A DNA stretch of 51,974 nucleotides, taken from Acidimicrobiia bacterium. Lineage in GTDB: Bacteria > Actinomycetota > Acidimicrobiia > IMCC26256 > PALSA-555. Positions 1 through 51,974 of the stretch are shown here, one piece after another. The stretch is from positions 1 to 51,974 of the forward strand of contig JBBDWT010000015.1 in the NCBI GenBank assembly GCA_040902705.1. The letters are read 5' to 3'. The notes beneath the pieces are model-generated. The model did not search any database. It was not told the DNA's origin and worked only from the letters and a program-made list of their open reading frames with translations. Made by a program: the position numbers and the translations under genes. The number at the start of each line of letters is the position of its first letter. Positions within the stretch are counted from its first letter, which is position 1.

Positions 1-152
1 TCGACGTGCTCGGGATCGAACCCGTTGCGCTCGACGAGCGCGTTGAGCACCTGCGCCAGCAGCTCTTGCGGGTGGATCTCGTGCAGGGAGCCGTTGGGCT
101 TCCCCTTGCCACGCGGGGTCCGTACCCCGTCGATGATCAGTGCCTCACCCAT
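1..152 (-). CDS. acetyl-CoA C-acyltransferase (thiolase), N-terminal ~50 codons; the rest of the gene lies beyond the left edge
   Basis: Own translation of the reverse strand from the ATG at 152-150 gives [50 protein letters not shown]. This is a typical thiolase N-terminus (RTPxGK region). It is too short to appear in the ORF track. Confidence 0.7.
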
Positions 153-185
153 CGTGGTCGTGCTTCTGACTGACGCGCTCGTCGA

Positions 186-956
186 TCATTGGACGGTGTA
201 GCCGCCGTCGACGACGATCGTGTCGCCGGTGTGGAACGTGGTCGCGGGATCGGCCAGGAAGACGATCGCTTCGCGGAGGTCTGCGGGTGTGCCCCATCGG
301 CGCACCGGTGTCCGCTTCGTGGTCATCTCGACCAGGCGCTCGTCGTCGCGCGTCTCCGGGTGCGTGTCGATCTCGGTCCAGCCGGGAAGGAGCGCGTTGG
401 CGCGGATTCCGTAGCGCGCGAGCTCGACTGCCGCGCTTCGGACGAGCCCGAGGATCCCGGCCTTGCTCGCGGCGTACGCCGCGTGGCGCGGCGTGCCGTG
501 CATTGCCGAGATCGACGAGACGGCGACGAGCGCGCCGCCCTCCTCGTCGTTGGCGTGGCGTGCCTTCATGTGCCGCCCTGCTTCTCGGAAGCACAAGAAC
601 ACGCCGTCGAGGTCGGTCGCCGTGACTCGGTGCCAGTCGTCGAGGCTCGTGTCGAGGAACGGCACGAAGTGGGCGAGCCCGGCGTTGGCGACCATCACGT
701 CGACGCGCCCGTGCTCCTCGACCGCACCCGCGAGCGCGCACTCGACGTCAGCCTCGTCGGCGACGTCGCACCGGCGCGCGGTCGCACGCGGTCGGTCCGG
801 CCTTGCGAGGAGCTCGAGCGCGGCGGCGCTCTTGGCCTCGTTGCGCGCCCAGACGTCGACCGTCGCGCCGGCATCGAGCAGTGCCTCGGCGAGACCGAGC
901 CCGATCCCCCCGTTGCCCCCAGTCACCACGGCGACTCGTCCGTCGAGTTGGCCCAT
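186..956 (-). CDS. SDR family oxidoreductase (short-chain dehydrogenase/reductase)
   Basis: ORF 186..959. Carries the Rossmann motif VVTGGNGGIGLG and the catalytic YAASK. The codon at 959 is TTG, so the ATG at 956 is the preferred start. Confidence 0.9.
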   Translation of the reverse strand: MGQLDGRVAVVTGGNGGIGLGLAEALLDAGATVDVWARNEAKSAAALELLARPDRPRATARRCDVADEADVECALAGAVEEHGRVDVMVANAGLAHFVPFLDTSLDDWHRVTATDLDGVFLCFREAGRHMKARHANDEEGGALVAVSSISAMHGTPRHAAYAASKAGILGLVRSAAVELARYGIRANALLPGWTEIDTHPETRDDERLVEMTTKRTPVRRWGTPADLREAIVFLADPATTFHTGDTIVVDGGYTVQ

Positions 957-1002
957 CAACTGCCATCATGCTGCACATCCGCAGCCGAGGGGGAAGCCGG
1001 TC

Positions 1003-1749
1003 ATGCCACCTGTCCAGCAGATCGTCGTCGTCGGCGCCGGTGTCATGGGAAGCGGGATCGCGCAGGTCACCGCTACCGCGGGGTTCCCGACCCGGTGCGT
1101 CGACATCGACTCTGGTGCGCTCGACCGTGCCCGCGACTCCGTCCGCAGCGGTCGTTACGGCGTCGAGCGCGGCGTCGAGCGCGGCAAGATCACGGCCGAG
1201 CAGGCGAAGGCCGCGCTCGAGCGCCTGGAGTTCTCCGACGCGCTCGACGATGTCGCGACCGCCGACCTCGTCATCGAGGCGGTCCCCGAGCGGTTCGACC
1301 TGAAGATCCGCGTGCTGCGCGATCTCGACGCCCGCATGTCCGACGACGGCATCCTCGCGTCGAACACATCGGGGTTCTCGATCGCGGCTCTCGGTGCCGC
1401 GACCGAACGGCCCGAGCGTGTGATCGGATGGCACTGGGCCTCACCCGCGCCGGTCATGCGGTTCGCCGAGATCGTGCGTGCCGAAGCGACCTCGAGCGAT
1501 GCCGTCGACGCGGTGTGCGACGTCGCGCGCGCGTGCGGCAAGAACCCGATCGTCGTCAACGATGCCGCGACCGCGTGGGGCTTCGTCGCCAACCGGATCT
1601 ATGCGGCGGTGCTTGCGGAGTCGCAGCGCGTCGTCGCGGAAGCCATCACCGACCGCGAGGGTGTCGACCAGCTGATGATGGACTGCTTCGGCTGGCCGAC
1701 GGGCCCGTACACGATGGTGCGCGGCGCGACGGAGGGCTGGAGGTCGTGA
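1003..1749 (+). CDS. 3-hydroxyacyl-CoA (3-hydroxybutyryl-CoA) dehydrogenase, C-terminally short
   Basis: Tail of ORF 463..1749, starting at MPPVQQIVVVGAGVMGSGIAQ (NAD-binding GxGxxG). Also has SNTSGFSI and GFVANRI motifs. It ends about 40 aa earlier than typical Hbd/FadB-type proteins. Its stop overlaps the next start (GTGA at 1746-1749). Confidence 0.85.
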   Translation: MPPVQQIVVVGAGVMGSGIAQVTATAGFPTRCVDIDSGALDRARDSVRSGRYGVERGVERGKITAEQAKAALERLEFSDALDDVATADLVIEAVPERFDLKIRVLRDLDARMSDDGILASNTSGFSIAALGAATERPERVIGWHWASPAPVMRFAEIVRAEATSSDAVDAVCDVARACGKNPIVVNDAATAWGFVANRIYAAVLAESQRVVAEAITDREGVDQLMMDCFGWPTGPYTMVRGATEGWRS

Positions 1750-2720
1750 ACGTCGGGCTCTACCTCGACCTTCGCAACCCGCCCCCGTGGCGGCAGGATC
1801 CCGCGCGCACGTACGCGTTCGCCCTCGAGGTGTGCGAGGAGGCCGATCGGCTCGGAGCACACTCGGTGTGGCTGTCCGAGCACCATCTCTTCGAGGACGG
1901 ATACCTCCCGCAACCGCTGACGTTCGCCGCGGCCATCGCGGCTCGCACGACGCGGATGCGGATCGGGACGTCGGTGGTGATCGCCCCGCTGCGGCCGGCG
2001 ATCGCGATTGCCGAGGAAGCTGCGATCGTCGATCTCGTCAGCGCCGGTCGGCTCGAGCTCGGCCTCGGCGCCGGCTACCGCAGCGCCGAGTTCGACCTGT
2101 TCGAGGCCGACATCGCGCATCGCTACGGCACGACCGATGCGCGCGCACGGGAGGTCCGCGCGCTCTGGCGTGACGAGCGCGTCACCCCCCGGCCGGTGCA
2201 GTCGCGCGTCCCCATCTGGATGGGGTACCAGGGACCGCAAGGGGCGCGCCGCGCCGGGGTGCTGGGCGAGGGCCTCCTGTCGTCGTCGGCCGCGCTCTAC
2301 GAGCCGTATCGCGACGGACTCGTGGACGCCGGTCATGACCCCGCGACCACGGCGCGCATGGCCGGTGTGATCCAGGGCTTCGTCACCGACGACCCCGAGC
2401 GGGACTGGCCGCGGATCGCGCCGCACGTCGCCTATCAGGCGGACTCGTACCGTCGGTACATGGTCGAGGGCACGGGACGCCCGCCACCGAAGCCCGTCGA
2501 TCCCGAGAGGCTCCGCAGCGACACGGTCGGTGGCGCCCTCCAATCGTTCCTCTGCGCGACCCCCGAGGACGCGGCGGAGCAGATCCGAGCGCACACCGCG
2601 GGTGCGCCCGTCGAGACGGTGTTCCTGTGGGCGTCGATCGCCGGGATGCCCGAACCGCTCGTCGTGGCGCACGTGGAGACGATCTGCACGCGCCTCGCCC
2701 CGCTGCTCACGACCGCCTGA
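1746..2720 (+). CDS. LLM-class (luciferase-like) flavin/F420-dependent oxidoreductase
   Basis: Last 324 codons of the 843-aa ORF 189..2720. In-frame GTG at 1746 (VNVGLYLDLRNPPPW...). Motifs HSVWLSEHH, LELGLGAGY and IWMGY are typical of LLM monooxygenase-family proteins. The upstream part of the ORF is Arg/Pro-rich off-frame noise. Confidence 0.85.
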   Translation: MNVGLYLDLRNPPPWRQDPARTYAFALEVCEEADRLGAHSVWLSEHHLFEDGYLPQPLTFAAAIAARTTRMRIGTSVVIAPLRPAIAIAEEAAIVDLVSAGRLELGLGAGYRSAEFDLFEADIAHRYGTTDARAREVRALWRDERVTPRPVQSRVPIWMGYQGPQGARRAGVLGEGLLSSSAALYEPYRDGLVDAGHDPATTARMAGVIQGFVTDDPERDWPRIAPHVAYQADSYRRYMVEGTGRPPPKPVDPERLRSDTVGGALQSFLCATPEDAAEQIRAHTAGAPVETVFLWASIAGMPEPLVVAHVETICTRLAPLLTTA

Positions 2721-2763
2721 GACCGAGCTTCGAGTGCGATCACCACCCGAGGCGTGAACGTGA

Positions 2764-3693
2764 CTACTCGGCGGATCGCACTGGTGACCTGGAGAGCTCG
2801 GCGAGCAGGGTCGCGGTCTCCGGTCCCGGGCGCATGGTCCTGCCGTCGAGCCACACGACTCCGGACCCGGTCTCCTCGATGAACTCCAGCAGATCGAGGT
2901 CGGGCATCGACGGGAACGCGAGCCAGAAGCTGCGGCCGACGGCCGGATCGTCGATCGACTGCTGGAGCTCCCGCAGGCGGTACATGCCGGGGCCGAGGGC
3001 AGCCAGCGCCTGTTCGACGGACTGCTTCGGGGTGCCCGAGATCGTCGTGATGCCGATGAGTCGCGACTTGTCGAACCCGACGAGGTCGAGTGGCGAGGTC
3101 TTGGCGGGGAGCCCGAGCGAGAGACCACCGCCCCGGAGCGTCCGGCTCGACGCGGCGAGCACCGGGTCGTCGGCGATGTGCCGTCCCCAGTTCTTGGCAT
3201 CGCGCGTCGAGGTGACCTCGTCGACCAGCTTGAGGCGTCGGGCGTCGTACGCACCGAGCTCGCGCCACCACCACTCGAACGCTTCGACGGCTCCCGGCTG
3301 GTCGTGCAACGAGGTCGGAGCAGCCTCACGGAGGCCGACGGCGACCTTGCCCATGTGGCGGGTCGGGAGCGGGTCGGTCGCAAGGATCCGGCTGGAGTCG
3401 GAGTCGACGGTGAAGAGCACCTCGGCCTCGGGGCGACCGTGCACCGCGTCGACGACACCCCGCCCGATCACTCCGACGTTGCGGATCGCCAGCCAGAGCG
3501 TGTCGCCCGGCTGGACCGAGAGGAAGCGTGCCTTCAGCGGAGTCGTTCCACTCAGGTGCTGGTACCGGATGATGGTGTCGAGGCAAGCTTCGTAGCTGTC
3601 GGTCACCCTCTCGCCGCCGCGGTACGTGAGACGCGCCGAAGCAGGCAGCACGACGAGCCAATGCCGTTTCGTTCCCAACTCGGGTGAAGCCAT
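2764..3693 (-). CDS. hypothetical protein (309 aa), N-terminal PUA-like (EVE/ASCH-type) region plus an unassigned C-terminal domain
   Basis: ORF 2764..3987. Coding-like sequence begins at the internal ATG at 3693 (MASPELGTKRHWLVVL...), preceded by GGGGAAGAGG. VQPGDTLWLAIRNVGVIGRGVV resembles the conserved strand pair of EVE/ASCH domains. The rest matches no family I recognise. Confidence 0.6.
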   Translation of the reverse strand: MASPELGTKRHWLVVLPASARLTYRGGERVTDSYEACLDTIIRYQHLSGTTPLKARFLSVQPGDTLWLAIRNVGVIGRGVVDAVHGRPEAEVLFTVDSDSSRILATDPLPTRHMGKVAVGLREAAPTSLHDQPGAVEAFEWWWRELGAYDARRLKLVDEVTSTRDAKNWGRHIADDPVLAASSRTLRGGGLSLGLPAKTSPLDLVGFDKSRLIGITTISGTPKQSVEQALAALGPGMYRLRELQQSIDDPAVGRSFWLAFPSMPDLDLLEFIEETGSGVVWLDGRTMRPGPETATLLAELSRSPVRSAE

Positions 3694-3769
3694 TTGCCTC
3701 TTCCCCACCCCAGCCCAACGGTGGGCGGGAAGTCTATGGAGGCATCGACGAAGGTGCCAGCGTGAGCGT

Positions 3770-4669
3770 CTAGGCGAGAGCAGCAGCGCCGCGGGCGACG
3801 AAGTCGTCGAGACGAGCCAGCGAGGTGGGGCCGACACGGCTGGCGGGCAGGAAGTCGACGGCGTCGCGCAGATCCCACGACGGGTCGTAGTCGTTGGTGC
3901 CCGCGCGGAGCTGCCACGACGCGAGGAAGTCGTCTGCCGCGCGGGCACCGACCTGCAACGCGAGGTTGAGGCGACAGTGCGCCACATCGACCTCTGCAGG
4001 CCCTCGGCATGCCCACACCCAGTCGACGATCCCCGAGAGCGTGCTGCCCCGCCACAGCACGTTGCCCGGGTGGTAGTCGCGGTGGATCAGCGAGCGGGGA
4101 CCGTGCGGGGTCGCCTGGCCGTGGACCCTGATCGCCAGCTCCCAGGCGTCGCGGTGTCGGGCCCAGTCCGGCGGGCGAGCGTCGTGTGCCGCGGAATAGG
4201 GCAGGTGCATCGGGAAGCTCGGGTCCGGAGGAACCGGTGTCGCATGGATGGCCGGCAAGGGTGCAGCGAGCTGATCGACGAACTCGTCGATGCTCGATTG
4301 CGGCCGTACCCGGGGTCGCCCGGGAACCCGGGTCATGAGGAGCGCCGGCGCCCCACACGCCGTGCCGTCGGGGTCGATCGCCGTCAGGCGCGGGACCGCG
4401 ATCTCGAGTCGCTCGATCGCCTGCAGCACCGCCGCCTCGCGCTCGACGGCGCGTGGCTCCGACGCGAGCACCGTGGGGTCGAGGTAGCGGCGCAGCACGA
4501 GCCGAGCGACCTGTCCGCGCGGCGACGCCACGTCGAGCGCGTCGACACATGAGCTCGTCGCGCCCGGGAGACGCCGTGTGCGCACGACACGAGCGCCGGC
4601 ACCGACGACCTTGGCCGCCCACGCGCAGGCGATGTCGGGGAGCTCGTTCCCGGGATCGACCTCGTCCAC
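3770..4669 (-). CDS. phosphotransferase, aminoglycoside/choline kinase (APH) family
   Basis: ORF 3770..4978. Has the catalytic loop LIHRDYHPGNVLW followed by GIVDW (HxDxxxxN...D kinase signature). The most plausible start is the GTG at 4669, preceded by AGGGGG. The longer ORF start would overlap the TetR gene. Confidence 0.8.
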   Translation of the reverse strand: MDEVDPGNELPDIACAWAAKVVGAGARVVRTRRLPGATSSCVDALDVASPRGQVARLVLRRYLDPTVLASEPRAVEREAAVLQAIERLEIAVPRLTAIDPDGTACGAPALLMTRVPGRPRVRPQSSIDEFVDQLAAPLPAIHATPVPPDPSFPMHLPYSAAHDARPPDWARHRDAWELAIRVHGQATPHGPRSLIHRDYHPGNVLWRGSTLSGIVDWVWACRGPAEVDVAHCRLNLALQVGARAADDFLASWQLRAGTNDYDPSWDLRDAVDFLPASRVGPTSLARLDDFVARGAAALA

Positions 4670-4697
4670 GTGCCGGACCCCCTCGAGCGATTGTCGG

Positions 4698-5303
4698 TCA
4701 GCGGCTCGGGGCCGGCTCCTCGGCGCGCACTCCCCGGAGGCCGAACCACGCGAGCTCCGAGACCCAACGCGCGAGGAGCGCGGGCTCGAGTGGCGCGCCA
4801 CTCTCCGTGAGCGCGTCACGGCTCGTTGCCTCCGCGATGCCGATGAGCGCGTGCGCGAGGACCCGGCGGTGCTCAGCGGTGCCCTGGATGTCGATGAGCT
4901 GAGAGATCGCGTCAGCCGTATCGTCGAGGACCCCTTCGACCACCTCGGCGAATTCGGCGTCGTTGCGAGCGGCTGCACCGAACAGCACGCGAAATGCGGC
5001 CTCGTTGCTCGTCACGAAGCGGAAGTATGCGTCGAAACCGGCTTCGACTCGCTCGCGACCGGTCGTGGCACCGCGCGTCGCCTCAGCCAGTCGTGCGAGG
5101 AGCTGGTGACCGAGGTCATCGAGCAGCTCGACGAACAGTGCGCGCTTCGACGGGAAGTGCTGGTAGAGCACCGGCTTGGTGACGCCAGCGGCGGTGGCGA
5201 CGTCGTCCATCGACGTCGCGTGGAAGCCGTTGGTCGCGAACACGGTGCATGCGACATCGAGCAGCTGTCGACGCCGTTGCTCAGCAGGAAGTCGGACGGT
5301 CAC
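4698..5303 (-). CDS. TetR/AcrR family transcriptional regulator
   Basis: N-terminal HTH reads RRRQLLDVACTVFATNGFHATSMDDVATAAGVTKPVLYQHFPSKRALF. Size is 201 aa. Confidence 0.92.
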   Translation of the reverse strand: MTVRLPAEQRRRQLLDVACTVFATNGFHATSMDDVATAAGVTKPVLYQHFPSKRALFVELLDDLGHQLLARLAEATRGATTGRERVEAGFDAYFRFVTSNEAAFRVLFGAAARNDAEFAEVVEGVLDDTADAISQLIDIQGTAEHRRVLAHALIGIAEATSRDALTESGAPLEPALLARWVSELAWFGLRGVRAEEPAPSR

Positions 5304-5316
5304 GCGGCGGGCTGCC

Positions 5317-6321
5317 TCATACGCTCGACTTCAGCGGCATGACGAAGCGGTCCTCGTGATCGAAGTTGCGCGACCACAGCTCTTTGAGTCGGGCGTGTTC
5401 GTCCGGGCTGAGCGGCAGCTCGGATGCCGCGGCGTACTCGCGCACTTCCTCGGGAGTGGTGGTGGTCGGGAGCACAGTGGCGAACGCGGGGTTCGCCAGG
5501 ATGCCGGCGATCGCGGCCTGACCGATCGTGCGCCCGGTACCGTCCCAGAGGAAGCTGAGCGTCTCGGCCTTCTCGAAGTTGTCGAGCATGTTGTCGCGGT
5601 TGCGATGGGCGCGGTGGTCGCCCTTCGGGAAGATCGTGTCCGGTGTCACTCGCCCCGAGAGCGCGTCGGAGGCGTGCGGCACGCGGGAGATCAAGCTGAT
5701 CCGGCCGTCGCGCACGTTCTCCTCGGCGGCGAACGTGAGTCCCGGCTCCTGCTCGAGGATGTTGAACACGGTCTGGAGCGAGGCGATGGGGCGTTGCCGG
5801 ATGGCCGCAAGGCCCTCTTCGACCCACCCGATCGCCGGTCCGAGGGCCACACCGAGCTCGAGGATCTTGCCCTGCGCGCGCAGGCTCTCGAGCTCCGCCC
5901 AGAGGTCGTCGGCGAGGATCGGTTCGATGTGCGTGTTGTGGAGCTGGTACAGCTCGATGCGGTCGGTGCCGAGTCGACGAAGCGAGTCATCGAGCTGCTT
6001 GCGGACCGACTCGGGGCGCCAGTCGTGGGGTCGCTCCGACTGGCCCGCGCGACGTTCGGCGTCGATGTCGTACCCGCACTTCGTCGTGAGCACGAAGTCG
6101 TCGCGGCTCGTCTGCAGCAGATCCGCCAGCATCGTCTCGCCCACGGCGTCCGCGCCGTACACCGGCGCGGTGTCGATGAAGTTGACGCCGGCGTCGATCG
6201 CGGTTCGCAGGAGTCCCTGCTTGTCCTCGACCTCGCCCCACCAGTCGCTGGCAAGGGTCCACGTGCCGAAGCCGATCTCAGAGACTTCGATCGACGAAGT
6301 GCCGAAACGTCGGTATCGCAT
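5317..6321 (-). CDS. aldo/keto reductase
   Basis: MRYRRFGTSSIEVSEIGFGTW...GVNFIDTAPVYG...ELYQLHN are the canonical AKR motifs. Size is 334 aa. Confidence 0.92.
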   Translation of the reverse strand: MRYRRFGTSSIEVSEIGFGTWTLASDWWGEVEDKQGLLRTAIDAGVNFIDTAPVYGADAVGETMLADLLQTSRDDFVLTTKCGYDIDAERRAGQSERPHDWRPESVRKQLDDSLRRLGTDRIELYQLHNTHIEPILADDLWAELESLRAQGKILELGVALGPAIGWVEEGLAAIRQRPIASLQTVFNILEQEPGLTFAAEENVRDGRISLISRVPHASDALSGRVTPDTIFPKGDHRAHRNRDNMLDNFEKAETLSFLWDGTGRTIGQAAIAGILANPAFATVLPTTTTPEEVREYAAASELPLSPDEHARLKELWSRNFDHEDRFVMPLKSSV

Positions 6322-6359
6322 GGGACGTCTCCTCTCCTGCCGCGCAGGCCGAGCGGAAG

Positions 6360-6374
6360 CCTCCGTCGCGGAGG
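6360..6374 (-). terminator. short GC hairpin downstream of the small membrane-protein gene (possible terminator, no U-tract)
   Basis: CCTCCG-TCG-CGGAGG is a perfect 6-bp stem. It lies in the 107-bp gap between the stop at 6429 and the AKR start at 6321. Confidence 0.25.
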
Positions 6375-6428
6375 TCGCGAAGAACCTAGATCCTGCCAGG
6401 CGGGATGATCGAACCTCGTCTCGGGCCG

Positions 6429-6698
6429 TTAGTGGAAGGAGCCCCCGCCGCGTTCCTCCCGCTCGGCCGCCTTGATGCCGTACCCGAACACGATCGGTAC
6501 CGGGAGGATCAGGATGGCGGCGGCGAGCGCGCCGATCGTCAGCGTCACCAACCAGCTCGGAAACCCCGTCGCGAACGCGGCGATGAAGGCGCCGATCGCG
6601 ATGCCGAGCGCGAGGTATCCGATCCGCTGCGCGGCGTTGACGGCTCGGGCGATGCGGGCCCGGCGCTCGAGAACCGGATCGGTTGCGTCACTCACCAT
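6429..6698 (-). CDS. small integral membrane protein (about 89 aa, two TM helices)
   Basis: ORF 6429..6707. Two hydrophobic stretches: IGYLALGIAIGAFIAAFATGF and LVTLTIGALAAAILILPVPIVFGYG. The ATG at 6698 overlaps the glycosyltransferase stop by 7 nt (ATGGTGA). An alternative ATG sits at 6707. Confidence 0.65.
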   Translation of the reverse strand: MVSDATDPVLERRARIARAVNAAQRIGYLALGIAIGAFIAAFATGFPSWLVTLTIGALAAAILILPVPIVFGYGIKAAEREERGGGSFH

Positions 6699-7774
6699 TG
6701 GTCCCAACCTACCGTCGCGAAGGCGGCTGCGATCCGGCGCGGAAGATCGCTGAGATCGAAGTGCTCGCGCGCCACCGTGAGGTTGGCGTCGAACCGCTCG
6801 TCATCCGGGTGCTCGAGCCAGGCGACCAGTGCCGACGGGTCGTCGACCGAGAAGAGCTGTAGGCCGAGGCCGACGAGCTCGTCGAGTGCGGGGTAGTGGG
6901 CGACCGCGAGCGGACGACGAGCGACGACCGATTCGATCACGGGATTGCCGAAACCTTCCCAGTTCGACGGAAAGACGAGAACGTCGGCGGCCGCGTACGC
7001 GTCGGCGGCACGTGGCGCCCGACCAACCGTGACGGGGATGGAGGCTGTCGCGAGGAGGCGATCGAGCTCGGGTCCGTAGCCGTCCTCGGCTGGACCCGTG
7101 ATCCAGTACCGGACGCGTGAGGGCAGACGCTCCTGCAGCTGTTCGGCGAACTCGATGGCGCGGCCGACGTCCTTTCGCGGGATCGCCCGGGTCGGTTGCA
7201 GCACCACCGTCTCGGCATCCGAGAACCCGAACGACGCGCGGGTACCGGCCCGATCGCCGGGCGGGGGATGGAGGTCGAACGCATTCCGGATCGTGACGGC
7301 GTCGATCCCGCGTTCGAGCAGACCGACTCGCGCGTGATCGTTGATCGTGATGTGCAGCGAGTCTGGCCGCCTCGGAGGGAACTCGTGGAGGTGTGCGAGC
7401 CGGGGTCGCTCCCACGGCAGGTCGTGGTGGTGGAAGAGCACGCGACCGCGATGGCGTTCGAGAACGTCCGCGGTCATCCGTGACGCGGCTTCGTTCAGGG
7501 GGAGCGAGCAGAGGTTCTCGACGACCACGAGGTCGGCTCCGGCGAGCGCGGCGGCGAGGACATCCGGCTCGGCCCTCGCCCCGGGAGCGGGATCGATCGC
7601 GAGGAACGGCACCCACGCGTCGTCGGGTCCGATGCCGTCCGTGAGCTCCCCGGCAACACGTCGGGTGCTCAACCCGAGCTCGTGCAGCGCCCATTCCCAC
7701 TTGGCAGCCTCGACAGAGACCCCGTCGGTACCACCGAGTCGGAACGAGCAGACGACAGCGACCGGGGCACTCAC
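6692..7774 (-). CDS. glycosyltransferase, GT-B fold (GT4/family 1-like)
   Basis: 360 aa. The N-terminus VAVVCSFRLGGTDGVSVEAAKW and the C-terminal FPSNWEGFGNPVIES (the E-x7-E region of retaining GT4 enzymes) support the call. Confidence 0.85.
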   Translation of the reverse strand: MSAPVAVVCSFRLGGTDGVSVEAAKWEWALHELGLSTRRVAGELTDGIGPDDAWVPFLAIDPAPGARAEPDVLAAALAGADLVVVENLCSLPLNEAASRMTADVLERHRGRVLFHHHDLPWERPRLAHLHEFPPRRPDSLHITINDHARVGLLERGIDAVTIRNAFDLHPPPGDRAGTRASFGFSDAETVVLQPTRAIPRKDVGRAIEFAEQLQERLPSRVRYWITGPAEDGYGPELDRLLATASIPVTVGRAPRAADAYAAADVLVFPSNWEGFGNPVIESVVARRPLAVAHYPALDELVGLGLQLFSVDDPSALVAWLEHPDDERFDANLTVAREHFDLSDLPRRIAAAFATVGWDQW

Positions 7775-7794
7775 GCAGCCACGACCGCGCGTCG

Positions 7795-8478
7795 TCAGTC
7801 GTGCGTGGGATCAGTGCGCGCGAGTGACAACCGCCGGTTCGCCGCGTCGAGCACGGCGCGGACGATCGCGTCGTCCGGACTGTGGTGCACGATGGCCGAG
7901 CCGGCGAGGTGGCGCTCGAGCGGCATCTCCACGGAGACGAGCGTCACGATCGCGACGTCTTGTGGACCGACGTGTGCGATCTCCGCTCCGACGACGTCCA
8001 GGGACCTCGCGGCGTCGTGGAGCTGCCGCAGCGCGTCAAGCGTCGCGGTGGCGACCAGGCGCGGCCGGACCATGGTCGCCGCGGTTCCCTCCGCGTACCC
8101 GGTCGCTTGCGAAGCGCCCTCGAGCGTGACCCTGATCGACGTGCGGAGCTCGACCGTGCTCGCTTGGATGCCCAGGACGCGCACCCGAACCGCCGGAAGG
8201 GCTGCCGGCGCGCTCGTCGACGAGTCACCGTTCGGGGTCAGCTGGACGACGGAGACGATCCGGCGATCGATCTCGAGACCGAACGACGCAAGGGCGACGG
8301 ACTGGACATCTCGCACGACTTGCTTCGCGTGCTTGCCGGTGTGGGCGAGGACGTGGATCTCGAGTGGGCGGCCGATGTCGTCCGCCACGATCCGGACCGC
8401 AGCGACATCAGGAAGGCGGTGCAGTTCCGCTTCGACCGCGTCCACGTCGAGCTCGGCCGTCTGCTGTTCGTCGGACAT
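7795..8478 (-). CDS. hypothetical protein (227 aa), first gene of the glycosyltransferase operon
   Basis: Clean ORF with an acidic N-terminus. It lies 20 nt upstream of the GT gene. The translation is coding-like and non-repetitive (LPDVAAVRIVADDIGRPLEIHVLAHTGKHAKQVV...). I recognise no family. Confidence 0.6.
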   Translation of the reverse strand: MSDEQQTAELDVDAVEAELHRLPDVAAVRIVADDIGRPLEIHVLAHTGKHAKQVVRDVQSVALASFGLEIDRRIVSVVQLTPNGDSSTSAPAALPAVRVRVLGIQASTVELRTSIRVTLEGASQATGYAEGTAATMVRPRLVATATLDALRQLHDAARSLDVVGAEIAHVGPQDVAIVTLVSVEMPLERHLAGSAIVHHSPDDAIVRAVLDAANRRLSLARTDPTHD

Positions 8479-8815
8479 TCCCCGCTCCCCGTCACTCTTA
8501 TGCCGATTGAGCGTCTACGCCCACGCAAGAGGATACGGAGGGCGGTCGAACGTGACAGGGACTCCCGAGTTCGCGCGGAGAGTGGTCATAGTGATGCCTT
8601 GGGTCTTGCGATCCGGCTGGGGCGCGGTGACACTTGTGAGGCTCCTGTGAAGCAGGATGACTGGTCTTCCCTAGGCGGGGAGGTGGAGAGGGGACTGGAC
8701 GAAGCGGGCAGGATCTCGGCATAACCAGGGGCTGAAGAGCCTCGAAGCGGAGCGTCACCTCATCGGTAACTAGTTGCGCCGGCGGGAGTTCCCCAATGAT
8801 TGGGGGGGATTCGCT

Positions 8816-8905
8816 GTGAAGAGGGTGTTCGCACGTCTTGCCATTATCGGTTCGAGCATTGCTGCGCTGCTGCTTGCAGGTGGCGCTAGCCGCATCTGGC
8901 GGTAA
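8816..8905 (+). CDS. candidate 29-aa small membrane/signal-like peptide upstream of the HD-domain genes
   Basis: Own reading; it is below the ORF-track cut-off. GTG at 8816 is preceded by GGGGGGA 8 nt upstream, and TAA is at 8903-8905. Translation: VKRVFARLAIIGSSIAALLLAGGASRIWR (basic N-end, one hydrophobic helix). No homology evidence is possible here. Confidence 0.3.
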   Translation: MKRVFARLAIIGSSIAALLLAGGASRIWR

Positions 8906-8959
8906 ACCGTGCAAAGGCGATAGCCGAGATCCTGCCCAGTTCGTCCGATCCCGAAGCCA

Positions 8960-10285
8960 ATGACAGCGACCCGAGATCGCCTACTGACGGTTCTTTGTAT
9001 TGGCGTGTTCACGGTCGCGGTCGCGTCCGCTGTTGTTCTGGCGATTCTTGGGCCCAGTCCCGATTTCGTAGCGCTCGCCATCTTCGTCGCGCTCTCAGTC
9101 TTCGCCGCCGACACGAGCGTTGTGTTGCCCAACGATTCGGCGCTTAGCGCGAGCTTCATGCTGTGCGTCGCGTCGGTCGTCGTCTTCCATGGCGATGCGC
9201 AGTATCTCGGACCACTCATTGTTGGCGCCGGGGCCGGCGTCTACCTGCCGCACTTGCGCGAACACGAGTGGCGAAAGGTGCTGTTCAACTCGGGCAGCCT
9301 CGGTCTATCGGCCCTTGCCGCAGCAGCGATCTACGGCGTTGTTCCGAGTGCTGTTCTTGAGTCGGTCCCGGGCGAGCTTGCCGCGGCGATTCCGACGGCT
9401 CTCACGTACTCGCTCGTGAACTACTTGTTGCTGACCGTCGTACTCGCTCTCCACGAGAACCGTCCACTCACGAAGGTGGCCGACGAACTCTGGCTCGGCG
9501 ACCTCCAGATCTATCCGTTCGCGATCATGGGTGTGCTGCTTGGTGAGTTGTACCTGGATCTCGGAGCATGGCTGGTGCCGTTGTTCGTGGCGCCAATCCT
9601 CATCGCGCGAGCGGCATTCGCTTCGTATCTCGCGCTGCGCGAGGCACAAGAAGCGACGCTTTCAACCCTGATCCGTACGCTCGAAGCAAAGGACCGTTAC
9701 ACGGCGGGTCATGTCGAACGCGTGGCGACGTATGCCGAGTTGATCGCCGTCGAGCTCGGGTTCCGACACAGCCAACTCGTGCGGCTCCGCTACGCAGCAC
9801 TCCTCCACGACATCGGCAAGCTCGTCGTGCCGAACCAGATCCTCAACAAGCCGGGTCGCCTGACGGAGGCGGAGTTCGCTCAGATGCGGCGGCACGAATC
9901 TGCATCCCTCGACATGCTTCGGCGCATCGACTTCCTGGCGCCGGTGGCGCCGAGTCTCGAGGCCGGGGCCGCAGGCGACCGCTCCGGGCCCGTGGAGGCA
10001 CGAATCATCGGTGTCGCCGATGCATTCGACGCCATGACATCCACGCGGGCCTATCGACGCGCGCTCAGTCAAGAGGTCGCGTTCTCCGAACTCCGAGGGA
10101 AGGCAGGCACGCAGTTCGACAGCGCGTGCGTCGAGGCCTTGATCACGGTCATCGAACGAAGTGGCGATCGCTACGGCGCCGGGCACGAGGTCGAAGTGGC
10201 CGACTACGCAGTGCCGCCGCCGGTAGCGGGGCTCGGTTCGGCTGGCCTCGGTGACCTCGAGCGAGAGCAGGGAGTGAAGCAGTGA
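8960..10285 (+). CDS. polytopic membrane protein with a C-terminal HD-domain (HD-GYP-related, GYP absent) phosphohydrolase
   Basis: 441 aa. The first ~230 aa are multi-TM. They are followed by EAKDRYTAGHVERVATYA...AALLHDIGKLVVP...LNKPGRLTEAEFAQMRRHE...GVADAFDAMTSTRAYR. This is the HD-GYP-superfamily layout, but the GYP loop is missing. Confidence 0.85.
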   Translation: MTATRDRLLTVLCIGVFTVAVASAVVLAILGPSPDFVALAIFVALSVFAADTSVVLPNDSALSASFMLCVASVVVFHGDAQYLGPLIVGAGAGVYLPHLREHEWRKVLFNSGSLGLSALAAAAIYGVVPSAVLESVPGELAAAIPTALTYSLVNYLLLTVVLALHENRPLTKVADELWLGDLQIYPFAIMGVLLGELYLDLGAWLVPLFVAPILIARAAFASYLALREAQEATLSTLIRTLEAKDRYTAGHVERVATYAELIAVELGFRHSQLVRLRYAALLHDIGKLVVPNQILNKPGRLTEAEFAQMRRHESASLDMLRRIDFLAPVAPSLEAGAAGDRSGPVEARIIGVADAFDAMTSTRAYRRALSQEVAFSELRGKAGTQFDSACVEALITVIERSGDRYGAGHEVEVADYAVPPPVAGLGSAGLGDLEREQGVKQ

Positions 10286-11466
10286 GCCGGAGAGTTCTGC
10301 TCGTTGCGATCGCGCTCGTCGGCTGTCTCCTGGCCGGTGCTGCCTCGGTAGCTGGAGCCAAAGAGGCGCTTCCTGACCTCATCATTCTCGCGACTGCGCT
10401 CGTCGTCGCAGAGCAGTTCGAACTGCGGCCGTACAACCGCGCGGCGATTCCGCTTTCCTTCGCCGGCGTCATCGTTCTGGTTCGCGCCGCGGATCCCGCC
10501 GAGTTCGTGGCCATCGTTGCGGTGGCATACATCGTGGCGGTAGCGCTTCGGCCCGAACCTAGCGGTCTCTCGCAGCGATGCGCCCTCTACGCGGAGCGGA
10601 TCGTCGAAGCCGTTGGTGCCGGCATCTTGTTCCATTTCGTTCTCGAGTTCGCCGAGAGTGAGGATGCAAAGGCGATCGTCCTCGGCGGCCTTGCTGTCGC
10701 CGCTGCCTTCGAGATCCTCATCGCCGATCTCGTCGTGCTCATTCGCGATCACAGGATCGCTCCGGTACGGGCGCGTGGCGCAGACGTCGCGCTCGTGACC
10801 TCGGGGATGCTGATGGCTGTCGGATATGACGGGATCGGCGGCGTCGGTGGGATCGGTCTGTGGGGCCCGCTTCTCTTCTCGATCCCCCTGCTGGCGGCTT
10901 GGTACTCGTTCGAGCTCCTGGCGTCGACTCGCCGCAACTTCCAACAGACCATCGAAGCCCTTGGGAGCGCCGCCGAGCTCGCCGGGCTTGTACGGCCTGG
11001 GCATGTCGAACGGGTAGCCGAGCTCACGGTGGCGATGGGCGACCAGTTGGGCATGTCCGAGACCGAGATCGAGCAGCTGTCGACTGCTGCGTTGCTGCAC
11101 CACCTCGGCGCGGTGTGCCTCGACGCGCCTGGTGCGGGAGCGCAACTCGATCCGGGTGCCGTCGCCGAGGCGGGAGCAACAATGCTCCGCGCGAGCGAGG
11201 TGCTTGCACCTGCGGGAGACATAGTCGCAGCAGAACCCTCGTTGCATCGCCCGCCGACGGCACACCCGCAGCCCGAGTCTGCGCTGTCCGGACAGGTGCT
11301 CAAGGTGGCAAGTGCGTTCGACGAGCTCACCGACGGTCGGGACGAGCACGCGTCGTGGGCGTTGGAAGCGCTCTACACCGGCCCGCTGTACGTCTACGAC
11401 GGTCGGGTTGTCGGAGCCCTGGAGCGCGTGCTCGACCGCCGGGGCGTGCTCGTCGCCCGCGTCTGA
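10282..11466 (+). CDS. paralogous polytopic membrane protein with a degenerate HD-like domain
   Basis: The GTG at 10282 overlaps the upstream stop (GTGA). Architecture matches the previous gene. The metal-binding HD dyad position reads AALLHHLGAV, and the other conserved His/Asp positions are largely lost (GHVERVAELT is retained). Confidence 0.75.
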   Translation: MSRRVLLVAIALVGCLLAGAASVAGAKEALPDLIILATALVVAEQFELRPYNRAAIPLSFAGVIVLVRAADPAEFVAIVAVAYIVAVALRPEPSGLSQRCALYAERIVEAVGAGILFHFVLEFAESEDAKAIVLGGLAVAAAFEILIADLVVLIRDHRIAPVRARGADVALVTSGMLMAVGYDGIGGVGGIGLWGPLLFSIPLLAAWYSFELLASTRRNFQQTIEALGSAAELAGLVRPGHVERVAELTVAMGDQLGMSETEIEQLSTAALLHHLGAVCLDAPGAGAQLDPGAVAEAGATMLRASEVLAPAGDIVAAEPSLHRPPTAHPQPESALSGQVLKVASAFDELTDGRDEHASWALEALYTGPLYVYDGRVVGALERVLDRRGVLVARV

Positions 11467-12035
11467 TTGGTGCGTCGCGAACCCTGGGTGCGGTTCGCTC
11501 CGCGCCGCCGATGTCGAGTGCCGTAGTACACGAGCTCGCAGATCCCGACGGCCATGATCAGATCGCCGAACGACACGACGCTGTCGAGCGGCTCGGGCAG
11601 CACGATGGTGTCCCCGAGAACGCCGAGCAGATCGTCGTCGGTCTCCGGTCGGTGCTTCACCGTCTGCTCGATCGTCTTCTCGATCCGGTTTCCCTGTGCG
11701 TTGTTCTCGATGTTCACCGTGGGCATGCCTTGGTTGAGCCCGATGACGAGCGCGTTCAGGCCGATCCCCACGGCAATCACACCGAACCCGCGCGTCTGGA
11801 GGTTCACGAAGCAGAAGGAGAGGATGAACGCATACGAGACCATCAGCAGGCCGTAGCCGACGGTCTCGATCTGGTCCGCGTCGAACTCGACGAACTCGAG
11901 CGCGATCTGAATCGCGAGTCCCGCGAACAGGAGCCAGATGCCGGCGAAGCGGAGCGCCGTGAGCTCCCGAAAGTCGCCCCATGTCACGATGACGATGAGG
12001 ACTGCAGCACCGATCGTCAGGACCAGGAGCCACAC
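11394..12035 (-). CDS. DUF5317-like small polytopic membrane protein with an Arg/Ser/Thr-rich C-terminal tail
   Basis: 213 aa. Four to five TM segments are followed by NQGMPV...IVLPEPLDSVVSFGDLIMAVG, which is the pattern I associate with DUF5317. The last ~40 aa (RHRRRGANRTQGSRRTNQTR...) overlap the 3' end of the convergent gene by 73 nt. Confidence 0.6.
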   Translation of the reverse strand: MWLLVLTIGAAVLIVIVTWGDFRELTALRFAGIWLLFAGLAIQIALEFVEFDADQIETVGYGLLMVSYAFILSFCFVNLQTRGFGVIAVGIGLNALVIGLNQGMPTVNIENNAQGNRIEKTIEQTVKHRPETDDDLLGVLGDTIVLPEPLDSVVSFGDLIMAVGICELVYYGTRHRRRGANRTQGSRRTNQTRATSTPRRSSTRSRAPTTRPS

Positions 12036-12068
12036 GGGGTCAACCTAGCGGGGCACGCCCGCGTTGCG

Positions 12069-12872
12069 ATGCCTACGATGCCTACGATGCCCGCGGTGGC
12101 CGAGCTCGAGTACCACGTCGCTGACGGTATCGGACGTCTGACGATCAATCGTCCCGAACGGCGCAACGCTATGTCGCAGGGCGTGCTCGAAGGATTGCTC
12201 GAAGCGCTGACGCAAGCACGAGACGACGATCGGGTGCGAGTCGTCGTGCTCACGGGCGCCGGCGATGCCGCGTTCTGCGCCGGTGCCGATCTCGGCGCGA
12301 TGGCTGCCGACGCCGGCCCGATCGCTTCGCACGATGGGCGGGGCCTGCTCGCGGACGTGTTCCACGCGCTGTGGGGCTTGGGCAAGCCGACCATCGCCCG
12401 GGTTCGGGGGTTCGCTCTCGCGGGTGGGTTCGGGCTCGCGATGTCGTGCGATCTCGTGATCGCATCCGATGATGCTCAGTTCGGGGCTCCTGAGATCAAC
12501 GTCGGACTGTGGCCGTTCATGATCACCGTTCCGTTGCTCCGCTCGATGCCACCCCGGATCGCTTTGGAGCTCATGACGACCGGACGACGAGTCGACGCAC
12601 GCGAAGCCGCACAGATCGGCTTCGTGAATCGCGTCGTTCCGGTCGTCGAGCTCGACCAGGTCGTCGACGGCTTCGCCGCGGATCTCGCCGCGAAGTCGCC
12701 ACTGGTGATGCGACTCGGACGAGATTCGTTCTACCGAGCGCTGGAGATGCGATCCGATGATGCGCTCGACTACCTGCAATCGATGCTCACGGTGACGTCG
12801 CTCTCGGAAGACACGGAAGAAGGTGTACGTGCATTCGTGGAGAAGCGTGCCCCCGAATGGCGAGGCCGATGA
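12069..12872 (+). CDS. enoyl-CoA hydratase/isomerase (crotonase) family protein
   Basis: Tail of ORF 10860..12872. Motifs: RPERRNAMS, VVVLTGAGDAAFCAGADL, ARVRGFALAGGFGLAMSCD. Three in-frame ATGs at 12069, 12078 and 12087 arise from a 9-bp tandem repeat. Confidence 0.88.
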   Translation: MPTMPTMPAVAELEYHVADGIGRLTINRPERRNAMSQGVLEGLLEALTQARDDDRVRVVVLTGAGDAAFCAGADLGAMAADAGPIASHDGRGLLADVFHALWGLGKPTIARVRGFALAGGFGLAMSCDLVIASDDAQFGAPEINVGLWPFMITVPLLRSMPPRIALELMTTGRRVDAREAAQIGFVNRVVPVVELDQVVDGFAADLAAKSPLVMRLGRDSFYRALEMRSDDALDYLQSMLTVTSLSEDTEEGVRAFVEKRAPEWRGR

Positions 12873-12874
12873 CT

Positions 12875-12928
12875 CGCGTGTCTGCAGACTCACGCGCGCT
12901 GCGCGTGTGACACGCCTTTTCTGAGTTT
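12875..12928 (+). terminator. cluster of mutually exclusive GC hairpins ending in a T-tract (terminator/attenuator-like)
   Basis: Three stems share arms: CGCGTG(12875-80)/CACGCG(12891-96), CACGCGC(12891-97)/GCGCGTG(12901-07) and GCGTG(12903-07)/CACGC(12911-15). They are followed by CTTTTCTGAGTTT. The cluster sits immediately after the crotonase stop at 12872. Confidence 0.4.
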
Positions 12929-13004
12929 CCCCCGTAGACATTACGAAGGCGCGTCGGTAGGTTCGACGGTGCTTCAGGGGCAGCGGGGGAAGCTGGGAAC
13001 TCTG

Positions 13005-13709
13005 ATGGATTCATTCGGCGATGCAGCTCCGGAGGAACTCCACCTCCTCATCGCGCAGTACCGCGACGATGCCTACCGATTGGCGCGTCGCCTCTCGCGA
13101 AGTCAGTACGAGGCGGAGGATCTCGCCCAGACCGCGCTGCTGAACGTGCTCCGGCGGGCGGAGTTCATCGTCGACGAGACGAAGATCCGGTCGTACCTGC
13201 TCACTGCAGTCCGGAACGTATGGCGGAACCAGCTCCGTGCACGCTCGAATCGACACATCGTCGGTTCCGACGTCGCCGAGATGATCCCGTCGGACGACCT
13301 GCTCCCGGAAGAGCAGGTGCTCACGGTCTTGGACGCCGCGCTTGCTTCCCGGGCATATGCGTCGCTCTCGCACACGAGCCGCGAAATCATTCGCCTGCGC
13401 TATGTCGAGGCGCTCGACTACCACGACCTCGCGGCTCAGCTCGAGATCACTCCAGTCGCAGCGCGACAACGTGCTCACCGAGCTCGCGAGGAGCTGGTCA
13501 GCGCCTGCATGGAGCTTGTGGCGGAGAGCGGAGAGGGGGCCTGCCGACAGACCCGCGCGCGTCTCGGTCGGTATCACCGCGGACTGCTCACGAGGAAGGC
13601 TCGCGCCGAACTGGCGGGTCACCTTGAAGCGTGCGCGCGTTGTGTCAATTGCTACGAGCAGATCGTCGATCTCTACGGGTCGCGCATTGATCCACGGAGC
13701 GATGCGTGA
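13005..13709 (+). CDS. ECF-type sigma-70 factor with a C-terminally fused ZAS (zinc anti-sigma) domain
   Basis: ORF 12969..13709; the ATG at 13005 is preceded by GGGGGAAG. Region 2 reads EDLAQTALLNVLRR...YLLTAVRNVWRNQLR. Region 4 reads REIIRLRYVEALDYHDLAAQLEITPVAARQRAHRAREEL. This is followed by C-x25-H-x3-C-x2-C (ACRQ...AGHLEACARC), the ZAS ligand pattern. Confidence 0.8.
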   Translation: MDSFGDAAPEELHLLIAQYRDDAYRLARRLSRSQYEAEDLAQTALLNVLRRAEFIVDETKIRSYLLTAVRNVWRNQLRARSNRHIVGSDVAEMIPSDDLLPEEQVLTVLDAALASRAYASLSHTSREIIRLRYVEALDYHDLAAQLEITPVAARQRAHRAREELVSACMELVAESGEGACRQTRARLGRYHRGLLTRKARAELAGHLEACARCVNCYEQIVDLYGSRIDPRSDA

Positions 13710-14896
13710 GTGACGCGACGCTTGATCGAGACGTTCGCGTCGTTGCTGCGGGTTACGGCGACTCGCTTCGCTTCCGCGTCGTGGTCGCGGTCTACTCCGC
13801 AGCAATTGCCGCCGCAGCGGTGTTCGCGGCTGTCACGGGTAGCGACGCTGATTGGGTTCCGGTCTTGTTGCTCGCCGCGCTCTTTGTGTTGGCTGAGCAT
13901 CGCGACCGCGTATTCACCGATGAAACCGGACTGAGCGGAAGCATCGCTGTCGCACTGTCGGCCGCGTACTTCGTCGCAAGCGACGGTTGGGTTGGTGGGG
14001 CCTTCTTCGTTGGTGCTGCTGGCGGTTTGTACGTGCCCCACCTGCATCACAGGGCATTCTCGAAGATCATCGTGAACTCCGCTTCGTTCGGCCTGTCTTC
14101 TCTAGCGGCAGCTGCCTCGGTCTTCGTTATGACGGAGCGGAGTAGTTCAGCGTTAGCCATCGCGATGTCTGTGGTACTCGCGACCGCGGTCTACTGGTTG
14201 ATCAATAGTCTGTTGCTCGCCGTCGCGACATCGGCGCTGAGCCGCGAGCCTGTGCTCGGGGACGTCGCGCAACTCGTTCGGTCCGACACGGTGATGCTCG
14301 TGTTCGGCCTCGGTGGGGCCATCTGCGGTGTCGTGATGACCGAGGTGGGGACGTGGACCGGGATCGCCACGCTGGTCGCGCTGCTGGTCGCGCTCGACGT
14401 GTTCGTCATCTCGGTTCCTGCGGGCTTGACCGTCCTCCGATCGGCGTGGGCCGTCATGCTTGCGCGTGGCGTGTCAGGGGGCGTCGCCGGGACTGTCGGT
14501 GCGTGTGTCACGCGGGTGGTCTCGATCTCGGTGCTCGGCGCGATCACCGGCTTCGCTGCCGGCATGGCCGCCGGCGTCGTCATCGTCGTGTTGATCCTCG
14601 GGGCGAGGTTGATCGTGAGCCAGCGGCGAGTCGATCCCGCACTCGTGGGCGGACTCGTCGTGATCGAGGTCGCATTTCCCGCGATCGCAGCAACGGCGGG
14701 AGTGGTGACGTCGCTCGCCGGATTGCGCGCGGGGCTCGTCGTCGCATCGGCGCTCGTGGTCGCTGGCTCGGTCGCAGTCGCGGTCCGCCGTCGGCGTTCG
14801 AAGGCCGAGCGGCCCGCCATCGAAGACGACACGCTGATGGCGGCGGTGGTCGAGGCAATGCTCGACGGCTTGCCCAGCCCCAGCCGCGATCGCTGA
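13706..14896 (+). CDS. polytopic membrane protein; its N-terminal module is paralogous to the TM module of the two HD-domain proteins
   Basis: The GTG at 13706 overlaps the sigma stop (GTGA). 396 aa with about 10 hydrophobic segments. GAAGGLYVPHLHHRAFSKIIVNSASFGLSSLAAAASVF aligns with GAGAGVYLPHLREHEWRKVLFNSGSLGLSALAAAAIYG in the 8960 gene. There is no soluble output domain. Confidence 0.7.
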   Translation: MSDATLDRDVRVVAAGYGDSLRFRVVVAVYSAAIAAAAVFAAVTGSDADWVPVLLLAALFVLAEHRDRVFTDETGLSGSIAVALSAAYFVASDGWVGGAFFVGAAGGLYVPHLHHRAFSKIIVNSASFGLSSLAAAASVFVMTERSSSALAIAMSVVLATAVYWLINSLLLAVATSALSREPVLGDVAQLVRSDTVMLVFGLGGAICGVVMTEVGTWTGIATLVALLVALDVFVISVPAGLTVLRSAWAVMLARGVSGGVAGTVGACVTRVVSISVLGAITGFAAGMAAGVVIVVLILGARLIVSQRRVDPALVGGLVVIEVAFPAIAATAGVVTSLAGLRAGLVVASALVVAGSVAVAVRRRRSKAERPAIEDDTLMAAVVEAMLDGLPSPSRDR

Positions 14897-14948
14897 CACT
14901 CCAGGCACTCGAACGCGCCTCGTCGTGGCGCGTGCGAGGATTGCCGAC

Positions 14949-16556
14949 ATGAGTTCCGAACCGGATGCTCCGGCCGGCCCGAGCGCGACCGGCGGCGGAG
15001 AAGTGCACGATTGGGGCCCGCTCGTCGACGAGCTCGATCGGCGGCGCGAGCAGACACTCAAGATGGGTGGCGGCGACCGCATCGAGCGTCAGCACACGCT
15101 CGGCAAGCTCACCGTCAGGGAGCGGCTCGAGCTGCTGCTCGATCCTGGTTCGTGGGTCGAGTACGGGATGCTCGCCGACAGCATGGACGCGACGTACGAG
15201 GGTCGCTTCCTCGCCGCCGACGGTGCGGTCACGGGGATCGGCGCGATCGATGGCCGGCGAGTTGCGATCGCGGCCTACGACTTCACCGTCCTCGCGGGCT
15301 CCATGGGGCGTGTCGGGGAGGTCAAGATCAAGCGCATGCGCGAGGCGGCGATCCGCCAGCGCATCCCGATGGTCTGGCTCCTCGACTCCGCCGGCGCGCG
15401 CATCCAGTCGGAGTCGGGGTCCCAGTTCGCCGGCGCAGGCGACCTCTTCCGCGAGCAGGTCGCGATGAGCGGTGTCGTGCCGATGGTGGCGGCGATGCTC
15501 GGCCACTGCGCAGCCGGAACCGCGTACATCCCCGGGCTGGCCGACTTCGTCCCGATGGTCAAGGGGACGTCGTCCATGGCGCTGGGCGGACGCCACCTCG
15601 TGAAAGCGGCGGTCGGCGAGGACGTGACCGAGGAGGAGATGGGCGGGTCTGCCGTCCACACGAAGATCTCCGGTTGCGCCGACCTCGAGGTCGCCGACGA
15701 CCGTGAGTGTCTCGATGTCGTGCGTCGCTACCTCTCGTTCTTTCCCTCGCACAACCAGGAATCGCCACCGACTCGCGTGACGAACGACCCCGTTGACCGC
15801 CGGGTCGAAGAGCTCTACGAGATCGTCCCGACGGCACCGCGTCGCGCGTACGACGTCCGGAAGGTCATCGAGGCCGTCGTCGACGACGGCGAGGTGCTCT
15901 GGATGAAGCCCGACTGGGCGAAGAACCTCGTCACCGGTCTGGCGCGCATCGGGGGTGATTCGGTCGGCATCGTTGCCAACCAGCCCCTGGTGCTCGGTGG
16001 CGCGCTCGACGTGAACGCAGCCGACAAGGCCGCGCGCTTCGTCTGGCTGTGCGACGCGTTCAACATCCCGCTCGTGTTCCTCCATGACGTCCCGGGCTTC
16101 ATCGTCGGGTCCGCCGTCGAGAAGCAAGGGATCATCCGGCACGGAGCGAAGATGCTCTTCGCCGTCTCCGAGGCGACGGTTCCCAAGATCAGCGTCGTCA
16201 TGCGGAAGAGCTACGGCGCCGGCTACTTCGTGATGAACGGCTACGCGTACGAACCCGACTACCTGGTCGCGTGGCCGACCGCCGAGATCGCGGTGATGGG
16301 TCCCGATGGCGCGGTGAACATCATCCATCGCCGGACGCTCGAGGAGGTGCCGGAGGACGAGCGCGCAGGCAAGCGCCTCGAGCTGGCCGAGGAGATCCGC
16401 AAGAACATCGACCCGTATCTCGCGGCGGGGCACGCGCTCGTCGACGACGTCATCGATCCTGCCGACACCCGCATCGCGATCTGGCGTGGCCTGCAGGCGG
16501 CACGCGGCAAGCGGGTGACACGCCCCTGGCGCAAGCACGGTGTCCTTCCCGTCTGA
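14949..16556 (+). CDS. acyl-CoA carboxylase carboxyltransferase (beta) subunit
   Basis: ORF 14925..16556; the ATG at 14949 is preceded by AGGA. RIERQHTLGKLTVRERLELLLDPGSW...GSMG...ADKAARFVWLCDAFNIPLVFLHDVPGF is typical of PccB/AccD5/MccB-type proteins. Confidence 0.9.
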   Translation: MSSEPDAPAGPSATGGGEVHDWGPLVDELDRRREQTLKMGGGDRIERQHTLGKLTVRERLELLLDPGSWVEYGMLADSMDATYEGRFLAADGAVTGIGAIDGRRVAIAAYDFTVLAGSMGRVGEVKIKRMREAAIRQRIPMVWLLDSAGARIQSESGSQFAGAGDLFREQVAMSGVVPMVAAMLGHCAAGTAYIPGLADFVPMVKGTSSMALGGRHLVKAAVGEDVTEEEMGGSAVHTKISGCADLEVADDRECLDVVRRYLSFFPSHNQESPPTRVTNDPVDRRVEELYEIVPTAPRRAYDVRKVIEAVVDDGEVLWMKPDWAKNLVTGLARIGGDSVGIVANQPLVLGGALDVNAADKAARFVWLCDAFNIPLVFLHDVPGFIVGSAVEKQGIIRHGAKMLFAVSEATVPKISVVMRKSYGAGYFVMNGYAYEPDYLVAWPTAEIAVMGPDGAVNIIHRRTLEEVPEDERAGKRLELAEEIRKNIDPYLAAGHALVDDVIDPADTRIAIWRGLQAARGKRVTRPWRKHGVLPV

Positions 16557-16587
16557 TGCTGGGCGCGTGGCACTACGCTGCCGCGCC

Positions 16588-16806
16588 ATGCATGAGATCC
16601 GCGCCGAGATCACTGCGAACGTCTGGCAGGTCCGTGTCGACGAGGGGCAGATGGTCGCGGAGGGCGACGAGATCGTCATCCTCGAGTCGATGAAGATGGA
16701 GATCCCGGTGGTGACCGAGACCCCGGGCGTCGTCCGCGAGCTCCATGTCGCGCCGGAGGACGTCGTCCAGGAAGGCGACCTGATCGCGCTCATCGACGAG
16801 TCGTGA
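16588..16806 (+). CDS. stand-alone biotinyl/lipoyl-attachment domain protein (mini-BCCP, 72 aa)
   Basis: In-frame ATG at 16588 within ORF 16540..16806. Has the biotinylation motif ILESMKMEIPV and the hammerhead-like GDEIV...GDLIALI. Confidence 0.85.
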   Translation: MHEIRAEITANVWQVRVDEGQMVAEGDEIVILESMKMEIPVVTETPGVVRELHVAPEDVVQEGDLIALIDES

Positions 16807-16807
16807 C

Positions 16808-17590
16808 GTGCCGGTCATCTGGGATCGCTCCGGTCCGGTCGGCGTCGCGCTGATCGATCGGCCCGAGCGCCGCAACGCGCTCAGCGCCGAGCTCTGCGAC
16901 GAGCTGCTGACGACGCTCGTCGAGAACCGCGATCTCGGTGCCGTCGTCATCGGCGGCACCGGCTCGAAGGCGTTCTGCGCCGGTGCCGACCTCGGACGTC
17001 GTGCCGACGACCTCGCCGGTGGTGGCCTCGAGCACGGTGGTGGGGATCGGTTCCGCCCCGCGTTCGACGCGTTGCTCGACGCGATCGTCGCGTATCCCGC
17101 GCCGGTCATCGCCGCCGTCAACGGCGCGGCGCTGGGCGCGGGGATGCAGCTCGCGATCGCGTGCGACCTTCGCGTGGTCGCACCGCACGCGAAGTTCGGC
17201 ATCCCGGCAGGGAAGCTCGGCGTGGTGCTGAGCGCGCCCAACATCCACCGACTCGCTCTCGTCGTCGGTCAGGCGACGGCCCGCGATGTGCTGCTCACTG
17301 CGCGGGTGCTCGATGTCGACGCAGCGGAACGCGTGGGACTCGTCCAGCGGCGCGGGCCGGACGCAGTGGTCTCGGCGCGCGCCCTGGCCGAGGAGATCGC
17401 TGCGCTGGCACCCCTGAGCGTGCGGAGCCACAAGCAGGCGCTCAACGCGGTGGCCGCGGCCGCGGACCTCGACGAACCCCGCCGAGCGATGCTCGCTTCG
17501 CTCGAAGCGCAGGCGTTCGCCAGCGACGATCTCCAGGAGGGCCTGGCGGCCTTCAGCGAGAAGCGGCCGCCTCGGTTCGAGGGCCGCTGA
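16808..17590 (+). CDS. enoyl-CoA hydratase/isomerase family protein
   Basis: GTG at 16808, 1 nt after the previous stop. Motifs: DRPERRNALS, GSKAFCAGADL, AAVNGAALGAGMQLAIACD, EGLAAFSEKRPPRFEG. Confidence 0.9.
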   Translation: MPVIWDRSGPVGVALIDRPERRNALSAELCDELLTTLVENRDLGAVVIGGTGSKAFCAGADLGRRADDLAGGGLEHGGGDRFRPAFDALLDAIVAYPAPVIAAVNGAALGAGMQLAIACDLRVVAPHAKFGIPAGKLGVVLSAPNIHRLALVVGQATARDVLLTARVLDVDAAERVGLVQRRGPDAVVSARALAEEIAALAPLSVRSHKQALNAVAAAADLDEPRRAMLASLEAQAFASDDLQEGLAAFSEKRPPRFEGR

Positions 17591-17609
17591 CCCCGTCCCT
17601 CGTCCGGCG

Positions 17610-18551
17610 TCAGTAGTTCGCCGGCAGGACGCGCTCGAGGTACGAGTAGAAGAAGAAGAGCGCGACCGCGAACGGGATCGCGCCGATGATCCAGGTCGTC
17701 CATCGCGGATGACGGTGGAAGGCCAACCACCAGAGTGCGCCGATCAGAGCAGCGATGAGGCTGGCGATGATCGTGGGCAGCTTGGATCCTTCCTCGCCGG
17801 AGAGTCCCTCTTCGGTGAGCTGCGCGTTCTGCACGAGCTTCGGCGCGGCCAGCGCGGTCTCCGACGGGTCGAGATCGGCTTGGATCACGAGCCGTTGCGC
17901 GGCGGAGTACTTCGGGTTGCACGTGGTCAGCGTCAGCGTCGCGAGGAAGCCCTCCCTCGGATCGTTCGGGTCGACGGGGGTCGGATCGATCACGCCGACA
18001 TCGGTCGGATTCACGATGAGCTGGTCGCGCACGCGGTACTTGAAGTTGCCCTGGAGCGTGCGGATCTGGATGAGGTCGCCTTCCGCGAGCTGATCCAGAT
18101 CGGCGAACGGCGCGGCGTAGGTCGTGCGGTGCCCGGCGATCGCCGAGTTGCCCTTCTGGCCCGGCAGCGGCGTGTCCGGATAGTGGCCCGGGCCCTTGCG
18201 CAGGTCGTCCCGGGTGACGCCGTTCACGATGATCGAGTCGACGCCGATCTTCGGGATCTGGATCCGGGCGACGGCTTCACCCTCGGGCGGCAGCGGTGGG
18301 GGCGGCTCCGTCGTGGAGGTCGTGGTCGAGCTCGGCGGCGAGCCCGGGATGGTCGTGGTGGTCGTCGACGAGCTCGTCGTCGGTGCGTCCTGGCCCTCGC
18401 GGGCCAGCGCCGACTGGAACTGCTGCTCGAGCGCGTCCTGTTCGCGGGCGGTGTAGAGCCCGGTGCCCCACAGCTGGTAGGCCACGAACAAGAGGATGAG
18501 GACGCCAACGGTGATGAACGTTCGCCCGATGGCGCCGACGACTCGGCGCAC
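17610..18551 (-). CDS. class E sortase with a Ser/Thr/Pro-rich linker and an extra C-terminal TM segment
   Basis: 313 aa. An N-terminal TM is followed by a TTSSSTTTTTIPGSPPSSTTTSTTEPPPP linker. The catalytic core has AIAGHRTTY and LTLTTCNPKYSAAQRLV (TLxTC). The C-terminal hydrophobic tail reads LIAALIGALWWLAF...GAIPFAVALFFF. Confidence 0.88.
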   Translation of the reverse strand: MRRVVGAIGRTFITVGVLILLFVAYQLWGTGLYTAREQDALEQQFQSALAREGQDAPTTSSSTTTTTIPGSPPSSTTTSTTEPPPPLPPEGEAVARIQIPKIGVDSIIVNGVTRDDLRKGPGHYPDTPLPGQKGNSAIAGHRTTYAAPFADLDQLAEGDLIQIRTLQGNFKYRVRDQLIVNPTDVGVIDPTPVDPNDPREGFLATLTLTTCNPKYSAAQRLVIQADLDPSETALAAPKLVQNAQLTEEGLSGEEGSKLPTIIASLIAALIGALWWLAFHRHPRWTTWIIGAIPFAVALFFFYSYLERVLPANY

Positions 18552-18656
18552 CCCCCGATCCTACGGGCGCTCGTGCCGCGCACCGCGGCGCTTGCGCAGC
18601 GGTTCGCCCCCCACGCGACCCGCTCCGTACACTTCGGAGACTCCTGGGGAGGCCCT

Positions 18657-19331
18657 GTGCAGCCCGTCGTCCGCCTTCGTTCCGCTGTGTGCCTCCTCGA
18701 CCGGTTTCCGGCGCTCGCGGGCGTCGACCTCGATGTCGACGCCGGCGAAGTCGTCCTCATCTCCGGCGGCAACGGGGCAGGCAAGAGCACGCTCCTTCGA
18801 TTGCTGGCCGGCCTCGTCCCCGTCCACTCGGGTGAAGCCGAGGTCCTCGGGTGCGATCTGATCCACGACCGGCGGTCCCATCGTCGGTCCCTGGCGCTCG
18901 TCGGCCACGAGTCGGGCTGCTACGACGACCTCACCGTGCGGGAGAACCTGCGGTTCGCGATCCGCGCCGCCGACGCGCCGGTCGCGGACGCCGATGCGGC
19001 GCTGGAGCAGCTCGGGCTCGAGCCGCTTGCCGACATCGTCCACCGACGGCTGTCGGCAGGGCAACGGCGGCGCCTCGCGGTCGCCATCGCCGTTGCCCGT
19101 GGGCCGCGATTGCTGCTCCTCGACGAGCCCCACGCCGGGCTCGACGCCGAAGGCCGCGCCGTGCTCGACGAAGTCGTCGCGGGCTCTCGCGACGCCGGGC
19201 GCACTGTCGTGCTGTCGTCGCACGAGCTCGATCGCACGCGCCCGCTCGCCAGCCGGGAGGTCGTGCTCACCGCCGGCCAGGCGCACGGATCCGTCCCGGC
19301 CGGCCGGCCGCGGGAGGCGGCGAACGCATGA
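18657..19331 (+). CDS. ccmA: heme ABC exporter ATP-binding protein CcmA
   Basis: In-frame GTG at 18657, preceded by GGGGAGG. Walker A is GGNGAGKST, the signature is LSAGQRRR, and Walker B is LLLLDEP. It is the first gene of the ccm chain. Confidence 0.88.
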   Translation: MQPVVRLRSAVCLLDRFPALAGVDLDVDAGEVVLISGGNGAGKSTLLRLLAGLVPVHSGEAEVLGCDLIHDRRSHRRSLALVGHESGCYDDLTVRENLRFAIRAADAPVADADAALEQLGLEPLADIVHRRLSAGQRRRLAVAIAVARGPRLLLLDEPHAGLDAEGRAVLDEVVAGSRDAGRTVVLSSHELDRTRPLASREVVLTAGQAHGSVPAGRPREAANA

Positions 19332-20002
19332 GCATCGTGCACGAGGTCGGCCTCGTCGCCGGGAAGGATCTGCGCATCGAGCGACGCTCGCGCGTCACGC
19401 TTCAGCAGATCGTCCCCTTCGGTGGCATCGTGCTCCTCCTCTTCGCGTTTGCGCTCGACCCCGATCGCGGTGTGCTCGAGCGTGTCGCGCCCGGCCTGTT
19501 CTGGGTCGCGGTGCTCCTCGCCGTGCTGCTCGCGGTGTCACGCGCGTTCGCGATCGAGGCCGACAACGGCGCGAGTGACAGCCTCCGGCTCTCGGGCCTC
19601 GATCCCGCGGCCATCTTCCTCGGCAAGGCCGCGGCCATCGCCGTGCAGCTCGCGATCCTCGAGGCGCTCCTCGCCGTCGGCGTCGTCGTGCTCTTCAACG
19701 TCACCCTCGACTCCGTGGCCCCGCTGATCCTCGCCACGGTCGCCGCGACCGTGGGCCTGGCGGCCGCCGGTACTCTCTACGGCGTTCTCGCCGCCGGACT
19801 CCGGGTGCGCGAGACGCTGGTTCCGGTGCTGCTCCTTCCCGTCGTCTCTCCGGTCTTGCTCGGAGCGACGCGAGCGTGGGAGGCCGCGATCGACGGTGTC
19901 CCCGGCGACGCGTGGCCCTGGGTCGGCGTCCTCGCCGTCTTCGCAGTGCTGACGGTGGGGTCCGGAATGCTCGCGTTCGGCCCTCTCCTGGAGGAAGGAT
20001 GA
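19328..20002 (+). CDS. ccmB: heme exporter permease CcmB
   Basis: ATGA overlap with ccmA. 224 aa, six hydrophobic segments. The KDLRIERRSR...LFWVAVLLA pattern is typical of CcmB. Confidence 0.85.
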   Translation: MSIVHEVGLVAGKDLRIERRSRVTLQQIVPFGGIVLLLFAFALDPDRGVLERVAPGLFWVAVLLAVLLAVSRAFAIEADNGASDSLRLSGLDPAAIFLGKAAAIAVQLAILEALLAVGVVVLFNVTLDSVAPLILATVAATVGLAAAGTLYGVLAAGLRVRETLVPVLLLPVVSPVLLGATRAWEAAIDGVPGDAWPWVGVLAVFAVLTVGSGMLAFGPLLEEG

Positions 20003-20754
20003 CCCTGCTCAAGCCGGCGGTCAGCCGCGCTGTCGGTTGGAGCGCGGTCGCTGCGCTCGTCGTGCTCGCGCTGTTCGGTCTCTGGGGCGCGCCGCCCGAC
20101 AAGGTGCAAGGAGACGCGCAGCGCCTCATGTACCTGCATGTCCCGGCCGCCTGGATCGCGTACCTCGCGTTCGCGGTGACGGCGATCTGCTCCGCGCTCT
20201 GGCTGTGGCGTCGGACGCGCTCTCCGGTCTGGGACCGCATCGCCGGCGCGTCGGCCGAGCTCGGGGTCGTCTTCACCGCGTTGACCCTCGTTCTCGGGTC
20301 GCTCTGGGGCCGTCCGGTCTGGGGCGTGTGGTGGGCGTGGGACGCGCGGCTGGTCACGACCGCGGTGCTGCTCTTCCTCTACCTCGGGTACCTGGCGCTG
20401 CGGAGGGTTCCCGCTGCTGCCGACGCACGGGCGAAGCGGTGCGCGATCGCAGCGCTCATCGCCTTCGTCGACGTCCCGATCGTCCACTTCTCGGTCACCT
20501 GGTGGCGGACGTTGCACCAGGAGGCGACGGTCTTCGATCCCGAGCTGAAGGCGAACATCCACGGAGTCATGGCGTTCACGCTCTGGTTCGGCGTCCTCGC
20601 GTTCACCCTGGTCTACGTCGCGTTGCTCGATCGCCGCTACAAGCTCGCATCACTCGAAGAAGACCTCGACGAGCGCGAGCTCGAGCAGGCGATCGCCGAG
20701 CGCGTCGCCGGTGCGGGGACGCCGGCTCCGCGCGAGGAAGTGAAGGTGCCATGA
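19999..20754 (+). CDS. ccmC: heme ABC transporter permease / heme handling protein CcmC
   Basis: ATGA overlap with ccmB. Has the Trp-rich WWD motif WGRPVWGVWWAWDARL and conserved His residues (YLHVP, WWRTLHQ). Confidence 0.92.
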   Translation: MTLLKPAVSRAVGWSAVAALVVLALFGLWGAPPDKVQGDAQRLMYLHVPAAWIAYLAFAVTAICSALWLWRRTRSPVWDRIAGASAELGVVFTALTLVLGSLWGRPVWGVWWAWDARLVTTAVLLFLYLGYLALRRVPAAADARAKRCAIAALIAFVDVPIVHFSVTWWRTLHQEATVFDPELKANIHGVMAFTLWFGVLAFTLVYVALLDRRYKLASLEEDLDERELEQAIAERVAGAGTPAPREEVKVP

Positions 20755-20870
20755 CCGACGTCGGCTACGTCGCTGCTGGTTGGTCGATCACGGGCGCGGT
20801 CCTGCTCGGATACTGGCTCTGGCTCGTCCGCCGGACCCGGCGCGCGGAGCGCCTCGACCGCGACCGATGA
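20751..20870 (+). CDS. ccmD: heme exporter protein CcmD (39 aa)
   Basis: ATGA overlaps on both sides. It has a single TM (YVAAGWSITGAVLLGYWLWLV) followed by a basic tail, in the canonical position between ccmC and ccmE. Confidence 0.75.
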   Translation: MTDVGYVAAGWSITGAVLLGYWLWLVRRTRRAERLDRDR

Positions 20871-21307
20871 CGGGCACCGCGGTGAACGATCGTCGGCGTC
20901 GACGGGCGCTGTTCGCGGTGGCCCTGTGTGCCGTCGCGATCGTCGCGATCGTCGTGCTCACGGTCGTCCTCTCCGAGAACGTCGTCTACTTCCGCACGGT
21001 GTCCGAGGCCGTGGCGCAGCGCCAGCAGCAGGGTGGCGACCGGTTCCGGATCGCGGGCGAGGTCGTGCCCGGCTCGGTCGAGGAGACGAAGCGGGGCGTA
21101 CGGTTCCGCGTCACCGACGGCAAGGCCACTGCGACCGTCGTCCACGTCGGCGATCCCCCCGAGCTCTTCAAGCCCGGCGCGCCCGTCGTGTGCGAGGGGA
21201 AGTGGGGGGCCGGGAAGGCGTTCGACTCGGATCGGATCATGATCCGGCACGGCAACGAGTACGAACCGCCGAAGGTCGACTCTCAGCCCGCGGTCGACGA
21301 CGGGTGA
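20867..21307 (+). CDS. ccmE: cytochrome c maturation heme chaperone CcmE
   Basis: An N-terminal TM is followed by an OB-fold-like body (FRIAGEVVPGSV...FRVTDG...VVCEGKW). The C-terminal heme-binding region RHGNEYEPPKV corresponds to the E. coli KHDENYTPPEV motif; the His and the Tyr at +4 are conserved. Confidence 0.9.
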   Translation: MTGTAVNDRRRRRALFAVALCAVAIVAIVVLTVVLSENVVYFRTVSEAVAQRQQQGGDRFRIAGEVVPGSVEETKRGVRFRVTDGKATATVVHVGDPPELFKPGAPVVCEGKWGAGKAFDSDRIMIRHGNEYEPPKVDSQPAVDDG

Positions 21308-23319
21308 AGGCGTCTCTCGGCGTCCTCGCGCTCGCGCTCGGCGCGAGCTCCGCCGCGCTGGGCATCGTCGTCCTGGCGAGAGGTCTCTCCCGTCGCGACG
21401 AGCAGCTCATGGCGCTCGGTCGGCGGTTCGTCTTCGGAGTGCTCATCGCAGCGGTGCTCGCCGTCGGAGTCATGGAGTGGGCGCTCCTCTCGCACGACTT
21501 CTCGATCAAGTACGTCGCTGAGAACAATGCGCTCGGAACTCCGGTGCTGTTCACGATCACCGGCCTCTGGGCCGCGCTCGAGGGGTCGATCCTGCTGTGG
21601 CTCCTCGTGCTGGGCGGCTACCTCGCGTTCGTCGCCCACAAGTTCCGCGCTCGTGCATCGGACCCGTTGGTCGCGTGGGCGACGCTGGTCGGCCTCGTTG
21701 TCGCGCTCTTCTTCTTTGCGCTCGTCCTGGGACCGGCGAACCCGTTCACGTCGATGCCCGTGACCCCACTCGACGGGCGTGGGCCGAACCCGTTGCTGCA
21801 GAACCACCCACTGATGGCGTTCCACCCGCCGATGCTCTACCTCGGCTACGTCGGGTTCACCGTGCCCTTCATGTTCGGGATGGCCGCGCTCATCACCGGA
21901 CGGTTCGGTGAGGGGTGGCTCGCCGACACGCGCCGGGCGACGCTCGTCGCGTGGGTGTTCCTCTCGGTCGGCATCCTGCTCGGCGCGTGGTGGAGCTACG
22001 AGGTCCTCGGCTGGGGTGGGTACTGGGCGTGGGACCCCGTCGAGAACGCGTCGCTCCTGCCGTGGCTGACTGCGACCGCGTTCATCCACTCGGTGATCGT
22101 GCAGGAGCGTCGCGGGATGCTGCGCGTCTGGAACCTCTCGCTGATCATCGCAACCTTCTGCCTCACGATCCTGGGCACGTTCCTCACGCGGTCGGGTGTC
22201 ATCAACTCGGTGCACGCCTTCACGGAGTCCGACATCGGTCCGTGGCTGCTCGCGTTCCTCGGCGTCGTGGCGGCAGCAGGCATCGGCCTGATCGCGTGGC
22301 GGGGCGACTCGATGCGCTCAGCCGGCAAGATCGACTCGCCGGTCTCGCGGGAAGCGGCGTTCCTCGCGAACAACCTGCTCTTCGCGGGCTTGGCGTTCGT
22401 GGTGCTCCTCGGCACGGTCTATCCGCTCCTCGCCGAGGCATTGCAGAGTCGACGGCTCAGCGTGGGGGAGCCGTACTTCGACCGGATGACCACACCGATC
22501 GGACTCGCGCTGCTCTTCATCATGGCGGTCGCGCCGGCGTTGCCGTGGCGCACCACGTCCGGTGAGGTGCTCCGCAAGCGGTTGATCGTGCCCGCCTGGA
22601 TCGGCGGTCTCACCATGATCGTCGCCGTGGCGATCGGAGCGCACGGCATCACCGATGTCGTCGCGTTCGGACTCGCCGCGTTCGCGCTCGCCGGCATCGT
22701 TCGGCAGTTCTTCGTGGGTGCGCGCACGCGGCGTGGCGCCCATGTGGAGGGCTGGGTCAGGGCGACGAGCCGGATGATCCGTGCCAACCCGCGCCTGTAC
22801 GGCGGGCTCGTCGTGCACGCGGGCATCGTCCTGATCGCCATCGCGCTCACTGCGTCGAGCACCTACTCGACGAAGCGTGAGGTCCGGCTCGCGCGCGGTG
22901 ACTCAGCGACGGTCGCGGGCTACACGGTGACCTATCTGGGTCGAAGGGTGGAGGTGAGCGACCAGAAGCGCGTCGTGCAGGCCCGCGTTCGCATCGAGCA
23001 CGGTGACGACGACCTCGGTGTGTACACGCCGTCGGTCAACATCTTCCCGGGATCGACCAGCGCCATCGGTACGCCGTCGGTGAAGACCGGGTTGCTGCGC
23101 GACGTGTACCTCACCCTCGTGTCGGCGCCGAGTGGTGATGCCAACGGTCGAGTGACGATCGGGGTCGCGGTGAACCCGATGGTCGTCTGGCTGTGGATCG
23201 GTGGGGGAGTGATCGTGCTCGGCACCGCGCTCGCGCTGATGCCGGGACCGCGGCGTCGCAAGAGTCCGGTCGAGGAGCCGGCTGTCGAATCACGCGATCC
23301 GGAACCGGCGCTCGCATGA
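21304..23319 (+). CDS. ccmF: cytochrome c heme lyase subunit CcmF
   Basis: GTGA overlap with ccmE. 671 aa, polytopic. WWD motif reads WGGYWAWDPVENASLLPWL, and the HPPMLYLGYVG motif is present. Confidence 0.93.
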   Translation: MKASLGVLALALGASSAALGIVVLARGLSRRDEQLMALGRRFVFGVLIAAVLAVGVMEWALLSHDFSIKYVAENNALGTPVLFTITGLWAALEGSILLWLLVLGGYLAFVAHKFRARASDPLVAWATLVGLVVALFFFALVLGPANPFTSMPVTPLDGRGPNPLLQNHPLMAFHPPMLYLGYVGFTVPFMFGMAALITGRFGEGWLADTRRATLVAWVFLSVGILLGAWWSYEVLGWGGYWAWDPVENASLLPWLTATAFIHSVIVQERRGMLRVWNLSLIIATFCLTILGTFLTRSGVINSVHAFTESDIGPWLLAFLGVVAAAGIGLIAWRGDSMRSAGKIDSPVSREAAFLANNLLFAGLAFVVLLGTVYPLLAEALQSRRLSVGEPYFDRMTTPIGLALLFIMAVAPALPWRTTSGEVLRKRLIVPAWIGGLTMIVAVAIGAHGITDVVAFGLAAFALAGIVRQFFVGARTRRGAHVEGWVRATSRMIRANPRLYGGLVVHAGIVLIAIALTASSTYSTKREVRLARGDSATVAGYTVTYLGRRVEVSDQKRVVQARVRIEHGDDDLGVYTPSVNIFPGSTSAIGTPSVKTGLLRDVYLTLVSAPSGDANGRVTIGVAVNPMVVWLWIGGGVIVLGTALALMPGPRRRKSPVEEPAVESRDPEPALA

Positions 23320-23861
23320 AGCACACGACTCGCTGGATCGCGCTCGGTGTCGCGATGGTTGTCATCGCGGTCGGCGTCGTGCTGGCCACGCAAGTCGGTG
23401 GCGACCCGCGCGCCGACAGCACGCGGAGCCAGCTCGTGGGTGACCCGGCACCCGCGTTCAGCGTCCGCACGCTCGACGGGACGCCGCTGGCGCTCTCCGA
23501 TCTCGCCGGGCGCGCGGTCATCGTGAACTTCTGGAACAGCTGGTGTGCGCCGTGCCGCGCGGAGCTGCCGGCGCTCAAGCGCTTCGCAGCGCGCTACCGC
23601 GACGATCCGACCGTCGCGTTCGTCGGGATCGCTCGCGACGATCCCAAGCGAGCGATCCGCGAGTACGTCAAGGACGAGGGCATCGACTGGACCGTGGCGA
23701 TGGACCCCGGGGCACGCGCCGCGCTCGACTTCGGGACACGCGGCCAGCCCGAGACGTTCGCGATCACGCCCGACGGGCTGATCGCGGCGGCGCAGATCGG
23801 ACCGTCGACGGTCGAGGACCTCGAGACGATGCTCGCGGCAGCCCAGGGGCGGCGGCGGTGA
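23316..23861 (+). CDS. ccmG: thiol:disulfide oxidoreductase CcmG/DsbE (TlpA-like thioredoxin)
   Basis: ATGA overlap. An N-terminal TM anchor is followed by the thioredoxin fold with VIVNFWNSWCAPCRAE (WCxxC) and GQPETF. Confidence 0.9.
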   Translation: MKHTTRWIALGVAMVVIAVGVVLATQVGGDPRADSTRSQLVGDPAPAFSVRTLDGTPLALSDLAGRAVIVNFWNSWCAPCRAELPALKRFAARYRDDPTVAFVGIARDDPKRAIREYVKDEGIDWTVAMDPGARAALDFGTRGQPETFAITPDGLIAAAQIGPSTVEDLETMLAAAQGRRR

Positions 23862-24319
23862 AGTACGCGTCGTGGGTACTGCTCGGGATCGTCGTGGCCG
23901 TTGCGCTCGGGTGGGCCGCGTGGCCCGACGGTGGTGACCCGTCGGTGCGCGAGCGCACTCGAGATCTGGCGTCGGAGCTCCGATGCCCCGACTGCGAGAG
24001 TCAGTCGGTCGCCAACTCCGCGACGTCGAGCGCGGAAGCGATTCGTGCCGACATCCGCAGGCGCATCCTCGACGGGCAGGGCGACGAGGAGATCCGGCAG
24101 GCGTACGTGGACCGATTCGGTGAGTCGATCCTCCTGAAGCCCGAGGGAGACGGGCTCGGCGTGCTCGTGTGGGGCCTTCCCGTGGTCGTCCTGGTCGTCG
24201 GCGCCGGCGGCCTCGCGCTGGCGCTCCGGCGATGGCGGCGCCAGACGCCGATGCGTGCGACGGCCGCGGACGAGGAGCTCGTGGGTCGCGCGCGAGTCGA
24301 GTCGACGGACGTGCCATGA
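23858..24319 (+). CDS. ccmH: cytochrome c-type biogenesis protein CcmH
   Basis: GTGA overlap. LRCPDCESQSVANS matches the CcmH LRCxxC...S signature. A C-terminal TM helix is present. Confidence 0.88.
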   Translation: MKYASWVLLGIVVAVALGWAAWPDGGDPSVRERTRDLASELRCPDCESQSVANSATSSAEAIRADIRRRILDGQGDEEIRQAYVDRFGESILLKPEGDGLGVLVWGLPVVVLVVGAGGLALALRRWRRQTPMRATAADEELVGRARVESTDVP

Positions 24320-25125
24320 CCTCGGAGACGACGCTCGAGGAGGAACGCGACTTCCTCCTGCGATCGCTCGACGATCTCGAGCAGGAGCGGGCCGCGGGCT
24401 CGATCGACGAGGAGTCGTACCGGGCGCTGCACGACGACTACACGGCCCGAGCAGCGGCCGTCATCCGTGCCTTGCGCGACGGCATCGACACGCGCCCGAC
24501 CGAGCCGACGTCATCGTGGAAGCGCCGAGGGCTGGTCATCGGAGGCCTCGTCGTCTTCGCAGTCGCGGCCGGTGTTGCGCTCGCACTCGCCCTGGGTGCC
24601 CGGCTGCCCGGCCAGACCACGAGTGGGAACAGCGGATCCTCGGAGAGGGTCGCGCCGGGCGGGCAGCGCGCACGACTCGAGGCGGCGGTCGCGGAGAGCC
24701 CCGATGACATCGGTAGTCGTCTGCTCCTCGCGCGCTACCTCGAATCGGACGACGACCTCCCCGGCGCGCTCGCGCAGTACGACGCGGTCATCGATCTCGA
24801 TCCCACGAACGCCGACTCCCACGCCCAAGCGGGACGCATCCTCTACCTCACGGCGACGCAAGGTCCGCCGGCGGAGGCGGCAGAGCTCGTGGACTCGGCG
24901 CGAGCGCAGCTCGACGAGGCGATCCGCCTCGACCCCGAGCTCCCCGATCCCCGCTTCTTCCGCGCGATCGTGCTCGCGAACGAGTTCGGCGACTTCGCGG
25001 CCGCGCAGGCCGATCTCCAGCGGTATCTCCTCGCTGCTCCCGGCGGTACGTTCGCGGACCAGGCTCGACAGCTGCTCGCCGACGTCACCAACGCGCTCGA
25101 GTCACCACCGTCCACCCAACCCTGA
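24316..25125 (+). CDS. CcmI/CycH-like TPR protein (last gene of the ccm chain)
   Basis: ATGA overlap with ccmH. 269 aa with one TM (GLVIGGLVVFAVAAGVALALAL), then TPR-like repeats (LLLARYLESDDDLPGALAQYDAVIDLDPTNADSHAQAGRILY...). Confidence 0.65.
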   Translation: MTSETTLEEERDFLLRSLDDLEQERAAGSIDEESYRALHDDYTARAAAVIRALRDGIDTRPTEPTSSWKRRGLVIGGLVVFAVAAGVALALALGARLPGQTTSGNSGSSERVAPGGQRARLEAAVAESPDDIGSRLLLARYLESDDDLPGALAQYDAVIDLDPTNADSHAQAGRILYLTATQGPPAEAAELVDSARAQLDEAIRLDPELPDPRFFRAIVLANEFGDFAAAQADLQRYLLAAPGGTFADQARQLLADVTNALESPPSTQP

Positions 25126-25151
25126 GCGACCCCGAGAAGGAGCTTCCCCTC

Positions 25152-25625
25152 ATGGCGGCACCCCCCGAACTGCAGATCGACCCGTCGAAGACGTACCGCG
25201 TCACCATCACGACCGACCGCGGGCAGATCGTGGCGGACCTCGACCCGCAGCTGGCGCCGAACACCGTCAACCACTTCGTCGCGCTTGCCCGCCGGGGGTT
25301 CTACGACGGGCTCACGTTCCACCGGGTGGTTCCGCAGTTCGTGATCCAGGGCGGCTGCCCGGAGGGCACGGGCACGGGTGGACCGGGCTACAAATGGGAC
25401 GACGAGCCCGTGAAGGGCGAGTACACGCTCGGCGCGCTCGCGATGGCGAACGCCGGACCGAACACCAACGGGTCGCAGTTCTTCGTCTGCATCGACGACT
25501 GCACGCGCAAGCTGAGCAAGGACTACAACCTCTTCGGGCACGTGGTCGAAGGTGTCGACGTCGCTCAGGCGACCCAGGTCGGCGACGTCATGCAGTCGGT
25601 GACGGTCGACGAGCGGGACCGCTGA
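25152..25625 (+). CDS. peptidylprolyl isomerase, cyclophilin type
   Basis: FHRVVPQFVIQGGCPEGTGTGGPGY...LAMANAGPNTNGSQFFV is the canonical cyclophilin core. Size is 157 aa. Confidence 0.95.
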   Translation: MAAPPELQIDPSKTYRVTITTDRGQIVADLDPQLAPNTVNHFVALARRGFYDGLTFHRVVPQFVIQGGCPEGTGTGGPGYKWDDEPVKGEYTLGALAMANAGPNTNGSQFFVCIDDCTRKLSKDYNLFGHVVEGVDVAQATQVGDVMQSVTVDERDR

Positions 25626-25627
25626 TC

Positions 25628-25645
25628 CCACCGGGTGACCGGTGG
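25628..25645 (+). terminator. perfect 7-bp hairpin 3 nt after the cyclophilin stop (possible terminator, no U-tract)
   Basis: CCACCGG-GTGA-CCGGTGG. A second hairpin, CGACCGAG-G-CTCGGTCG, lies at 25668-25684 in the same 163-bp spacer before the aconitase gene. Confidence 0.4.
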
Positions 25646-25788
25646 AGGCAGGCTCGCTCGGCTGCGCCGACCGAGGCTCGGTCGCCCGGCTGATCGTCGG
25701 TCGTCGCGCGCGGCGTAACCTCGGGGACGGGAGCCGTCGAGGTGCGGCGACCGGAACACGCAGTCTTCAGAACGCGGAGCGCACGACG

Positions 25789-28071
25789 ATGGCCGAGTCG
25801 AAGATCGGACCGACGACTCCAGTCGAGCTCGTCGAATCCGTCTACTCCCGATACCCCGAGCGGGTGGACATCGGTCGACGCCGGCTCGGTCGTCCGATGA
25901 CGTTCGCGGAGAAGGTGCTGATCGCGCACGCCGACGACCCGGAGACGGTCGGGCTCGAACGCGCCGTCGACTACTCCGACTACCGCCCAGATCGCGTCGC
26001 GATGCAGGACGCCACCGCGCAGATGGCGCTGCTGCAGTTCATGACGGCCGATCTCCCGACCGTCGCCGTCCCGGCGACCGTGCACTGCGACCACCTGATC
26101 CAGGCCCATGTGGGCGCTGACGCCGACATGGCGACGGCCCTCGACGTGAACTCGGAGGTGTACGAGTTCCTCCGGACGGTCTCGGCGAAGTACGGCGTCG
26201 GATTCTGGAAGCCGGGGTCAGGCATCATCCACCAGGTCGTGCTCGAGCAGTACGCCTTCCCCGGCGGGATGATGATCGGCACCGACAGCCACACGCCGAA
26301 CGCCGGTGGCCTCGGGATGATCGCGATCGGTGTCGGGGGTGCCGACGCCGTCGACGTGCTCGCCGGGTGGCCGTTCAACACGCGCGTCCCCCGGCTCATC
26401 GGTGTGCGCCTCACCGGACGCCTCTCGGGATGGGCGTCGCCCAAGGACGTGATCCTCCAGGTCGCCGGCATCCTCACCGTGAAGGGTGGGACGGGAGCGA
26501 TCGTCGAGTACTTCGGTCCCGGCGCGGAGTCGATCTCGGCAACAGGCAAGGCCACGATCTGCAACATGGGTGCGGAGATCGGGGCCACGTGCTCGCTGTT
26601 CCCCTACGACGTGCGCTCTGCCCTCTACCTCAAGGCGACCGAGCGCTCCGAGCTCGCCGGGCTCGCCGACGAGTACGCCGAGCACCTGCGCGCCGACCCG
26701 GAGATCGACAACGATCCCGAGCGGTACTACGACCGGGTCATCGAGATCGATCTCGACGACCTCGAGCCCCACGTCGTGGGCCCGCACACTCCCGACCTCG
26801 ATCGTCCGATCAGCGAGCTGGCCCGGGTCGCGGCCTCAGAGAACTACCCGCTCGACATCTCCTACGCACTCGTCGGTTCGTGCACGAACTCGTCGTACGA
26901 GGACATCGGTCGCGCGGCCCACGTGGCCCGCCAGGCGAAGACCGCGGGGCTCAGGGTGCGCACACCGCTGCTCATCACCCCCGGCTCGGAGCAGGTGCGA
27001 GCGACGATCGAACGTGATGGCCTCCTCGAGGACCTCGAGGCGATCGGCGCGAAGGTGCTCGCCAACGCGTGCGGTCCCTGCATCGGCCAGTGGAAGCGCG
27101 ACGACATCGAGACCGGTGAGAAGAACACGATCGTCTCGTCGTTCAACCGCAACTTCCCCGCCCGCAACGACGGCAACACCGCCACGCTCTCGTTCATCGT
27201 GTCGCCGGAGACGGTCATCGCGATGGCGTTGAGCGGTCGCCTCGACCACGACTTCGTGCACGAACCGCTGCGCAGCAACGACGGCACCGAGGTCCGGCTG
27301 GAGCCGCCCGTCGCCGATGAGCTCCCCGACCACGGCTTCGATCCGGGTGAGTCGGGCTTCGTGCCCCCGGCCGAGGACGGCACCAGCGTCGAGGTCGTCG
27401 TGAAGCCCGACTCCGACCGGCTCGAGCTGCTCGACCCGTTCCCGGCGTGGGACGGCCAGGACGTGGTGGGCCTGCGTGTCCTGCTCAAGGCGGCCGGCAA
27501 GTGCACGACCGACCACATCTCGCCCGCCGGCAAGTGGCTCAAGTACCGCGGGCACCTCACCAACATCTCCAAGAACCTGTTCACCGGCGCGAACAACGCG
27601 TTCGCCCTCGACGAGCCCGGCCTCGGCGTCGACACCCGGGACGGCAGCGTCGTCCCGCTCCCGGATCTGGCGAAGGCGTACAAGGACGCCGGCATCTCGT
27701 GGATCGCGGTCGGAGACGAGAACTACGGCGAAGGCTCGTCGCGCGAGCACGCCGCGATGGAGCCCCGGTACATGGCCGGGCGCGCCGTGCTCGTGCGGTC
27801 GTTCGCGCGCATCCACGAGGCGAACCTCAAGAAGCAGGGAGTCCTCGCGCTCACGTTCAAGAACCCCCTCGACTACGAGCGCATCCTCGTCGACGACACC
27901 ATCGACATCGTCGGGCTCGATGGGCTCGCGCCCGGGAAGCCGGTGCGGGTGCTGCTCCAGCACGCGAACGGCAAGATGGACGAGATCGAGACGACCCACA
28001 CCATGTCGGAGGAGCACATCGGATGGTTCCGAGCAGGATCCGCACTCAACGTGCTGCGCGCACAGTCATGA
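25789..28071 (+). CDS. acn: aconitate hydratase, mitochondrial-type (about 760 aa)
   Basis: ATG at 25789 within ORF 25642..28071. DRVAMQDATAQMALLQF...HCDHLI...GVGFWKPGSGIIHQ...GTDSHTPNAGGLG...ILTVKGGTGAIVEYFGPG...ICNMGAEIGAT closely follows the eukaryotic ACO2-type sequence. It does not resemble the ~900-aa AcnA/IRP type. Confidence 0.92.
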   Translation: MAESKIGPTTPVELVESVYSRYPERVDIGRRRLGRPMTFAEKVLIAHADDPETVGLERAVDYSDYRPDRVAMQDATAQMALLQFMTADLPTVAVPATVHCDHLIQAHVGADADMATALDVNSEVYEFLRTVSAKYGVGFWKPGSGIIHQVVLEQYAFPGGMMIGTDSHTPNAGGLGMIAIGVGGADAVDVLAGWPFNTRVPRLIGVRLTGRLSGWASPKDVILQVAGILTVKGGTGAIVEYFGPGAESISATGKATICNMGAEIGATCSLFPYDVRSALYLKATERSELAGLADEYAEHLRADPEIDNDPERYYDRVIEIDLDDLEPHVVGPHTPDLDRPISELARVAASENYPLDISYALVGSCTNSSYEDIGRAAHVARQAKTAGLRVRTPLLITPGSEQVRATIERDGLLEDLEAIGAKVLANACGPCIGQWKRDDIETGEKNTIVSSFNRNFPARNDGNTATLSFIVSPETVIAMALSGRLDHDFVHEPLRSNDGTEVRLEPPVADELPDHGFDPGESGFVPPAEDGTSVEVVVKPDSDRLELLDPFPAWDGQDVVGLRVLLKAAGKCTTDHISPAGKWLKYRGHLTNISKNLFTGANNAFALDEPGLGVDTRDGSVVPLPDLAKAYKDAGISWIAVGDENYGEGSSREHAAMEPRYMAGRAVLVRSFARIHEANLKKQGVLALTFKNPLDYERILVDDTIDIVGLDGLAPGKPVRVLLQHANGKMDEIETTHTMSEEHIGWFRAGSALNVLRAQS

Positions 28072-28514
28072 GGCGCCGCGCCCCACGGCTGGTCGGAGCG
28101 ATGCTCGTGCTCGCCGTCGGGGTCGCCGCGTGCGGCGGCGGTGACTCCGACTCGGCCGACGACACGACCACGACCAGGGGGACCGACGCGTCGACGTCCA
28201 CGACCGAGGACACCACGTCGGTCACCGTCGGCATCATCTGCACGACTGCCGAGGACGCCGCGATGACGCTCGTCGACGCGTGGGGCGCCGACGATCGCGC
28301 CGCCGGCCGCCGATGCGCGAGCGAAGCGGTCGTCGACCAGATGTTCGAGGTCAGCGGTGCCGGCAACACGTGGACGGACGAGGGCTGTGACCGGACCGAT
28401 CCCGGCGTGCCCGTGTGCGCGTACCGCTACGAAGGCGGCGCCGCGCTCTTGACGGTGGAAGGCTCGGAGGCTTCGGGCTGGAAGGTCACGCGCCTCGAGT
28501 ACCTGGCGGACTGA
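28068..28514 (+). CDS. secreted lipoprotein (148 aa), translationally coupled to the aconitase gene
   Basis: ATGA overlap with the acn stop. The signal peptide has a lipobox (MLVLAVGVAACGG), followed by a Thr/Asp-rich linker and a small Cys-containing domain. Confidence 0.7.
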   Translation: MRRRAPRLVGAMLVLAVGVAACGGGDSDSADDTTTTRGTDASTSTTEDTTSVTVGIICTTAEDAAMTLVDAWGADDRAAGRRCASEAVVDQMFEVSGAGNTWTDEGCDRTDPGVPVCAYRYEGGAALLTVEGSEASGWKVTRLEYLAD

Positions 28515-29865
28515 GGCTCACCGGCTCGAGCTGCGCCTCGGTGGGCTCGGCGCAGCAGAACCAGGTCTCCGTGAGGTGCGGTCGCGCGTCGCCCCCGTGG
28601 GCCGACCGGCCGGACGGGGCCAGGCCACAGGTCGCCCGAACCGCCTCGTAGGTGCGCGCCGCGGGAATCCCGTCGGCGACGTGCGACTCGACGAGCGCCG
28701 CGAGCTCGAGTTGGAGCTCGTCCATCGTCGGCTCGGCACTCCGCCACTCGTAGCAGCCGCGATCCGCGTCGTACTCGCCGAGGTGCGGCGCGAGGTCGGG
28801 GGTGTCGAGCAGGAGTGAACCCGGAGGCACCAGCAGCCGGATCGTGTACTGCACCGGATCGACGTTGGGGACGAGATCGTGCACCGCGACGAAGTCGAGG
28901 ATCCCCTGGATCTCGTCGAGCGTCGTCCACGGTGTGAACGGCATCCACGACGGACGGATCTCGATGCCGAGGCTGCGCAGCAGCTCGACGGCGCGACCCA
29001 TGTCGGCCGCAGTGTGATCCTTCGCCAGGCGCGTCAGCGTTGCTTCGTCCACGGTCTCGAACGCGGAGACGACGAACAGGCAGCCGGCATCGGCGAGCTC
29101 GGACCACACCTCGGCGTGGCGAAGGATGTGCTCCACCTTGACCGTGCAGTCGAACGTCAGGTCGGGGAAGCGCTCGTGGACTGCACGCACGATGCGAAGC
29201 GCATGGTGGACGCCGTTGAAGAAATCGGGGTCGCCGAAGCTGACGTGCTGAGCGCCGGCGGCGACCTGCTGGGTGACGTCCGCGAGCACGCTCTCGGCGT
29301 CGACGATCCGGGTCCGGCCGTCGTAGACGACGGGGACCGGGCAGTGCCGGCATCGGTGGGCGCAGCCGTGGCTCGCCTCGGTGTGGGCGACCACGCGCCG
29401 CTCCCCGCCGACCGCCAGCCGGACGTATCGGTCGAGCGGGGGGAGGAGGTCGCGGGCGGGCACGGCCGCGCCGGTCCCCGCGTCGCCGTGGCCCAGGTGG
29501 ATGACGATGCCGTCGTCCACGCGCCCTTCCACCCAGTCGACGACCGCCTCGTCGGTCTCACCGGCGAGCACCCGGTTCGCCACGTCCGACAGCACGGGTG
29601 CATAGAGGCCAAAGGCCGCGATCGGCAGGTCGGGTCGCTCGGCGTGTGCCACGTCGATGGTCTGGCGCGCGATTCGCCCCGCGGTGTGCATGGGCACCGA
29701 GATCGCCATGCGCTCGGCCCAGCGGGCGAGCTCGCGATCCCACGGGTCGAGCGAGAGGTCGAGGCAGCGCACGTCGTGACCGCGCTCGCGAAGTCGACCA
29801 GCCACCGCGGCGACGTGCAGCGGTTGGTAGCCGAGCTCGTAGCACGCGACCAGCGCAACCTTCAC
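28486..29865 (-). CDS. B12-binding-like/radical SAM protein with a C-terminal CCAEP motif (CUAEP/CCAEP-tail radical SAM family)
   Basis: 459 aa with a GTG start at 29865. The radical SAM cluster motif is GCAHRCRHC (CxxxCxxC). The near-C-terminal sequence is WFCCAEPTEAQ; the CCAEP codons (TGC TGC GCC GAG CCC) lie at 28543-28557. Confidence 0.85.
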   Translation of the reverse strand: MKVALVACYELGYQPLHVAAVAGRLRERGHDVRCLDLSLDPWDRELARWAERMAISVPMHTAGRIARQTIDVAHAERPDLPIAAFGLYAPVLSDVANRVLAGETDEAVVDWVEGRVDDGIVIHLGHGDAGTGAAVPARDLLPPLDRYVRLAVGGERRVVAHTEASHGCAHRCRHCPVPVVYDGRTRIVDAESVLADVTQQVAAGAQHVSFGDPDFFNGVHHALRIVRAVHERFPDLTFDCTVKVEHILRHAEVWSELADAGCLFVVSAFETVDEATLTRLAKDHTAADMGRAVELLRSLGIEIRPSWMPFTPWTTLDEIQGILDFVAVHDLVPNVDPVQYTIRLLVPPGSLLLDTPDLAPHLGEYDADRGCYEWRSAEPTMDELQLELAALVESHVADGIPAARTYEAVRATCGLAPSGRSAHGGDARPHLTETWFCCAEPTEAQLEPVSLSPPGTRGA

Positions 29866-29875
29866 GGGACCCAGG

Positions 29876-31120
29876 CTAGGGGCGTTCCGTCGTCACCCCC
29901 GCCGGCGACGGTTCCGTCGCGGGGTCCAGCACGACCTCGAGGTGCTCGTGTGCGGTGCGCAGGGCGTGCTCGACCGCTGCAGGCGTGTCGGCGCGCGCGA
30001 AGAGGAAGCCGAGGTAGCGGTCGCCTTCGGGGAGGGGCACCACGGCGCGGCCCGGGGGGATCGTGATCTCGAGCCCGACGATCCCAGCGCAGGCCCGCGC
30101 CCGGTCCTGGCCGCGCACCTCCGCCAGCGTCCCTCCCTGCACGATCGGGAGCATCATCACGCCCGACGCGGCCTCCTCGCGCACCATGCCGACCAGCGAC
30201 ATCCCCAACGCGTGGCGAAGGATCACCGCCTCGAGGCTGATGCCCGCGCCGAACCGCAGGGCGCGCGCGCACAGACCGCCGATCGAGCGCGCGGCGATCT
30301 CGAGGACGTGCACGCGCTCGCCGTCGACCCGCAACTCCGCGTGGATCGGTCCCTCGGTGAGCCCGAGCGCCGCGGCTGCGTCGCTCGTGACCTTCGTGAC
30401 GGACGCGAGCGTGTCGGGTGCCAGAGAGCTCGGCGTGACGTAGATGGTCTCCTCGAAGAAGGGCCCGTCGCCCGCGTCGGGCTTGTCGAACACCGCGAGC
30501 ACCTCGAGGTCACTGCCGCGGAGGAGACCCTCGACGGCGACCTCGCGCCCGCGCACGAGCGCTTCCACCAGGATCCGGCCTCCGCCGGCGATCGCCGAAG
30601 CCCGGTGCGCCGCCGCGGTGGCGCCGGCCGCGTCGTCGGCCCGGATCACGCCCTGGCTCCCCGAGAGACCGACCGGCTTCACCACGACCGGGAACCCGAG
30701 CCGCTCCGCCGCGCGTCCCGCCTCCTCCGGGATGTCGATCGCGGCGAAGCTCGGCTGCGGGATCTCGGCCTCGGCCAGGGCACGACGCATCGCCTCCTTG
30801 TCGCGGGTGCGGGCGACGGCTTCTGGCGGGTTGTGGGCCAGCCCGAGCCGCTCGGCTGCCCGTGCCGCGGCCACGACGCCCCGGTCGTCGAGCGCGACGA
30901 TCGCATCGACGCCGCGGCGGTCGTCGAGCGCGACGATCGCGGCCGCGGCCGCGTCGGCATCGTCGAGGGGGATGGCGATCGCCCGCGTGGCCGTCGGATC
31001 GGTGACGGCGGGCGCCTGCTCCGAGGCGACGACCAGGTCGATGCCCAACGCCCGCGCCGCCGCGACGAAGTCGGGGGCTCGGTACGTGGAGGTGGGCACG
31101 AGCAGGACGACCGTTGGCAC
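29876..31120 (-). CDS. ATP-grasp domain protein (amino-acid/carboxylate ligase-like)
   Basis: ORF 29876..31183. The ORF-track start is a TTG at 31183 and would overlap the divergent gene. I prefer the GTG at 31120 (VPTVVLLVPTSTY...). ATP-grasp core: DKEAMRRALAEAEIPQP...GFPVVVKPVGLSGSQGV...EEAL..GREVAVEG...IHAELRV...VLEIAAR. Confidence 0.8.
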   Translation of the reverse strand: MPTVVLLVPTSTYRAPDFVAAARALGIDLVVASEQAPAVTDPTATRAIAIPLDDADAAAAAIVALDDRRGVDAIVALDDRGVVAAARAAERLGLAHNPPEAVARTRDKEAMRRALAEAEIPQPSFAAIDIPEEAGRAAERLGFPVVVKPVGLSGSQGVIRADDAAGATAAAHRASAIAGGGRILVEALVRGREVAVEGLLRGSDLEVLAVFDKPDAGDGPFFEETIYVTPSSLAPDTLASVTKVTSDAAAALGLTEGPIHAELRVDGERVHVLEIAARSIGGLCARALRFGAGISLEAVILRHALGMSLVGMVREEAASGVMMLPIVQGGTLAEVRGQDRARACAGIVGLEITIPPGRAVVPLPEGDRYLGFLFARADTPAAVEHALRTAHEHLEVVLDPATEPSPAGVTTERP

Positions 31121-31136
31121 GGGCCTATCATGACCA

Positions 31137-31766
31137 GTGATGAGCGACCCGGTCCTCACCGTCACCGACGCCGCTCGGACCAAGATCGTCGAGGTCCGAG
31201 CCAGCGAAGCCCAGCCCGACTCCCTCGCGCTCTTCGTCGAGGTCTCGGGGCAGCAAGACGGTGCCTATACGTACACGATGGAGCTCCGGCCTCTCGCCGA
31301 GGCTGGTGATTCCGACGTGGTCCAGAACCACGACGACCTGCCCGTCGTCGTCGAGGCCGAGAGCGCGGATGCCCTGCGGGGGGCGACGCTCGACTTCGCC
31401 GCCGCGGGCATGGTCATGCAGAACCCGAACCTTCCGCCGGCACCGTCGGTGGAGCCGCCTTGGACGGTCGACGCCGACACGGAGCTCAGCAGCGATGTGG
31501 CGCGCACGGTGATCGCCGTCCTCGAGGAGCAGATCAACCCGCAGATCGCAGCTCACGGCGGGCGCGCCGATCTCATCGCCGTCGAGGAGACCGTCGCCTA
31601 TCTGGTCCTGTCCGGAGGGTGCCAGGGATGTGGCATGGCGGCGGTCACGCTGTCGCAGGGGATCGAGGTCGCGATCCTCGACGCGATCCCCGAGATCGAG
31701 AAGGTCGTCGACGTCACCGACCACGCCTCCGGCGTGAACCCGTACTTCGAGGCCGCGAAGAAGTAG
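31137..31766 (+). CDS. Fe-S cluster biogenesis protein, degenerate HesB/IscA-like N-domain plus Nfu/NifU C-domain (NfuA-like)
   Basis: GTG at 31137 or ATG at 31140. The C-terminal Nfu motif is INPQIAAHGGRADLI...LSGGCQGCGMA (CxxC). The N-terminal A-type-carrier-like fold lacks the Cys ligands. Confidence 0.85.
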   Translation: MMSDPVLTVTDAARTKIVEVRASEAQPDSLALFVEVSGQQDGAYTYTMELRPLAEAGDSDVVQNHDDLPVVVEAESADALRGATLDFAAAGMVMQNPNLPPAPSVEPPWTVDADTELSSDVARTVIAVLEEQINPQIAAHGGRADLIAVEETVAYLVLSGGCQGCGMAAVTLSQGIEVAILDAIPEIEKVVDVTDHASGVNPYFEAAKK

Positions 31767-31805
31767 CCGCGGGGCCGGTGGTCCGAGCGATCCCTCTCCG
31801 AAGGG

Positions 31806-32531
31806 CTACCCGAAGCGCCGAGCGTCCTCGAGCGCGTAGCTCGCAACTGCATCGTCGGCGACCGTCGTGGTCGCGAGCGCGTCGAGCACCTCGCCGAGGC
31901 GTGACCCCGGGATCGCGCAGGTCATCTCGCGCGCGGGCATCCCGGTGCGCACCCGGCTGAGCGCGCAGCCGACGCTCGCCGCGACCTCACCGCGCTCCTT
32001 GGCGATCGCCACGATGTGGCACTGAGGCTTGCCTTCGATCCGCATGTCGGGCACCGCGTCGTGCAGCACCATCATCTGCTTGCCGGTGACGCGGATCAGC
32101 ACGACATCGGGGTCGACGGGCGACGCGGCGAGAGGTCCGTAGACGATCGTGTCGGGCTTCTCGGTCACCACCGGGATCTGCGGAACGACGTCCATCGTGA
32201 CCCAGCCCGTCTCGAGGAGCGCGGCGACGTCGGAGTTGCCCGCGACCTCGTCGAGCGTCTTGAAACCGTGCGTGAGGCTGCCGACCGAGCAGTTGCCGTG
32301 GTCGGCGGCGACGGTCGAGAACGTGCCGTCGACGGCCTTGATCCAGAACACGCAGCCTGCGGGGACGCGTCCGGTCCGACCGTCGGGCATGGCGTCGGGC
32401 ATCGGCGCGTCGAACGGGGCGACGCCGTCCGGAGCCGCGTCGGCAAACGTGATCGCGATGGGGGGGACCGCGAGCTCGAGCGCGTTCGTGAGGCGTCCCG
32501 CGAGGTTCGACCAGTCTGCAGTTGTCGTCAT
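31806..32531 (-). CDS. DUF169 domain-containing protein
   Basis: 241 aa. The PAGCVFW...HGNCSVG...KPQCH...VGCALSR pattern matches what I know of DUF169. Function is unknown. Confidence 0.7.
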   Translation of the reverse strand: MTTTADWSNLAGRLTNALELAVPPIAITFADAAPDGVAPFDAPMPDAMPDGRTGRVPAGCVFWIKAVDGTFSTVAADHGNCSVGSLTHGFKTLDEVAGNSDVAALLETGWVTMDVVPQIPVVTEKPDTIVYGPLAASPVDPDVVLIRVTGKQMMVLHDAVPDMRIEGKPQCHIVAIAKERGEVAASVGCALSRVRTGMPAREMTCAIPGSRLGEVLDALATTTVADDAVASYALEDARRFG

Positions 32532-32554
32532 GCGACGAACCTACTCCTCGCCGT

Positions 32555-33700
32555 TCATCGCAGCGCGCGGAGCTTGGTCAGGACCTCGCCGAACGCTGCG
32601 CTGAACGCGGCGACGTCGTCGTCGGTGGTGTTCCATCCGACGCTGACTCGCAGTGACCTGTCGGCATCGACACCCATGGCGGCGAGCACCGGCGAAGGCT
32701 CGAGGGCCTCGCTCGAGCACGACGAGCCCGAGTGCGCCGCGATGCCCCGCTGGTCGAGCCCGAGGAGGATCGGCTCGGCCTCGACCCCTTCGATGCCGAC
32801 ACAGACGAGATGGGGGACGCAGGCGTCCGGGTCGCCGTACCGCTCCACGCCGTCGACGGCGAGTGCCGCCTCGGCGAGGCTCGCGGTCTGCGCGCCGGCC
32901 GCTGCTGCCTCGCGTGCGAGCCGGTCGTCGTCGGTGAGCTCGGCGGCGGCAGCCCCGAAGCCGACGATGGCGGCGACGTCCTCGATTCCCCCCCGTCGGG
33001 CTCGTTCCTGCATCCCACCGACGATGAAGGGAGGGATCCGCAGGCCCCGCCGGACGAGCAGCGCGGCAGCTCCCTTGGGTCCCCCCAGCTTGTGGGCCGT
33101 CACCGAGCAGAGATCGGCGGCGAGTGCCGGAAAGTCGATGGGGACGTGCCCGGCGGCCGCGCATGCGTCCACGTGCACGAGCGCGCCCCGCTCGCGCGCC
33201 GCCGCCGCGAGCTCGGGGAGCTCCGTCTGGAGGGTGCCGATCTCGTGGTTCGCGAGCTGGATGCTGACGAGGGCCGTCTCGGGCCTGATGGCGGCGAGAA
33301 CGTCGTCAGTGGCGATGTGGCCGGCGCGGTCGACGCCGACGGTCGTGATGTCGGCCGGTGCGCGACGGCAGGCGTCGAGCACGGCCGAGTGCTCGATCGC
33401 GCTCGTGACGACGTGGACGCGCTCCCGGTCGAGCTTCTCGACGCCGCGACCGACCGCGCCCCACACGGCAGCGTTGACGCTCTCGGTGCCGGTCGCCGTG
33501 AAGACGATCTCGCGCGGCCGCGCACCGAAGAGCCTTGCGACCTGCTCGCGCGCGTGCTCGATCGCAACCCGCGTGGTGCGCCCTTCGCTGTGGACACGCC
33601 CGGGATCACCGGGGTGATCGCGCAGGAACGGCAACATCGCATCGAGCGACGCGTCGCGCAGGGGCGTCGACGATGCATGGTCGAGATAGGTCCGCGGCAC
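32555..33700 (-). CDS. cysteine desulfurase (class V aminotransferase, NifS/IscS-like)
   Basis: YLDHASSTP...FTATGTESVN...SVTAHKLGGPKG (PLP-Lys)...HSGSSCSS (catalytic Cys loop). Size is 381 aa. Confidence 0.92.
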   Translation of the reverse strand: MPRTYLDHASSTPLRDASLDAMLPFLRDHPGDPGRVHSEGRTTRVAIEHAREQVARLFGARPREIVFTATGTESVNAAVWGAVGRGVEKLDRERVHVVTSAIEHSAVLDACRRAPADITTVGVDRAGHIATDDVLAAIRPETALVSIQLANHEIGTLQTELPELAAAARERGALVHVDACAAAGHVPIDFPALAADLCSVTAHKLGGPKGAAALLVRRGLRIPPFIVGGMQERARRGGIEDVAAIVGFGAAAAELTDDDRLAREAAAAGAQTASLAEAALAVDGVERYGDPDACVPHLVCVGIEGVEAEPILLGLDQRGIAAHSGSSCSSEALEPSPVLAAMGVDADRSLRVSVGWNTTDDDVAAFSAAFGEVLTKLRALR

Positions 33701-33718
33701 GGAAGCCCCGATGCTGCG

Positions 33719-34462
33719 TCAGACGCGGGCGACGCAGTGGTCCGCGCCGTCGGGTCGACTGACGTCGAAGCGCGGTGTGGTCTCGCCGTAGAGGCCGGAG
33801 AGCATCCCGCGGATCATGCCGCGGTCGAGGGCGCAGACGACATGGGGGTACGCCTGCGCAGTGTCACCGAACGGGCAGCACTCCGAGACGATGGTGAGCT
33901 CCGCGCCGTCGGACTCGGCGTGCGCCGCGAACCCGTGCGCGGTGAGGGCATCGGCGACGGCGGCGAGCGCCGTCCGCACGGAGCGGTGACCGGTGCCGGG
34001 GTCCATCTTCTCCGCAAGATCGCGCCCGTACTCGTAGCCGACGTCGTCGGCGATCACCTCCGCTTGCTCCGGTCCGAGCGCGTCGAGCGCGCGGGCGAGC
34101 AATCGGGCCAGCACATCGTCGTGGCGCATCGGCAGCGCGAGCGCGTGATCGAGCTCGCTCGCGCGGTACCGCTTCGACGGTCGCCCCGCAGGGCGGGCGC
34201 TGGTGTCGTCGTCGGGCCGGGAGATCGCGACCGTGAGGTACCCACCGCTGGTGAGCTTCTCGAGGTGGTGGCGGGCGACGTTCGGGTGGAGGTCGAACTT
34301 CGCGGCCACCGCGGATGCCGTGACGTCCTCGGGTGCGTCCCGCACGAACAGGTAGATCTCGCGCCGAGTCGGGTCGCCGAACGCGTTGGTGACCGCGGAG
34401 ACGGCGGCGTTGAACTCGTCGGCGGAGAGCGGCCGATCCGGAGGAGAGTCGACTGACGCCAC
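33719..34462 (-). CDS. ArsR-type winged-helix regulator with a Cys-containing C-terminal domain (SufR-like)
   Basis: The N-terminal wHTH reads FGDPTRREIYLFV...ASAVAAKFDLHPNVARHHLEKLTSGGYL. The C-terminal domain has CCPFG, VVCALD and HCV cysteines. It lies upstream of the cysteine desulfurase and divergent from mrp. Confidence 0.7.
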   Translation of the reverse strand: MASVDSPPDRPLSADEFNAAVSAVTNAFGDPTRREIYLFVRDAPEDVTASAVAAKFDLHPNVARHHLEKLTSGGYLTVAISRPDDDTSARPAGRPSKRYRASELDHALALPMRHDDVLARLLARALDALGPEQAEVIADDVGYEYGRDLAEKMDPGTGHRSVRTALAAVADALTAHGFAAHAESDGAELTIVSECCPFGDTAQAYPHVVCALDRGMIRGMLSGLYGETTPRFDVSRPDGADHCVARV

Positions 34463-34536
34463 CTCGGTATTCTACCTATCGCCGTAGTGGAAATCTTCCC
34501 GTCGAGTCGGGCGTCGAGCAGCCCGGTGGAGGAGCG

Positions 34537-35691
34537 ATGTCCGTGACCGAGGCCGCCGTGCGCAGCGCACTCGAGACGGTCGACGAGCCGGAGCTGCGGA
34601 TGCCCGTCACCGCGCTCGGCCTGGTGCAGGGCATCGCGGTGGACGGATCGACCGTGGTCGTGGCGATCGCGGAGCCGCTTCCCGACCGCGGTACCTGGGG
34701 CGCGCTCGAGGCGAGTGTGCGTGAGGCGGTGCTCGCCGTCGACGGCGTCGAGCGCGTCGATGTCGACGTGCGCGAGATGGACGAGGACGAGCTCCCCGCT
34801 GTCGCTCGCGTGCTGAAGGGTGAGCCGCCGCCGAACCCGCTCGCGGTGGTCGACGCGCAGGCAGCGGCGCAGCAGCCGCCCCGTGCCCGGGTGAACCCGT
34901 TCACCGACTCCCGCACGCGGGTGCTCGCGATCGCCTCGGGCAAGGGCGGTGTCGGGAAGTCGTCGGTGACGACCAACCTGTCGATCGCGCTCGCTCAGCG
35001 CGGCAAGCGCGTTGCCGTCGTCGACGCCGACGTGTGGGGGTTCTCGCTCCCGCGCATGATGGGTGTCGCGCGGCCCCCCGATCTGATCGACGACGTCATC
35101 GTCCCGCCGGATGCCCATGGTGTACGCGTCATCTCCATGGGGTTCTTCACCCGTGAGGACGAAGCGGTCGTGTGGCGCGGGCCGATGCTCCACAAGGCGC
35201 TCGAGCAGTTCCTGACCGACGTGCACTGGGCCGAGCCCGACTATCTCGTCATCGATCTGCCGCCGGGGACCGGTGACGTGTCACTGTCGATCGCGCAGTT
35301 CCTGCCGCGCGCCGAAGTCGTGATCGTGACGACCCCCCAACCGGCCGCGCAGAAGGTCGCGTCACGTGCCGGAGCGATGGCGGCGAAGGTCAACCTCGAC
35401 GTCGTGGGGATCATCGAGAACATGTCGTGGTTCACGGCTGACGACGGCACGCGCTACGAGCTGTTCGGTGAGGGCGGGGGCGCGGAGCTCGCCGCGAAGC
35501 TCGACGTGCCGCTGCTCGGCCAGGTCCCGCTCGTGCCCGCGCTGCGGGAGGGCGGCGACGCGGGTGTGCCGATCATCCTCGCCGCGCCCGACGACGAGGC
35601 CAGCGTCGTGTTCCGCACGATGGCCGAGCGCCTCGACACCGAGCTCGTCCCGTCACGTCGTTCGCATCCCGAGCTCCGCATCAGCCCCTGA
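34537..35691 (+). CDS. mrp: Mrp/ApbC/NBP35-family Fe-S cluster carrier ATPase
   Basis: An N-terminal DUF59-like domain (VDEPELRMPVTALGLV) is followed by the deviant Walker A SGKGGVGKSS and DLPPGTGD. Confidence 0.92.
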   Translation: MSVTEAAVRSALETVDEPELRMPVTALGLVQGIAVDGSTVVVAIAEPLPDRGTWGALEASVREAVLAVDGVERVDVDVREMDEDELPAVARVLKGEPPPNPLAVVDAQAAAQQPPRARVNPFTDSRTRVLAIASGKGGVGKSSVTTNLSIALAQRGKRVAVVDADVWGFSLPRMMGVARPPDLIDDVIVPPDAHGVRVISMGFFTREDEAVVWRGPMLHKALEQFLTDVHWAEPDYLVIDLPPGTGDVSLSIAQFLPRAEVVIVTTPQPAAQKVASRAGAMAAKVNLDVVGIIENMSWFTADDGTRYELFGEGGGAELAAKLDVPLLGQVPLVPALREGGDAGVPIILAAPDDEASVVFRTMAERLDTELVPSRRSHPELRISP

Positions 35692-37117
35692 CGGTCATGG
35701 AGCGGACGTAGCCGAGCCGGGGGGTGATCTCCGCGGTCACCGACTCGCCCTGTGACCGACCGTCCGACAACGCGTCGCTGACCCGGTATGCCGCGATGGC
35801 ATCGCTCGTCCCGTCGTCGACCGCCAGGTAGTTCCAGTAGTCCGGATTGGCTCCGCTCGAGAAGACCTGCCGGAACTTGCGGTCCCGCACGATGTCGCCG
35901 ACCACGGTCCGGGTCTGCCAGAGGTCCGGCAGCGACCGGACGAGCACCCAGGCGGCCCAAGCCAGGACTGCGACGACGGGGACGAGCGCGAGTGCCGCCG
36001 CCAGCTCCACCCAGTCCCAGGTCTGCCTGGCGATCTCGAGCGGACGGTCGGTGCTCGTCACCTGCAACAGGCCGTACCCGACGACGCCGGCCACTGCGCC
36101 CCACAGCAACGCGAGCGCGATCGCGAGCACCGGGTGCCTGCCCCACGCGGGCGGCCACGCGCGCGGGTAGCGGACCTTCACCGTGCGCCACCGCCCACCG
36201 ACGTGGCTCCAGGCGCGGTGGTCGTCCTCCGCTCCCATCGGCAGCAGTGCGACGGCGAGCGGTGCCGCTCCGAACACCGCCGCGTACGCGAAGAGCCGGT
36301 CCCAGAGCTTCACGCCCGCCGGTGGGAGATCGCCGAGCGCATCGTTGTCGCGCAGGCTCGTCGCGAGGCCGACGACGCGCGCCGCGGCCTCTCGCCCCTC
36401 AGCGGTGGGGAGCTGCGCGATCGAGCTCCCGAGCCGGGCGAGCGCCCAGAGGCCGCCGAGCAGGGTGCCGATCGCGATCGCAGCCGCGATCGCGCCGACG
36501 ATGGCCGTGTCGTCATCGGCTGCGTCGCCACCCGTCTGCGCCGAGAGGAACAGGATCACGATGATGGCGACGAGCCCGACACCGAAGGCGCTGACGATCG
36601 GGCGCGACCACCGCTCGCGCGTCAGCCCGCGCTGCTGCGCGTCGGCCACGACCTCGCGAGCGAGCTCCCGGTGCCACCGTTTCGACTGCACCTCGGGCCC
36701 GGTCGTCAGCGCGTCGGCGGGGACGATGCCGTCGACGGCCTTGGTCTGCAGCTCCGCGAGCACGCGGTGCTCGTAGTCGGTGAGCGGTTCGTCCGCACCG
36801 CTGGCGCGAGTGGCGCGGAGCCGGCACACGGTGCGCCCTGGCTGCACCTCGTCGAGGCTCACGAAGCCACGCGCGGTGAGGTCGAGCAGCACCGCCGGCG
36901 CGGTCTCCCCGGCGACATCGAAGTCGCCGGCGAGGATCCCGGCAACTGCCGGAGGTTCGGGCGGCAGCGCGAGACCTCCTGCGCCCACGGCCGCGATCCG
37001 TGGGGGCCGGCGGGCGACGATGACAGCGCCCAGCACGAGCCACCAGACGATGGCGACACCGGCGGCGGCCACGAGGACGGGGACGGAGAACTCCTCGGGT
37101 GCGCTCGCCGCCAGCAC
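35681..37117 (-). CDS. DUF2207 C-terminal-domain-like membrane protein
   Basis: ORF 35681..37219. The ORF-track start would overlap the divergent DUF3107 gene. A GTG at 37117 (after GAGGA) or a TTG at 37126 is more likely. PPEPPAVAGILAGDFDV...AVLLDLTARGFVSLDEV plus several TM helices resemble the DUF2207 C-terminal region. The 3' end overlaps mrp by 11 nt. Confidence 0.6.
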   Translation of the reverse strand: MLAASAPEEFSVPVLVAAAGVAIVWWLVLGAVIVARRPPRIAAVGAGGLALPPEPPAVAGILAGDFDVAGETAPAVLLDLTARGFVSLDEVQPGRTVCRLRATRASGADEPLTDYEHRVLAELQTKAVDGIVPADALTTGPEVQSKRWHRELAREVVADAQQRGLTRERWSRPIVSAFGVGLVAIIVILFLSAQTGGDAADDDTAIVGAIAAAIAIGTLLGGLWALARLGSSIAQLPTAEGREAAARVVGLATSLRDNDALGDLPPAGVKLWDRLFAYAAVFGAAPLAVALLPMGAEDDHRAWSHVGGRWRTVKVRYPRAWPPAWGRHPVLAIALALLWGAVAGVVGYGLLQVTSTDRPLEIARQTWDWVELAAALALVPVVAVLAWAAWVLVRSLPDLWQTRTVVGDIVRDRKFRQVFSSGANPDYWNYLAVDDGTSDAIAAYRVSDALSDGRSQGESVTAEITPRLGYVRSMTVRG

Positions 37118-37192
37118 GGTCCTCAATGTAGGAGCGCCGAGCGCCGGTCCGACGTTCCGGCCGCGGGTCGATGGCCCGATAGTGTCGCTCCC

Positions 37193-37423
37193 ATGGAAGT
37201 GCGCATCGGGGTCGTCCACACACCCAAAGAGCTCAAGGTCGAGGTCGACGGTTCGGTCGACGACATCGCGAACGCCGTCGACAGGGCACTCGAGAAGGAC
37301 GGCGCGGTGCTCTGGCTGACCGACTCGAAGGGCCGGCGCCTCGGCGTGCCGTCAGAGCGACTCGCGTACGTGGAGATCCAGACGGACGCCGACGCGCAAC
37401 GGGTCGGTTTCGGGCCGGCCTGA
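37193..37423 (+). CDS. DUF3107 domain-containing protein (76 aa)
   Basis: In-frame ATG at 37193. MEVRIGVVHTPKELKVEVDGSVDDIANAVDRAL...VLWLTDSKGRRLGVPSERLAYVEI is the characteristic actinobacterial DUF3107 sequence. Confidence 0.8.
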   Translation: MEVRIGVVHTPKELKVEVDGSVDDIANAVDRALEKDGAVLWLTDSKGRRLGVPSERLAYVEIQTDADAQRVGFGPA

Positions 37424-37427
37424 CGGC

Positions 37428-38417
37428 GTGGCCTCTGCGGCGGGCACGAGGCCTGCCCGCTCGGCCGACCTGCTCGACCGCCGGCTCCTCTTCTTCACCG
37501 GCAAGGGCGGTGTCGGGAAGAGCACGGTCACCGCGGCCATCGCGCTGCTCGCCGCGGACCGCGGCAAACGTGTCCTCCTCGTCGAAGTCGACTCCAAGGG
37601 CAACCTGACCGCGCTCTTCGAGCGGCCACCGGTGGGCTTCGAGCCCGTCGAGGTCTCGCCGGGCGTGCACGCGATGCAGATGAGCACCGAGGCGTCGCTG
37701 CGCGAATACCTCAAGCTGAACGTCCGCGTCCCGGTGATCGGCCGACTCGGGCCGCTCGCCTCCATGCTCGACTTCGTGGCGACCGCGGCGCCCGGGGTCA
37801 AGGAGATCCTGACCGTCGGCAAGATCTGCTGGGATGTCCGCGAATCGATCGAGGGTCGAGCCGACTGGGACGTCGTGATCGTCGACGCCGCCGCGACCGG
37901 GCACGTCGTGGCGCAGCTCGACTCGCCGCGCGCGATCCGTGAGCTCGTCCAGGTCGGACCCGTGCGGACCCAGACCGACTGGATGGCCGAGCTGCTCGCC
38001 GATCCGGAGATCACTGCGCTCAACTTGGTGACGTCGCCGGAGGAGATGCCCGTCAGCGAGACGATCGACCTCGTCGCCACGGCGCGTGAGCGCCTGAACG
38101 TCCCGCTGGGCGCCGTCGTCGTCAACCGCGTGCTGCCCGAGCCGTTCACCCGGGCCGACGAGCCAGTCTTCGCCGCGCTCCGGGCTCCGGCCGCGACCGC
38201 GGCGCTGGCCGACGACGCCGGGCCCGGGGCCGAGGCGGTGCTCGATGCGGCGGGGCTCGCGTCAGCGGTGCGGCGTTCCTCGGCGGTCCACCTCGCTCGG
38301 CTGCGCGAGTCGGTGGAGCTCCCGCTCGTCTACCTCCCGTTCCTGTTCGTCCGCGACCACGGCCTGCGCGTGACGCGGATGGTCGCAGATGCACTCGCGG
38401 CCGAGCTGGATGCATGA
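37428..38417 (+). CDS. ArsA/Get3-like ATPase, subunit 1 (mycobacterial Rv3679-type)
   Basis: Has the P-loop FFTGKGGVGKST and the DAAATGH switch. It is paired with the next gene through an ATGA overlap. Confidence 0.85.
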   Translation: MASAAGTRPARSADLLDRRLLFFTGKGGVGKSTVTAAIALLAADRGKRVLLVEVDSKGNLTALFERPPVGFEPVEVSPGVHAMQMSTEASLREYLKLNVRVPVIGRLGPLASMLDFVATAAPGVKEILTVGKICWDVRESIEGRADWDVVIVDAAATGHVVAQLDSPRAIRELVQVGPVRTQTDWMAELLADPEITALNLVTSPEEMPVSETIDLVATARERLNVPLGAVVVNRVLPEPFTRADEPVFAALRAPAATAALADDAGPGAEAVLDAAGLASAVRRSSAVHLARLRESVELPLVYLPFLFVRDHGLRVTRMVADALAAELDA

Positions 38418-39628
38418 ACATGGCGACGACGACGACCGAGGGCGCGCGCGCGTCGAGCCTCGAGTCGCTCCTCGCCACGCGCGAGATCGTCGTGTTCTGC
38501 GGCTCGGGCGGTGTCGGCAAGACGACGACGGCCGCCGCAGCCGCGCTCATCGCCACCGTGCGCCTCGGGGGCAAGGTGCTCGTGCTCACGATCGATCCTG
38601 CCCGTCGCCTCGCGAGCGCGCTCGGGCTCGAGGGTCTCGGCAACCTCGAACGGCGTGTCCCCGACGAGGTGCTGCGTGCGGCTGGCGTCACACCGCGTGG
38701 CGAGCTCTACGCGGCGATGCTCGATACCAAGGCCGGGTGGGACGACCTCGTGCTGCGCCACGCGCCCGACGAGGAGACGGCGTACCGCATTCTGGAGAAC
38801 CGCCTGTACCACAACCTCACCGGGCGCTTCATCCAGAGCCACGACTACATCGCGATGGAGCGTCTCTACGACCTGCACGCGAGCGGCACCTACGACCTGA
38901 TCATCATCGACACGCCGCCGACCAGGAACGCGATCGACTTCCTCGAAGCGCCGGCGCGCATGGCCGACTTCTTCGGCGGGCGGCTGCTGCGCTGGCTCAC
39001 CATGCCGTACCGCGTTGGAGGCAAGCGCGGCGCGCGCTTCGTGAGCTTCGCGAGCAAGCCTTTCTACCAGATGGCCGATCGCATCCTCGGGAGTGAGTTC
39101 CTCCAGGACATCGGTGAGTTCTTCCTGAACTTCCAGACGATGTACGACGGTTTCGCGGAGCGGGCGCGATCAGTCGAGCGGCTGCTGCACGATCGTCGGA
39201 CATCGTTCGCGGTGGTCACCACCCTCGAAGGCGCTCCGCTCCGGGAAGCCGAGTTCTTCTGCGAAGCGCTGGCGGAGCGCAACTTCCACCTCGGGGCCCT
39301 CGTGCTGAACAAGACGCTGCCCGACTCGCTGCGCAGCCCTGCGGGCTGGCAAGCGGCCGAGGCCCTGCTGGCGGATGCGCCGGGCTTCGCCGCGAAGCTG
39401 GTGGAGCAGGGGATCGACGGGATCGACGACCCCGAAGCCGTCGCACGGGTGCTGCGAACCTGCGCTTCGACGTTCCGCGACTATGCGATCGTCGCGACCC
39501 GCGAGCGTGAGCTCCGAGACGAGCTGGGCCGCCTCCCCGACGCCGTTGCCGTCGTCCCTGCGCTCGAGGAGGACGTGCACGACGTCGCAGGACTCGCGAT
39601 GATCGGCGAGTACCTCTTCGCGGGATGA
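38414..39628 (+). CDS. ArsA/Get3-like ATPase, subunit 2 (Rv3680-type)
   Basis: Has the P-loop FCGSGGVGKTT, TIDPARRLA and IIIDTPPTRNAIDFL motifs. Confidence 0.85.
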   Translation: MNMATTTTEGARASSLESLLATREIVVFCGSGGVGKTTTAAAAALIATVRLGGKVLVLTIDPARRLASALGLEGLGNLERRVPDEVLRAAGVTPRGELYAAMLDTKAGWDDLVLRHAPDEETAYRILENRLYHNLTGRFIQSHDYIAMERLYDLHASGTYDLIIIDTPPTRNAIDFLEAPARMADFFGGRLLRWLTMPYRVGGKRGARFVSFASKPFYQMADRILGSEFLQDIGEFFLNFQTMYDGFAERARSVERLLHDRRTSFAVVTTLEGAPLREAEFFCEALAERNFHLGALVLNKTLPDSLRSPAGWQAAEALLADAPGFAAKLVEQGIDGIDDPEAVARVLRTCASTFRDYAIVATRERELRDELGRLPDAVAVVPALEEDVHDVAGLAMIGEYLFAG

Positions 39629-39649
39629 TCCCAGTCGTAACCTTGCGGT

Positions 39650-41128
39650 GTGGCGATACCGCTGTACGAGCTCGCGCGCGCGAACACCGGGCTCTCGGGT
39701 GAGTCCCTGCGCCACGCCCAGCGACTGGTCGCGACCTGGCAGTCCCTCGCCGACCTCTGCTTCTCCGACCTGCTGATGCTGGCGCCGGTGCAAGGAGAGG
39801 AGGGTCACCGGTTCGTCGTCCTCGCACACGTGCGCCCGACGACGGGCCAGACCCTGTACCCGGCTGACCTCGTCGGCACCGTCGTGCAGGAGATCGAGCG
39901 TCCGGTCGTCGCGCGGGCCTGGCGCAAGGGCGAGATCGTCGGTGGTGACACGACCGTGCTCGGAGGACGCGACCGCGCGCGCGTCCAGTGCATCCCCGTC
40001 AAGTACCGGGACCGCATCATCGCCGTCATGACGCGTGAGAGTGCGATGACCTCCGGCCGGAGGTCCGGTGAGCTCGAACGCCATTACATGGACGTGTTCG
40101 AGCGGCTCGCCCGGATGATCTCGGAAGGCACCTATCCGTTCGGCCGCGACGAGGTCGAGATGGAGGAGGCGCCGCGCGTCGCCGACGGCGTGATCGTCCT
40201 CGACGACGAGCTGCGGATGCGATACGCGAGCCCGAACGCGATCAGCGTGCTGCACCGCATGGGGATCCACTCGTTCACGCAGGGCCTCCACCCCAGTGAG
40301 ATCGGCTTCGATCAGGACGCCGCCGAGGCCGCCTGCACGCTGCGGCTGCCCGTCACCGAAGAGCTCGAGCGCGGTGACACGTCGGTGCTCGTGCAGGCGA
40401 TCCCGATCATCGAAGCCGGCCGGATCACGGGGGCACTCGTCCTCGTGCGCGACGTCACGGACCTCCGGACGCGCGATCGGATCCTGATCTCGAAGGATGC
40501 GACGATCCGCGAGATCCATCACCGCGTGAAGAACAATCTGCAGACGATCGCCGCCTTGTTGCGACTCCAGGGACGGCGGCTGGAATCACCCGAGGCCCAA
40601 GACGCGATCGAGGCATCGGAGCAGCGCATCCGGTCGATCGCGATCGTGCACGAGACGCTGTCGCGTGACGCCGGCGACGTCGTGCCGTTCGGCGAGGTGG
40701 TCCGGCCGCTCGTCCGGGCCGTCGAGGAGACGGTGTCGACCGACGAGCAGCGACTTCACTTCGACGTCGAGGGCGACGCGGGGGAGCTCCCGGGGGTCGT
40801 CGCGACCCCGCTCGCCGTCGTCCTCAACGAGCTCATGCAGAACGCCGTCGATCACGCGTTCCCGCACGAAGAGGTCGACACGGTCGAGGGCCACGTCTCG
40901 GTGAGGCTTCGTCGTGACGGTGGTGATCTCGTGATCCAGGTCGTCGACGACGGTGTCGGTCTGCCGGAGGGATTCTCACTGGACGCGTCGCGTGGGCTCG
41001 GCCTGTCGATCGTGCACGCGCTCGTGACGAGCGAGCTCAGCGGTTCGATCGAGATGAACGACGACTCGGGCGGCACCGAGGTGACGCTGCGCGTGCCGCT
41101 CGCACCGGACGTCCCGGTCGAGCTCTGA
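39650..41128 (+). CDS. pdtaS: GAF-PAS sensor histidine kinase, PdtaS type (HisKA_2/HWE-like)
   Basis: The H-box reads KDATIREIHHRVKNNLQTIAALLRLQ and the ATPase domain has NELMQNAVDHAF...GLGLSIV. There are no TM segments. It is adjacent to whiB, as pdtaS and whiB1 are in mycobacteria. Confidence 0.88.
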   Translation: MAIPLYELARANTGLSGESLRHAQRLVATWQSLADLCFSDLLMLAPVQGEEGHRFVVLAHVRPTTGQTLYPADLVGTVVQEIERPVVARAWRKGEIVGGDTTVLGGRDRARVQCIPVKYRDRIIAVMTRESAMTSGRRSGELERHYMDVFERLARMISEGTYPFGRDEVEMEEAPRVADGVIVLDDELRMRYASPNAISVLHRMGIHSFTQGLHPSEIGFDQDAAEAACTLRLPVTEELERGDTSVLVQAIPIIEAGRITGALVLVRDVTDLRTRDRILISKDATIREIHHRVKNNLQTIAALLRLQGRRLESPEAQDAIEASEQRIRSIAIVHETLSRDAGDVVPFGEVVRPLVRAVEETVSTDEQRLHFDVEGDAGELPGVVATPLAVVLNELMQNAVDHAFPHEEVDTVEGHVSVRLRRDGGDLVIQVVDDGVGLPEGFSLDASRGLGLSIVHALVTSELSGSIEMNDDSGGTEVTLRVPLAPDVPVEL

Positions 41129-41148
41129 GGGTGTTGGCGTCAACACCC
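41129..41148. terminator. perfect 8-bp hairpin between convergent pdtaS and whiB (bidirectional terminator candidate)
   Basis: GGGTGTTG-GCGT-CAACACCC starts at the first base after the pdtaS stop. Confidence 0.5.
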
Positions 41149-41193
41149 GCGCTCAGCGCGGAAGGGTGACGCCGAAGGCCGCGGGAGAGCTCG

Positions 41194-41484
41194 TCAGGCG
41201 GTGGCGCGCTGCTGCGCGAGCCACGACTTGCGGATCTTGCGGCGGTCTTCCTCGGTGGTGCCACCCCAGATGCCCGCCTCCTGGTTGGTGGCAAGGGCGA
41301 ACTCGAGGCACTCTTCGTTCACGAGGCAGGCGGTGCAGATGCGCTGCGCCGTCTCGATCTGCTCGAGGGCGTTGCCCGTCGTGCCGATCGGGAAGAAGAC
41401 GTCCGGGTCGGAGTCGAGGCAGGCCGAGCGGCCACGCCAGTCGTCGACGTCCCAGTCGTGTGTCCGGATCCAGGTGAGCGCCAC
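41194..41484 (-). CDS. whiB: WhiB family transcriptional regulator (WhiB1-like)
   Basis: The four-Cys pattern is C-x(n)-CxxC-x5-C (SACLD...CTACLVNEEC). The GIWGG turn and basic C-terminus are present. The GTG start at 41484 is preceded by GAGGGGGA. Confidence 0.92.
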   Translation of the reverse strand: MALTWIRTHDWDVDDWRGRSACLDSDPDVFFPIGTTGNALEQIETAQRICTACLVNEECLEFALATNQEAGIWGGTTEEDRRKIRKSWLAQQRATA

Positions 41485-41645
41485 GGCTCATGTCCCCCTC
41501 ATGCTCGTTCTCCCCGGCCGTCGCACCTCTCGGGCCGGTTCCGGGTTGGTGGCCGCCGCCCGAAGGTCGGCGGTGCGCCGACCCGGACCGGCGCGCTGGT
41601 GTCCCCGGGGAAGCCCCCTCGAGGCGGAAACGACATTACGGCCCA

Positions 41646-41661
41646 TGTGACTGCGGGCACA
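41646..41661. promoter_or_regulatory. CRP/FNR-family binding-site-like palindrome in the whiB/GDPD divergent spacer
   Basis: TGTGA-CTGCGG-GCACA matches the consensus TGTGA-N6-TCACA at 9 of 10 positions. It lies about 160 bp upstream of the whiB start and about 55 bp upstream of the GDPD start. Confidence 0.45.
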
Positions 41662-41716
41662 AGGCCTCTGACCTGCGGTGACGCGTCGTCTTGGCCGAAT
41701 TCCCTAGGGTCGCGCC

Positions 41717-42448
41717 GTGCCCCGGTTCCCGCTCGTCCTCGCCCATCGGGGGGCTCGGACGGTCGCCCCCGAGAACACGCTGGAGGCCTTCCGTCTCGCC
41801 CTGGAGCAGGGCGCGGACGGCGTCGAGCTCGACGTCCATCGCACGGTCGACGATGCCCTGGTCGTGCACCACGACGCCGATGCACCCGATCTGGGGGTCC
41901 TCGCGGACCTGCGGTTCGAGCGGATCCGCCGCGCCCGGCCCGACGTCCCCAGCCTCGACGAGGTGCTCGACGCGTGCTCGGGCAGCCTCGTGAACATCGA
42001 GATGAAGAACCTCCCCGGCGACGCTGACTACGACGAGACCCACCGGGTCGCGGCGCTCGTCGTCGAGTTGCTCGCGCGCCGGGACCACCGCGATGACGTG
42101 ATCGTCTCGTCGTTCAACCTGCTGACCGTCGACCGCGTGGTGGAGCTCGATCCCGCCGTGCCGACGGGGTTCCTCGTGATGCCGGGGCTCGATCCCGTCG
42201 ACGCACTCGCGCTGTGCGTCGACCGAGGTCACGGTGCGTTGCACCCGTTCGTCGGGATGCTCGCCGGCGACGAGCTCCCCGCGGTCGTCGGTCGTGCGGG
42301 TGAGCTCGACGTGGCGATCAACGTGTGGACCGTCAACGACGAGGTGGAGATGGGACGCCTCGCGGCTGCCGGGGTGAACGCCATCATCACCGACTTCCCC
42401 GAGGCGGGGCGACGTGTCATCGCTTCTGCGGGGGCGTCACCAGCTTGA
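41717..42448 (+). CDS. glycerophosphodiester phosphodiesterase
   Basis: [18 protein letters not shown]...[22 protein letters not shown] is the GDPD catalytic motif. Size is 243 aa. Confidence 0.9.
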
Positions 42449-43346
42449 GCGCGTCGGGGACGTAGCGGACCTCGAGACGCTCGACCTCTCCGAGGTAGTC
42501 GCCATCGACCTGCCAGGGGAACGGCCCGTGATGCGCGACGAAGGTCAGTGCCTCGACGTCCGCGAGCTGGACCACGGCGTCGCTCTTGGCGAGCCGCTTC
42601 CCGGTGACCAACGCCGAGCCGGCGACAGCGAGTGTCGAACCGACCTCGAGGCGCGTGAGCATCGTCAGTGCCAGCTTGCGATCGAGGCCGGCTTCGGTCG
42701 TGACCAAGAGCGGCCGCGGTCCGAAGAACGCGTACGGCTTCGTGTTCGAGATGATGGCGAAGAAGCCGTCGTCGACCGGCTTCCCGTCGGCGTCGAGCAC
42801 CGTGAACGCGGGCCGTTCGCGGTCGAAGCCGCGAAAGAACGTCGTCACCGCCGCCACGGCGAAGACCGGATGCGCGAAGACGCGCTTCACCCACGGGCGA
42901 CGCTCGACCTGCTCGATGACCTCGGCGTCGAAGCCACAGCCGCAGTGGAAGAGGAAGTGCCGGCCGTTGGCTTCGCCGACACCGACCCGCCGGATCGACC
43001 CCACCTCGAGGGAGGTCACCAGTTGTTCGGTCGCCGGCATGATCGAGTTGGGGATGCCGATCGTGCGGGCGAACACGTTCGTCGAGCCACCGGGGAGCGG
43101 AGCGAGGGCGGTCTCGGTGCCGACGAGCCCGTCTGCGGCCTCGTTCAGCGTGCCGTCGCCGGCCGCGACCACGACGACGTCGATGCCCTCGCGCGCGGCG
43201 TTGCGCGCGAGGCGGGTCGCGTGGCCGCGGCGGTACGTCTCGGCGACCTCGAGGCGATGGTGCTGTCCGAGCAGGTGCTGGACGCGGAGCCGCCGCCGAG
43301 GCGTCATCGACGACGCGGTCGGGTTCACGATCAGGAGAAGGCGCAC
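42417..43346 (-). CDS. diacylglycerol kinase-family lipid kinase
   Basis: ORF 42417..43439; an internal GTG at 43346 ([12 protein letters not shown]) is the preferred start. DAGK_cat motifs: [25 protein letters not shown]. The 3' end overlaps the GDPD gene by 32 nt. The start is uncertain. Confidence 0.8.
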
Positions 43347-43416
43347 GAGGTGAAGAGAGTACGAGCAGCCGAGCGGTGACGCCGGAGCGGCCGTCCTGCG
43401 CCCGTACGATGCGCCC

Positions 43417-44106
43417 GTGGTAGCGGCGTCCGGGCTCACGGATCTGACGGCGGAGATCGTTGCGTGTCACCGGTGCCCACGACTCGTCGCGTGGCGTGAG
43501 CGCGTGGCGAGCGAGAAGCGCGCGTCGTATCGCGACGACGAGTACTGGGGGAAGCCGATCCCGGGCTTCGGCGATCCGCGAGCGCGGATCCTCTTCCTCG
43601 GGCTCGCCCCTGCCGCGCACGGCGGGAACCGCACGGGCCGGGTCTTCACGGGTGACCGCTCGGGCGACTGGCTGTTCGGCGCGATGCATCGCGCCGGGCT
43701 CGCCAACCGCGCGGAGTCCGTGTGGGCCGACGACGGGCTGAGACTCGAGGGTGCGTACATCGCCGCCGCCGTACGATGCGCGCCACCCCAGAACAAGCCG
43801 ACGCCGGCGGAGCGCGACGAGTGCCAGCCGTTCCTCGAGCGCGAGCTCGTGCTCCTCCCGCGCCTGCGCGTCGTCGTGGCGCTCGGGGGCTTCGCCTACC
43901 AGGCGGCCTGGCGCGTGCTCGGTGACGCCGGCGTGGCGCTCCCGTCGCCCCGCCCGCGCTTTGCGCACGGACTCGAGGTCGCGACACCGACCGTCACGAT
44001 CGTGGGGTGCTACCACCCGAGCCAGCAGAACACGTTCACCGGTCGGCTGACCGAGCCGATGCTCGACTCGGTTATGGAACGGGCGAAGGAGCTCGCCGCG
44101 ACCTGA
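43417..44106 (+). CDS. uracil-DNA glycosylase, family 5 (UdgB-like, Fe-S)
   Basis: CHRCPRL...GLAPAAHGGNRTGRVFTGD...RCAPP...CQPF...GCYHPSQQN shows the GLAPA motif, the HPS motif and four Cys for a 4Fe-4S cluster. Confidence 0.85.
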   Translation: MVAASGLTDLTAEIVACHRCPRLVAWRERVASEKRASYRDDEYWGKPIPGFGDPRARILFLGLAPAAHGGNRTGRVFTGDRSGDWLFGAMHRAGLANRAESVWADDGLRLEGAYIAAAVRCAPPQNKPTPAERDECQPFLERELVLLPRLRVVVALGGFAYQAAWRVLGDAGVALPSPRPRFAHGLEVATPTVTIVGCYHPSQQNTFTGRLTEPMLDSVMERAKELAAT

Positions 44107-44115
44107 TCTGTCGAG

Positions 44116-44946
44116 TCAGAGGAAGGCGATGATCTCGCCGGCCGCGTAGACGAGTGCGAGCGTGCCGAGGACGATCCCGACGATGAGTCGAAGCGTCCGG
44201 TCCGACGAGCGGATGGCGAGGTGCGAGCCGAGCCGCGCGCCGGGGACGATCCCGACGCACAGCGGCAGCGCGTAGAGCCAGTCGATGTTGCCGAGCAACG
44301 CGTGCGTGATCGTGCCCGGAACGGCCAGCACCGCGACGCACGCGAGCGACGTCCCGATCGCCTCCTTGATGGGCAGCCGGAGCCAACCGGTGAACCCGGG
44401 GACCAGCACCAGCCCGCCACCGATCCCGAGCAGGCCGGACAAGCCGCCCGCGCCGATGCCGATGACTGCCGGGCGCCACCAGCCGGTCCGCGTCGGGCCC
44501 TGCGGTTGGAGCTCGGTGCCGGGGCCGGCGTCGGTCGCACCTTCGAGCGTCAGATCGACCGGGCGCTCTGGGTGAGCCGGTGCCCGGGCGAGCCGGTACG
44601 CGCTGAACCCGACGAGGGCGGCGGTGAGGATCATGAGCGGGTGGCCGTCACCCGGGACGACATCGACCAACAGCGCACCGCAGATGGCGGCGATCGCCCC
44701 CGTCCCGGCGGACCACGAGGCGACGCGCACGTTGACGAGCTCTTCGCGGCGATAGCGCAGGGCGCCGCTGATCGCGCCGGGGATGATCGACGGCAGGGTG
44801 GACGCAATCGCGCCGACCGGCGTCGCGCCGAGCGCCCGGATCGCGGGCGTCGACAAGACCGCGCCACCGACGCCGAACATCCCCGAGAGCACACCGGTTC
44901 CGAGACCGACGAGCATCGTGAGGAGGATGATTGCGAGGTCGGACAT
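44116..44946 (-). CDS. TauE/SafE family sulfite-exporter-like membrane protein
   Basis: 276 aa, polytopic. Repeated GxGGG motifs are present (GMFGVGGAVL, LLGIGGGLVLVP). Confidence 0.85.
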   Translation of the reverse strand: MSDLAIILLTMLVGLGTGVLSGMFGVGGAVLSTPAIRALGATPVGAIASTLPSIIPGAISGALRYRREELVNVRVASWSAGTGAIAAICGALLVDVVPGDGHPLMILTAALVGFSAYRLARAPAHPERPVDLTLEGATDAGPGTELQPQGPTRTGWWRPAVIGIGAGGLSGLLGIGGGLVLVPGFTGWLRLPIKEAIGTSLACVAVLAVPGTITHALLGNIDWLYALPLCVGIVPGARLGSHLAIRSSDRTLRLIVGIVLGTLALVYAAGEIIAFL

Positions 44947-44972
44947 CTGCCTCGCACGCTACCCTTCGTCCT

Positions 44973-45869
44973 GTGGGAAGCCCGATCTCGTTGCGTGGTG
45001 TCTACATCCCGCTGATCACACCGTTCGCGTCCGATGGCGCGGTCGCGCTCGACGCCGTCGAGCGTCTCGCGAACGAATACCTCGACGCCGGATGCGCCGG
45101 GCTCGTCCCGCTCGGCACCACGGGTGAGTCGACGAGCCTCGATGCCGACGAGAAGCGCGCCATCGTCGATCTCTGCTCGCGCATCTGCGTCGAGCGCGAC
45201 GCGCAGCTGATCATCGGCGGGGGCACGAACAACACTCCCGTGACGGTTGCCGCGGTGCAGGCATTGCGCGACATCCCGGGCGTCACCGCCGCGATGTGCG
45301 TGGTGCCGTACTACGTGCGTCCGAGCCAGGAAGGGATCGTCGCCCACTTCACGGAGATCGCGCAGCACTCGCCGACGCCGATCGTCGTCTACAACATCCC
45401 CTCCCGGACGGGGAGGCTGCTCGAAGCGCCGCACCTCCTCGAGCTCGCGCGCACGCCGAACATCGCGGGCGTCAAGCAGGCGACGGCGCTCGACCCCGAC
45501 GCGATGGCGTTGCTCGCGGGCGCGCCCGACGACTTCTCCGTCCTCGGAGGCGAAGATCCGTACCTCTTCCCTCTGGTGCTGCTCGGAGGGTCGGGGGCGA
45601 TCTGCGCATCGGCCCACGTGTGCACCGAGCGCTTCGTGGCGATGATCGAGTGCGGACTCGCAGGGAAGGTGGACGAGGGGCGGGTGCACCACGAGGCCCT
45701 GGGCCCCGTCGTCGCTGCGGCATTCGTCGAACCGAACCCGGCGATCTTCAAGGGCGTGCTGCATGCCGAGGGGCGCATCCCGACGCCCGACCTGCGGCTC
45801 CCCATGACGCCTGCGTCAGGCGCGGCGATCGAGCGGATGCAGTCCGCGATCGCCGCCGCGTCCACCTGA
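44973..45869 (+). CDS. dapA: 4-hydroxy-tetrahydrodipicolinate synthase (DapA family)
   Basis: ORF 44931..45869. Start is the GTG at 44973 or the TTG at 44991. Motifs: PLITPF, LGTTGES, PYY, YNIPSRTG, GVKQA (Schiff-base Lys). Confidence 0.85.
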   Translation: MGSPISLRGVYIPLITPFASDGAVALDAVERLANEYLDAGCAGLVPLGTTGESTSLDADEKRAIVDLCSRICVERDAQLIIGGGTNNTPVTVAAVQALRDIPGVTAAMCVVPYYVRPSQEGIVAHFTEIAQHSPTPIVVYNIPSRTGRLLEAPHLLELARTPNIAGVKQATALDPDAMALLAGAPDDFSVLGGEDPYLFPLVLLGGSGAICASAHVCTERFVAMIECGLAGKVDEGRVHHEALGPVVAAAFVEPNPAIFKGVLHAEGRIPTPDLRLPMTPASGAAIERMQSAIAAAST

Positions 45870-45938
45870 TCGGGTCCTGACCCCACCCTGCACGACCTCG
45901 TTCGGCTCCCCCTCGCGCGCCGCGTAGGGTCTCCGCTC

Positions 45939-47537
45939 GTGACTCGAGCGTCGGTGATCGAGAAGGCCGAGGAACGCCGCTGGTGGATCCTCCTGGTCCT
46001 CTGCTTCAGCTTGCTCGTCATCGTGCTCGACAACTCGATCCTCAACGTCGCGATCCCGACGATCGTGCGCGAGCTCGACGCGACGAACAGCGACCTCCAA
46101 TGGATCGTCGACTCGTACACCATCGTGTTCGCCGGGCTGCTGCTGACCGCCGGCAGCCTGGGCGACCGCTACGGACGCCGGCCGGCGCTCCAGTTCGGTC
46201 TCGCGATCTTCGGTCTGGGCTCGCTGCTCGCCGCCCTCTCCGGGAGCGCCGACGAGCTGATCGCGACCCGCGCGTTCATGGGCATCGGCGGCGCGTTCAT
46301 CATGCCGGCGACTCTGTCGATCATCACGAACGTCTTCCCCGCGCGCGAGCGTGGGAAGGCGATCGGGATCTGGGCCGCAACCGCCGGTGTCGCGGTCGCA
46401 CTCGGGCCGCTGACGGGCGGCTTCCTCCTCGAGCACTTCTACTGGGGCTCGGTCTTCCTGGTGAACCTGCCCATCGTCGCGGTCGGTCTCGTCGCGGGCG
46501 TCTTCCTCATCCCCGACTCCAAGGACCCGAACCCGCTGCGCCTCGATCCTGTGGGCGCGGTGCTCTCGATCGTCGGCCTCTCGGCGTTGCTCTACGCGGT
46601 GATCGAGGGTCCCGATCAAGGCTGGACCGACCCGACGACGCTCATGTCCTTCGCGTTCGGTGGCATCGTGCTCGCGGCCTTCTTCGTCTGGGAGCTGCGC
46701 AGCGACCACCCGATGCTCGATCTCTCGTTCTTCAAGAACCCGCGCTTCTCCGCAGCGAGCGGGGCGATCGCGGTGACGTTCTTCGCGATGTTCGGGTCGA
46801 TCTTCGTGCTGACCCAGTACCTCCAGTTCGTCCTGGGCTACTCGCCGCTCGAGACCGGCGTCCGTCTGCTCGCGTTCGCGGTCCCGATGATGATCTTCGC
46901 CCCGCTCTCGCCGCGGTTCGTCGAACGCCTGGGGGCGAAGGTCGTTGTGACGACCGGCCTGGCGCTCATGGCGACCGGTCTGCTCCTGTCGACGGGCCTC
47001 GATCAGAGCTCGTCCTATGGCGCGATCGCGTGGCGCATGGCCGTGATGGCGACGGGCATGGCGCTCACGATGGCCCCGGCGACCGATGCGATCATGGGGT
47101 CGTTGCCGCTCGCAAAGGCCGGCGTGGGGTCTGCCGTCAACGACACCACGCGCCAGATCGGCGGCGCCGTCGGTGTCGCAGTCGTCGGCAGCGTCTTCTC
47201 GTCGATCTATGGATCACAGATCGCCGACGCGGCTGCGGGCCAGCCCGTGCCGCCCGCCATCATCGACGGGATCAAGGACTCACTCGGCTTCGCGTTGAAC
47301 GTCGCGAGCCAGATCGGTGGCTCTGCCGGAGCGGAGCTCGCGAGTGCCGCGCGGGCTGCGTTCATCGACGGCTTCCATGCGGGCTTGATCGTCGGTGGCG
47401 TCGTCGCAGCGGTCGGTGCAGTCGCGGTGGCGTTGTGGTTGCCGGGCCGAGCACGCGACGAAGACATCGAACGTCAGCACGCTGAGTACGACGCGCGTGA
47501 GGGCGCGAGCGCGCTGCACGCCGAGGTGACGAGCTAG
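45939..47537 (+). CDS. MFS transporter, DHA2 (EmrB/QacA, 14-TMS) family
   Basis: LDNSILNVAIPTI...LQWIVDSYTIVFAGLLLTAGSLGDRYGRR...GWGSVFLVNLPI-type motifs. Size is 532 aa. Confidence 0.9.
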   Translation: MTRASVIEKAEERRWWILLVLCFSLLVIVLDNSILNVAIPTIVRELDATNSDLQWIVDSYTIVFAGLLLTAGSLGDRYGRRPALQFGLAIFGLGSLLAALSGSADELIATRAFMGIGGAFIMPATLSIITNVFPARERGKAIGIWAATAGVAVALGPLTGGFLLEHFYWGSVFLVNLPIVAVGLVAGVFLIPDSKDPNPLRLDPVGAVLSIVGLSALLYAVIEGPDQGWTDPTTLMSFAFGGIVLAAFFVWELRSDHPMLDLSFFKNPRFSAASGAIAVTFFAMFGSIFVLTQYLQFVLGYSPLETGVRLLAFAVPMMIFAPLSPRFVERLGAKVVVTTGLALMATGLLLSTGLDQSSSYGAIAWRMAVMATGMALTMAPATDAIMGSLPLAKAGVGSAVNDTTRQIGGAVGVAVVGSVFSSIYGSQIADAAAGQPVPPAIIDGIKDSLGFALNVASQIGGSAGAELASAARAAFIDGFHAGLIVGGVVAAVGAVAVALWLPGRARDEDIERQHAEYDAREGASALHAEVTS

Positions 47538-50500
47538 CCGAGCGCGGCGGCGAGCAGCTCGGCCTGCTCGCGCTCGTGGATCTTGATGCTGCCGCTCGCC
47601 GGGCTCGCGCTCGACCGACGCGCCACGTGACGCAGGTCTGCGCTCCGGTGGTCGGCGATGCGCAGCAGTGCAGTGTGCGCGAAGGTCCAGGCACCCATGT
47701 TGGCGGGCTCTTCCTGTACCCACCAGAGCTGCTGCATCTGCGGGTAGCGCTCGAGCACCGCGAGCAGCTCCGGTTCCGGCCACGGGTAGAGCTGTTCGAC
47801 GCTCACGACGGCGATCGGGGCACGGCGTTCGTCGCGCGCGTCCATGAGCTCGTGCGAGACCTTGCCGGTGCATACGAGCACCCGCTGCACTGCGTTGGCG
47901 TCGAGCGTCGGCGCGGAGCGATCGTCGAGCACCGGACGGAAGCAACCGTTCGTAAGCTCTGACACCGGCGAACGCGACTGCGCCATGCGGAGGTACCGCT
48001 TCGGCGTGAAGCAGATCAGCGGCACGCGACGCGGCGACTTGGACTGGCGGCGGAGCAGGTGGAAGTACTGGGCAGCCGTGGACGGGTACGCGACGCGGAG
48101 GTTGTCCTCCGCGCAGAGCACGAGGAATCGCTCGATGCGGGCACTCGAGTGTTCGGGGCCCTGGCCCTCGAAGCCGTGGGGCAACAGCAACGCGAGCGCC
48201 GAGTCCTGGGCCCACTTGTCGGACGCCGCGACGAGGAACTGATCGATGATGACCTGCGCGCCGTTCATGAAGTCGCCGAACTGCGCCTCCCAGGCCACGA
48301 AGGACCGTGGGTCCGCGACCGAGTACCCGTAGTCGAATCCGAGCGCGGCGTACTCCGAGAGCACCGAGTCGTAGAGACGGAACGGCGCCTGATCGGGGGC
48401 GATGTGCGCGAGCGGCACGTACTCGGACTCTGTGACGTGATCGACGATCACACCGTGGCGCTGGCTGAACGTGCCGCGGCGCGTGTCCTGGCCCGACAGG
48501 CGCACCGGCGTGCCGTCGAGGAGCAGGGTCCCGAGCGCGCACGCCTCGGCGAGGGCCCAGTCGACTTCGCCCTGCTGGAACACGAGCCGATTGGCCTGGA
48601 GCACCCGCTCGAGCTTCGGGTGCACCGAGAAGCCCTCGGGCCGCGCCTCGAGCGCAGCGACCACTCGCTCGAGTGCCGCAGGCGTCACTGCCGTGGCCAC
48701 GGCGTCCTGCACCGCCGCGGGCTCAGCCGGTTCGCCGGGGCTGAGCGCGTCGAGGGTCGGTCCGCGCGTGTCGAGGCCGGTCTCGTGCGGTGTGTGGGTC
48801 TCCTCGAATGCCCGGTCGAGGCGCGCGCGGAAGTCGGCGGCCGCGGCTTCGCACTCCTCGACGGTGAGATCGCCCTTCGCGACGAGCTGCTGCGTGTAGA
48901 GCTCGCGCACCGAAGGCAGCGCGTCGATGAGCGCGTACATGCCCGGCTGGGTGAACGCGGGCTCGTCGCCCTCGTTGTGGCCGTAGCGGCGGTAGCAGAA
49001 GAGGTCGACGACGACGTCCTTGTTGAACCGTTGCCGGAAGTCGAACGCGAGGCGCATCACGCGGACGGCTGCCTCGGGGTCGTCGCCGTTCACGTGGAAG
49101 ATCGGCGCCTGCACCATCTTGGCGACGTCGGTCGGGTACACCGACGACCGTCCGGACTCCGGTGAGGTGGTGAAGCCGAGCTGGTTGTTCACGACCACGT
49201 GCACCGTGCCGCCGACGTCGTAGCCGTCGACCTCGGAGAGGTTGAGGGTCTCGGCGACGACGCCCTGGCCGGCGAACGCAGCGTCGCCGTGGATGAGTAC
49301 GGGCAGCACCGCTGCGCCGGTGGCATCGCCGAGGCGATCTCCCTTGGCGCGGGCCATGCCCTCGACGACCGGATCGACGGCTTCGAGGTGGCTCGGGTTG
49401 GCCGCGAGCGTGAGCTTCACCTTGTTGCCCGCCGGGGAGCGGTGCTTGCCCCTCGCGCCGAGGTGGTACTTGACGTCGCCCGAGCCCTGCGTGCTCGTCG
49501 GGTCGAGCTCACCCTCGAACTCACGGAAAATCTGTGAGTACGACTTGCCGACGACGCCCGCGAGCACGTTGAGGCGGCCCCGGTGCGCCATCCCCATCAC
49601 GAGCTCGGCGATGCCGGCGTCGGCGGCCGAGGATGCGAGCGCATCGAGCATCGGGATGAGCGTCTCGGCGCCTTCGAGGCTGAACCGCTTCTGCCCGAGG
49701 TACTTCGTGTGGACGAAGCGCTCGAAGGCCTCGGCGGCGTTCAGCCGGTCGAGGATCTGTCGCTTCTCCTCCGGGCCGGGCTCGGGGACGGGGATCTCGA
49801 CGCGTTCCTGGATCCAGTCCTTCTGGTCCGGCTCCTGGATGTGCATGTACTCGACGCCGACCGTGCGGGCGTACGCGTCGCGCAGCACGCCGAGGATGTC
49901 GCGCAGGGTCATGCGAGTGCGTCCGAGCTGGCCCGCGCCGAGGCTCCCGATCGGGAACTCGCGGTCGAGGTCCCAGATCGACAGCCCGTAGTGCGTGATG
50001 TCGAGCTCGGGATGTGTGCTCGGGTCGCGGCGGCCGAGGGGGTCGAGGTTCGCGAGCAGGTGGCCGCGCACCCGGTACATGTTGATCAGCGTGTGGACCT
50101 TGACGACCTTGTCGTGAACGCTCGCGGGGTCGAGTGCAGCGTGGTCGCGCACCCAACGCGCGGGCTCGTAGGGGACGGCGAGGCTGCGGAAGACCTCGTC
50201 GTAGAAGTCGTCGTCGCCGAGGAGCAGGTCGTGGATCCGGCGGAGGAACTCGCCGCTCTCGGCGCCACCGATGATGCGGTGGTCGTACGTATTGGTGAGC
50301 GTGGTGATCGTGCTGATCCCCATCTGGGCGACGGTCTGCGGGTCGGCGCCCTCGTACTCGGTGGGGAAGCCGATCGCACCGACACCCAGGATGAACGCCT
50401 GCGAAGGCATCAGCCGTGGGACCGAGTGGACCGTACCGATCATGCCCGGGTTCGTGATCGAGCCGGTGGTGCCCGCGAAGTCGTCGACGGACATCTGCTG

Positions 50501-51211
50501 CGCGCGCACCTTGGCGATGAGCGCCTCGTACGCCGTCCAGAAGCCGGCGAAGTCGAGCGTGTCGGCCTGCTTGATGTTCGGGACGAGCAGCGTGCGCGAT
50601 CCGTCGGGCCGCTCGACATCGACCGCGAGCCCGAGGTTGACGTGCGCACGGCGCACGATGGTCGGTGTGCCGTCGACCTCCTCATAGCTCGAGCTGAGGT
50701 TCGGGAAGTCGCGCAGCGCCCGGGTGACGGCGAACGCGATGAGGTGGGTGAAGCTGACCTTGTTGCGACCGGTGCGGCCCAGGTGATTGTTGAGGATGGC
50801 CCGGTTGACCTCGAGCAGCTTGGCCGGGATGGATCGCACGGAGGTGGCCGTCGGGACGCCGAGGCTCGCCTCCATGTTCTCGACGATCCGGGCCCGGACG
50901 CCCCGGAGCGGCTCGGTCGTGTCGACCGCGGGCGCCGGAGTCGCCGCGACCCCGACGGCATCGGTGGCCGGAGCGTCCGGCGTGGCGGGCGCCGGGCCAG
51001 CCGGCGCGGTGGGTGCAGCCGAGGCAGCCGGGGCAGCGGGCGTGTCGGGAGCGGCGACGCCACCCGGCGTTCGTCGGCCGTTCCCGGTGCCGTCGCCGTG
51101 GGCCGCGAAGTAGACGCGCCAGTGTTCGGGGACTGCCGACGGGTTCTCGCGGTACTGCTCGTAGAGATCCTCGACGAGGCCTTCGTTGGGCCCGGCTTCG
51201 TCGAACGTCAT
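47534..51211 (-). CDS. kgd: multifunctional 2-oxoglutarate metabolism enzyme (Kgd/OdhA-type E1 with an N-terminal E2-like acyltransferase domain)
   Basis: 1225 aa. An Ala/Pro-rich linker is followed by an E2 catalytic-like domain (TYDHRIIGGAESGEFL) and the ThDP-dependent E1o body (MGMAHRGRLNVL...HGDAAFAGQGVV...LLPHGFEGQGPEHSSAR). Its stop overlaps the MFS stop by 4 nt (CTAG). Confidence 0.93.
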   Translation of the reverse strand: MTFDEAGPNEGLVEDLYEQYRENPSAVPEHWRVYFAAHGDGTGNGRRTPGGVAAPDTPAAPAASAAPTAPAGPAPATPDAPATDAVGVAATPAPAVDTTEPLRGVRARIVENMEASLGVPTATSVRSIPAKLLEVNRAILNNHLGRTGRNKVSFTHLIAFAVTRALRDFPNLSSSYEEVDGTPTIVRRAHVNLGLAVDVERPDGSRTLLVPNIKQADTLDFAGFWTAYEALIAKVRAQQMSVDDFAGTTGSITNPGMIGTVHSVPRLMPSQAFILGVGAIGFPTEYEGADPQTVAQMGISTITTLTNTYDHRIIGGAESGEFLRRIHDLLLGDDDFYDEVFRSLAVPYEPARWVRDHAALDPASVHDKVVKVHTLINMYRVRGHLLANLDPLGRRDPSTHPELDITHYGLSIWDLDREFPIGSLGAGQLGRTRMTLRDILGVLRDAYARTVGVEYMHIQEPDQKDWIQERVEIPVPEPGPEEKRQILDRLNAAEAFERFVHTKYLGQKRFSLEGAETLIPMLDALASSAADAGIAELVMGMAHRGRLNVLAGVVGKSYSQIFREFEGELDPTSTQGSGDVKYHLGARGKHRSPAGNKVKLTLAANPSHLEAVDPVVEGMARAKGDRLGDATGAAVLPVLIHGDAAFAGQGVVAETLNLSEVDGYDVGGTVHVVVNNQLGFTTSPESGRSSVYPTDVAKMVQAPIFHVNGDDPEAAVRVMRLAFDFRQRFNKDVVVDLFCYRRYGHNEGDEPAFTQPGMYALIDALPSVRELYTQQLVAKGDLTVEECEAAAADFRARLDRAFEETHTPHETGLDTRGPTLDALSPGEPAEPAAVQDAVATAVTPAALERVVAALEARPEGFSVHPKLERVLQANRLVFQQGEVDWALAEACALGTLLLDGTPVRLSGQDTRRGTFSQRHGVIVDHVTESEYVPLAHIAPDQAPFRLYDSVLSEYAALGFDYGYSVADPRSFVAWEAQFGDFMNGAQVIIDQFLVAASDKWAQDSALALLLPHGFEGQGPEHSSARIERFLVLCAEDNLRVAYPSTAAQYFHLLRRQSKSPRRVPLICFTPKRYLRMAQSRSPVSELTNGCFRPVLDDRSAPTLDANAVQRVLVCTGKVSHELMDARDERRAPIAVVSVEQLYPWPEPELLAVLERYPQMQQLWWVQEEPANMGAWTFAHTALLRIADHRSADLRHVARRSSASPASGSIKIHEREQAELLAAALG

Positions 51212-51273
51212 GTCACCATGCTCGCGCAGGTGGGCACCGGCGCGACCAGCCCGGGATCGTTCGACGGACTGGC

Positions 51274-51974
51274 TCAGGAGCGCAGCAGCGCTGCCGTCTC
51301 GAATGCGAGGTCGAGCGACTGGCGGGCGTTGAGCCGCGGGTCACACATCGTCTCGTACCGCCGGTCGAGCTGGTCGCCGAGCACCGCGTCGGTGCCGCCG
51401 AGGCACTCGGTCACGTTCTCACCGGTGAGCTCGACGTGGACGCCACCGGGCCAGACGTCGGCCGTGTGGCAGGCGTCGAAGAAGCCGCGGAGCTCCTGCA
51501 TGATGTCGTCGAAGCGACGCGTCTTGTACCCGCTCTCGTGCCGGAACGTGTTGCCGTGCATCGGATCGCACGCCCAGACGACAGGGTGACCGCCCTGCTT
51601 CACCGCACGCAGGAGCGGAGGAAGTGCCTCGGAGATGTGACCGGCGCCCATGCGGGAGAACAGGACGAGCCGACCCGGCTCCCGCCGGGGGTTGAGGCGC
51701 TCGCACAGCGCGATGGTCTCCTCCGCGGTGGCGGACGGGCCGAGCTTCACTCCGATCGGGTTGTGGACGCCCGCCAGGAACTCGACGTGCGCGCTGTCGA
51801 GCCTGCGGGTGCGCTCACCGATCCACAGGAGGTGCGCCGAGCAGTCGTACCAGTTGCCGGTGATGGAGTCTCGGCGGGTGAGCGCCTCCTCGTACCCGAG
51901 CAGCAGCGCCTCATGGGCGGTCCAGATGTCGACCTCGTGGAGCTGGAGCTCGGTCTCGAGGTCGATGCCACAGG
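51274..51974 (-). CDS. aroG: class II 3-deoxy-7-phosphoheptulonate (DAHP) synthase, C-terminal part; the gene continues past the right edge
   Basis: ORF 51274..51750 continues upstream in frame with no stop. My own translation of 51972 to 51751 gives CGIDLETELQLHEVDIWTAHEALLLGYEEALTRRDSITGNWYDCSAHLLWIGERTRRLDSAHVEFLAGVHNPIG. It then runs into VKLGPS...WACDPMHGNT...GGVHVELTG. Confidence 0.9.
   Translation of the reverse strand, partial: CGIDLETELQLHEVDIWTAHEALLLGYEEALTRRDSITGNWYDCSAHLLWIGERTRRLDSAHVEFLAGVHNPIGVKLGPSATAEETIALCERLNPRREPGRLVLFSRMGAGHISEALPPLLRAVKQGGHPVVWACDPMHGNTFRHESGYKTRRFDDIMQELRGFFDACHTADVWPGGVHVELTGENVTECLGGTDAVLGDQLDRRYETMCDPRLNARQSLDLAFETAALLRS

Follow-up and report, generated by a model that had tools for sequence, protein, structure and literature searches.

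MASE9 has already been described as a promiscuous sensor that stands ahead of HD-GYP and GGDEF-EAL outputs, with T. maritima TM1467 and S. venezuelae HdgA/Vnz_24090 as examples of the MASE9-HD-GYP architecture (PF20972 + PF13487; bioRxiv 10.1101/2021.11.05.467447). ECF sigma factors with a C-terminally fused ZAS domain are likewise known, in the groups ECF48, ECF52 and ECF53 and in SCO4117; the extensions of these groups run into one or two TM helices, often followed by an extracytoplasmic domain, and their release is thought to be proteolytic (PMC8999054). The locus described here combines elements of both. It lies in the window (the whole stretch of DNA that was analysed, 51,974 nucleotides from an Acidimicrobiia bacterium), in which an earlier note had seen one membrane module in three proteins, called A, B and C below.

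Protein A resembles the MASE9-HD-GYP proteins in that an HD-GYP-family domain follows an N-terminal membrane domain with eight predicted segments (two of them short), in its short and poorly conserved outer loops, and in having charged residues within the membrane; both Pfam models are matched by A as well as by its orthologues. Unlike those proteins, A is without HHE and GYP motifs, B shows HH at the HD position, and C is non-enzymatic and paired with an ECF sigma factor, an architecture not listed in the MASE9 study, where allelic cassette dimorphism is not described either (bioRxiv 10.1101/2021.11.05.467447). The sigma factor shares with the fused-ZAS groups its actinobacterial ECF character, its zinc-finger (ZAS-type) C-terminal extension and the absence of a separate canonical anti-sigma gene. 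It differs from them in that the protein has no TM helix and ends about 20 residues past the CxxC motif, the membrane part being the separate, coupled 12-TM protein C.

Polytopic or multi-component anti-sigma systems include the six-TM NrsF/DUF1109 with sigmaF in Caulobacter and YhdL-YhdK with SigM in B. subtilis. There too, a multi-pass membrane protein beside an ECF sigma factor controls the sigma and senses in or at the membrane, but the sigma-binding domain belongs to the membrane protein or to a separate anti-sigma and is not fused to the sigma. In another respect the locus recalls the pherotype loci of peptide quorum sensing, such as streptococcal comC-comD and staphylococcal agrD-agrC: a polytopic receptor gene directly follows a small precursor gene, polymorphism extends over the 3´ end of the small gene and the 5´ sensor part of the receptor gene, and a few discrete, ancient allelic classes occur in otherwise near-identical backgrounds. 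Here, however, genes for a histidine kinase and for processing or export are absent, secretion of the peptide is putative, and a second, non-adjacent cassette (ZAS tail plus C) switches in concert.

Membrane modules, outputs and gene order

The gene calls and coordinates of the A, B and C region check out (Table 1). That A and C carry the same module was borne out clearly: BLASTP aligns 186 aa at 29% identity (E=5e-17), a match spanning the stretches GAGAGVYLPHLREHEWRK and GAAGGLYVPHLHHRAFSK that had been quoted as alignable, and profile-profile comparison with hhalign, a check set beforehand, gives a probability of 99.9% (E=5e-32, 202 columns), a similarity well beyond generic hydrophobicity. 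By these comparisons the two modules (~200 aa, eight helices) are homologous. The module is not new and is a divergent MASE9 (PF20972), the known sensor of HD-GYP proteins. Its eight segments, two of them short, and its near lack of extracytoplasmic loops fit the published description of MASE9; A from the window matches the Pfam model at E=0.019, its orthologues reach 25-27 bits, over the gathering score, and 7 of 35 C family members match it (best 30.6 bits). In the C model (AF2 pLDDT 84, pTM 0.81), the predicted extracytoplasmic loops are merely 2-5 residues long.

Table 1. Features of the locus, with positions in the window
Feature	Position	Strand	Basis
Structured RNA leader	8693..8950	+	Inverted repeat, RNAalifold, pair counts
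Micro-ORF, 29 aa, VKRVFARLAIIGSSIAALLLAGGASRIWR	8816..8905	+	Conserved in 13 loci
A, whole gene	8960..10285	+	
A, MASE9-like 8-helix module (residues 1-226)	8960..9637	+	Pfam MASE9, hhalign with C
A, HD-GYP-family domain	9668..10285	+	HD_5 88 bits; alignment to 5z7c, 9rbz, 4mcw
B, whole gene	10282..11466	+	
B, N-terminal 8-helix membrane module	10282..10926	+	hhalign, AF2 model, S-component fold matches
B, degenerate HD-GYP-fold domain	10999..11466	+	HD_5, Foldseek, alignments
DUF5317 membrane protein	11394..12035	-	PF17248 E=1.3e-24; synteny
Enoyl-CoA hydratase	12096..12872	+	NCBIfam enoyl-CoA hydratase 4.9e-68; synteny
ECF sigma (sigma2 + sigma4) with C-terminally fused ZAS	12969..13709	+	Pfam Sigma70_r2, Sigma70_r4_2, zf-HC2; NCBIfam sigma70-ECF
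C, whole gene	13706..14896	+	
C, MASE9-like 8-helix module (residues 1-236)	13706..14413	+	BLASTP, hhalign with A; AF2
C, four extra TM helices (242-368) and acidic cytoplasmic helix (374-388)	14429..14869	+	Orthologue alignment, AF2 helices

B is a probable, not proven, third copy and remote MASE9 relative, with homology below the usual confidence level. We think it somewhat unlikely that its N-terminal domain is instead an unrelated 8-TM domain and that the module occurs only twice. Such a reading would fit the lack of BLASTP similarity between the membrane part of B and either A or C, hhalign comparisons with shallow profiles at the level of negative controls (E=0.03-0.4), and the absence of any Pfam match, MASE9 included, in the membrane module of 30 B family members. 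It would also fit a B-profile search of 1.84 billion representatives, in which only 182 proteins passed E<=0.001; a Pfam scan of ten distant ones gave HD-type matches or nothing, and no MASE9. Against it, a 63-sequence B profile aligns collinearly with A over 196 columns (E=4e-5), at a top hhalign probability of just 70% but with a score of 38.3 versus a maximum of 25.8 among 60 block-shuffled nulls, a score that also exceeds those of unrelated membrane controls. B also adjoins A and has a downstream domain of the same family, and the charged loop noted earlier in all three proteins (AADTSVVLP / AEQFELRP / AEHRDRVF) is in register by hhalign.

The structure check, in turn, bore out the common architecture of B and C: their AlphaFold models (pLDDT 88.7 for B) have eight helices in identical order, and in each the charged motif follows helix 2. 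Both models also find their best membrane-fold match in the S components of ECF transporters (RibU, FolT; 5kbw, 3p5n, 5d0y), small helical bundles that bind small molecules within the membrane. These Foldseek matches are weak (target-normalised TM-score 0.48-0.58 over ~175-195 columns, E-values 0.07-3.3), and the S components differ in having six helices and no sequence similarity to the B or C modules.

The three outputs differ from what had been described for two of the proteins. The HD domain of A, taken to be an intact hydrolase, retains H, HD, H and D and is without the HHE..DGxGYP block in every orthologue; this loss makes a standard c-di-GMP phosphodiesterase less likely than a nucleotide-binding domain or a hydrolase of altered function. 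Its C-terminal tail is conserved (VPPPVAGxGSAGLGDLE). In B, rightly called degenerate, an invariant HH (LLHHLG) takes the place of HD, and the KPG and HHE/GYP motifs are absent; with HD_5 matches in 30/30 family members (best 2e-7) and Foldseek matches to DvhD (9rc0) and PmGH (4mcw) at probability 1.0, its output domain appears to be a pseudo-enzymatic HD-GYP fold. C had been read as the module alone, but continues with four further TM helices and, at its cytoplasmic C-terminus, an acidic helix that is conserved (DDDxLxAAVxEAxLDGLP) and retained in distant relatives (L031, L032, L033, L036). The sigma factor does carry its own anti-sigma domain, the ZAS domain of residues ~190-246 (C193...H219-x3-C223-x2-C226).

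Homologues of these genes co-localise in other Acidimicrobiia, where ~20 loci conserve modules of this type with HD-type, degenerate HD-type and sigma-ZAS partners, in the order micro-ORF - A - B - DUF5317 - ECH - sigma-ZAS - C - carboxyltransferase. The system is present once per genome, and no silent cassette copy was found within the window. GTGA start/stop overlaps join A to B (10282-10285) and, as proposed, the sigma gene to C (13706-13709); at the latter junction, a 4-bp overlap or immediate adjacency persists down to 31% C identity, and sigma-ZAS and C were never found apart in the loci compared. A is missing from four lineages that retain sigma-C (L003, L010, L006, L008), and the sigma branch thus does not require A. 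The two operons carry separate housekeeping-like promoters, and no ECF-type promoter common to both was found. The DUF5317 membrane protein, correctly recognized before, is encoded convergently with B (73 nt overlap) and is syntenic in all loci; hhalign of it against the MASE9-like modules was negative (E 0.02-0.9), and it appears to be unrelated to them. The enoyl-CoA hydratase gene, which sits syntenically between the DUF5317 and sigma genes, has no demonstrated role in the system.

Leader RNA, micro-ORF and the allelic cassettes of A and C

Upstream of A, arms at 8693-8719 and 8924-8950 pair over a long range into a 25-bp helix, and between them lie a conserved leader, a Shine-Dalgarno-sequestering hairpin and the micro-ORF. 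The inverted repeat is kept in 13 loci, with compensatory changes in 9/25 pairs of the long helix and 4/6 pairs of a hairpin (RNAalifold, pair counts); the observed pairing values were reached by 0/500 shuffles, and an Rfam scan of the leader gave no match at E<=1. The candidate micro-peptide of the earlier note is kept as well, at 72-86% aa identity across 13 loci and with 17/8/27 variable sites at the three codon positions; it contains one hydrophobic helix, and the SD ahead of it is strong (GGGGGGA). The peptide ends in 4-5 dimorphic residues that read SRIWR or SKSLR.

This dimorphism belongs to a larger one. In both A and C, the sensor part (TM1-6) exists as two deeply diverged allelic cassettes (28-46% identity), with flanks up to 99.7% identical and reproducible breakpoints. 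The left cassette comprises the micro-ORF tail from ~8891 and A codons 1-175 (8960-9484). Its two forms, alpha (found in the window) and beta, are 37-47% identical in these codons and 74-92% in the remainder of A. The right cassette, of type 1 in the window, comprises the last ~30 sigma codons (from ~13614), and with them the last third of the ZAS domain, and C codons 1-~185 (to 14260). Identity in the N-half of C is 28% between types and ~50% within types, versus 55% in the C-half whatever the type, and in seven type 1/type 2 partner pairs the C-halves are 85-99% identical. In one pair (L013/L010), DNA flanks 98.1% and 99.7% identical surround a ~590-bp block without detectable similarity, and two further pairs repeat these boundaries; three pairs have the breakpoint in C within codons 184-188, and a fourth, L005/L007, breaks at the equivalent point. 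The A cassette ends at the homologous structural position, codon 175 in A against ~185 in C. In sister pairs, sigma-ZAS is 99/95/83% identical in its N-part and 47/60/58% identical over its last 30 aa. These ZAS tail differences between types are modest, and the inclusion of the tail in the cassette may reflect no more than the location of the nearest conserved DNA in which recombination can resolve. B is not dimorphic.

The two cassettes are co-inherited. In a small and phylogenetically structured sample, and allowing for possible chimerism between co-existing alleles in metagenome assemblies, the A or micro-ORF type agrees with the C type in 12/13 loci (alpha/type 1, beta/type 2), with one exception that pairs alpha with type 2 (L028). 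The micro-ORF tail agrees with the C type in 12/12 loci, including loci that are without A. On a tree built from non-cassette sequence, both cassettes change type at once in L017/L016 and in L005/L007, the two completely typed sister pairs of unlike type; a difference in C type is seen in two more sister pairs. Alpha is no nearer to type 1 (28% identity) than to type 2 (26%), and the highest identity of beta is with type 1 (33%), so there are no parallel specificity residues between the A and C types.

Readings of the matched cassettes

We regard it as an even call that paralogous intramembrane sensors with a shared but variable specificity drive both a nucleotide-type output and a sigma switch. 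Rather than the single shared sensor envisaged in the earlier note, there would be three paralogous MASE9-type modules, each with a different output: in A, an HD-GYP-family domain without the HHE/GYP motifs; in B, a more remote version of the module joined to a probably pseudo-enzymatic HD-GYP fold; and in C, four extra TM helices and the acidic helix, in a protein presumably made in fixed proportion with the ECF sigma. The zinc-binding ZAS C-terminus of that sigma could auto-inhibit it in cis, and C may hold or release the soluble sigma-ZAS at the membrane depending on the occupant of the MASE9 pocket. A would sense the same cue as C and turn it into a nucleotide-signalling output. The specificity for this cue would reside in TM1-6, the exchangeable cassette with two ancient forms in each protein. 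Because the cassettes are kept in matched combinations, A and C would share one specificity that differs between strains, and co-inheritance suggests that the matched versions read the same variable signal. Cassette dimorphism and co-inheritance are the best, though indirect, evidence that the HD-type and sigma branches are functionally coupled. Against this reading stand the small, structured sample with its one mismatched locus, the modest ZAS tail differences, the lack of parallel specificity residues, the lineages that do without A, and a negative search for an ECF-type promoter common to the two operons.

We consider it unlikely that these are two unrelated neighbouring systems, in which C is simply the half of a split anti-sigma that anchors it to the membrane, A and B form an independent HD-GYP-type pair, and the matching reflects hitch-hiking and population structure. 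The loss of A from lineages that keep sigma-C, the enoyl-CoA hydratase and DUF5317 genes between the two operons, their separate promoters without a common ECF motif and the mismatched L028 would all agree with such independence, and in L013/L010 the region between the cassettes is 1.9% diverged versus 0.3% downstream, as expected of linked old haplotypes. However, the types interleave on the tree of intervening genes, with a joint switch in two independent sister pairs, and the micro-ORF tail tracks the C type even without A. In L017/L016, moreover, the intervening 4 kb, including the B region, is 90.3% identical versus 90.6% and 92.9% in the outer flanks; the cassettes are thus separated by recombination and still keep their combinations.

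Co-evolution could also act on a protein-protein interface and not on a shared ligand, if the membrane modules of A and C, possibly with the micro-protein, hetero-oligomerise. HD-GYP domains are commonly dimeric, and matched types would be retained in this case as well. Charge differences between the types in the motif that follows helix 2 are roughly complementary: type 1 has a Glu that alpha is without, and the His-Arg of type 2 stands opposite Glu residues in beta. In four lineages, however, C works in the absence of A, and we rate such an interface as quite improbable. It is highly improbable, in our estimation, that the dimorphism reflects escape from phages, toxins or other surface-directed attack instead of signalling specificity. 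Surface receptors under frequency-dependent selection typically show balanced, ancient allelic classes with sharp recombination boundaries, which the cassettes resemble, but the extracytoplasmic loops predicted for C have just 2-5 residues, the variable block covers the whole of TM helices 1-6 together with the cytoplasmic ZAS tail, and two different proteins switch in step.

Organization of the locus

The membrane proteins A, B and C are encoded close to an ECF sigma factor that carries its own zinc anti-sigma (ZAS) domain (table below), in a gene order that recurs in many Acidimicrobiia contigs: glycosyltransferase, hypothetical protein, micro-ORF, A, B, DUF5317 protein, enoyl-CoA hydratase (ECH), sigma-ZAS, C and carboxyltransferase. 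The window, 51,974 bp long, is an entire contig of an Acidimicrobiia MAG, and its protein B is 100% identical to WEC34_01120. Homologues of C were found in Acidimicrobiia only (48 in 5.8 billion clusters searched), and the order ECH, sigma-ZAS, C is kept in distant relatives in which C is only 31-41% identical, together with the start/stop overlap and the architecture of C. Sigma-ZAS and C are present in every locus, including those without A. Gene A is cleanly absent from two related loci, L003 (6269-6486) and L010 (6415-6561). L006 (5795-6508) retains only its HD part and has neither micro-ORF nor sensor, and L008 (7213-7629) has lost it along with most of B; sigma-ZAS and C are intact in all four loci.

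Features of the sensor locus in the window
Feature	Position	Strand	Remarks
Leader RNA with 29-aa micro-ORF	micro-ORF 8816-8905	+	
A	8960-10285	+	441 aa
B	10282-11466	+	394 aa; GTGA overlap with A
DUF5317 protein	11394-12035	-	
Enoyl-CoA hydratase	about 12096-12872	+	
ECF sigma factor with C-terminal zf-HC2/ZAS domain	12969-13709	+	
C	13706-14896	+	396 aa; GTGA overlap with sigma stop
Carboxyltransferase	3´ of C		

B (+) and the DUF5317 gene (-) converge and share 73 nt at their 3´ ends (11394-11466), as they do elsewhere, for example in L010 (7679-7751) and L014 (3688-3760); the literature searched yielded no mention of DUF5317. Divergent from the micro-ORF operon, 7795-8478 (-) encodes a 227-aa protein that is syntenic in all loci at 59-80% identity and had no match in Pfam or NCBIfam. 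A contig from another sample, L039, is 99.1% identical to the window, with identity falling to 95.7-96.3% in the four-helix C-terminal part of C (14491-15090) and to 96-97% in the promoter and leader region upstream of the micro-ORF (8192-8790). L039 shows no cassette exchange of the kind described below; in C, divergence is raised in the C-terminal part only.

A membrane module of the MASE9 type and its outputs

The earlier note proposed that one membrane module occurs three times in this locus, each copy wired to a different output. For A and C the repetition is real. The two proteins align over 186 aa at 29% identity (BLASTP with composition-based statistics, E=5e-17), and alignments of their orthologues match over 202 columns in a profile-profile comparison (99.9% probability, E=5e-32). 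Both families also reach MASE9 (PF20972), a known membrane sensor domain with a gathering score of 24.3 bits. Window A matches below threshold (15.3 bits, E=0.019) and window C had no match in the Pfam scan, while the A orthologues P0059, P0050 and P0055 (26.9, 25.6 and 25.1 bits) and P0041 of the C family (30.6 bits) exceed the gathering score, and 7/35 C family members match at E<=1. The AlphaFold model of C (pLDDT 84, pTM 0.81) places eight helices within residues 21-236, two of them short (21-44, 50-69, 77-92 (short), 97-114 (short and broken), 118-145, 149-179, 183-213 and 216-236). MASE9 has been described as eight segments, two of which are too short to span the membrane and make an intramembrane hairpin; the loops outside are short, charged residues lie within the membrane, and ligand binding has been proposed to take place there; its ligand is not known, and the sole member studied was poorly expressed (bioRxiv 10.1101/2021.11.05.467447). 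Because orthologues of A and C exceed the gathering score and the helix layout of the C model fits the published one, we take the module to be a divergent MASE9, a promiscuous sensor domain already known. Its pairing with HD-GYP domains is known as well and is on record in the same HD-GYP survey, the only relevant paper mentioning MASE9 that we found.

Whether B carries a third copy is a matter of remote similarity. Its BLASTP similarity to A is confined to the HD region and the last helix, BLASTP found none to C, no MASE9 match was seen by Pfam among 30 family members, and shallow B profiles score at control level in hhalign. These results suit the rival reading that the membrane part of B is unrelated to the module, which would leave two copies only. 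A profile built from 63 diverse B sequences does match the A module, with 70% probability and E=4e-5 over 196 collinear columns; its score is 38.3, while the best of 60 block-shuffled nulls reaches 25.8 and a reversed profile 9.9. DUF5317 and the C-terminal half of C, each considered as a further copy and rejected, served as unrelated membrane controls (E=0.02-0.9). Eight helices are also seen in the model of B (pLDDT 88.7), ordered as in C, and the conserved acidic motif after helix 2 is in register. The best membrane-fold matches of the B and C models, found independently, are ECF-transporter S components (six-helix bundles of the RibU and FolT type), at TM-scores to the target of 0.48-0.58: for B, Foldseek returned 5kbw_B (E=0.07, TMt 0.48) and 3p5n (TMt 0.56), and for C, 5kbw_B (probability 0.66, TMt 0.58, rmsd 5.0, with a weak E=3.3). 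Intermediates tying the B N-terminus to MASE9 were sought through Pfam and through a B-profile search of 1.84 billion representatives, and none was found: there were 182 matches at E<=0.001, and the ten distant ones scanned with Pfam gave HD-type matches or nothing, and no MASE9. On balance we consider B a probable remote member of the module family.

MASE9 is described as preceding a cytoplasmic output such as HD-GYP or GGDEF-EAL. A fits this placement, its soluble domain matching PF13487 (HD_5) at 6.5e-25 and 88 bits, with 5z7c, 9rbz and 4mcw as sequence relatives in the PDB; B fits only if its module is accepted. The hydrolase of A had been thought intact. When the full HD-GYP motif set (H, HD, H, HHE, DGxGYP, D) was checked, H, HD, H and D proved to be kept and the HHE..DGxGYP block to be missing from every A orthologue. 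Degeneracy of HHE goes with loss of hydrolysis in HnoD (bioRxiv 10.1101/2021.11.05.467447), and because motifs are lost in A as in such degenerate, non-hydrolysing proteins, A is unlikely to be a standard c-di-GMP phosphodiesterase. The description of the B domain as degenerate was correct. HD_5 matches in 30/30 B family members, and Foldseek relates the domain to DvhD (9rc0) and PmGH (4mcw) with probability 1.0; an invariant HH replaces HD, and KPG, the third H and HHE/GYP are gone. Judged by its sequence, B is a predicted pseudo-enzyme of the HD-GYP fold, and its HD-type domain is nevertheless highly conserved. All full-length A orthologues end in a tail (residues ~411-441, window 10190-10285) with the pattern VPPPVAGxGSAGLGDLExE, outside any Pfam domain.

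C differs from this MASE9 placement in that its module is followed by four further TM helices and, at the C-terminus, by a short acidic helix that is conserved (DDDxLxAAVxEAxLDGLP). The statements that it has no soluble enzyme domain and is GTGA-coupled to the sigma gene both hold, and the start/stop overlap is universal; the view of C as the module alone does not. The sigma protein has Sigma70_r2 (2.3e-12), Sigma70_r4_2 (3e-8) and zf-HC2 (2.7e-6, residues 192-225) matches in Pfam, and NCBIfam places it in the generic sigma70-ECF superfamily. Its zinc motif consists of C193 followed by H219-LEA-C223-AR-C226, and the protein ends 20 residues past CxxC, without a TM helix or hydrophobic segment. 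In ECF48/52/53 the fused ZAS extension continues into one or two TM helices, and proteolytic release is thought to occur (PMC8999054). The sigma protein shares with these groups the plan of sigma2 and sigma4 alone, with a C-terminal zf-HC2 bearing HxxxCxxC; the TM region is part of the same polypeptide there, whereas here the membrane part is C, a separate and translationally coupled protein. If this arrangement operates as it appears to, a soluble ECF sigma factor with a cis-fused ZAS and a 12-TM MASE9 partner would be a control mode of its own, distinct both from classical sequestration by a trans anti-sigma factor and from release by proteolysis as proposed for ECF48/52/53.

Upstream of the sigma gene (12873-12968 and orthologous regions), a conserved CGTGACGCGCCTTTT is followed by a promoter-like pair, TAGACA-N17-TAGGTT, and no autoregulatory promoter of the GGAAC..CGTC ECF type was recognised there. 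An ECF-type motif common to the sigma gene and the micro-ORF/A/B operon was considered and dropped, the alignments showing two different housekeeping-like promoters. In L005 (9564-9800) the sigma-ZAS gene is split over two frames, by a frameshift or an assembly indel.

Exchangeable sensor cassettes in A and C

The N-terminal ~185 residues of C fall into two classes, AEHRDRVFxDETGLSGS (type 1, as in the window) and AHREAxxxDETAxSGS (type 2), with 28% identity between types and about 50% within them; the remainder of C shows no class effect, at 55% throughout. In seven type 1/type 2 partner pairs the C-terminal halves are 85-99% identical. The DNA of L013 (type 1) and L010 (type 2) agrees at 98.1% identity in an upstream flank of 3.3 kb and at 99.7% in a downstream flank of 1.65 kb, with ~590 bp between these flanks lacking detectable similarity, and the same block was found in three further pairs (L015/L014, L017/L016 and L005/L007). 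This right cassette starts ~30 codons short of the sigma stop and ends at C codon 184-188, so that the last third of the ZAS domain lies in it with the sensor part of C. Codons 1-175 of A are likewise of two classes, alpha and beta, 37-47% identical to each other and 64-80% within class, and the remainder of A is 74-92% identical whatever the class; two independent pairs show the left cassette starting 15 nt ahead of the micro-ORF stop and ending at A codon 175. By homology A175 corresponds to C~185, at the end of helix 6. Because both cassettes end there, the exchangeable unit is TM1-6, with TM7-8 and the output constant. These natural swaps mark the specificity region of MASE9 and offer ready-made chimeras for ligand hunting.

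A species-level genome scan found one locus per MAG, and when type-2 N-halves were compared by tblastn with the 52-kb window, in search of a silent copy of the cassette or a paralogous locus, C and A alone were returned; the cassettes are alleles and not paralogues. A third N-terminal class of C (AENRDRxFGDETSISxS) was seen in the more distant loci L031 (1615-2814), L032 (391-1560), L033 (6438-7604) and L036 (37-1377); it keeps the 8+4 TM layout and the acidic helix at the C-terminus and lies directly 3´ of a ZAS-fused sigma gene.

The two cassettes switch together. Alpha accompanies type 1 in the window's own locus, L001, L004, L005, L017 and L018, and beta accompanies type 2 in L007, L014 and L016; the sole alpha/type-2 exception, L028, is either a recombinant or an assembly chimera. 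Fisher's test on the 7/1/0/5 counts gives p about 0.005 with relatedness ignored. On a tree built from non-cassette sequence (B and the N-part of sigma) the types are interleaved, with sister pairs of opposite type (L017/L016, L005/L007, L013/L010 and L003/L006), and both cassettes were switched in 2/2 pairs in which both could be typed. The end of the micro-ORF, the only part of it that differs by type (SRIWR or SKSLR), follows the C type in 12/12 loci, A-less loci included, and is invariant within a type though lineages differ by 20-35% elsewhere. Gene conversion between A and C as the source of the matched types was rejected on their identities (alpha-t1 28%, alpha-t2 26%, beta-t1 33%, beta-t2 23%).

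The most economical reading, and the mechanism we infer overall, is that A and C would be paralogous intramembrane sensors with a common, strain-variable specificity, A reporting via its nucleotide-signalling-type domain and C via the sigma factor with its own anti-sigma domain. A rival is that A/B and sigma-C are neighbours by accident and that hitch-hiking lies behind the matched types; the interleaving and the double switches speak against it. Another is an A-C hetero-oligomer with a co-evolving interface, to be read beside the matched classes on one side and the loci that keep C without A on the other. That the dimorphism is an escape from surface attack is unlikely, the outer loops being predicted at 2-5 residues. 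Under the shared-specificity reading, direct contact between sigma-ZAS and C would fit the inclusion of the last third of ZAS in the C cassette and the universal sigma/C overlap; this is a fit and not proof, since the closest stretches of strongly conserved DNA are found at the breakpoints too. In the literature searched we did not find described the pairing with a ZAS-fused ECF sigma factor, the degenerate outputs or, most notably, the pair of sensor cassettes that switch in concert. That two cassettes lying apart change type in step implies that signalling types exist at the level of strains in this actinobacterial class, which is uncultured and abundant in the environment.

The micro-ORF and its leader RNA

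Variable sites in the 29-aa micro-ORF number 17/8/27 by codon position, showing constraint on its coding, and the ORF is kept where A, or A and B, have been deleted (L003, L008, L010). It is shaped like a signal peptide, with a basic N-terminus, a 17-residue hydrophobic core and AGGA|S, which could be a signal-peptidase site. Pherotype loci such as comC-comD and agrD-agrC carry a single polymorphic block in which the 3´ end of a small gene is joined to the sensor region of the receptor next to it. The left cassette, spanning the 3´ end of the micro-ORF and the sensor part of A, shares this geometry; the called genes of the syntenic loci included no histidine kinase and no processing or export genes of the comCD/agr kind. 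A small RNA hairpin may put a further constraint on the nucleotides of the SRIWR/SKSLR tail.

The micro-ORF is enclosed by a 25-bp long-range helix (8693-8719 with 8924-8950) that 12 aligned loci keep, 9 of its pairs showing compensatory changes. A further leader hairpin with a GAAG loop has 4 covarying pairs, and another pairs the micro-ORF Shine-Dalgarno sequence, GGGGGGA. All five structure measures beat 500/500 shuffles and every slid control. The repeat TCCTGCCC..TTCGTCC was also weighed as an inverton or a palindrome bound by protein, but its compensatory changes and G-U intermediates point to an RNA helix. Rfam gave no match at E<=1 within 8300-15000, and a generic promoter/terminator scan of 8400-9000 found nothing. 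With its covariation support and a translated micro-ORF inside it, the leader is a candidate for a new kind of cis-regulatory element.

A bolder proposal, to which we give little credence, would make the micro-ORF the precursor of a signal or membrane co-factor whose tail, possibly released by signal peptidase after AGGA, is read by the matching TM1-6 of A and C. Such a pherotype-like self/non-self system would use MASE9 receptors to feed a nucleotide branch and an ECF sigma/ZAS switch, with expression of the peptide gated by the RNA leader.

Just upstream of the leader RNA (8693-8950) lies a conserved sigma70-like promoter, TCTTGCG-N17-TGAGACT.

Follow-up and report, generated by a model that had tools for sequence, protein, structure and literature searches.

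A conserved two-gene module in uncultured Acidimicrobiia: an ECF sigma factor with a fused ZAS anti-sigma domain and a coupled MASE9-like membrane partner

Does an ECF sigma factor with a ZAS anti-sigma domain in its own polypeptide represent a genuine regulatory design, and what role would then be left for the membrane protein encoded directly behind it? The question is raised by region 13005-14896 (+ strand) of a 51,974-nucleotide stretch of DNA from an uncultured member of the Acidimicrobiia, called the window here, in which a sigma-ZAS gene is followed by a coupled membrane-protein gene (Table 1). The two genes form a signalling module that is conserved in uncultured Acidimicrobiia. The fusion is real and conserved, but its novelty relative to the fused sigma/anti-sigma proteins already known is moderate; it is the soluble sigma-ZAS form with an obligate MASE9-like partner that appears to be undescribed.

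Table 1. Features of the sigma-ZAS locus and its neighbourhood (positions in the window)
Feature	Position	Strand	Basis and details
MASE9-like sensor fused to HD-GYP-type (HD_5) domain	8960-10285	+	HD_5 E 6.5e-25; MASE9 E 0.019
Second membrane-anchored protein, degenerate HD domain	10282-11466	+	Weak HD matches; present in all syntenic loci
DUF5317 membrane protein	11394-12035	-	PF17248, E 1.3e-24; found in every syntenic locus, the rearranged L042 among them
Promoter-like element	12935-12963	+	TAGACA (12935-12940), 17-nt spacer, TAGGTT (12958-12963); housekeeping (sigma-A) type
ECF sigma gene with C-terminally fused ZAS anti-sigma domain	13005-13709	+	234 aa; Pfam and NCBIfam matches; homologues; AF2
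Sigma region 2, residues 15-81	13047-13247	+	PF04542 (Sigma70_r2), E 2e-12
Sigma region 4, residues 119-164	13359-13496	+	PF08281 (Sigma70_r4_2), E 2.7e-8; AF2 helices 108-173
ZAS (zf-HC2) domain, residues 180-224	13542-13676	+	PF13490, 28.0 bits (cutoff 22.2; Pfam span 180-213)
Coupling junction	13696-13709	+	GGAG 13696-13699, 6 nt, GTG 13706-13708 overlapping TGA 13707-13709
Polytopic membrane partner gene	13706-14896	+	396 aa; ~10 TM helices and re-entrant hairpin; homologues; AF2
MASE9-like sensor module, residues 35-218	13808-14359	+	Motifs AEHRDRVFxDETGLSGS and LYxPHLRxRxxxKxxVN; hhalign
Cytoplasmic tail of partner	14810-14896	+	RRRR...DDDxLxAAVxEAxLDGLP; conserved; predicted helix 374-387

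The sigma-ZAS ORF (12969/13005-13709) starts at a conserved ATG at 13005. The gene may alternatively start at an in-frame GTG at 12969, perhaps leaderless. The protein matches the sigma70-ECF model TIGR02937 with 79.3 bits against a cutoff of 42.9 and possesses sigma regions 2 and 4 only, without regions 1.1 or 3, as is typical of ECF (group 4) sigma factors; the Pfam/NCBIfam scan gave no match to a sigma3 domain. Its profile matches in the PDB were all ECF sigma factors, with region 2 aligning to M. tuberculosis SigE and SigL and others. It ends about 20 residues past the CxxC of the ZAS domain, without a membrane segment.

In the AF2 model, the ZAS domain is joined to the long sigma4 helix via a loop of about five residues and is predicted to consist of three helices (179-192, 197-209 and 211-224; pLDDT 85-92). 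Its sequence, ...GAC(180)RQTRARLGRYHRGLLTRKARAELAGH(206)LEAC(210)ARC(213)..., reads C-x25-H-x3-C-x2-C, exactly the spacing given in the initial annotation, with C180, H206, C210 and C213 as putative zinc ligands. These four residues are invariant (59/59 aligned and 120/120 scanned homologues), and the exact spacing is kept in all of the 120 best homologues, which is far beyond chance. The spacing is of the RsrA type and equivalent to the zinc ligands C11/H37/C41/C44 of RsrA. Further, the predicted helical bundle, its H-x3-C-x2-C and the Cys/His ligand that precedes this motif together conform to zf-HC2/ZAS class-I domains. As a single sequence the ZAS segment retrieved nothing from the PDB with phmmer and a profile was required; this placed HLxxCxxC onto the solved anti-sigma domains of RslA (3hug_B, E 9e-7) and ChrR (2q1z_B, E 4e-4), with further matches to DdvA and RsiW. 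The alignment of the Cys/His positions to ZAS domains, the Pfam matches and the motif in 120/120 homologues bear out the earlier proposal that a sigma factor and a complete ZAS domain share one polypeptide. Additional residues are conserved specifically in this clade, namely C168 (59/59), C216 (54/59, with His in four more) and H191 (55/59), and these sequence features hint at redox or metal chemistry that may work without the partner.

The architecture is widely shared. Among the 245 homologues found, the best 120 are all 227-265 aa long (59-100% identity), and in each of these the tail past the CxxC comprises 17-29 non-hydrophobic residues; a genome-contig scan returned one true relative only. 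The expectation that orthologues would have the same fusion and the same coupled junction was confirmed in about 60 loci, down to 42% identity. In 47 of the 48 related loci with room downstream, the partner start adjoins the sigma stop (-11 to +6 nt), and 27 of these 47 have a 4-nt NTGA overlap, as does the GTGA correctly placed at 13706 in the window. Sigma identity spans 42-80% across the ingroup loci with an adjacent sigma/partner pair. A gene coupled directly downstream of an ECF sigma gene usually encodes its regulator (PMC7826278, PMC8999054).

An ECF-type autoregulated promoter had been suspected in 12929-13004. It was not found there, and the housekeeping-type element TAGACA-17 nt-TAGGTT is present instead, unique in the window against a chance expectation of 0 matches. 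Under a strict pattern, 25/60 related loci have (G)TnGACA-N17-18-TAnnnT at 41-88 nt upstream of their sigma start, and relaxed variants of the block (TAGCAA, TGGACA, TTGAC) occur in others. A sigma-70 consensus scanner at its own thresholds reported nothing. As for an ECF-type promoter with a GGAAC-like -35 and a CGT -10, only a few loci have GAAC, at varying distances from CGTC, and the conserved TAGACA-17-TAnGTT was preferred. A housekeeping-like promoter fits post-translational control of the sigma factor.

The partner is a strongly hydrophobic, all-helical polytopic protein in its AF2 model (pLDDT 86.2, pTM 0.82), probably with both termini in the cytoplasm. Foldseek of this model against the PDB gave no fold match. 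Its 48-56 homologues all belong to the same lineage and have no Pfam matches save one, to MASE9, in P0161 (PF20972, 30.6 bits against a cutoff of 24.3); a second homologue, P0163, reaches MASE9 at E 0.011, and the window's own partner protein gave no match to PF20972 even at E<=10. A search with the partner profile reached no wider family and no ZAS-bearing homologue. The published description of MASE9 is of 8 TM segments, two of which form an intramembrane hairpin (bioRxiv 10.1101/2021.11.05.467447). MASE9 is also associated with HD-GYP or GGDEF outputs. The AF2 model fits that architecture, with the short helices 77-92, 97-105 and 110-114 between full TM helices, and the paralogous module of the locus is fused to HD_5. 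At the other end, the tail, acidic and amphipathic, has conserved columns D373, D375, A380, V381, A384, G388 and P390. It is retained in partner variants of about 500 aa that have a different middle region (TM core) and gave no matches in a Pfam scan. The tail alone has low pLDDT and is a candidate docking element.

The same type of sensor is encoded 4 kb upstream of the module, in the HD_5 protein at 8960-10285, whose synteny with the module holds in L003, L004, L007 and L008. When the partner family was compared with this protein's N-terminus, hhalign returned a probability of 99.7% (E 1.5e-25, 184 columns). Judged by this profile comparison, the N-terminal half of the partner is a paralogue of the HD-hydrolase sensor module, as the initial annotation had supposed. 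The 10282-11466 gene is coupled to the 8960-10285 gene via an ATGA overlap. Its product was also considered as a relative of the partner and showed no relation to it by BLASTP or hhalign, so that the paralogy is with the 8960-10285 protein only.

Our preferred reading, held with middling confidence, is that the ZAS domain auto-inhibits the sigma factor in cis and that the partner and/or thiol oxidation gates its release. The housekeeping-type promoter would yield both proteins in a fixed ratio. The zinc-loaded ZAS domain would fold back on sigma4/sigma2 and hold the sigma factor off RNA polymerase, a cis inhibition modelled on the ZAS domains that act in trans in RsrA, RslA and ChrR. The partner may bind or anchor the self-inhibited sigma factor and provide the signal, such that a change within the membrane, sensed by the MASE9-like module, would free the sigma factor from inhibition; oxidation or alkylation of the zinc-thiolate site could be a second trigger. 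This reading is favoured by the fusion in 120/120 homologues, the coupling in 47/48 loci, the GGAG upstream of the GTG, the sensor paralogy and the MASE9 match of P0161, as well as by the fit of the AF2 helices to the MASE9 description, by a partner tail that is kept though the TM core varies, by the housekeeping-like promoter and by a ZAS-less sigma relative that is likewise coupled to a MASE9-like protein. Further, an inhibitory role is ascribed to fused ZAS extensions (PMC7826278, PMC8999054). Several observations count against it. The AF2 model of the sigma-ZAS protein (pLDDT 80.9) has a low pTM of 0.47 and a disordered sigma2-sigma4 linker, and its Foldseek matches are generic ECF sigma factors at TM-scores of about 0.3, for free and anti-sigma-bound forms alike, which leaves the open and closed states indistinguishable. 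One rearranged ingroup locus (L042) has a sigma-ZAS gene without an adjacent partner, the partner has a poorly conserved N-terminus and no recognisable canonical anti-sigma domain, and no target promoter or regulon of the sigma-ZAS protein was identified.

A purely cytoplasmic explanation, on the improbable side but the strongest of the alternatives, would see the protein as a one-component redox or thiol-stress switch in which the fused ZAS domain acts in cis, zinc-thiolate oxidation frees the sigma factor, and the membrane protein does no more than share the transcript, whether it belongs to the regulon or serves some other function. The sigma-ZAS protein is indeed soluble, its C-x25-H-x3-C-x2-C has the same spacing as the ligands of RsrA, C168, C216 and H191 are conserved in the clade, and among solved structures the ZAS profile matches RslA best, which is redox-sensitive. 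The profile, however, also matches ChrR and RsiW, which have the ZAS motif and are not known to be redox-regulated. Also against this explanation is the overlapping membrane-gene coupling in 47/48 loci down to 42% identity, together with P0176, a sigma relative without ZAS that shares an ATGA overlap with a protein of three MASE9-like modules. An irrelevant partner is hard to reconcile with such conserved coupling and with the similar partner of a ZAS-less relative. The coupling of P0176 further implies that sigma/MASE9-like pairing is not a by-product of the ZAS fusion. The contexts of other ZAS-less relatives (P0181, P0183, P0190, P0173 and P0282) were uninformative, or their contigs were too short to tell.

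It is unlikely that the roles are reversed, with the MASE9-like partner itself being an anti-sigma factor of a new type and the fused ZAS domain an adaptor or positive element, for docking on the partner or for the active conformation. The existence of a sigma/MASE9-like pairing without ZAS (L071) would suit such an arrangement, as would the failure of AF2 to give a confident sigma2/ZAS/sigma4 sandwich, and C-terminal extensions with a positive role are documented (ECF41/ECF42/CorE; PMC8999054). However, at the profile level the ZAS segment matches anti-sigma domains that are bona fide inhibitors, all four of its ligands are invariant, and the ZAS-less pairing was found in one example only. 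A broader proposal may tentatively be made alongside our preferred reading: MASE9-like polytopic proteins could be an unrecognised class of ECF partners, sensors or anti-sigma factors without a canonical domain, which pair with this sigma clade with or without ZAS. Here, the same intramembrane sensor module would feed two parallel outputs, in cis an HD-GYP-type enzyme and in trans a sigma factor that inhibits itself, and the acidic tail of the partner might complete or unlock the three-helix ZAS domain.

As to origin, the membrane part had been described as split off. This would be the case if the module derived from a single polypeptide of the ECF52/53 type (sigma-ZAS-TM-extracytoplasmic domain) cut between ZAS and the membrane part, which we regard as quite improbable. 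With the full-length query, 132/150 of the best representative relatives carry C-x24-26-H-x3-C-x2-C and 114 of the 150 are at least 330 aa long with 1-3 hydrophobic segments right after ZAS; the window protein ends where the TM helix of the long relatives begins. Nevertheless, none of these long sigma-ZAS-TM relatives matches the partner profile, none is polytopic, and zf-HC2 is found in no partner homologue. When phmmer scores of the sigma core only are used as a proxy for group placement, with the ECF48/52/53 definitions taken from the 2022 review, ZAS-less ECF sigma factors reach 66-111 bits and the long fusions only 44-54 bits. A ZAS-less relative already coupled to a MASE9-like membrane protein likewise speaks against a split. 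Finally, an assembly or frameshift error, or a very recent fusion in one genome, has a negligible probability: no supporting point was found, it is refuted by the 120/120 homologues and by independent JGI, ENA, NCBI and Logan assemblies with identical architecture and junction, and a fusion that arose recently when a stop/start junction was lost, which the initial annotation had allowed for, is excluded by conservation to 42% identity over about 60 loci.

To our knowledge, one-component ECF proteins with fused sigma and anti-sigma parts are known mostly from bioinformatics, with an experimental mechanism for IutY only. The small soluble sigma-ZAS protein would be convenient for purification and thereby for studies of cis-inhibition, zinc binding and redox release, while the separate partner gene makes sensing and inhibition genetically separable. 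We know of no ligand or mechanism for MASE9; if our preferred reading is true, MASE9 gains its first non-enzymatic output. In addition, c-di-GMP-type signalling genes and an ECF sigma factor are brought together in one conserved locus, in a lineage that is uncultured and little studied. Should the partner prove irrelevant, the case would be an ordinary one, a further ECF subgroup with ZAS fused to it.

Among known systems, ECF52, ECF53 and ECF48 (e.g., SCO4117 of Streptomyces coelicolor) establish that ECF groups with zinc-finger extensions exist, as initially noted (PMC8999054). They are alike in having zf-HC2/ZAS right after sigma4, with the same Cys/His spacing and in Actinomycetota, and an inhibitory effect is attributed to the extension (PMC8999054, PMC5826349). 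However, these proteins run on through 1-2 TM helices to an extracytoplasmic region of considerable length (Pro-rich, carbohydrate-binding, PKD/Ig-like), and their activation is proposed to occur via proteolysis. The window protein shares the C-terminal ZAS fusion but lacks a TM segment and long extension in the same polypeptide: it stops before any TM, has a separate polytopic partner, and by the core-only scores used as a proxy has a sigma core nearer to those of ZAS-less ECF sigma factors. In ECF270, a group with a soluble ZAS anti-sigma factor, some members (e.g., WP_011419852.1, Anaeromyxobacter) are among the sigma factors fused to a ZAS-type extension (PMC8999054), so a soluble sigma-ZAS fusion has precedent; these, compared by description only, belong to another phylum and have no membrane partner described.

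The anti-sigma factors of the RsrA-SigR, RslA-SigL and ChrR-RpoE pairs share the H-x3-C-x2-C zinc site with an upstream Cys and helices 1-3 of class I. They are separate polypeptides that act in trans and have a fourth helix, whereas the ZAS domain of the window is covalently attached and has three predicted helices. The partner, in turn, resembles the MASE9-HD-GYP proteins TM1467 (Thermotoga maritima) and HdgA (Streptomyces venezuelae) in its polytopic module, in the hairpin within the membrane and in polar residues that are conserved there or close by, but differs in having no enzymatic output, about four more TM helices with a short tail, and a gene coupled to that of a sigma factor. ECF263 and the IutY type (ECF243) likewise join a sigma factor and its membrane-embedded regulator into a single unit (PMC7826278, PMC8999054). 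In their case the link is covalent, whereas in the module described here it is made by translational coupling only, with a soluble inhibitor domain on the sigma side.

After its two sigma regions, the reading frame of the ECF sigma factor (TIGR02937 sigma70-ECF in NCBIfam) continues into a C-terminal ZAS anti-sigma domain with the motif C180-x25-H206-x3-C210-x2-C213, as the initial annotation had read it and as the Pfam zf-HC2 match confirms. A search of a large protein collection returned 245 relatives of this protein, hereafter sigma-ZAS. The best 120 of them (227-265 aa, 59-100% identity), which come from Acidimicrobiia MAGs where the source is named, all carry the exact C-x25-H-x3-C-x2-C spacing and a non-hydrophobic tail of 17-29 residues after it. 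Across an alignment of 59 of these 120, C180, H206, C210 and C213 do not vary. A profile of the ZAS segment aligned HLxxCxxC onto the solved ZAS anti-sigma domains of RslA (3hug_B, E 9e-7) and ChrR (2q1z_B, E 4e-4) and also matched those of DdvA and RsiW, so the proposed Cys/His positions do fall on ZAS domains. In the AF2 model of sigma-ZAS (pLDDT 80.9, pTM 0.47), the sigma2-sigma4 linker (83-106) is disordered and about five residues connect the long last helix of sigma4 to three ZAS helices (179-192, 197-209 and 211-224; pLDDT 85-92). Foldseek TM-scores of ~0.3 to RNAP-bound and anti-sigma-bound ECF sigmas alike do not discriminate between the two states. Besides the four ZAS ligands, C168 (59/59), H191 (55/59) and C216 (54/59, His in 4) are conserved in the short clade and absent from long ECF52-like relatives; they may serve in a second metal site or as alternative disulfide partners.

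Features of the sigma-ZAS gene, its product and its upstream region
Feature	Position	Strand	Remarks
sigma-ZAS gene	ATG 13005 to TGA 13709	+	234 residues
Sigma70_r2	residues 15-81		Pfam
Sigma70_r4_2	residues 119-164		Pfam
zf-HC2	residues 180-213		Pfam, 28.0 bits vs gathering score 22.2
C168, H191, C216	13506-13508, 13575-13577, 13650-13652		extra conserved residues of short clade
TAGACA-17 nt-TAGGTT	12935-12963		only strongly conserved upstream element; unique in window; recurs in related loci

The membrane partner gene spans 13706-14896 and encodes 396 aa. Its GTG start overlaps the sigma stop codon as GTGA at 13706, where the initial annotation had placed the junction, and GGAG lies 6 nt upstream of the GTG. 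A metagenome scan added 62 further loci (42-80% identity), each checked by script for the motif, a downstream ORF, a partner-profile match and the start position. The motif is kept in every complete sigma ORF. Of the 48 ingroup loci that extend far enough downstream, 47 have an ORF matching the partner profile after the sigma gene; its start codon is at -11 to +6 nt relative to the sigma stop, and 27 loci show a 4-nt NTGA overlap. The sole exception, L042, is a rearranged locus; at 717-4519 its ECH, DUF5317 and HD-like genes still adjoin sigma-ZAS in altered orientation. The arrangement first described is real and conserved, and that description was largely correct.

On long contigs with orthologues, the shared gene order is MASE9-like/HD_5 protein, second HD-like membrane protein, DUF5317 on the opposite strand, (enoyl-CoA hydratase), sigma-ZAS, membrane partner, (carboxyltransferase), MFS transporter and biotin-lipoyl protein. 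An ATGA overlap (10282-10285) joins the two HD-type genes. The HD-GYP-type domain encoded by the first (8960-10285) has a GYP region (GDRSGP) that appears degenerate; the second, within the 8960-12035 cluster, has sub-threshold HD matches only, and the DUF5317 gene converges on its 3' end with an overlap of ~73 nt.

Pfam and NCBIfam gave no match for the partner itself, and its 48-56 detectable homologues all come from the same lineage. A MASE9-like module in the partner is indicated by several findings. P0161, one of the homologues, scores above the Pfam threshold for MASE9, the N-terminus of the HD_5 protein matches MASE9 weakly, and the profile of the partner family, when aligned with a profile of that N-terminus, gave 99.7% probability (E 1.5e-25, 184 columns), LYxPHLRxRxWxK being among the common motifs. 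The partner and an HD-hydrolase sensor module are thus paralogues, a relationship that the initial annotation had proposed and that holds for the first HD protein and not for the second. According to Galperin and colleagues (bioRxiv 10.1101/2021.11.05.467447), MASE9 serves HD-GYP proteins as a sensor with 8 TM segments; it has an intramembrane hairpin and probably binds its ligand inside the membrane. The AF2 model of the partner is confident (pLDDT 86, pTM 0.82) and consists of helices only: ~ten are TM helices, and three short ones (77-114) resemble a re-entrant hairpin; a structure search found no solved structure resembling it. Judged by the positive-inside rule, the AF2 helices would place the two ends of the protein, as well as its conserved motifs, on the cytoplasmic side. 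The C-terminal tail RRRR...DDDxLxAAVxEAxLDGLP is conserved, and is retained in ~500-aa partner variants despite a different TM core. These variants, at L025, L032, L040 and similar loci (~57-60% sigma identity), have the same N-terminal MASE9-like half, the same C-terminal tail (DDELxDVLRSALLDxPASRLP), a longer, different TM middle and no Pfam matches.

An ECF-type autoregulated promoter had been suggested upstream; no ECF-type -35/-10 pair is conserved there in the window and related loci, so autoregulation is not indicated. The conserved element found instead is a candidate promoter of actinobacterial housekeeping shape. A palindrome, GCGTGTGACACGC, followed by a T-run (12903-12925), is terminator-like by scanner. 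Orthologous loci have a GTGACGCGCGAT(T/A)T-like block ~20 nt before the -35. This block is also present in L008, whose upstream gene differs and is encoded on the opposite strand; the palindrome may therefore act as an operator and not as a terminator. Further, an in-frame GTG at 12969 (window 12969-13004) follows the -10 hexamer at a distance of 5 nt, L003 and L010 have ATG at the equivalent position and JGI calls the longer form (P0027), which points to a leaderless isoform, 12 residues longer, in some members.

Directly upstream of the MASE9-like/HD-GYP-type gene, 8525-8905 holds a conserved non-coding stretch of ~300 nt and then a small ORF, also conserved, for a hydrophobic product of 29 aa (VKRVFARLAIIGSSIAALLLAGGASRIWR, with its end at 8905). 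With nhmmer the non-coding element was detected at 17 loci that carry this gene cluster, with no Rfam match at gathering score or E<=1. From 16 sequences RNAalifold predicted 22 pairs; compensatory changes occur in 3 of them, for instance in the hairpin GGGGCU..AGCCUC vs GGGACU..AGUCCC. An unclassified RNA, leader or riboswitch-like, is one possibility for the element.

The architecture, its conservation, the coupling and the paralogy are direct results. Beyond them, drawing on the behaviour of ZAS domains and sigma-adjacent genes elsewhere, we propose that the Zn-loaded ZAS domain would hold its own sigma inactive in cis, that the translationally coupled MASE9-like partner would bind or anchor the self-inhibited sigma, and that a membrane-derived signal delivered by the partner would relieve the inhibition, with thiol oxidation at the zinc site as a possible second input. 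The proposal as a whole has roughly an even chance of being right. It is possible, though rather unlikely, that sigma-ZAS is a redox-only soluble switch to which the partner is irrelevant. That the partner is the true anti-sigma and the ZAS domain an adaptor or positive element is doubtful.

Slightly less probable still is an evolutionary split of an ECF52-type protein, in line with the "split off" membrane part of the initial annotation. When 1.8 billion representative proteins were searched exhaustively, the short architecture turned up in only ~five of them; the next matches are 400-1346-aa proteins, 30-35% identical across sigma2, sigma4 and ZAS, from hosts such as Blastococcus and Amycolatopsis, with 1-3 hydrophobic segments right after ZAS and Pro/Ala-rich or PKD/Ig-like extracytoplasmic regions. 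However, none of these long proteins matches the partner profile or is polytopic, and the sigma core alone (residues 1-170) scores higher with ZAS-less ECFs (66-111 bits) than with long fusions (44-54 bits). Further, the gene of the best ZAS-less sigma-core relative, P0176, has an ATGA overlap with that of an 823-aa protein of three tandem MASE9-like modules, each matching the window partner profile (E about 1e-28 to 1e-31); on this single contig, the pairing of sigma with MASE9-like modules thus does not depend on the ZAS fusion. An artefact or recent fusion, including the stop/start loss once entertained, has a negligible probability: the motif exact in 120/120, the invariant ligands and the ZAS profile matches exclude chance, frameshift and recent fusion alike.

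This ZAS-less sigma (210 aa), the closest sigma-core relative outside the clade, and the 823-aa protein are encoded at L071 (2400-5500), next to a ribonucleotide reductase and an RHS-repeat gene. Two other sigma-core relatives of ~210-230 aa, P0183 and P0206 (L073, L074), have a different Cys-rich C-terminal tail (CxxC...CxxC, zinc-ribbon-like), and P0183 lies among small genes including DUF6011 in a phage-like context.

A soluble sigma-ZAS with an obligate coupled MASE9-like partner, and likewise a paralogous sensor on the neighbouring HD-GYP-type protein, had no description that we could find in the searchable literature. The sigma/ZAS fusion as such is of a known kind, since ECF48/52/53 and some ECF270 members are published. 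The long architecture fits the description of ECF48/52/53 (PMC8999054, PMC5826349), in which sigma and ZAS share one polypeptide as they do here; the long proteins, however, have hydrophobic segments after ZAS, whereas the tail of the window protein is non-hydrophobic. ECF270, a group with soluble ZAS regulators, some members of which are fused to their regulator, offers a precedent for the sigma-ZAS fusion (PMC8999054).

Follow-up and report, generated by a model that had tools for sequence, protein, structure and literature searches.

The locus examined here raises the question of what a radical SAM enzyme with a vicinal cysteine pair near its C-terminus does in the company of an ATP-grasp ligase whose gene lies immediately upstream. 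The two genes are part of a 51,974-nucleotide stretch of DNA from an Acidimicrobiia bacterium (the window; contig JBBDWT010000015.1), and a sequence-only reading of it had described them as a two-gene operon. Whether the two proteins act together, with what other partners, and by what chemistry, is considered in turn below.

Results

A radical SAM protein with a Cys-Cys or Cys-Sec tail

The radical SAM gene (28486..29865, minus strand; GTG start at 29865) encodes a 459-residue protein in which a Rossmann-like domain at the N-terminus precedes the radical SAM core and the C-terminal tail; the 3′ end of the gene overlaps a convergent gene. The sequence-only reading had assigned the protein to the CUAEP/CCAEP-tail family, and an HMM search bears this out: model NF040546 (rSAM_CUAEP) is reached at 500.5 bits against a curated cutoff of 500 (E = 4.3e-150), a narrow margin, with an alignment spanning model positions 1 to 467 of 468. 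An identical protein in GenBank bears the CUAEP/CCAEP-tail radical SAM name. The Pfam Radical_SAM model (PF04055) is matched at 50.2 bits (cutoff, 29.5). The CxxxCxxC motif (29341..29364, minus strand), noted earlier as GCAHRCRHC and located at residues 167 to 175, contributes the predicted [4Fe-4S] ligands C168, C172, and C175, which are invariant in 110/110 NF040546-family members; the tail pair provides the sole other universal cysteines among these 110.

The tail motif, WFCCAEPT (residues 435 to 442; 28540..28563, minus strand), had been placed 26 residues from the end of the protein, although FCCAEPT in fact starts at F436 of 459, 24 residues from the C-terminus. Both cysteine codons are TGC (C437, 28557-28555; C438, 28554-28552), so that this is the Cys form, as described. 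The motif WFC[C/U][A/S]EP is kept in 78/80 homologous loci, in accord with its proposed conservation in orthologues. C438 is the position occupied by selenocysteine in other family members, again as stated in the earlier reading: a TGA codon stands exactly at the second Cys in 28 of the 78 motif-bearing loci, and is then followed by a conserved in-frame AEPT..Q and a SECIS-like hairpin. The hairpin was recognized by inspection and covariation, not by energy, and the minimum free energy downstream of the codon does not differ significantly between Sec and Cys loci (p = 0.35). Of the 110 members, 107 have C437, and at position 438 Cys occurs in 59 and Sec in 47 (43%); residues E433, W435, and P441 around the tail are invariant; the AF2 model places the tail at pLDDT 76-84. 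Thermomicrobium roseum DSM 5159, which is in culture, carries the Sec form.

The AF2 model of the protein (pLDDT 92.9) has AprD4, OxsB, and TsrM as its nearest folds, and the predicted fold resembles that of class-B (cobalamin-dependent) radical SAM enzymes. The B12-binding model PF02310, which corresponds to the B12-binding-like N-domain mentioned earlier, scores 24.6 bits, under the Pfam threshold of 32.1. We considered and rejected an auxiliary Fe-S cluster ligated by C240, C262, and the tail; these two cysteines seemed invariant among 20 to 90 close homologues only, whereas in the 110 diverse members position 240 is Cys in 42% and position 262 in 76%, and the corresponding residues of a Bacillus ArsL-type protein are Phe and Val.

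An L-amino-acid-type ligase

The upstream gene (29876..31120, minus strand; GTG start at 31120, TAG stop at 29878-29876) encodes a 414-residue ATP-grasp protein. Its GTG start agrees with the N-termini of 11 orthologues, and an alternative longer TTG open reading frame to 31183 would overlap the Nfu gene described below. The suggestion that this protein is of the amino acid ligase type is sustained by three Pfam domains, all above cutoff (ATP-grasp_4, 91 bits; LAL_C2, 54 bits; ATPgrasp_N, 47 bits), and by its best solved relative, BL00235 (3vot; E = 7e-32, residues 34 to 394). The three domains are common to the L-amino acid ligases BL00235, BacD/YwfE, RizA, and LdmS, the BL00235 match being full-length, and these enzymes condense two free amino acids via an acyl-phosphate intermediate. 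The products of BL00235 include Met-Gly and Met-Met, and it thus accepts a 2-amino-4-X-butanoate. The window ligase belongs to a separate subfamily with strong conservation and, unlike those enzymes, has a radical SAM enzyme and an Fe-S carrier as partners. Its orthologues are 41-64% identical across phyla and share an invariant IGGLC loop, and the BacD pocket residues Trp332 and Met334 align with invariant Gly282 and invariant Cys284, respectively. We found no specific name for this subfamily in any source searched, and no ligase orthologue on the T. roseum megaplasmid.

A conserved module with an NfuA-like third member

Exactly 10 nt (29866..29875, minus strand), the distance given previously, lie between the end of the ligase gene and the start codon of the radical SAM gene. 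In 56 co-directional pairs elsewhere, the two genes have a median gap of 28.5 nt, and 13 of the pairs overlap. The adjacency is conserved: 32 of 51 fully flanked radical SAM loci have a ligase gene no more than 3 kb away, and 14 of 22 ligase loci have a radical SAM gene within that distance; whichever gene is taken, the partner is not nearby in about one-third of loci. The arrangement occurs in Acidimicrobiia, Thermoleophilia, Chloroflexota, Rokubacteriota, and KSB1, with varying orders and orientations, and related Terrabacteria lineages supply most of the loci.

The pair itself is thus well conserved, but the description as a two-gene operon proves too narrow. A gene for an NfuA-like Fe-S carrier (31140..31766, plus strand), divergent from the ligase gene across a 19-nt spacer and mentioned in the earlier reading only as part of the surroundings, is the third conserved partner. 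It is found no more than 3 kb from the radical SAM gene in 34/51 loci and from the ligase gene in 17/22, a linkage as tight as that of the ligase. The encoded protein matches Pfam NifU and Fe-S_biosyn, with a Cys-free A-type domain and a NifU domain containing CxxC; the NfuA models (TIGR03341/NF008392) align over its full length at 106 bits, below the cutoff of 269, and we therefore refer to it as NfuA-like and not as an equivalog. Ligase and Nfu genes occur without a radical SAM gene nearby in 5 of 22 loci, the order rSAM-Nfu-ligase with CDGSH upstream is seen in 12 loci, and in one Chloroflexota lineage (four loci) the operon runs ligase-rSAM-LipB-LipA-AceE-E2. A DUF169 protein (Pfam DUF169; 31806..32531, minus strand) often joins as a fourth, less regular member, within 3 kb of the radical SAM gene in 13/51 loci and of the ligase gene in 4/22, and in an operon position at L107, L116, L138, L153, and L158. 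With Nfu and DUF169 included, the module occurs in at least seven arrangements, drawn from several phyla. DUF169 has no PDB sequence match, its AF2 model (pLDDT 82.8) has no structural neighbor (best E, 0.14), and in the literature it is named in gene lists only. An apparent cysteine desulfurase-DUF169 fusion was rejected as a frameshift artifact because several genes on its contig are broken.

The Fe-S-rich surroundings remarked on earlier are evident in the window, where the neighbors include aconitase, the NfuA-like protein, a NifS-like cysteine desulfurase, a weak SufR-like regulator, and Mrp/ApbC, with the aconitase, desulfurase, and Mrp genes being confined to close relatives of the window. 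In many lineages housekeeping genes surround the radical SAM gene, and in one clade an ABC-2 exporter is directly downstream. There are no arsenic, selenium, or methyltransferase genes among 126 flanking genes, and an Rfam scan of the whole window found no riboswitch or other RNA. A ribosomally synthesized, modified peptide (RiPP) was rejected as the product: in agreement with the earlier failure to see a precursor-peptide gene, there is no room for one, the spacers measuring 10 nt and 19 nt and a convergent gene overlapping the radical SAM gene at its 3′ end, and neither enzyme has a Pfam RRE or SPASM domain for recognition. The RiPP reading is also opposed by the ligase being of a type that uses free amino acids.

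Relationship to ArsL

The second-best model for the radical SAM protein is NF040542 (ArsL, RCCLKC-tail), which is matched over nearly its full length at 241.6 bits, well short of its cutoff of 450; the match stops at residue 391, before the tail, and RCCLKC is absent. A Bacillus RCCLKC-tail (ArsL-type) protein is 33% identical over 419 residues (E = 3e-71), with FxDxDFFN, T(F/Y)DxTx(K/R)V(E/D)H, and PWTT as active-site strands common to both. Judged by sequence comparison, ArsL is the nearest characterized relative and represents a sister family, although 33% identity is no guarantee of the same SAM cleavage. ArsL, which works in the biosynthesis of the arsenic antibiotic arsinothricin, splits SAM into methylthioadenosine and a 3-amino-3-carboxypropyl (ACP) unit, which is transferred to As(III) held by the ArsL tail cysteines (10.1101/2024.02.01.577332; 10.64898/2026.04.29.721666), and an assay in which it was active listed no cobalamin (10.1101/2024.02.01.577332).

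The two families share their domain layout, from the Rossmann-like N-domain through the CxxxCxxC core to a Cys-rich motif close to the C-terminus, and each has one cluster and no auxiliary-cluster cysteines. They differ in that ArsL has three tail cysteines in RCCLKC, whereas the window family has two thiols or selenols in WFC(C/U)AEPT, with many members using Sec, and is associated with Nfu and DUF169 and not with arsenic genes. To our knowledge, ArsL is the only canonical-fold radical SAM enzyme that makes an ACP unit. On Bacillus and Priestia plasmids, an ArsL-type gene lies about 3 kb from an ATP-grasp_4 + LAL_C2 ligase gene inside an arsenic/arsinothricin island; the island ligase is only 24% identical to the window ligase, and the parallel is therefore one of analogy, not orthology. 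Within our literature coverage, which lay outside subscription journals, we found no study of ArsL homologues and none that brings together a radical SAM enzyme, an ATP-grasp enzyme, and ACP.

Discussion

The NF040546 family has already been named, and its gene partnership appears undescribed; with subscription journals again outside coverage, the literature on the family amounts to a listing as uncharacterized in one preprint. New here are the NfuA-like third and DUF169 fourth partners, ArsL, which the sequence-only reading did not mention, as the nearest characterized relative, and the parallel with the Bacillus ligase. The earlier suggestions of a redox-active tail and of a small peptide or amide-linked product are plausible. 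Our best reading, offered tentatively, is that the locus is a small-molecule module in which the radical SAM enzyme would, like ArsL, transfer ACP to a thiophilic atom held by the Cys-Cys/Cys-Sec tail, with dipeptide ligation as the next step. The results above establish family membership, the conserved motif with its Sec forms, the gene linkage, and the ligase type; we infer where SAM is cleaved, what accepts the ACP unit, how the steps are ordered, and what Nfu does, as follows. The ligase and radical SAM genes would be co-transcribed, with the NfuA-like protein as a regular third and DUF169 as a frequent fourth component, and the product would not be a RiPP. The radical SAM enzyme would carry a single [4Fe-4S] cluster on CxxxCxxC, perhaps loaded or repaired by the adjoining NfuA-like protein, and would cleave SAM at the Cγ-S bond to give methylthioadenosine and an ACP unit, either radical or iron-bound. 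The vicinal Cys-Cys or Cys-Sec tail may then swing into the active site bearing the acceptor, which could be the sulfur or selenium of a persulfide or perselenide, or else a soft metalloid; since none of the 126 flanking genes provides an arsenic, selenium, or methyltransferase context, its identity is a guess. The ACP unit would be joined to the acceptor and the second tail residue would resolve the adduct, releasing a methionine- or glutamate-like 2-amino-4-X-butanoate that the ligase would couple to a second amino acid, with ATP hydrolysis, to form a dipeptide. Further points count against this reading: ArsL has three tail cysteines and the window family two, about one-third of the loci of either gene have no partner nearby, some loci with ligase and Nfu have no radical SAM gene within reach, and the linkage to Nfu may stem from a function in Fe-S metabolism and not simple enzyme maturation.

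If the ArsL analogy holds, this pathway would resemble that of Dph2 in diphthamide formation, where Fe-S-aided ACP transfer from SAM is followed by ATP-dependent amide formation. Dph2 has a different fold, outside PF04055, and transfers the unit to a histidine residue of a protein; amidation is then carried out by Dph6, which does not belong to the ATP-grasp enzymes.

A more doubtful account is that the enzyme follows canonical chemistry, in which a 5′-deoxyadenosyl radical abstracts hydrogen from an amino acid or the ligase dipeptide, resulting in epimerization, reduction, or rearrangement. The tail would serve as H-atom donor and two-electron redox center by closing into an eight-membered disulfide or selenylsulfide ring like that of thioredoxin reductase. 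The replacement of Cys by Sec in 43% of members is more typical of redox or radical-quenching residues than of pure metal ligands, the tail sits within a conserved structured motif (E433, W435, and P441; pLDDT 76-84), and the ligase gene is first in the operon. The nearest solved folds (AprD4, OxsB, MgmA, CysS, and TokK) all generate a 5′-deoxyadenosyl radical; however, the closest characterized relative in sequence, ArsL, is not a 5′-deoxyadenosyl enzyme, and as no ArsL structure was among the PDB folds compared, the fold ranking is uninformative on SAM chemistry. We also know of no radical SAM enzyme that epimerizes or reduces free amino acids.

It is unlikely that the module instead maintains Fe-S or lipoyl cofactors, with the ligase and the radical SAM enzyme, alongside NfuA-like, DUF169, and in places NifS-like desulfurase, CDGSH, and Mrp proteins, making or repairing something needed for cluster trafficking, such as a thiol or selenol peptide ligand, or supporting sacrificial-cluster enzymes such as lipoyl synthase. 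Nfu is linked at least as tightly as the two enzymes are to each other and is inside the operon in some orders, the 5/22 loci with ligase and Nfu do without a nearby radical SAM gene, and the window carries SufR-like, NifS-like, DUF169, NfuA-like, Mrp, and aconitase genes. The pairing of a degenerate A-type + NifU CxxC carrier with a radical SAM enzyme also recalls NfuA and the sacrificial-cluster enzymes LipA and MiaB, and LipB and LipA share the ligase-rSAM operon in one lineage. Nonetheless, that lipoyl link is limited to the one lineage (four loci), the aconitase, desulfurase, and Mrp genes to the window's close relatives, and the need of a radical SAM enzyme for a cluster donor is a simpler account of Nfu. 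Because there is no conserved auxiliary-cluster cysteine triad (C240, 42%; C262, 76%), a LipA-type sacrificial sulfur-donor cluster is improbable, and no ATP-grasp or ArsL-like enzyme is known to us to act in Fe-S biogenesis.

We regard as highly unlikely a second system for organification of arsenic or antimony, in which the tail would bind As(III) or Sb(III) to yield a hydroxyarsinothricin-like amino acid that the ligase converts into a "Trojan-horse" dipeptide antibiotic. In its favor stand the relationship to ArsL, the nearest relative; the vicinal Cys pair, a well-known feature of As(III) sites, as in the ArsL tail; the Bacillus arsenic islands, which pair an ArsL-type gene with an ATP-grasp ligase of the same type; and, in one clade, the ABC-2 exporter immediately downstream. 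Set against these are the absence of ArsM, Acr3, ArsC, and ArsN among the 126 flanking genes and beside the module in the window, the housekeeping surroundings in many lineages, two universal tail thiols compared with three in ArsL, and a score below the ArsL model cutoff with no RCCLKC. Very improbable too is transfer of ACP to a persulfide or perselenide sulfur or selenium on the tail, supplied via NifS-like, DUF169, or Nfu proteins, to give a (seleno)homocysteine-type amino acid and thence a dipeptide thiol or selenol working with NfuA. Mere inherited gene order, with ligase and radical SAM enzyme functionally unrelated, might explain the one-third of loci without a partner and the predominance of related Terrabacteria lineages, but is already disfavored and barely credible given that the pair is kept through at least seven orders and orientations, across phyla, with 13/56 junctions overlapping.

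For the preferred reading of ArsL-like ACP transfer and dipeptide ligation, the ArsL relationship is the only experimental handle on the radical SAM chemistry, and it provides a concrete chemistry that can be tested. The NF040546 family is large, with at least 7996 clusters (90% identity) at E ≤ 1e-10 in a search limited to 8000 candidate clusters, spans several phyla with few cultured members, and consists of selenoproteins in more than 40% of cases. If it performs ArsL-like cleavage with another acceptor, noncanonical SAM cleavage would be common and not an arsenic curiosity, and the ligase partner would point to an undescribed dipeptide metabolite. Should the acceptor be the persulfide or perselenide chalcogen, the module would represent a new C-S or C-Se bond-forming reaction and a new low-molecular-weight thiol pathway, bearing on the Fe-S metabolism of Acidimicrobiia, Thermoleophilia, Chloroflexota, and related phyla, and a second, far more widespread type of ArsL-like noncanonical radical SAM enzyme.

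A radical SAM protein with the CUAEP/CCAEP tail

The radical SAM gene (28486-29865, reverse strand) lies downstream of an ATP-grasp ligase gene and encodes a protein of 459 aa with a CxxxCxxC motif (GCAHRCRHC, residues 167-175) and the tail WFCCAEPT (residues 435-442). The sequence-only reading had the coordinates of this gene and its two TGC cysteine codons (28557-28552, reverse strand) right, although the motif that it placed 26 residues from the end is actually 24 residues from it. Both open reading frames have a GC3 of 0.89-0.92, as do the remaining real genes in the window (overall 70% G+C); positions 8001-14000 have a G+C content of 0.64-0.66, versus about 0.70 elsewhere in the window. 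Membership of the family named for this tail, as proposed in the sequence-only reading, is borne out by an end-to-end match to the NCBIfam model NF040546 (CUAEP/CCAEP-tail radical SAM (seleno)protein; E = 4.3e-150), with a score of 500.5 bits, just above the curated cut-off of 500. The window is an Acidimicrobiia MAG contig in GenBank, where the identical protein already bears that name; the family name and the annotation of the window protein are known already.

Pfam matches a Radical_SAM domain in the protein, and its B12-binding model scores below threshold (24.6 versus 32.1 bits). The AlphaFold2 model (alignment of 90 sequences; pLDDT 92.9) predicts a Rossmann-like N-domain followed by the radical SAM core, and its nearest solved folds are AprD4, OxsB, TsrM, MgmA, CysS, MiaB, and TokK. 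The earlier description of the N-domain as B12-binding-like survives as a nearness of fold to AprD4, OxsB, and TsrM and not as a domain match, and does not establish cobalamin dependence. A short forward-strand ORF (28071-28514) that encodes a signal peptide and a lipobox (LAVGVAAC) is convergent with the radical SAM gene, their 3' ends overlapping by 29 nt; neither Pfam nor NCBIfam matches it, and none of the 80 genome loci considered below contains a counterpart.

Linkage to an L-amino acid ligase

The ligase ORF spans 29876-31183 (reverse strand), with its likeliest start a GTG at 31120, giving a protein of 414 aa. Its reading as an ATP-grasp protein of the amino-acid-ligase type stands: the Pfam domains are ATPgrasp_N, ATP-grasp_4, and LAL_C2, and among solved structures the top match is to the L-amino acid ligase BL00235 (3vot; E = 7e-32, residues 34-394), the products of which are Met-Gly and Met-Met, followed by BacD, another ligase of the same type, and RizA. 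Orthologues 41-64% identical occur in Acidimicrobiia, Thermoleophilia, Chloroflexota, KSB1, and Rokubacteriota, with invariant stretches including FDKPDPLxGPxFEETxYVTPS and ARSIGGLC; we found no specific name for this subfamily in any source. In the HMMER alignment, invariant Gly282 and Cys284 of the ligase correspond to Trp332 and Met334 of BacD, which presumably line the pocket for the N-terminal substrate.

The ligase stop and the radical SAM start are separated by 10 nt in the window. Loss of this adjacency in other genomes had been named beforehand as refuting the proposed pairing; we found it conserved in both directions. Of 51 radical-SAM-anchored loci having at least 3 kb on each side, 32 have the ligase no more than 3 kb away, and of 22 fully flanked ligase-anchored metagenome loci, 14 have the radical SAM gene at most 3 kb from the ligase. 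Among 56 co-directional pairs the median distance between the ligase stop and the radical SAM start is 28.5 nt, with gaps of at most 25 nt in 27 and overlaps in 13. The module is not a RiPP system.

An Fe-S carrier gene as a third partner

The proposal of a two-gene operon holds for the linkage of the pair, but the module is larger, with an Nfu gene, which the sequence-only reading had counted among the surroundings, as a conserved partner. In the window this gene (31140-31766, forward strand) is divergent from the ligase, with 19 nt between them, and encodes a Cys-free A-type domain and a NifU domain with CxxC; NfuA models match along its full length at a score under their cut-off. The radical SAM gene has Nfu no more than 3 kb away in 34 of its 51 loci, as does the ligase in 17 of its 22; five of these 22 ligase loci have Nfu with no radical SAM gene within reach.

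The trio is kept through rearrangements of gene order. In the common order, Nfu is divergent from the ligase-radical SAM pair, whereas in 12 loci, including one Rokubacteriota MAG, the radical SAM gene, a short Nfu gene (92 aa), and the ligase follow one another on one strand (L080, L102, L104, L111, L121, L125, L126, L133, L136, L142, L147, and L160), always with a gene for a small CDGSH-type Fe-S protein directly upstream on the opposite strand. Other orders are DUF169-ligase-radical SAM-Nfu (L107), ligase-Nfu-radical SAM (L135), Nfu-radical SAM-ligase (L117), and Nfu-DUF169-ligase (L116 and L158), and Nfu adjoins the radical SAM gene without the ligase in L015, L031, and L072.

DUF169 (31806-32531, reverse strand) joins the module in 13 of the 51 and 4 of the 22 loci. 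It outdoes both enzymes in conservation (72-90% identity over the best 120 clusters), has several invariant cysteines (C60, C81, C171, and C189), and gives a confident AlphaFold2 model with no structural neighbour in the PDB. In the window it belongs to a co-directional, tightly spaced run (31806-34462, reverse strand), convergent on Nfu, with a NifS/IscS-type cysteine desulfurase and a weakly matching SufR-like HTH regulator with a Cys-rich C-terminus, an arrangement common only to the close relatives L022, L029, L034, and L081. An apparent cysteine desulfurase-DUF169 fusion (L164, ENA contig_5636) was rejected as an assembly frameshift artefact; many genes on that contig are broken, with Mrp split into three and the ligase cut short.

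Outside the four module genes the flanks are heterogeneous: among 126 genes, 13 encode an alpha/beta hydrolase of one clade and 7 encode ABC ATPases, the remainder being scattered, and none is an ars gene or a methyltransferase. In a second Acidimicrobiia clade (L044, L052, L054-L056, L058-L060, L065, L067, and L068), neither ligase nor Nfu is close to the radical SAM gene, which lies between a hydrolase and what looks like an ABC-2 exporter. The alpha/beta hydrolase gene is divergent and precedes the radical SAM gene in L052, L054-L056, L059, L065, L067, and L068; the ABC ATPase and one or two ABC-2 permeases are downstream, directly in some loci and 1-3 kb off in others. An FGE-sulfatase/EgtB-like domain protein occurs among the flanking genes of three loci; from its cluster and its length, we take it to be the product of a 320-aa gene common to the Chloroflexota loci L025, L036, and L040, which lies on the opposite strand some 100-200 nt downstream from the radical SAM gene. 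Enzymes of the FGE-sulfatase/EgtB fold form C-S and C-Se bonds in the ergothioneine, ovothiol, and selenoneine pathways.

Cysteine and selenocysteine forms of the tail

In a homologue scan that took a single genome for each GTDB species, at least 596 stretches matched, and 80 loci were retained from them. Lack of conservation of the CCAEP motif in orthologues had also been named beforehand as refuting; WFC[C/U][A/S]EP is kept in 78 of the 80. Its second position is encoded by TGC or TGT in 50 of these 78 loci and by TGA in 28, where the frame past the TGA reads AEPTxGQ(F/L)G. These loci (L001, L004, L007, L013, L016, L018, L019, and L032 among others) have a common 7-bp hairpin with an AGUUY loop, about 15-35 nt past the in-frame TGA, and its stems carry compensatory changes (GAGGGCC/GGCCCTC, GAGGACC/GGTCCTC, and ACTCACC/GGTGAGT). 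The hairpin resembles a bacterial SECIS element, and we take the selenocysteine (Sec) forms to be real. Overall folding energy does not separate Sec from Cys loci (p = 0.35). The hairpin overlaps the EGQFGP codons, and this may account for the TEGQFG of Sec forms in place of the TxAQL of Cys forms.

When 110 full-length members are compared, no cysteines are universal except C168, C172, C175, and C437, together with position 438 (59 members with Cys, 47 with Sec); the family therefore has one cluster site and a vicinal Cys-Cys/Cys-Sec pair, with no auxiliary-cluster site. C240 and C262 seem invariant in close relatives, but only 42% and 76% of the 110 members, respectively, have Cys there, and the two were rejected as auxiliary-cluster ligands.

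The member from the cultured Thermomicrobium roseum DSM 5159 (L161:8935-10440; megaplasmid NC_011961.1, TRD_RS12835) has a RefSeq CDS ending in ESWFC at a TGA, past which the frame runs on as AEPLEDPSGP; it is therefore a CUAEP (Sec) form that the annotation cuts short. Genes for a class I/II aminotransferase and for an MFS transporter lie next to it, and the ligase was not found on this megaplasmid.

Relationship to ArsL

The nearest relative with a studied function is the arsinothricin-pathway radical SAM enzyme ArsL; it has an RCCLKC tail, and its model (NF040542) matches residues 4-391 of the window protein with 241.6 bits. The window protein is not ArsL itself, since it falls below the 450 cut-off and lacks the RCCLKC tail. 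An RCCLKC-tail protein from a Bacillus cereus plasmid aligns with the window protein over 419 residues at 33% identity (E = 3e-71), and both have the active-site strand motifs; the alignment stops before the tails. The two families have the same plan with different tails. ArsL splits SAM into methylthioadenosine and a 3-amino-3-carboxypropyl (ACP) unit, either as a radical or bound to Fe, and moves ACP to As(III) held by three tail cysteines; an auxiliary cluster is not needed, and tail-less ArsL keeps SAM cleavage and loses product formation (10.1101/2024.02.01.577332; 10.64898/2026.04.29.721666).

ArsL-type genes on plasmids of B. cereus (L162:1139-2967) and Priestia megaterium (L163:3178-4999) lie in arsenic islands with a MIP channel, a CobW-type GTPase, ArsN1, ArsI, an ars (ArsR) operon, and a conserved carboxymuconolactone decarboxylase-family gene. 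An ATP-grasp gene with ATP-grasp_4 and LAL_C2 domains lies about 3 kb from the ArsL-type gene on these plasmids; the Bacillus version is only 24% identical to the window ligase, and the pairing is an independent parallel and not the same gene. It hints that Bacillaceae may produce a peptide form of an arsinothricin-like compound.

A possible chemistry and its alternatives

We regard the module as an ArsL-like radical SAM enzyme and an L-amino acid ligase joined by an Fe-S carrier, an unusual partner, and tentatively suggest an ArsL-like mechanism, ACP transfer to a tail-held thiophilic atom followed by ligation, as possible though doubtful. The radical SAM enzyme would carry one [4Fe-4S] cluster, provided or repaired by the Nfu partner, and would cut SAM at C-gamma; ACP would pass to a thiophilic atom (X) offered by the vicinal Cys-Cys/Cys-Sec tail, with the second tail residue resolving the adduct, and the ATP-grasp ligase would join the resulting 2-amino-4-X-butanoate to a second amino acid. 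Arsenic is unlikely as X, judged by gene context; persulfide or perselenide sulfur or selenium is a speculative candidate, attractive on chemical grounds and in keeping with the desulfurase nearby.

The main alternative, which we consider unlikely, is that the enzyme works by ordinary 5'-deoxyadenosyl chemistry, its tail donating a hydrogen atom and serving as a two-electron redox centre, a role that the frequent Sec suits well. More improbable still is a role in maintaining Fe-S or lipoyl cofactors, which is favoured by the strength of the Nfu linkage and by one Chloroflexota lineage (L009, L026, L028, and L118) in which a co-directional operon holds, in this order, the genes for ligase, radical SAM enzyme, LipB, LipA, and pyruvate dehydrogenase E1 (AceE) and E2. 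A separate clade of Acidimicrobiia has E1 (AceE) beside the radical SAM gene. These neighbours may reflect a link to lipoyl or 2-oxoacid dehydrogenase metabolism, in which Nfu is known to assist LipA.

A 2022 preprint listed the CUAEP/CCAEP family as uncharacterised and remarked on the rare CU motif, and a literature search, with most subscription journals outside it, found no paper on the family's function, the ArsL link, or the ligase/Nfu partnership. With the ArsL-like mechanism as a defined hypothesis and a cultured carrier, this large, partly selenoprotein family is now open to study.
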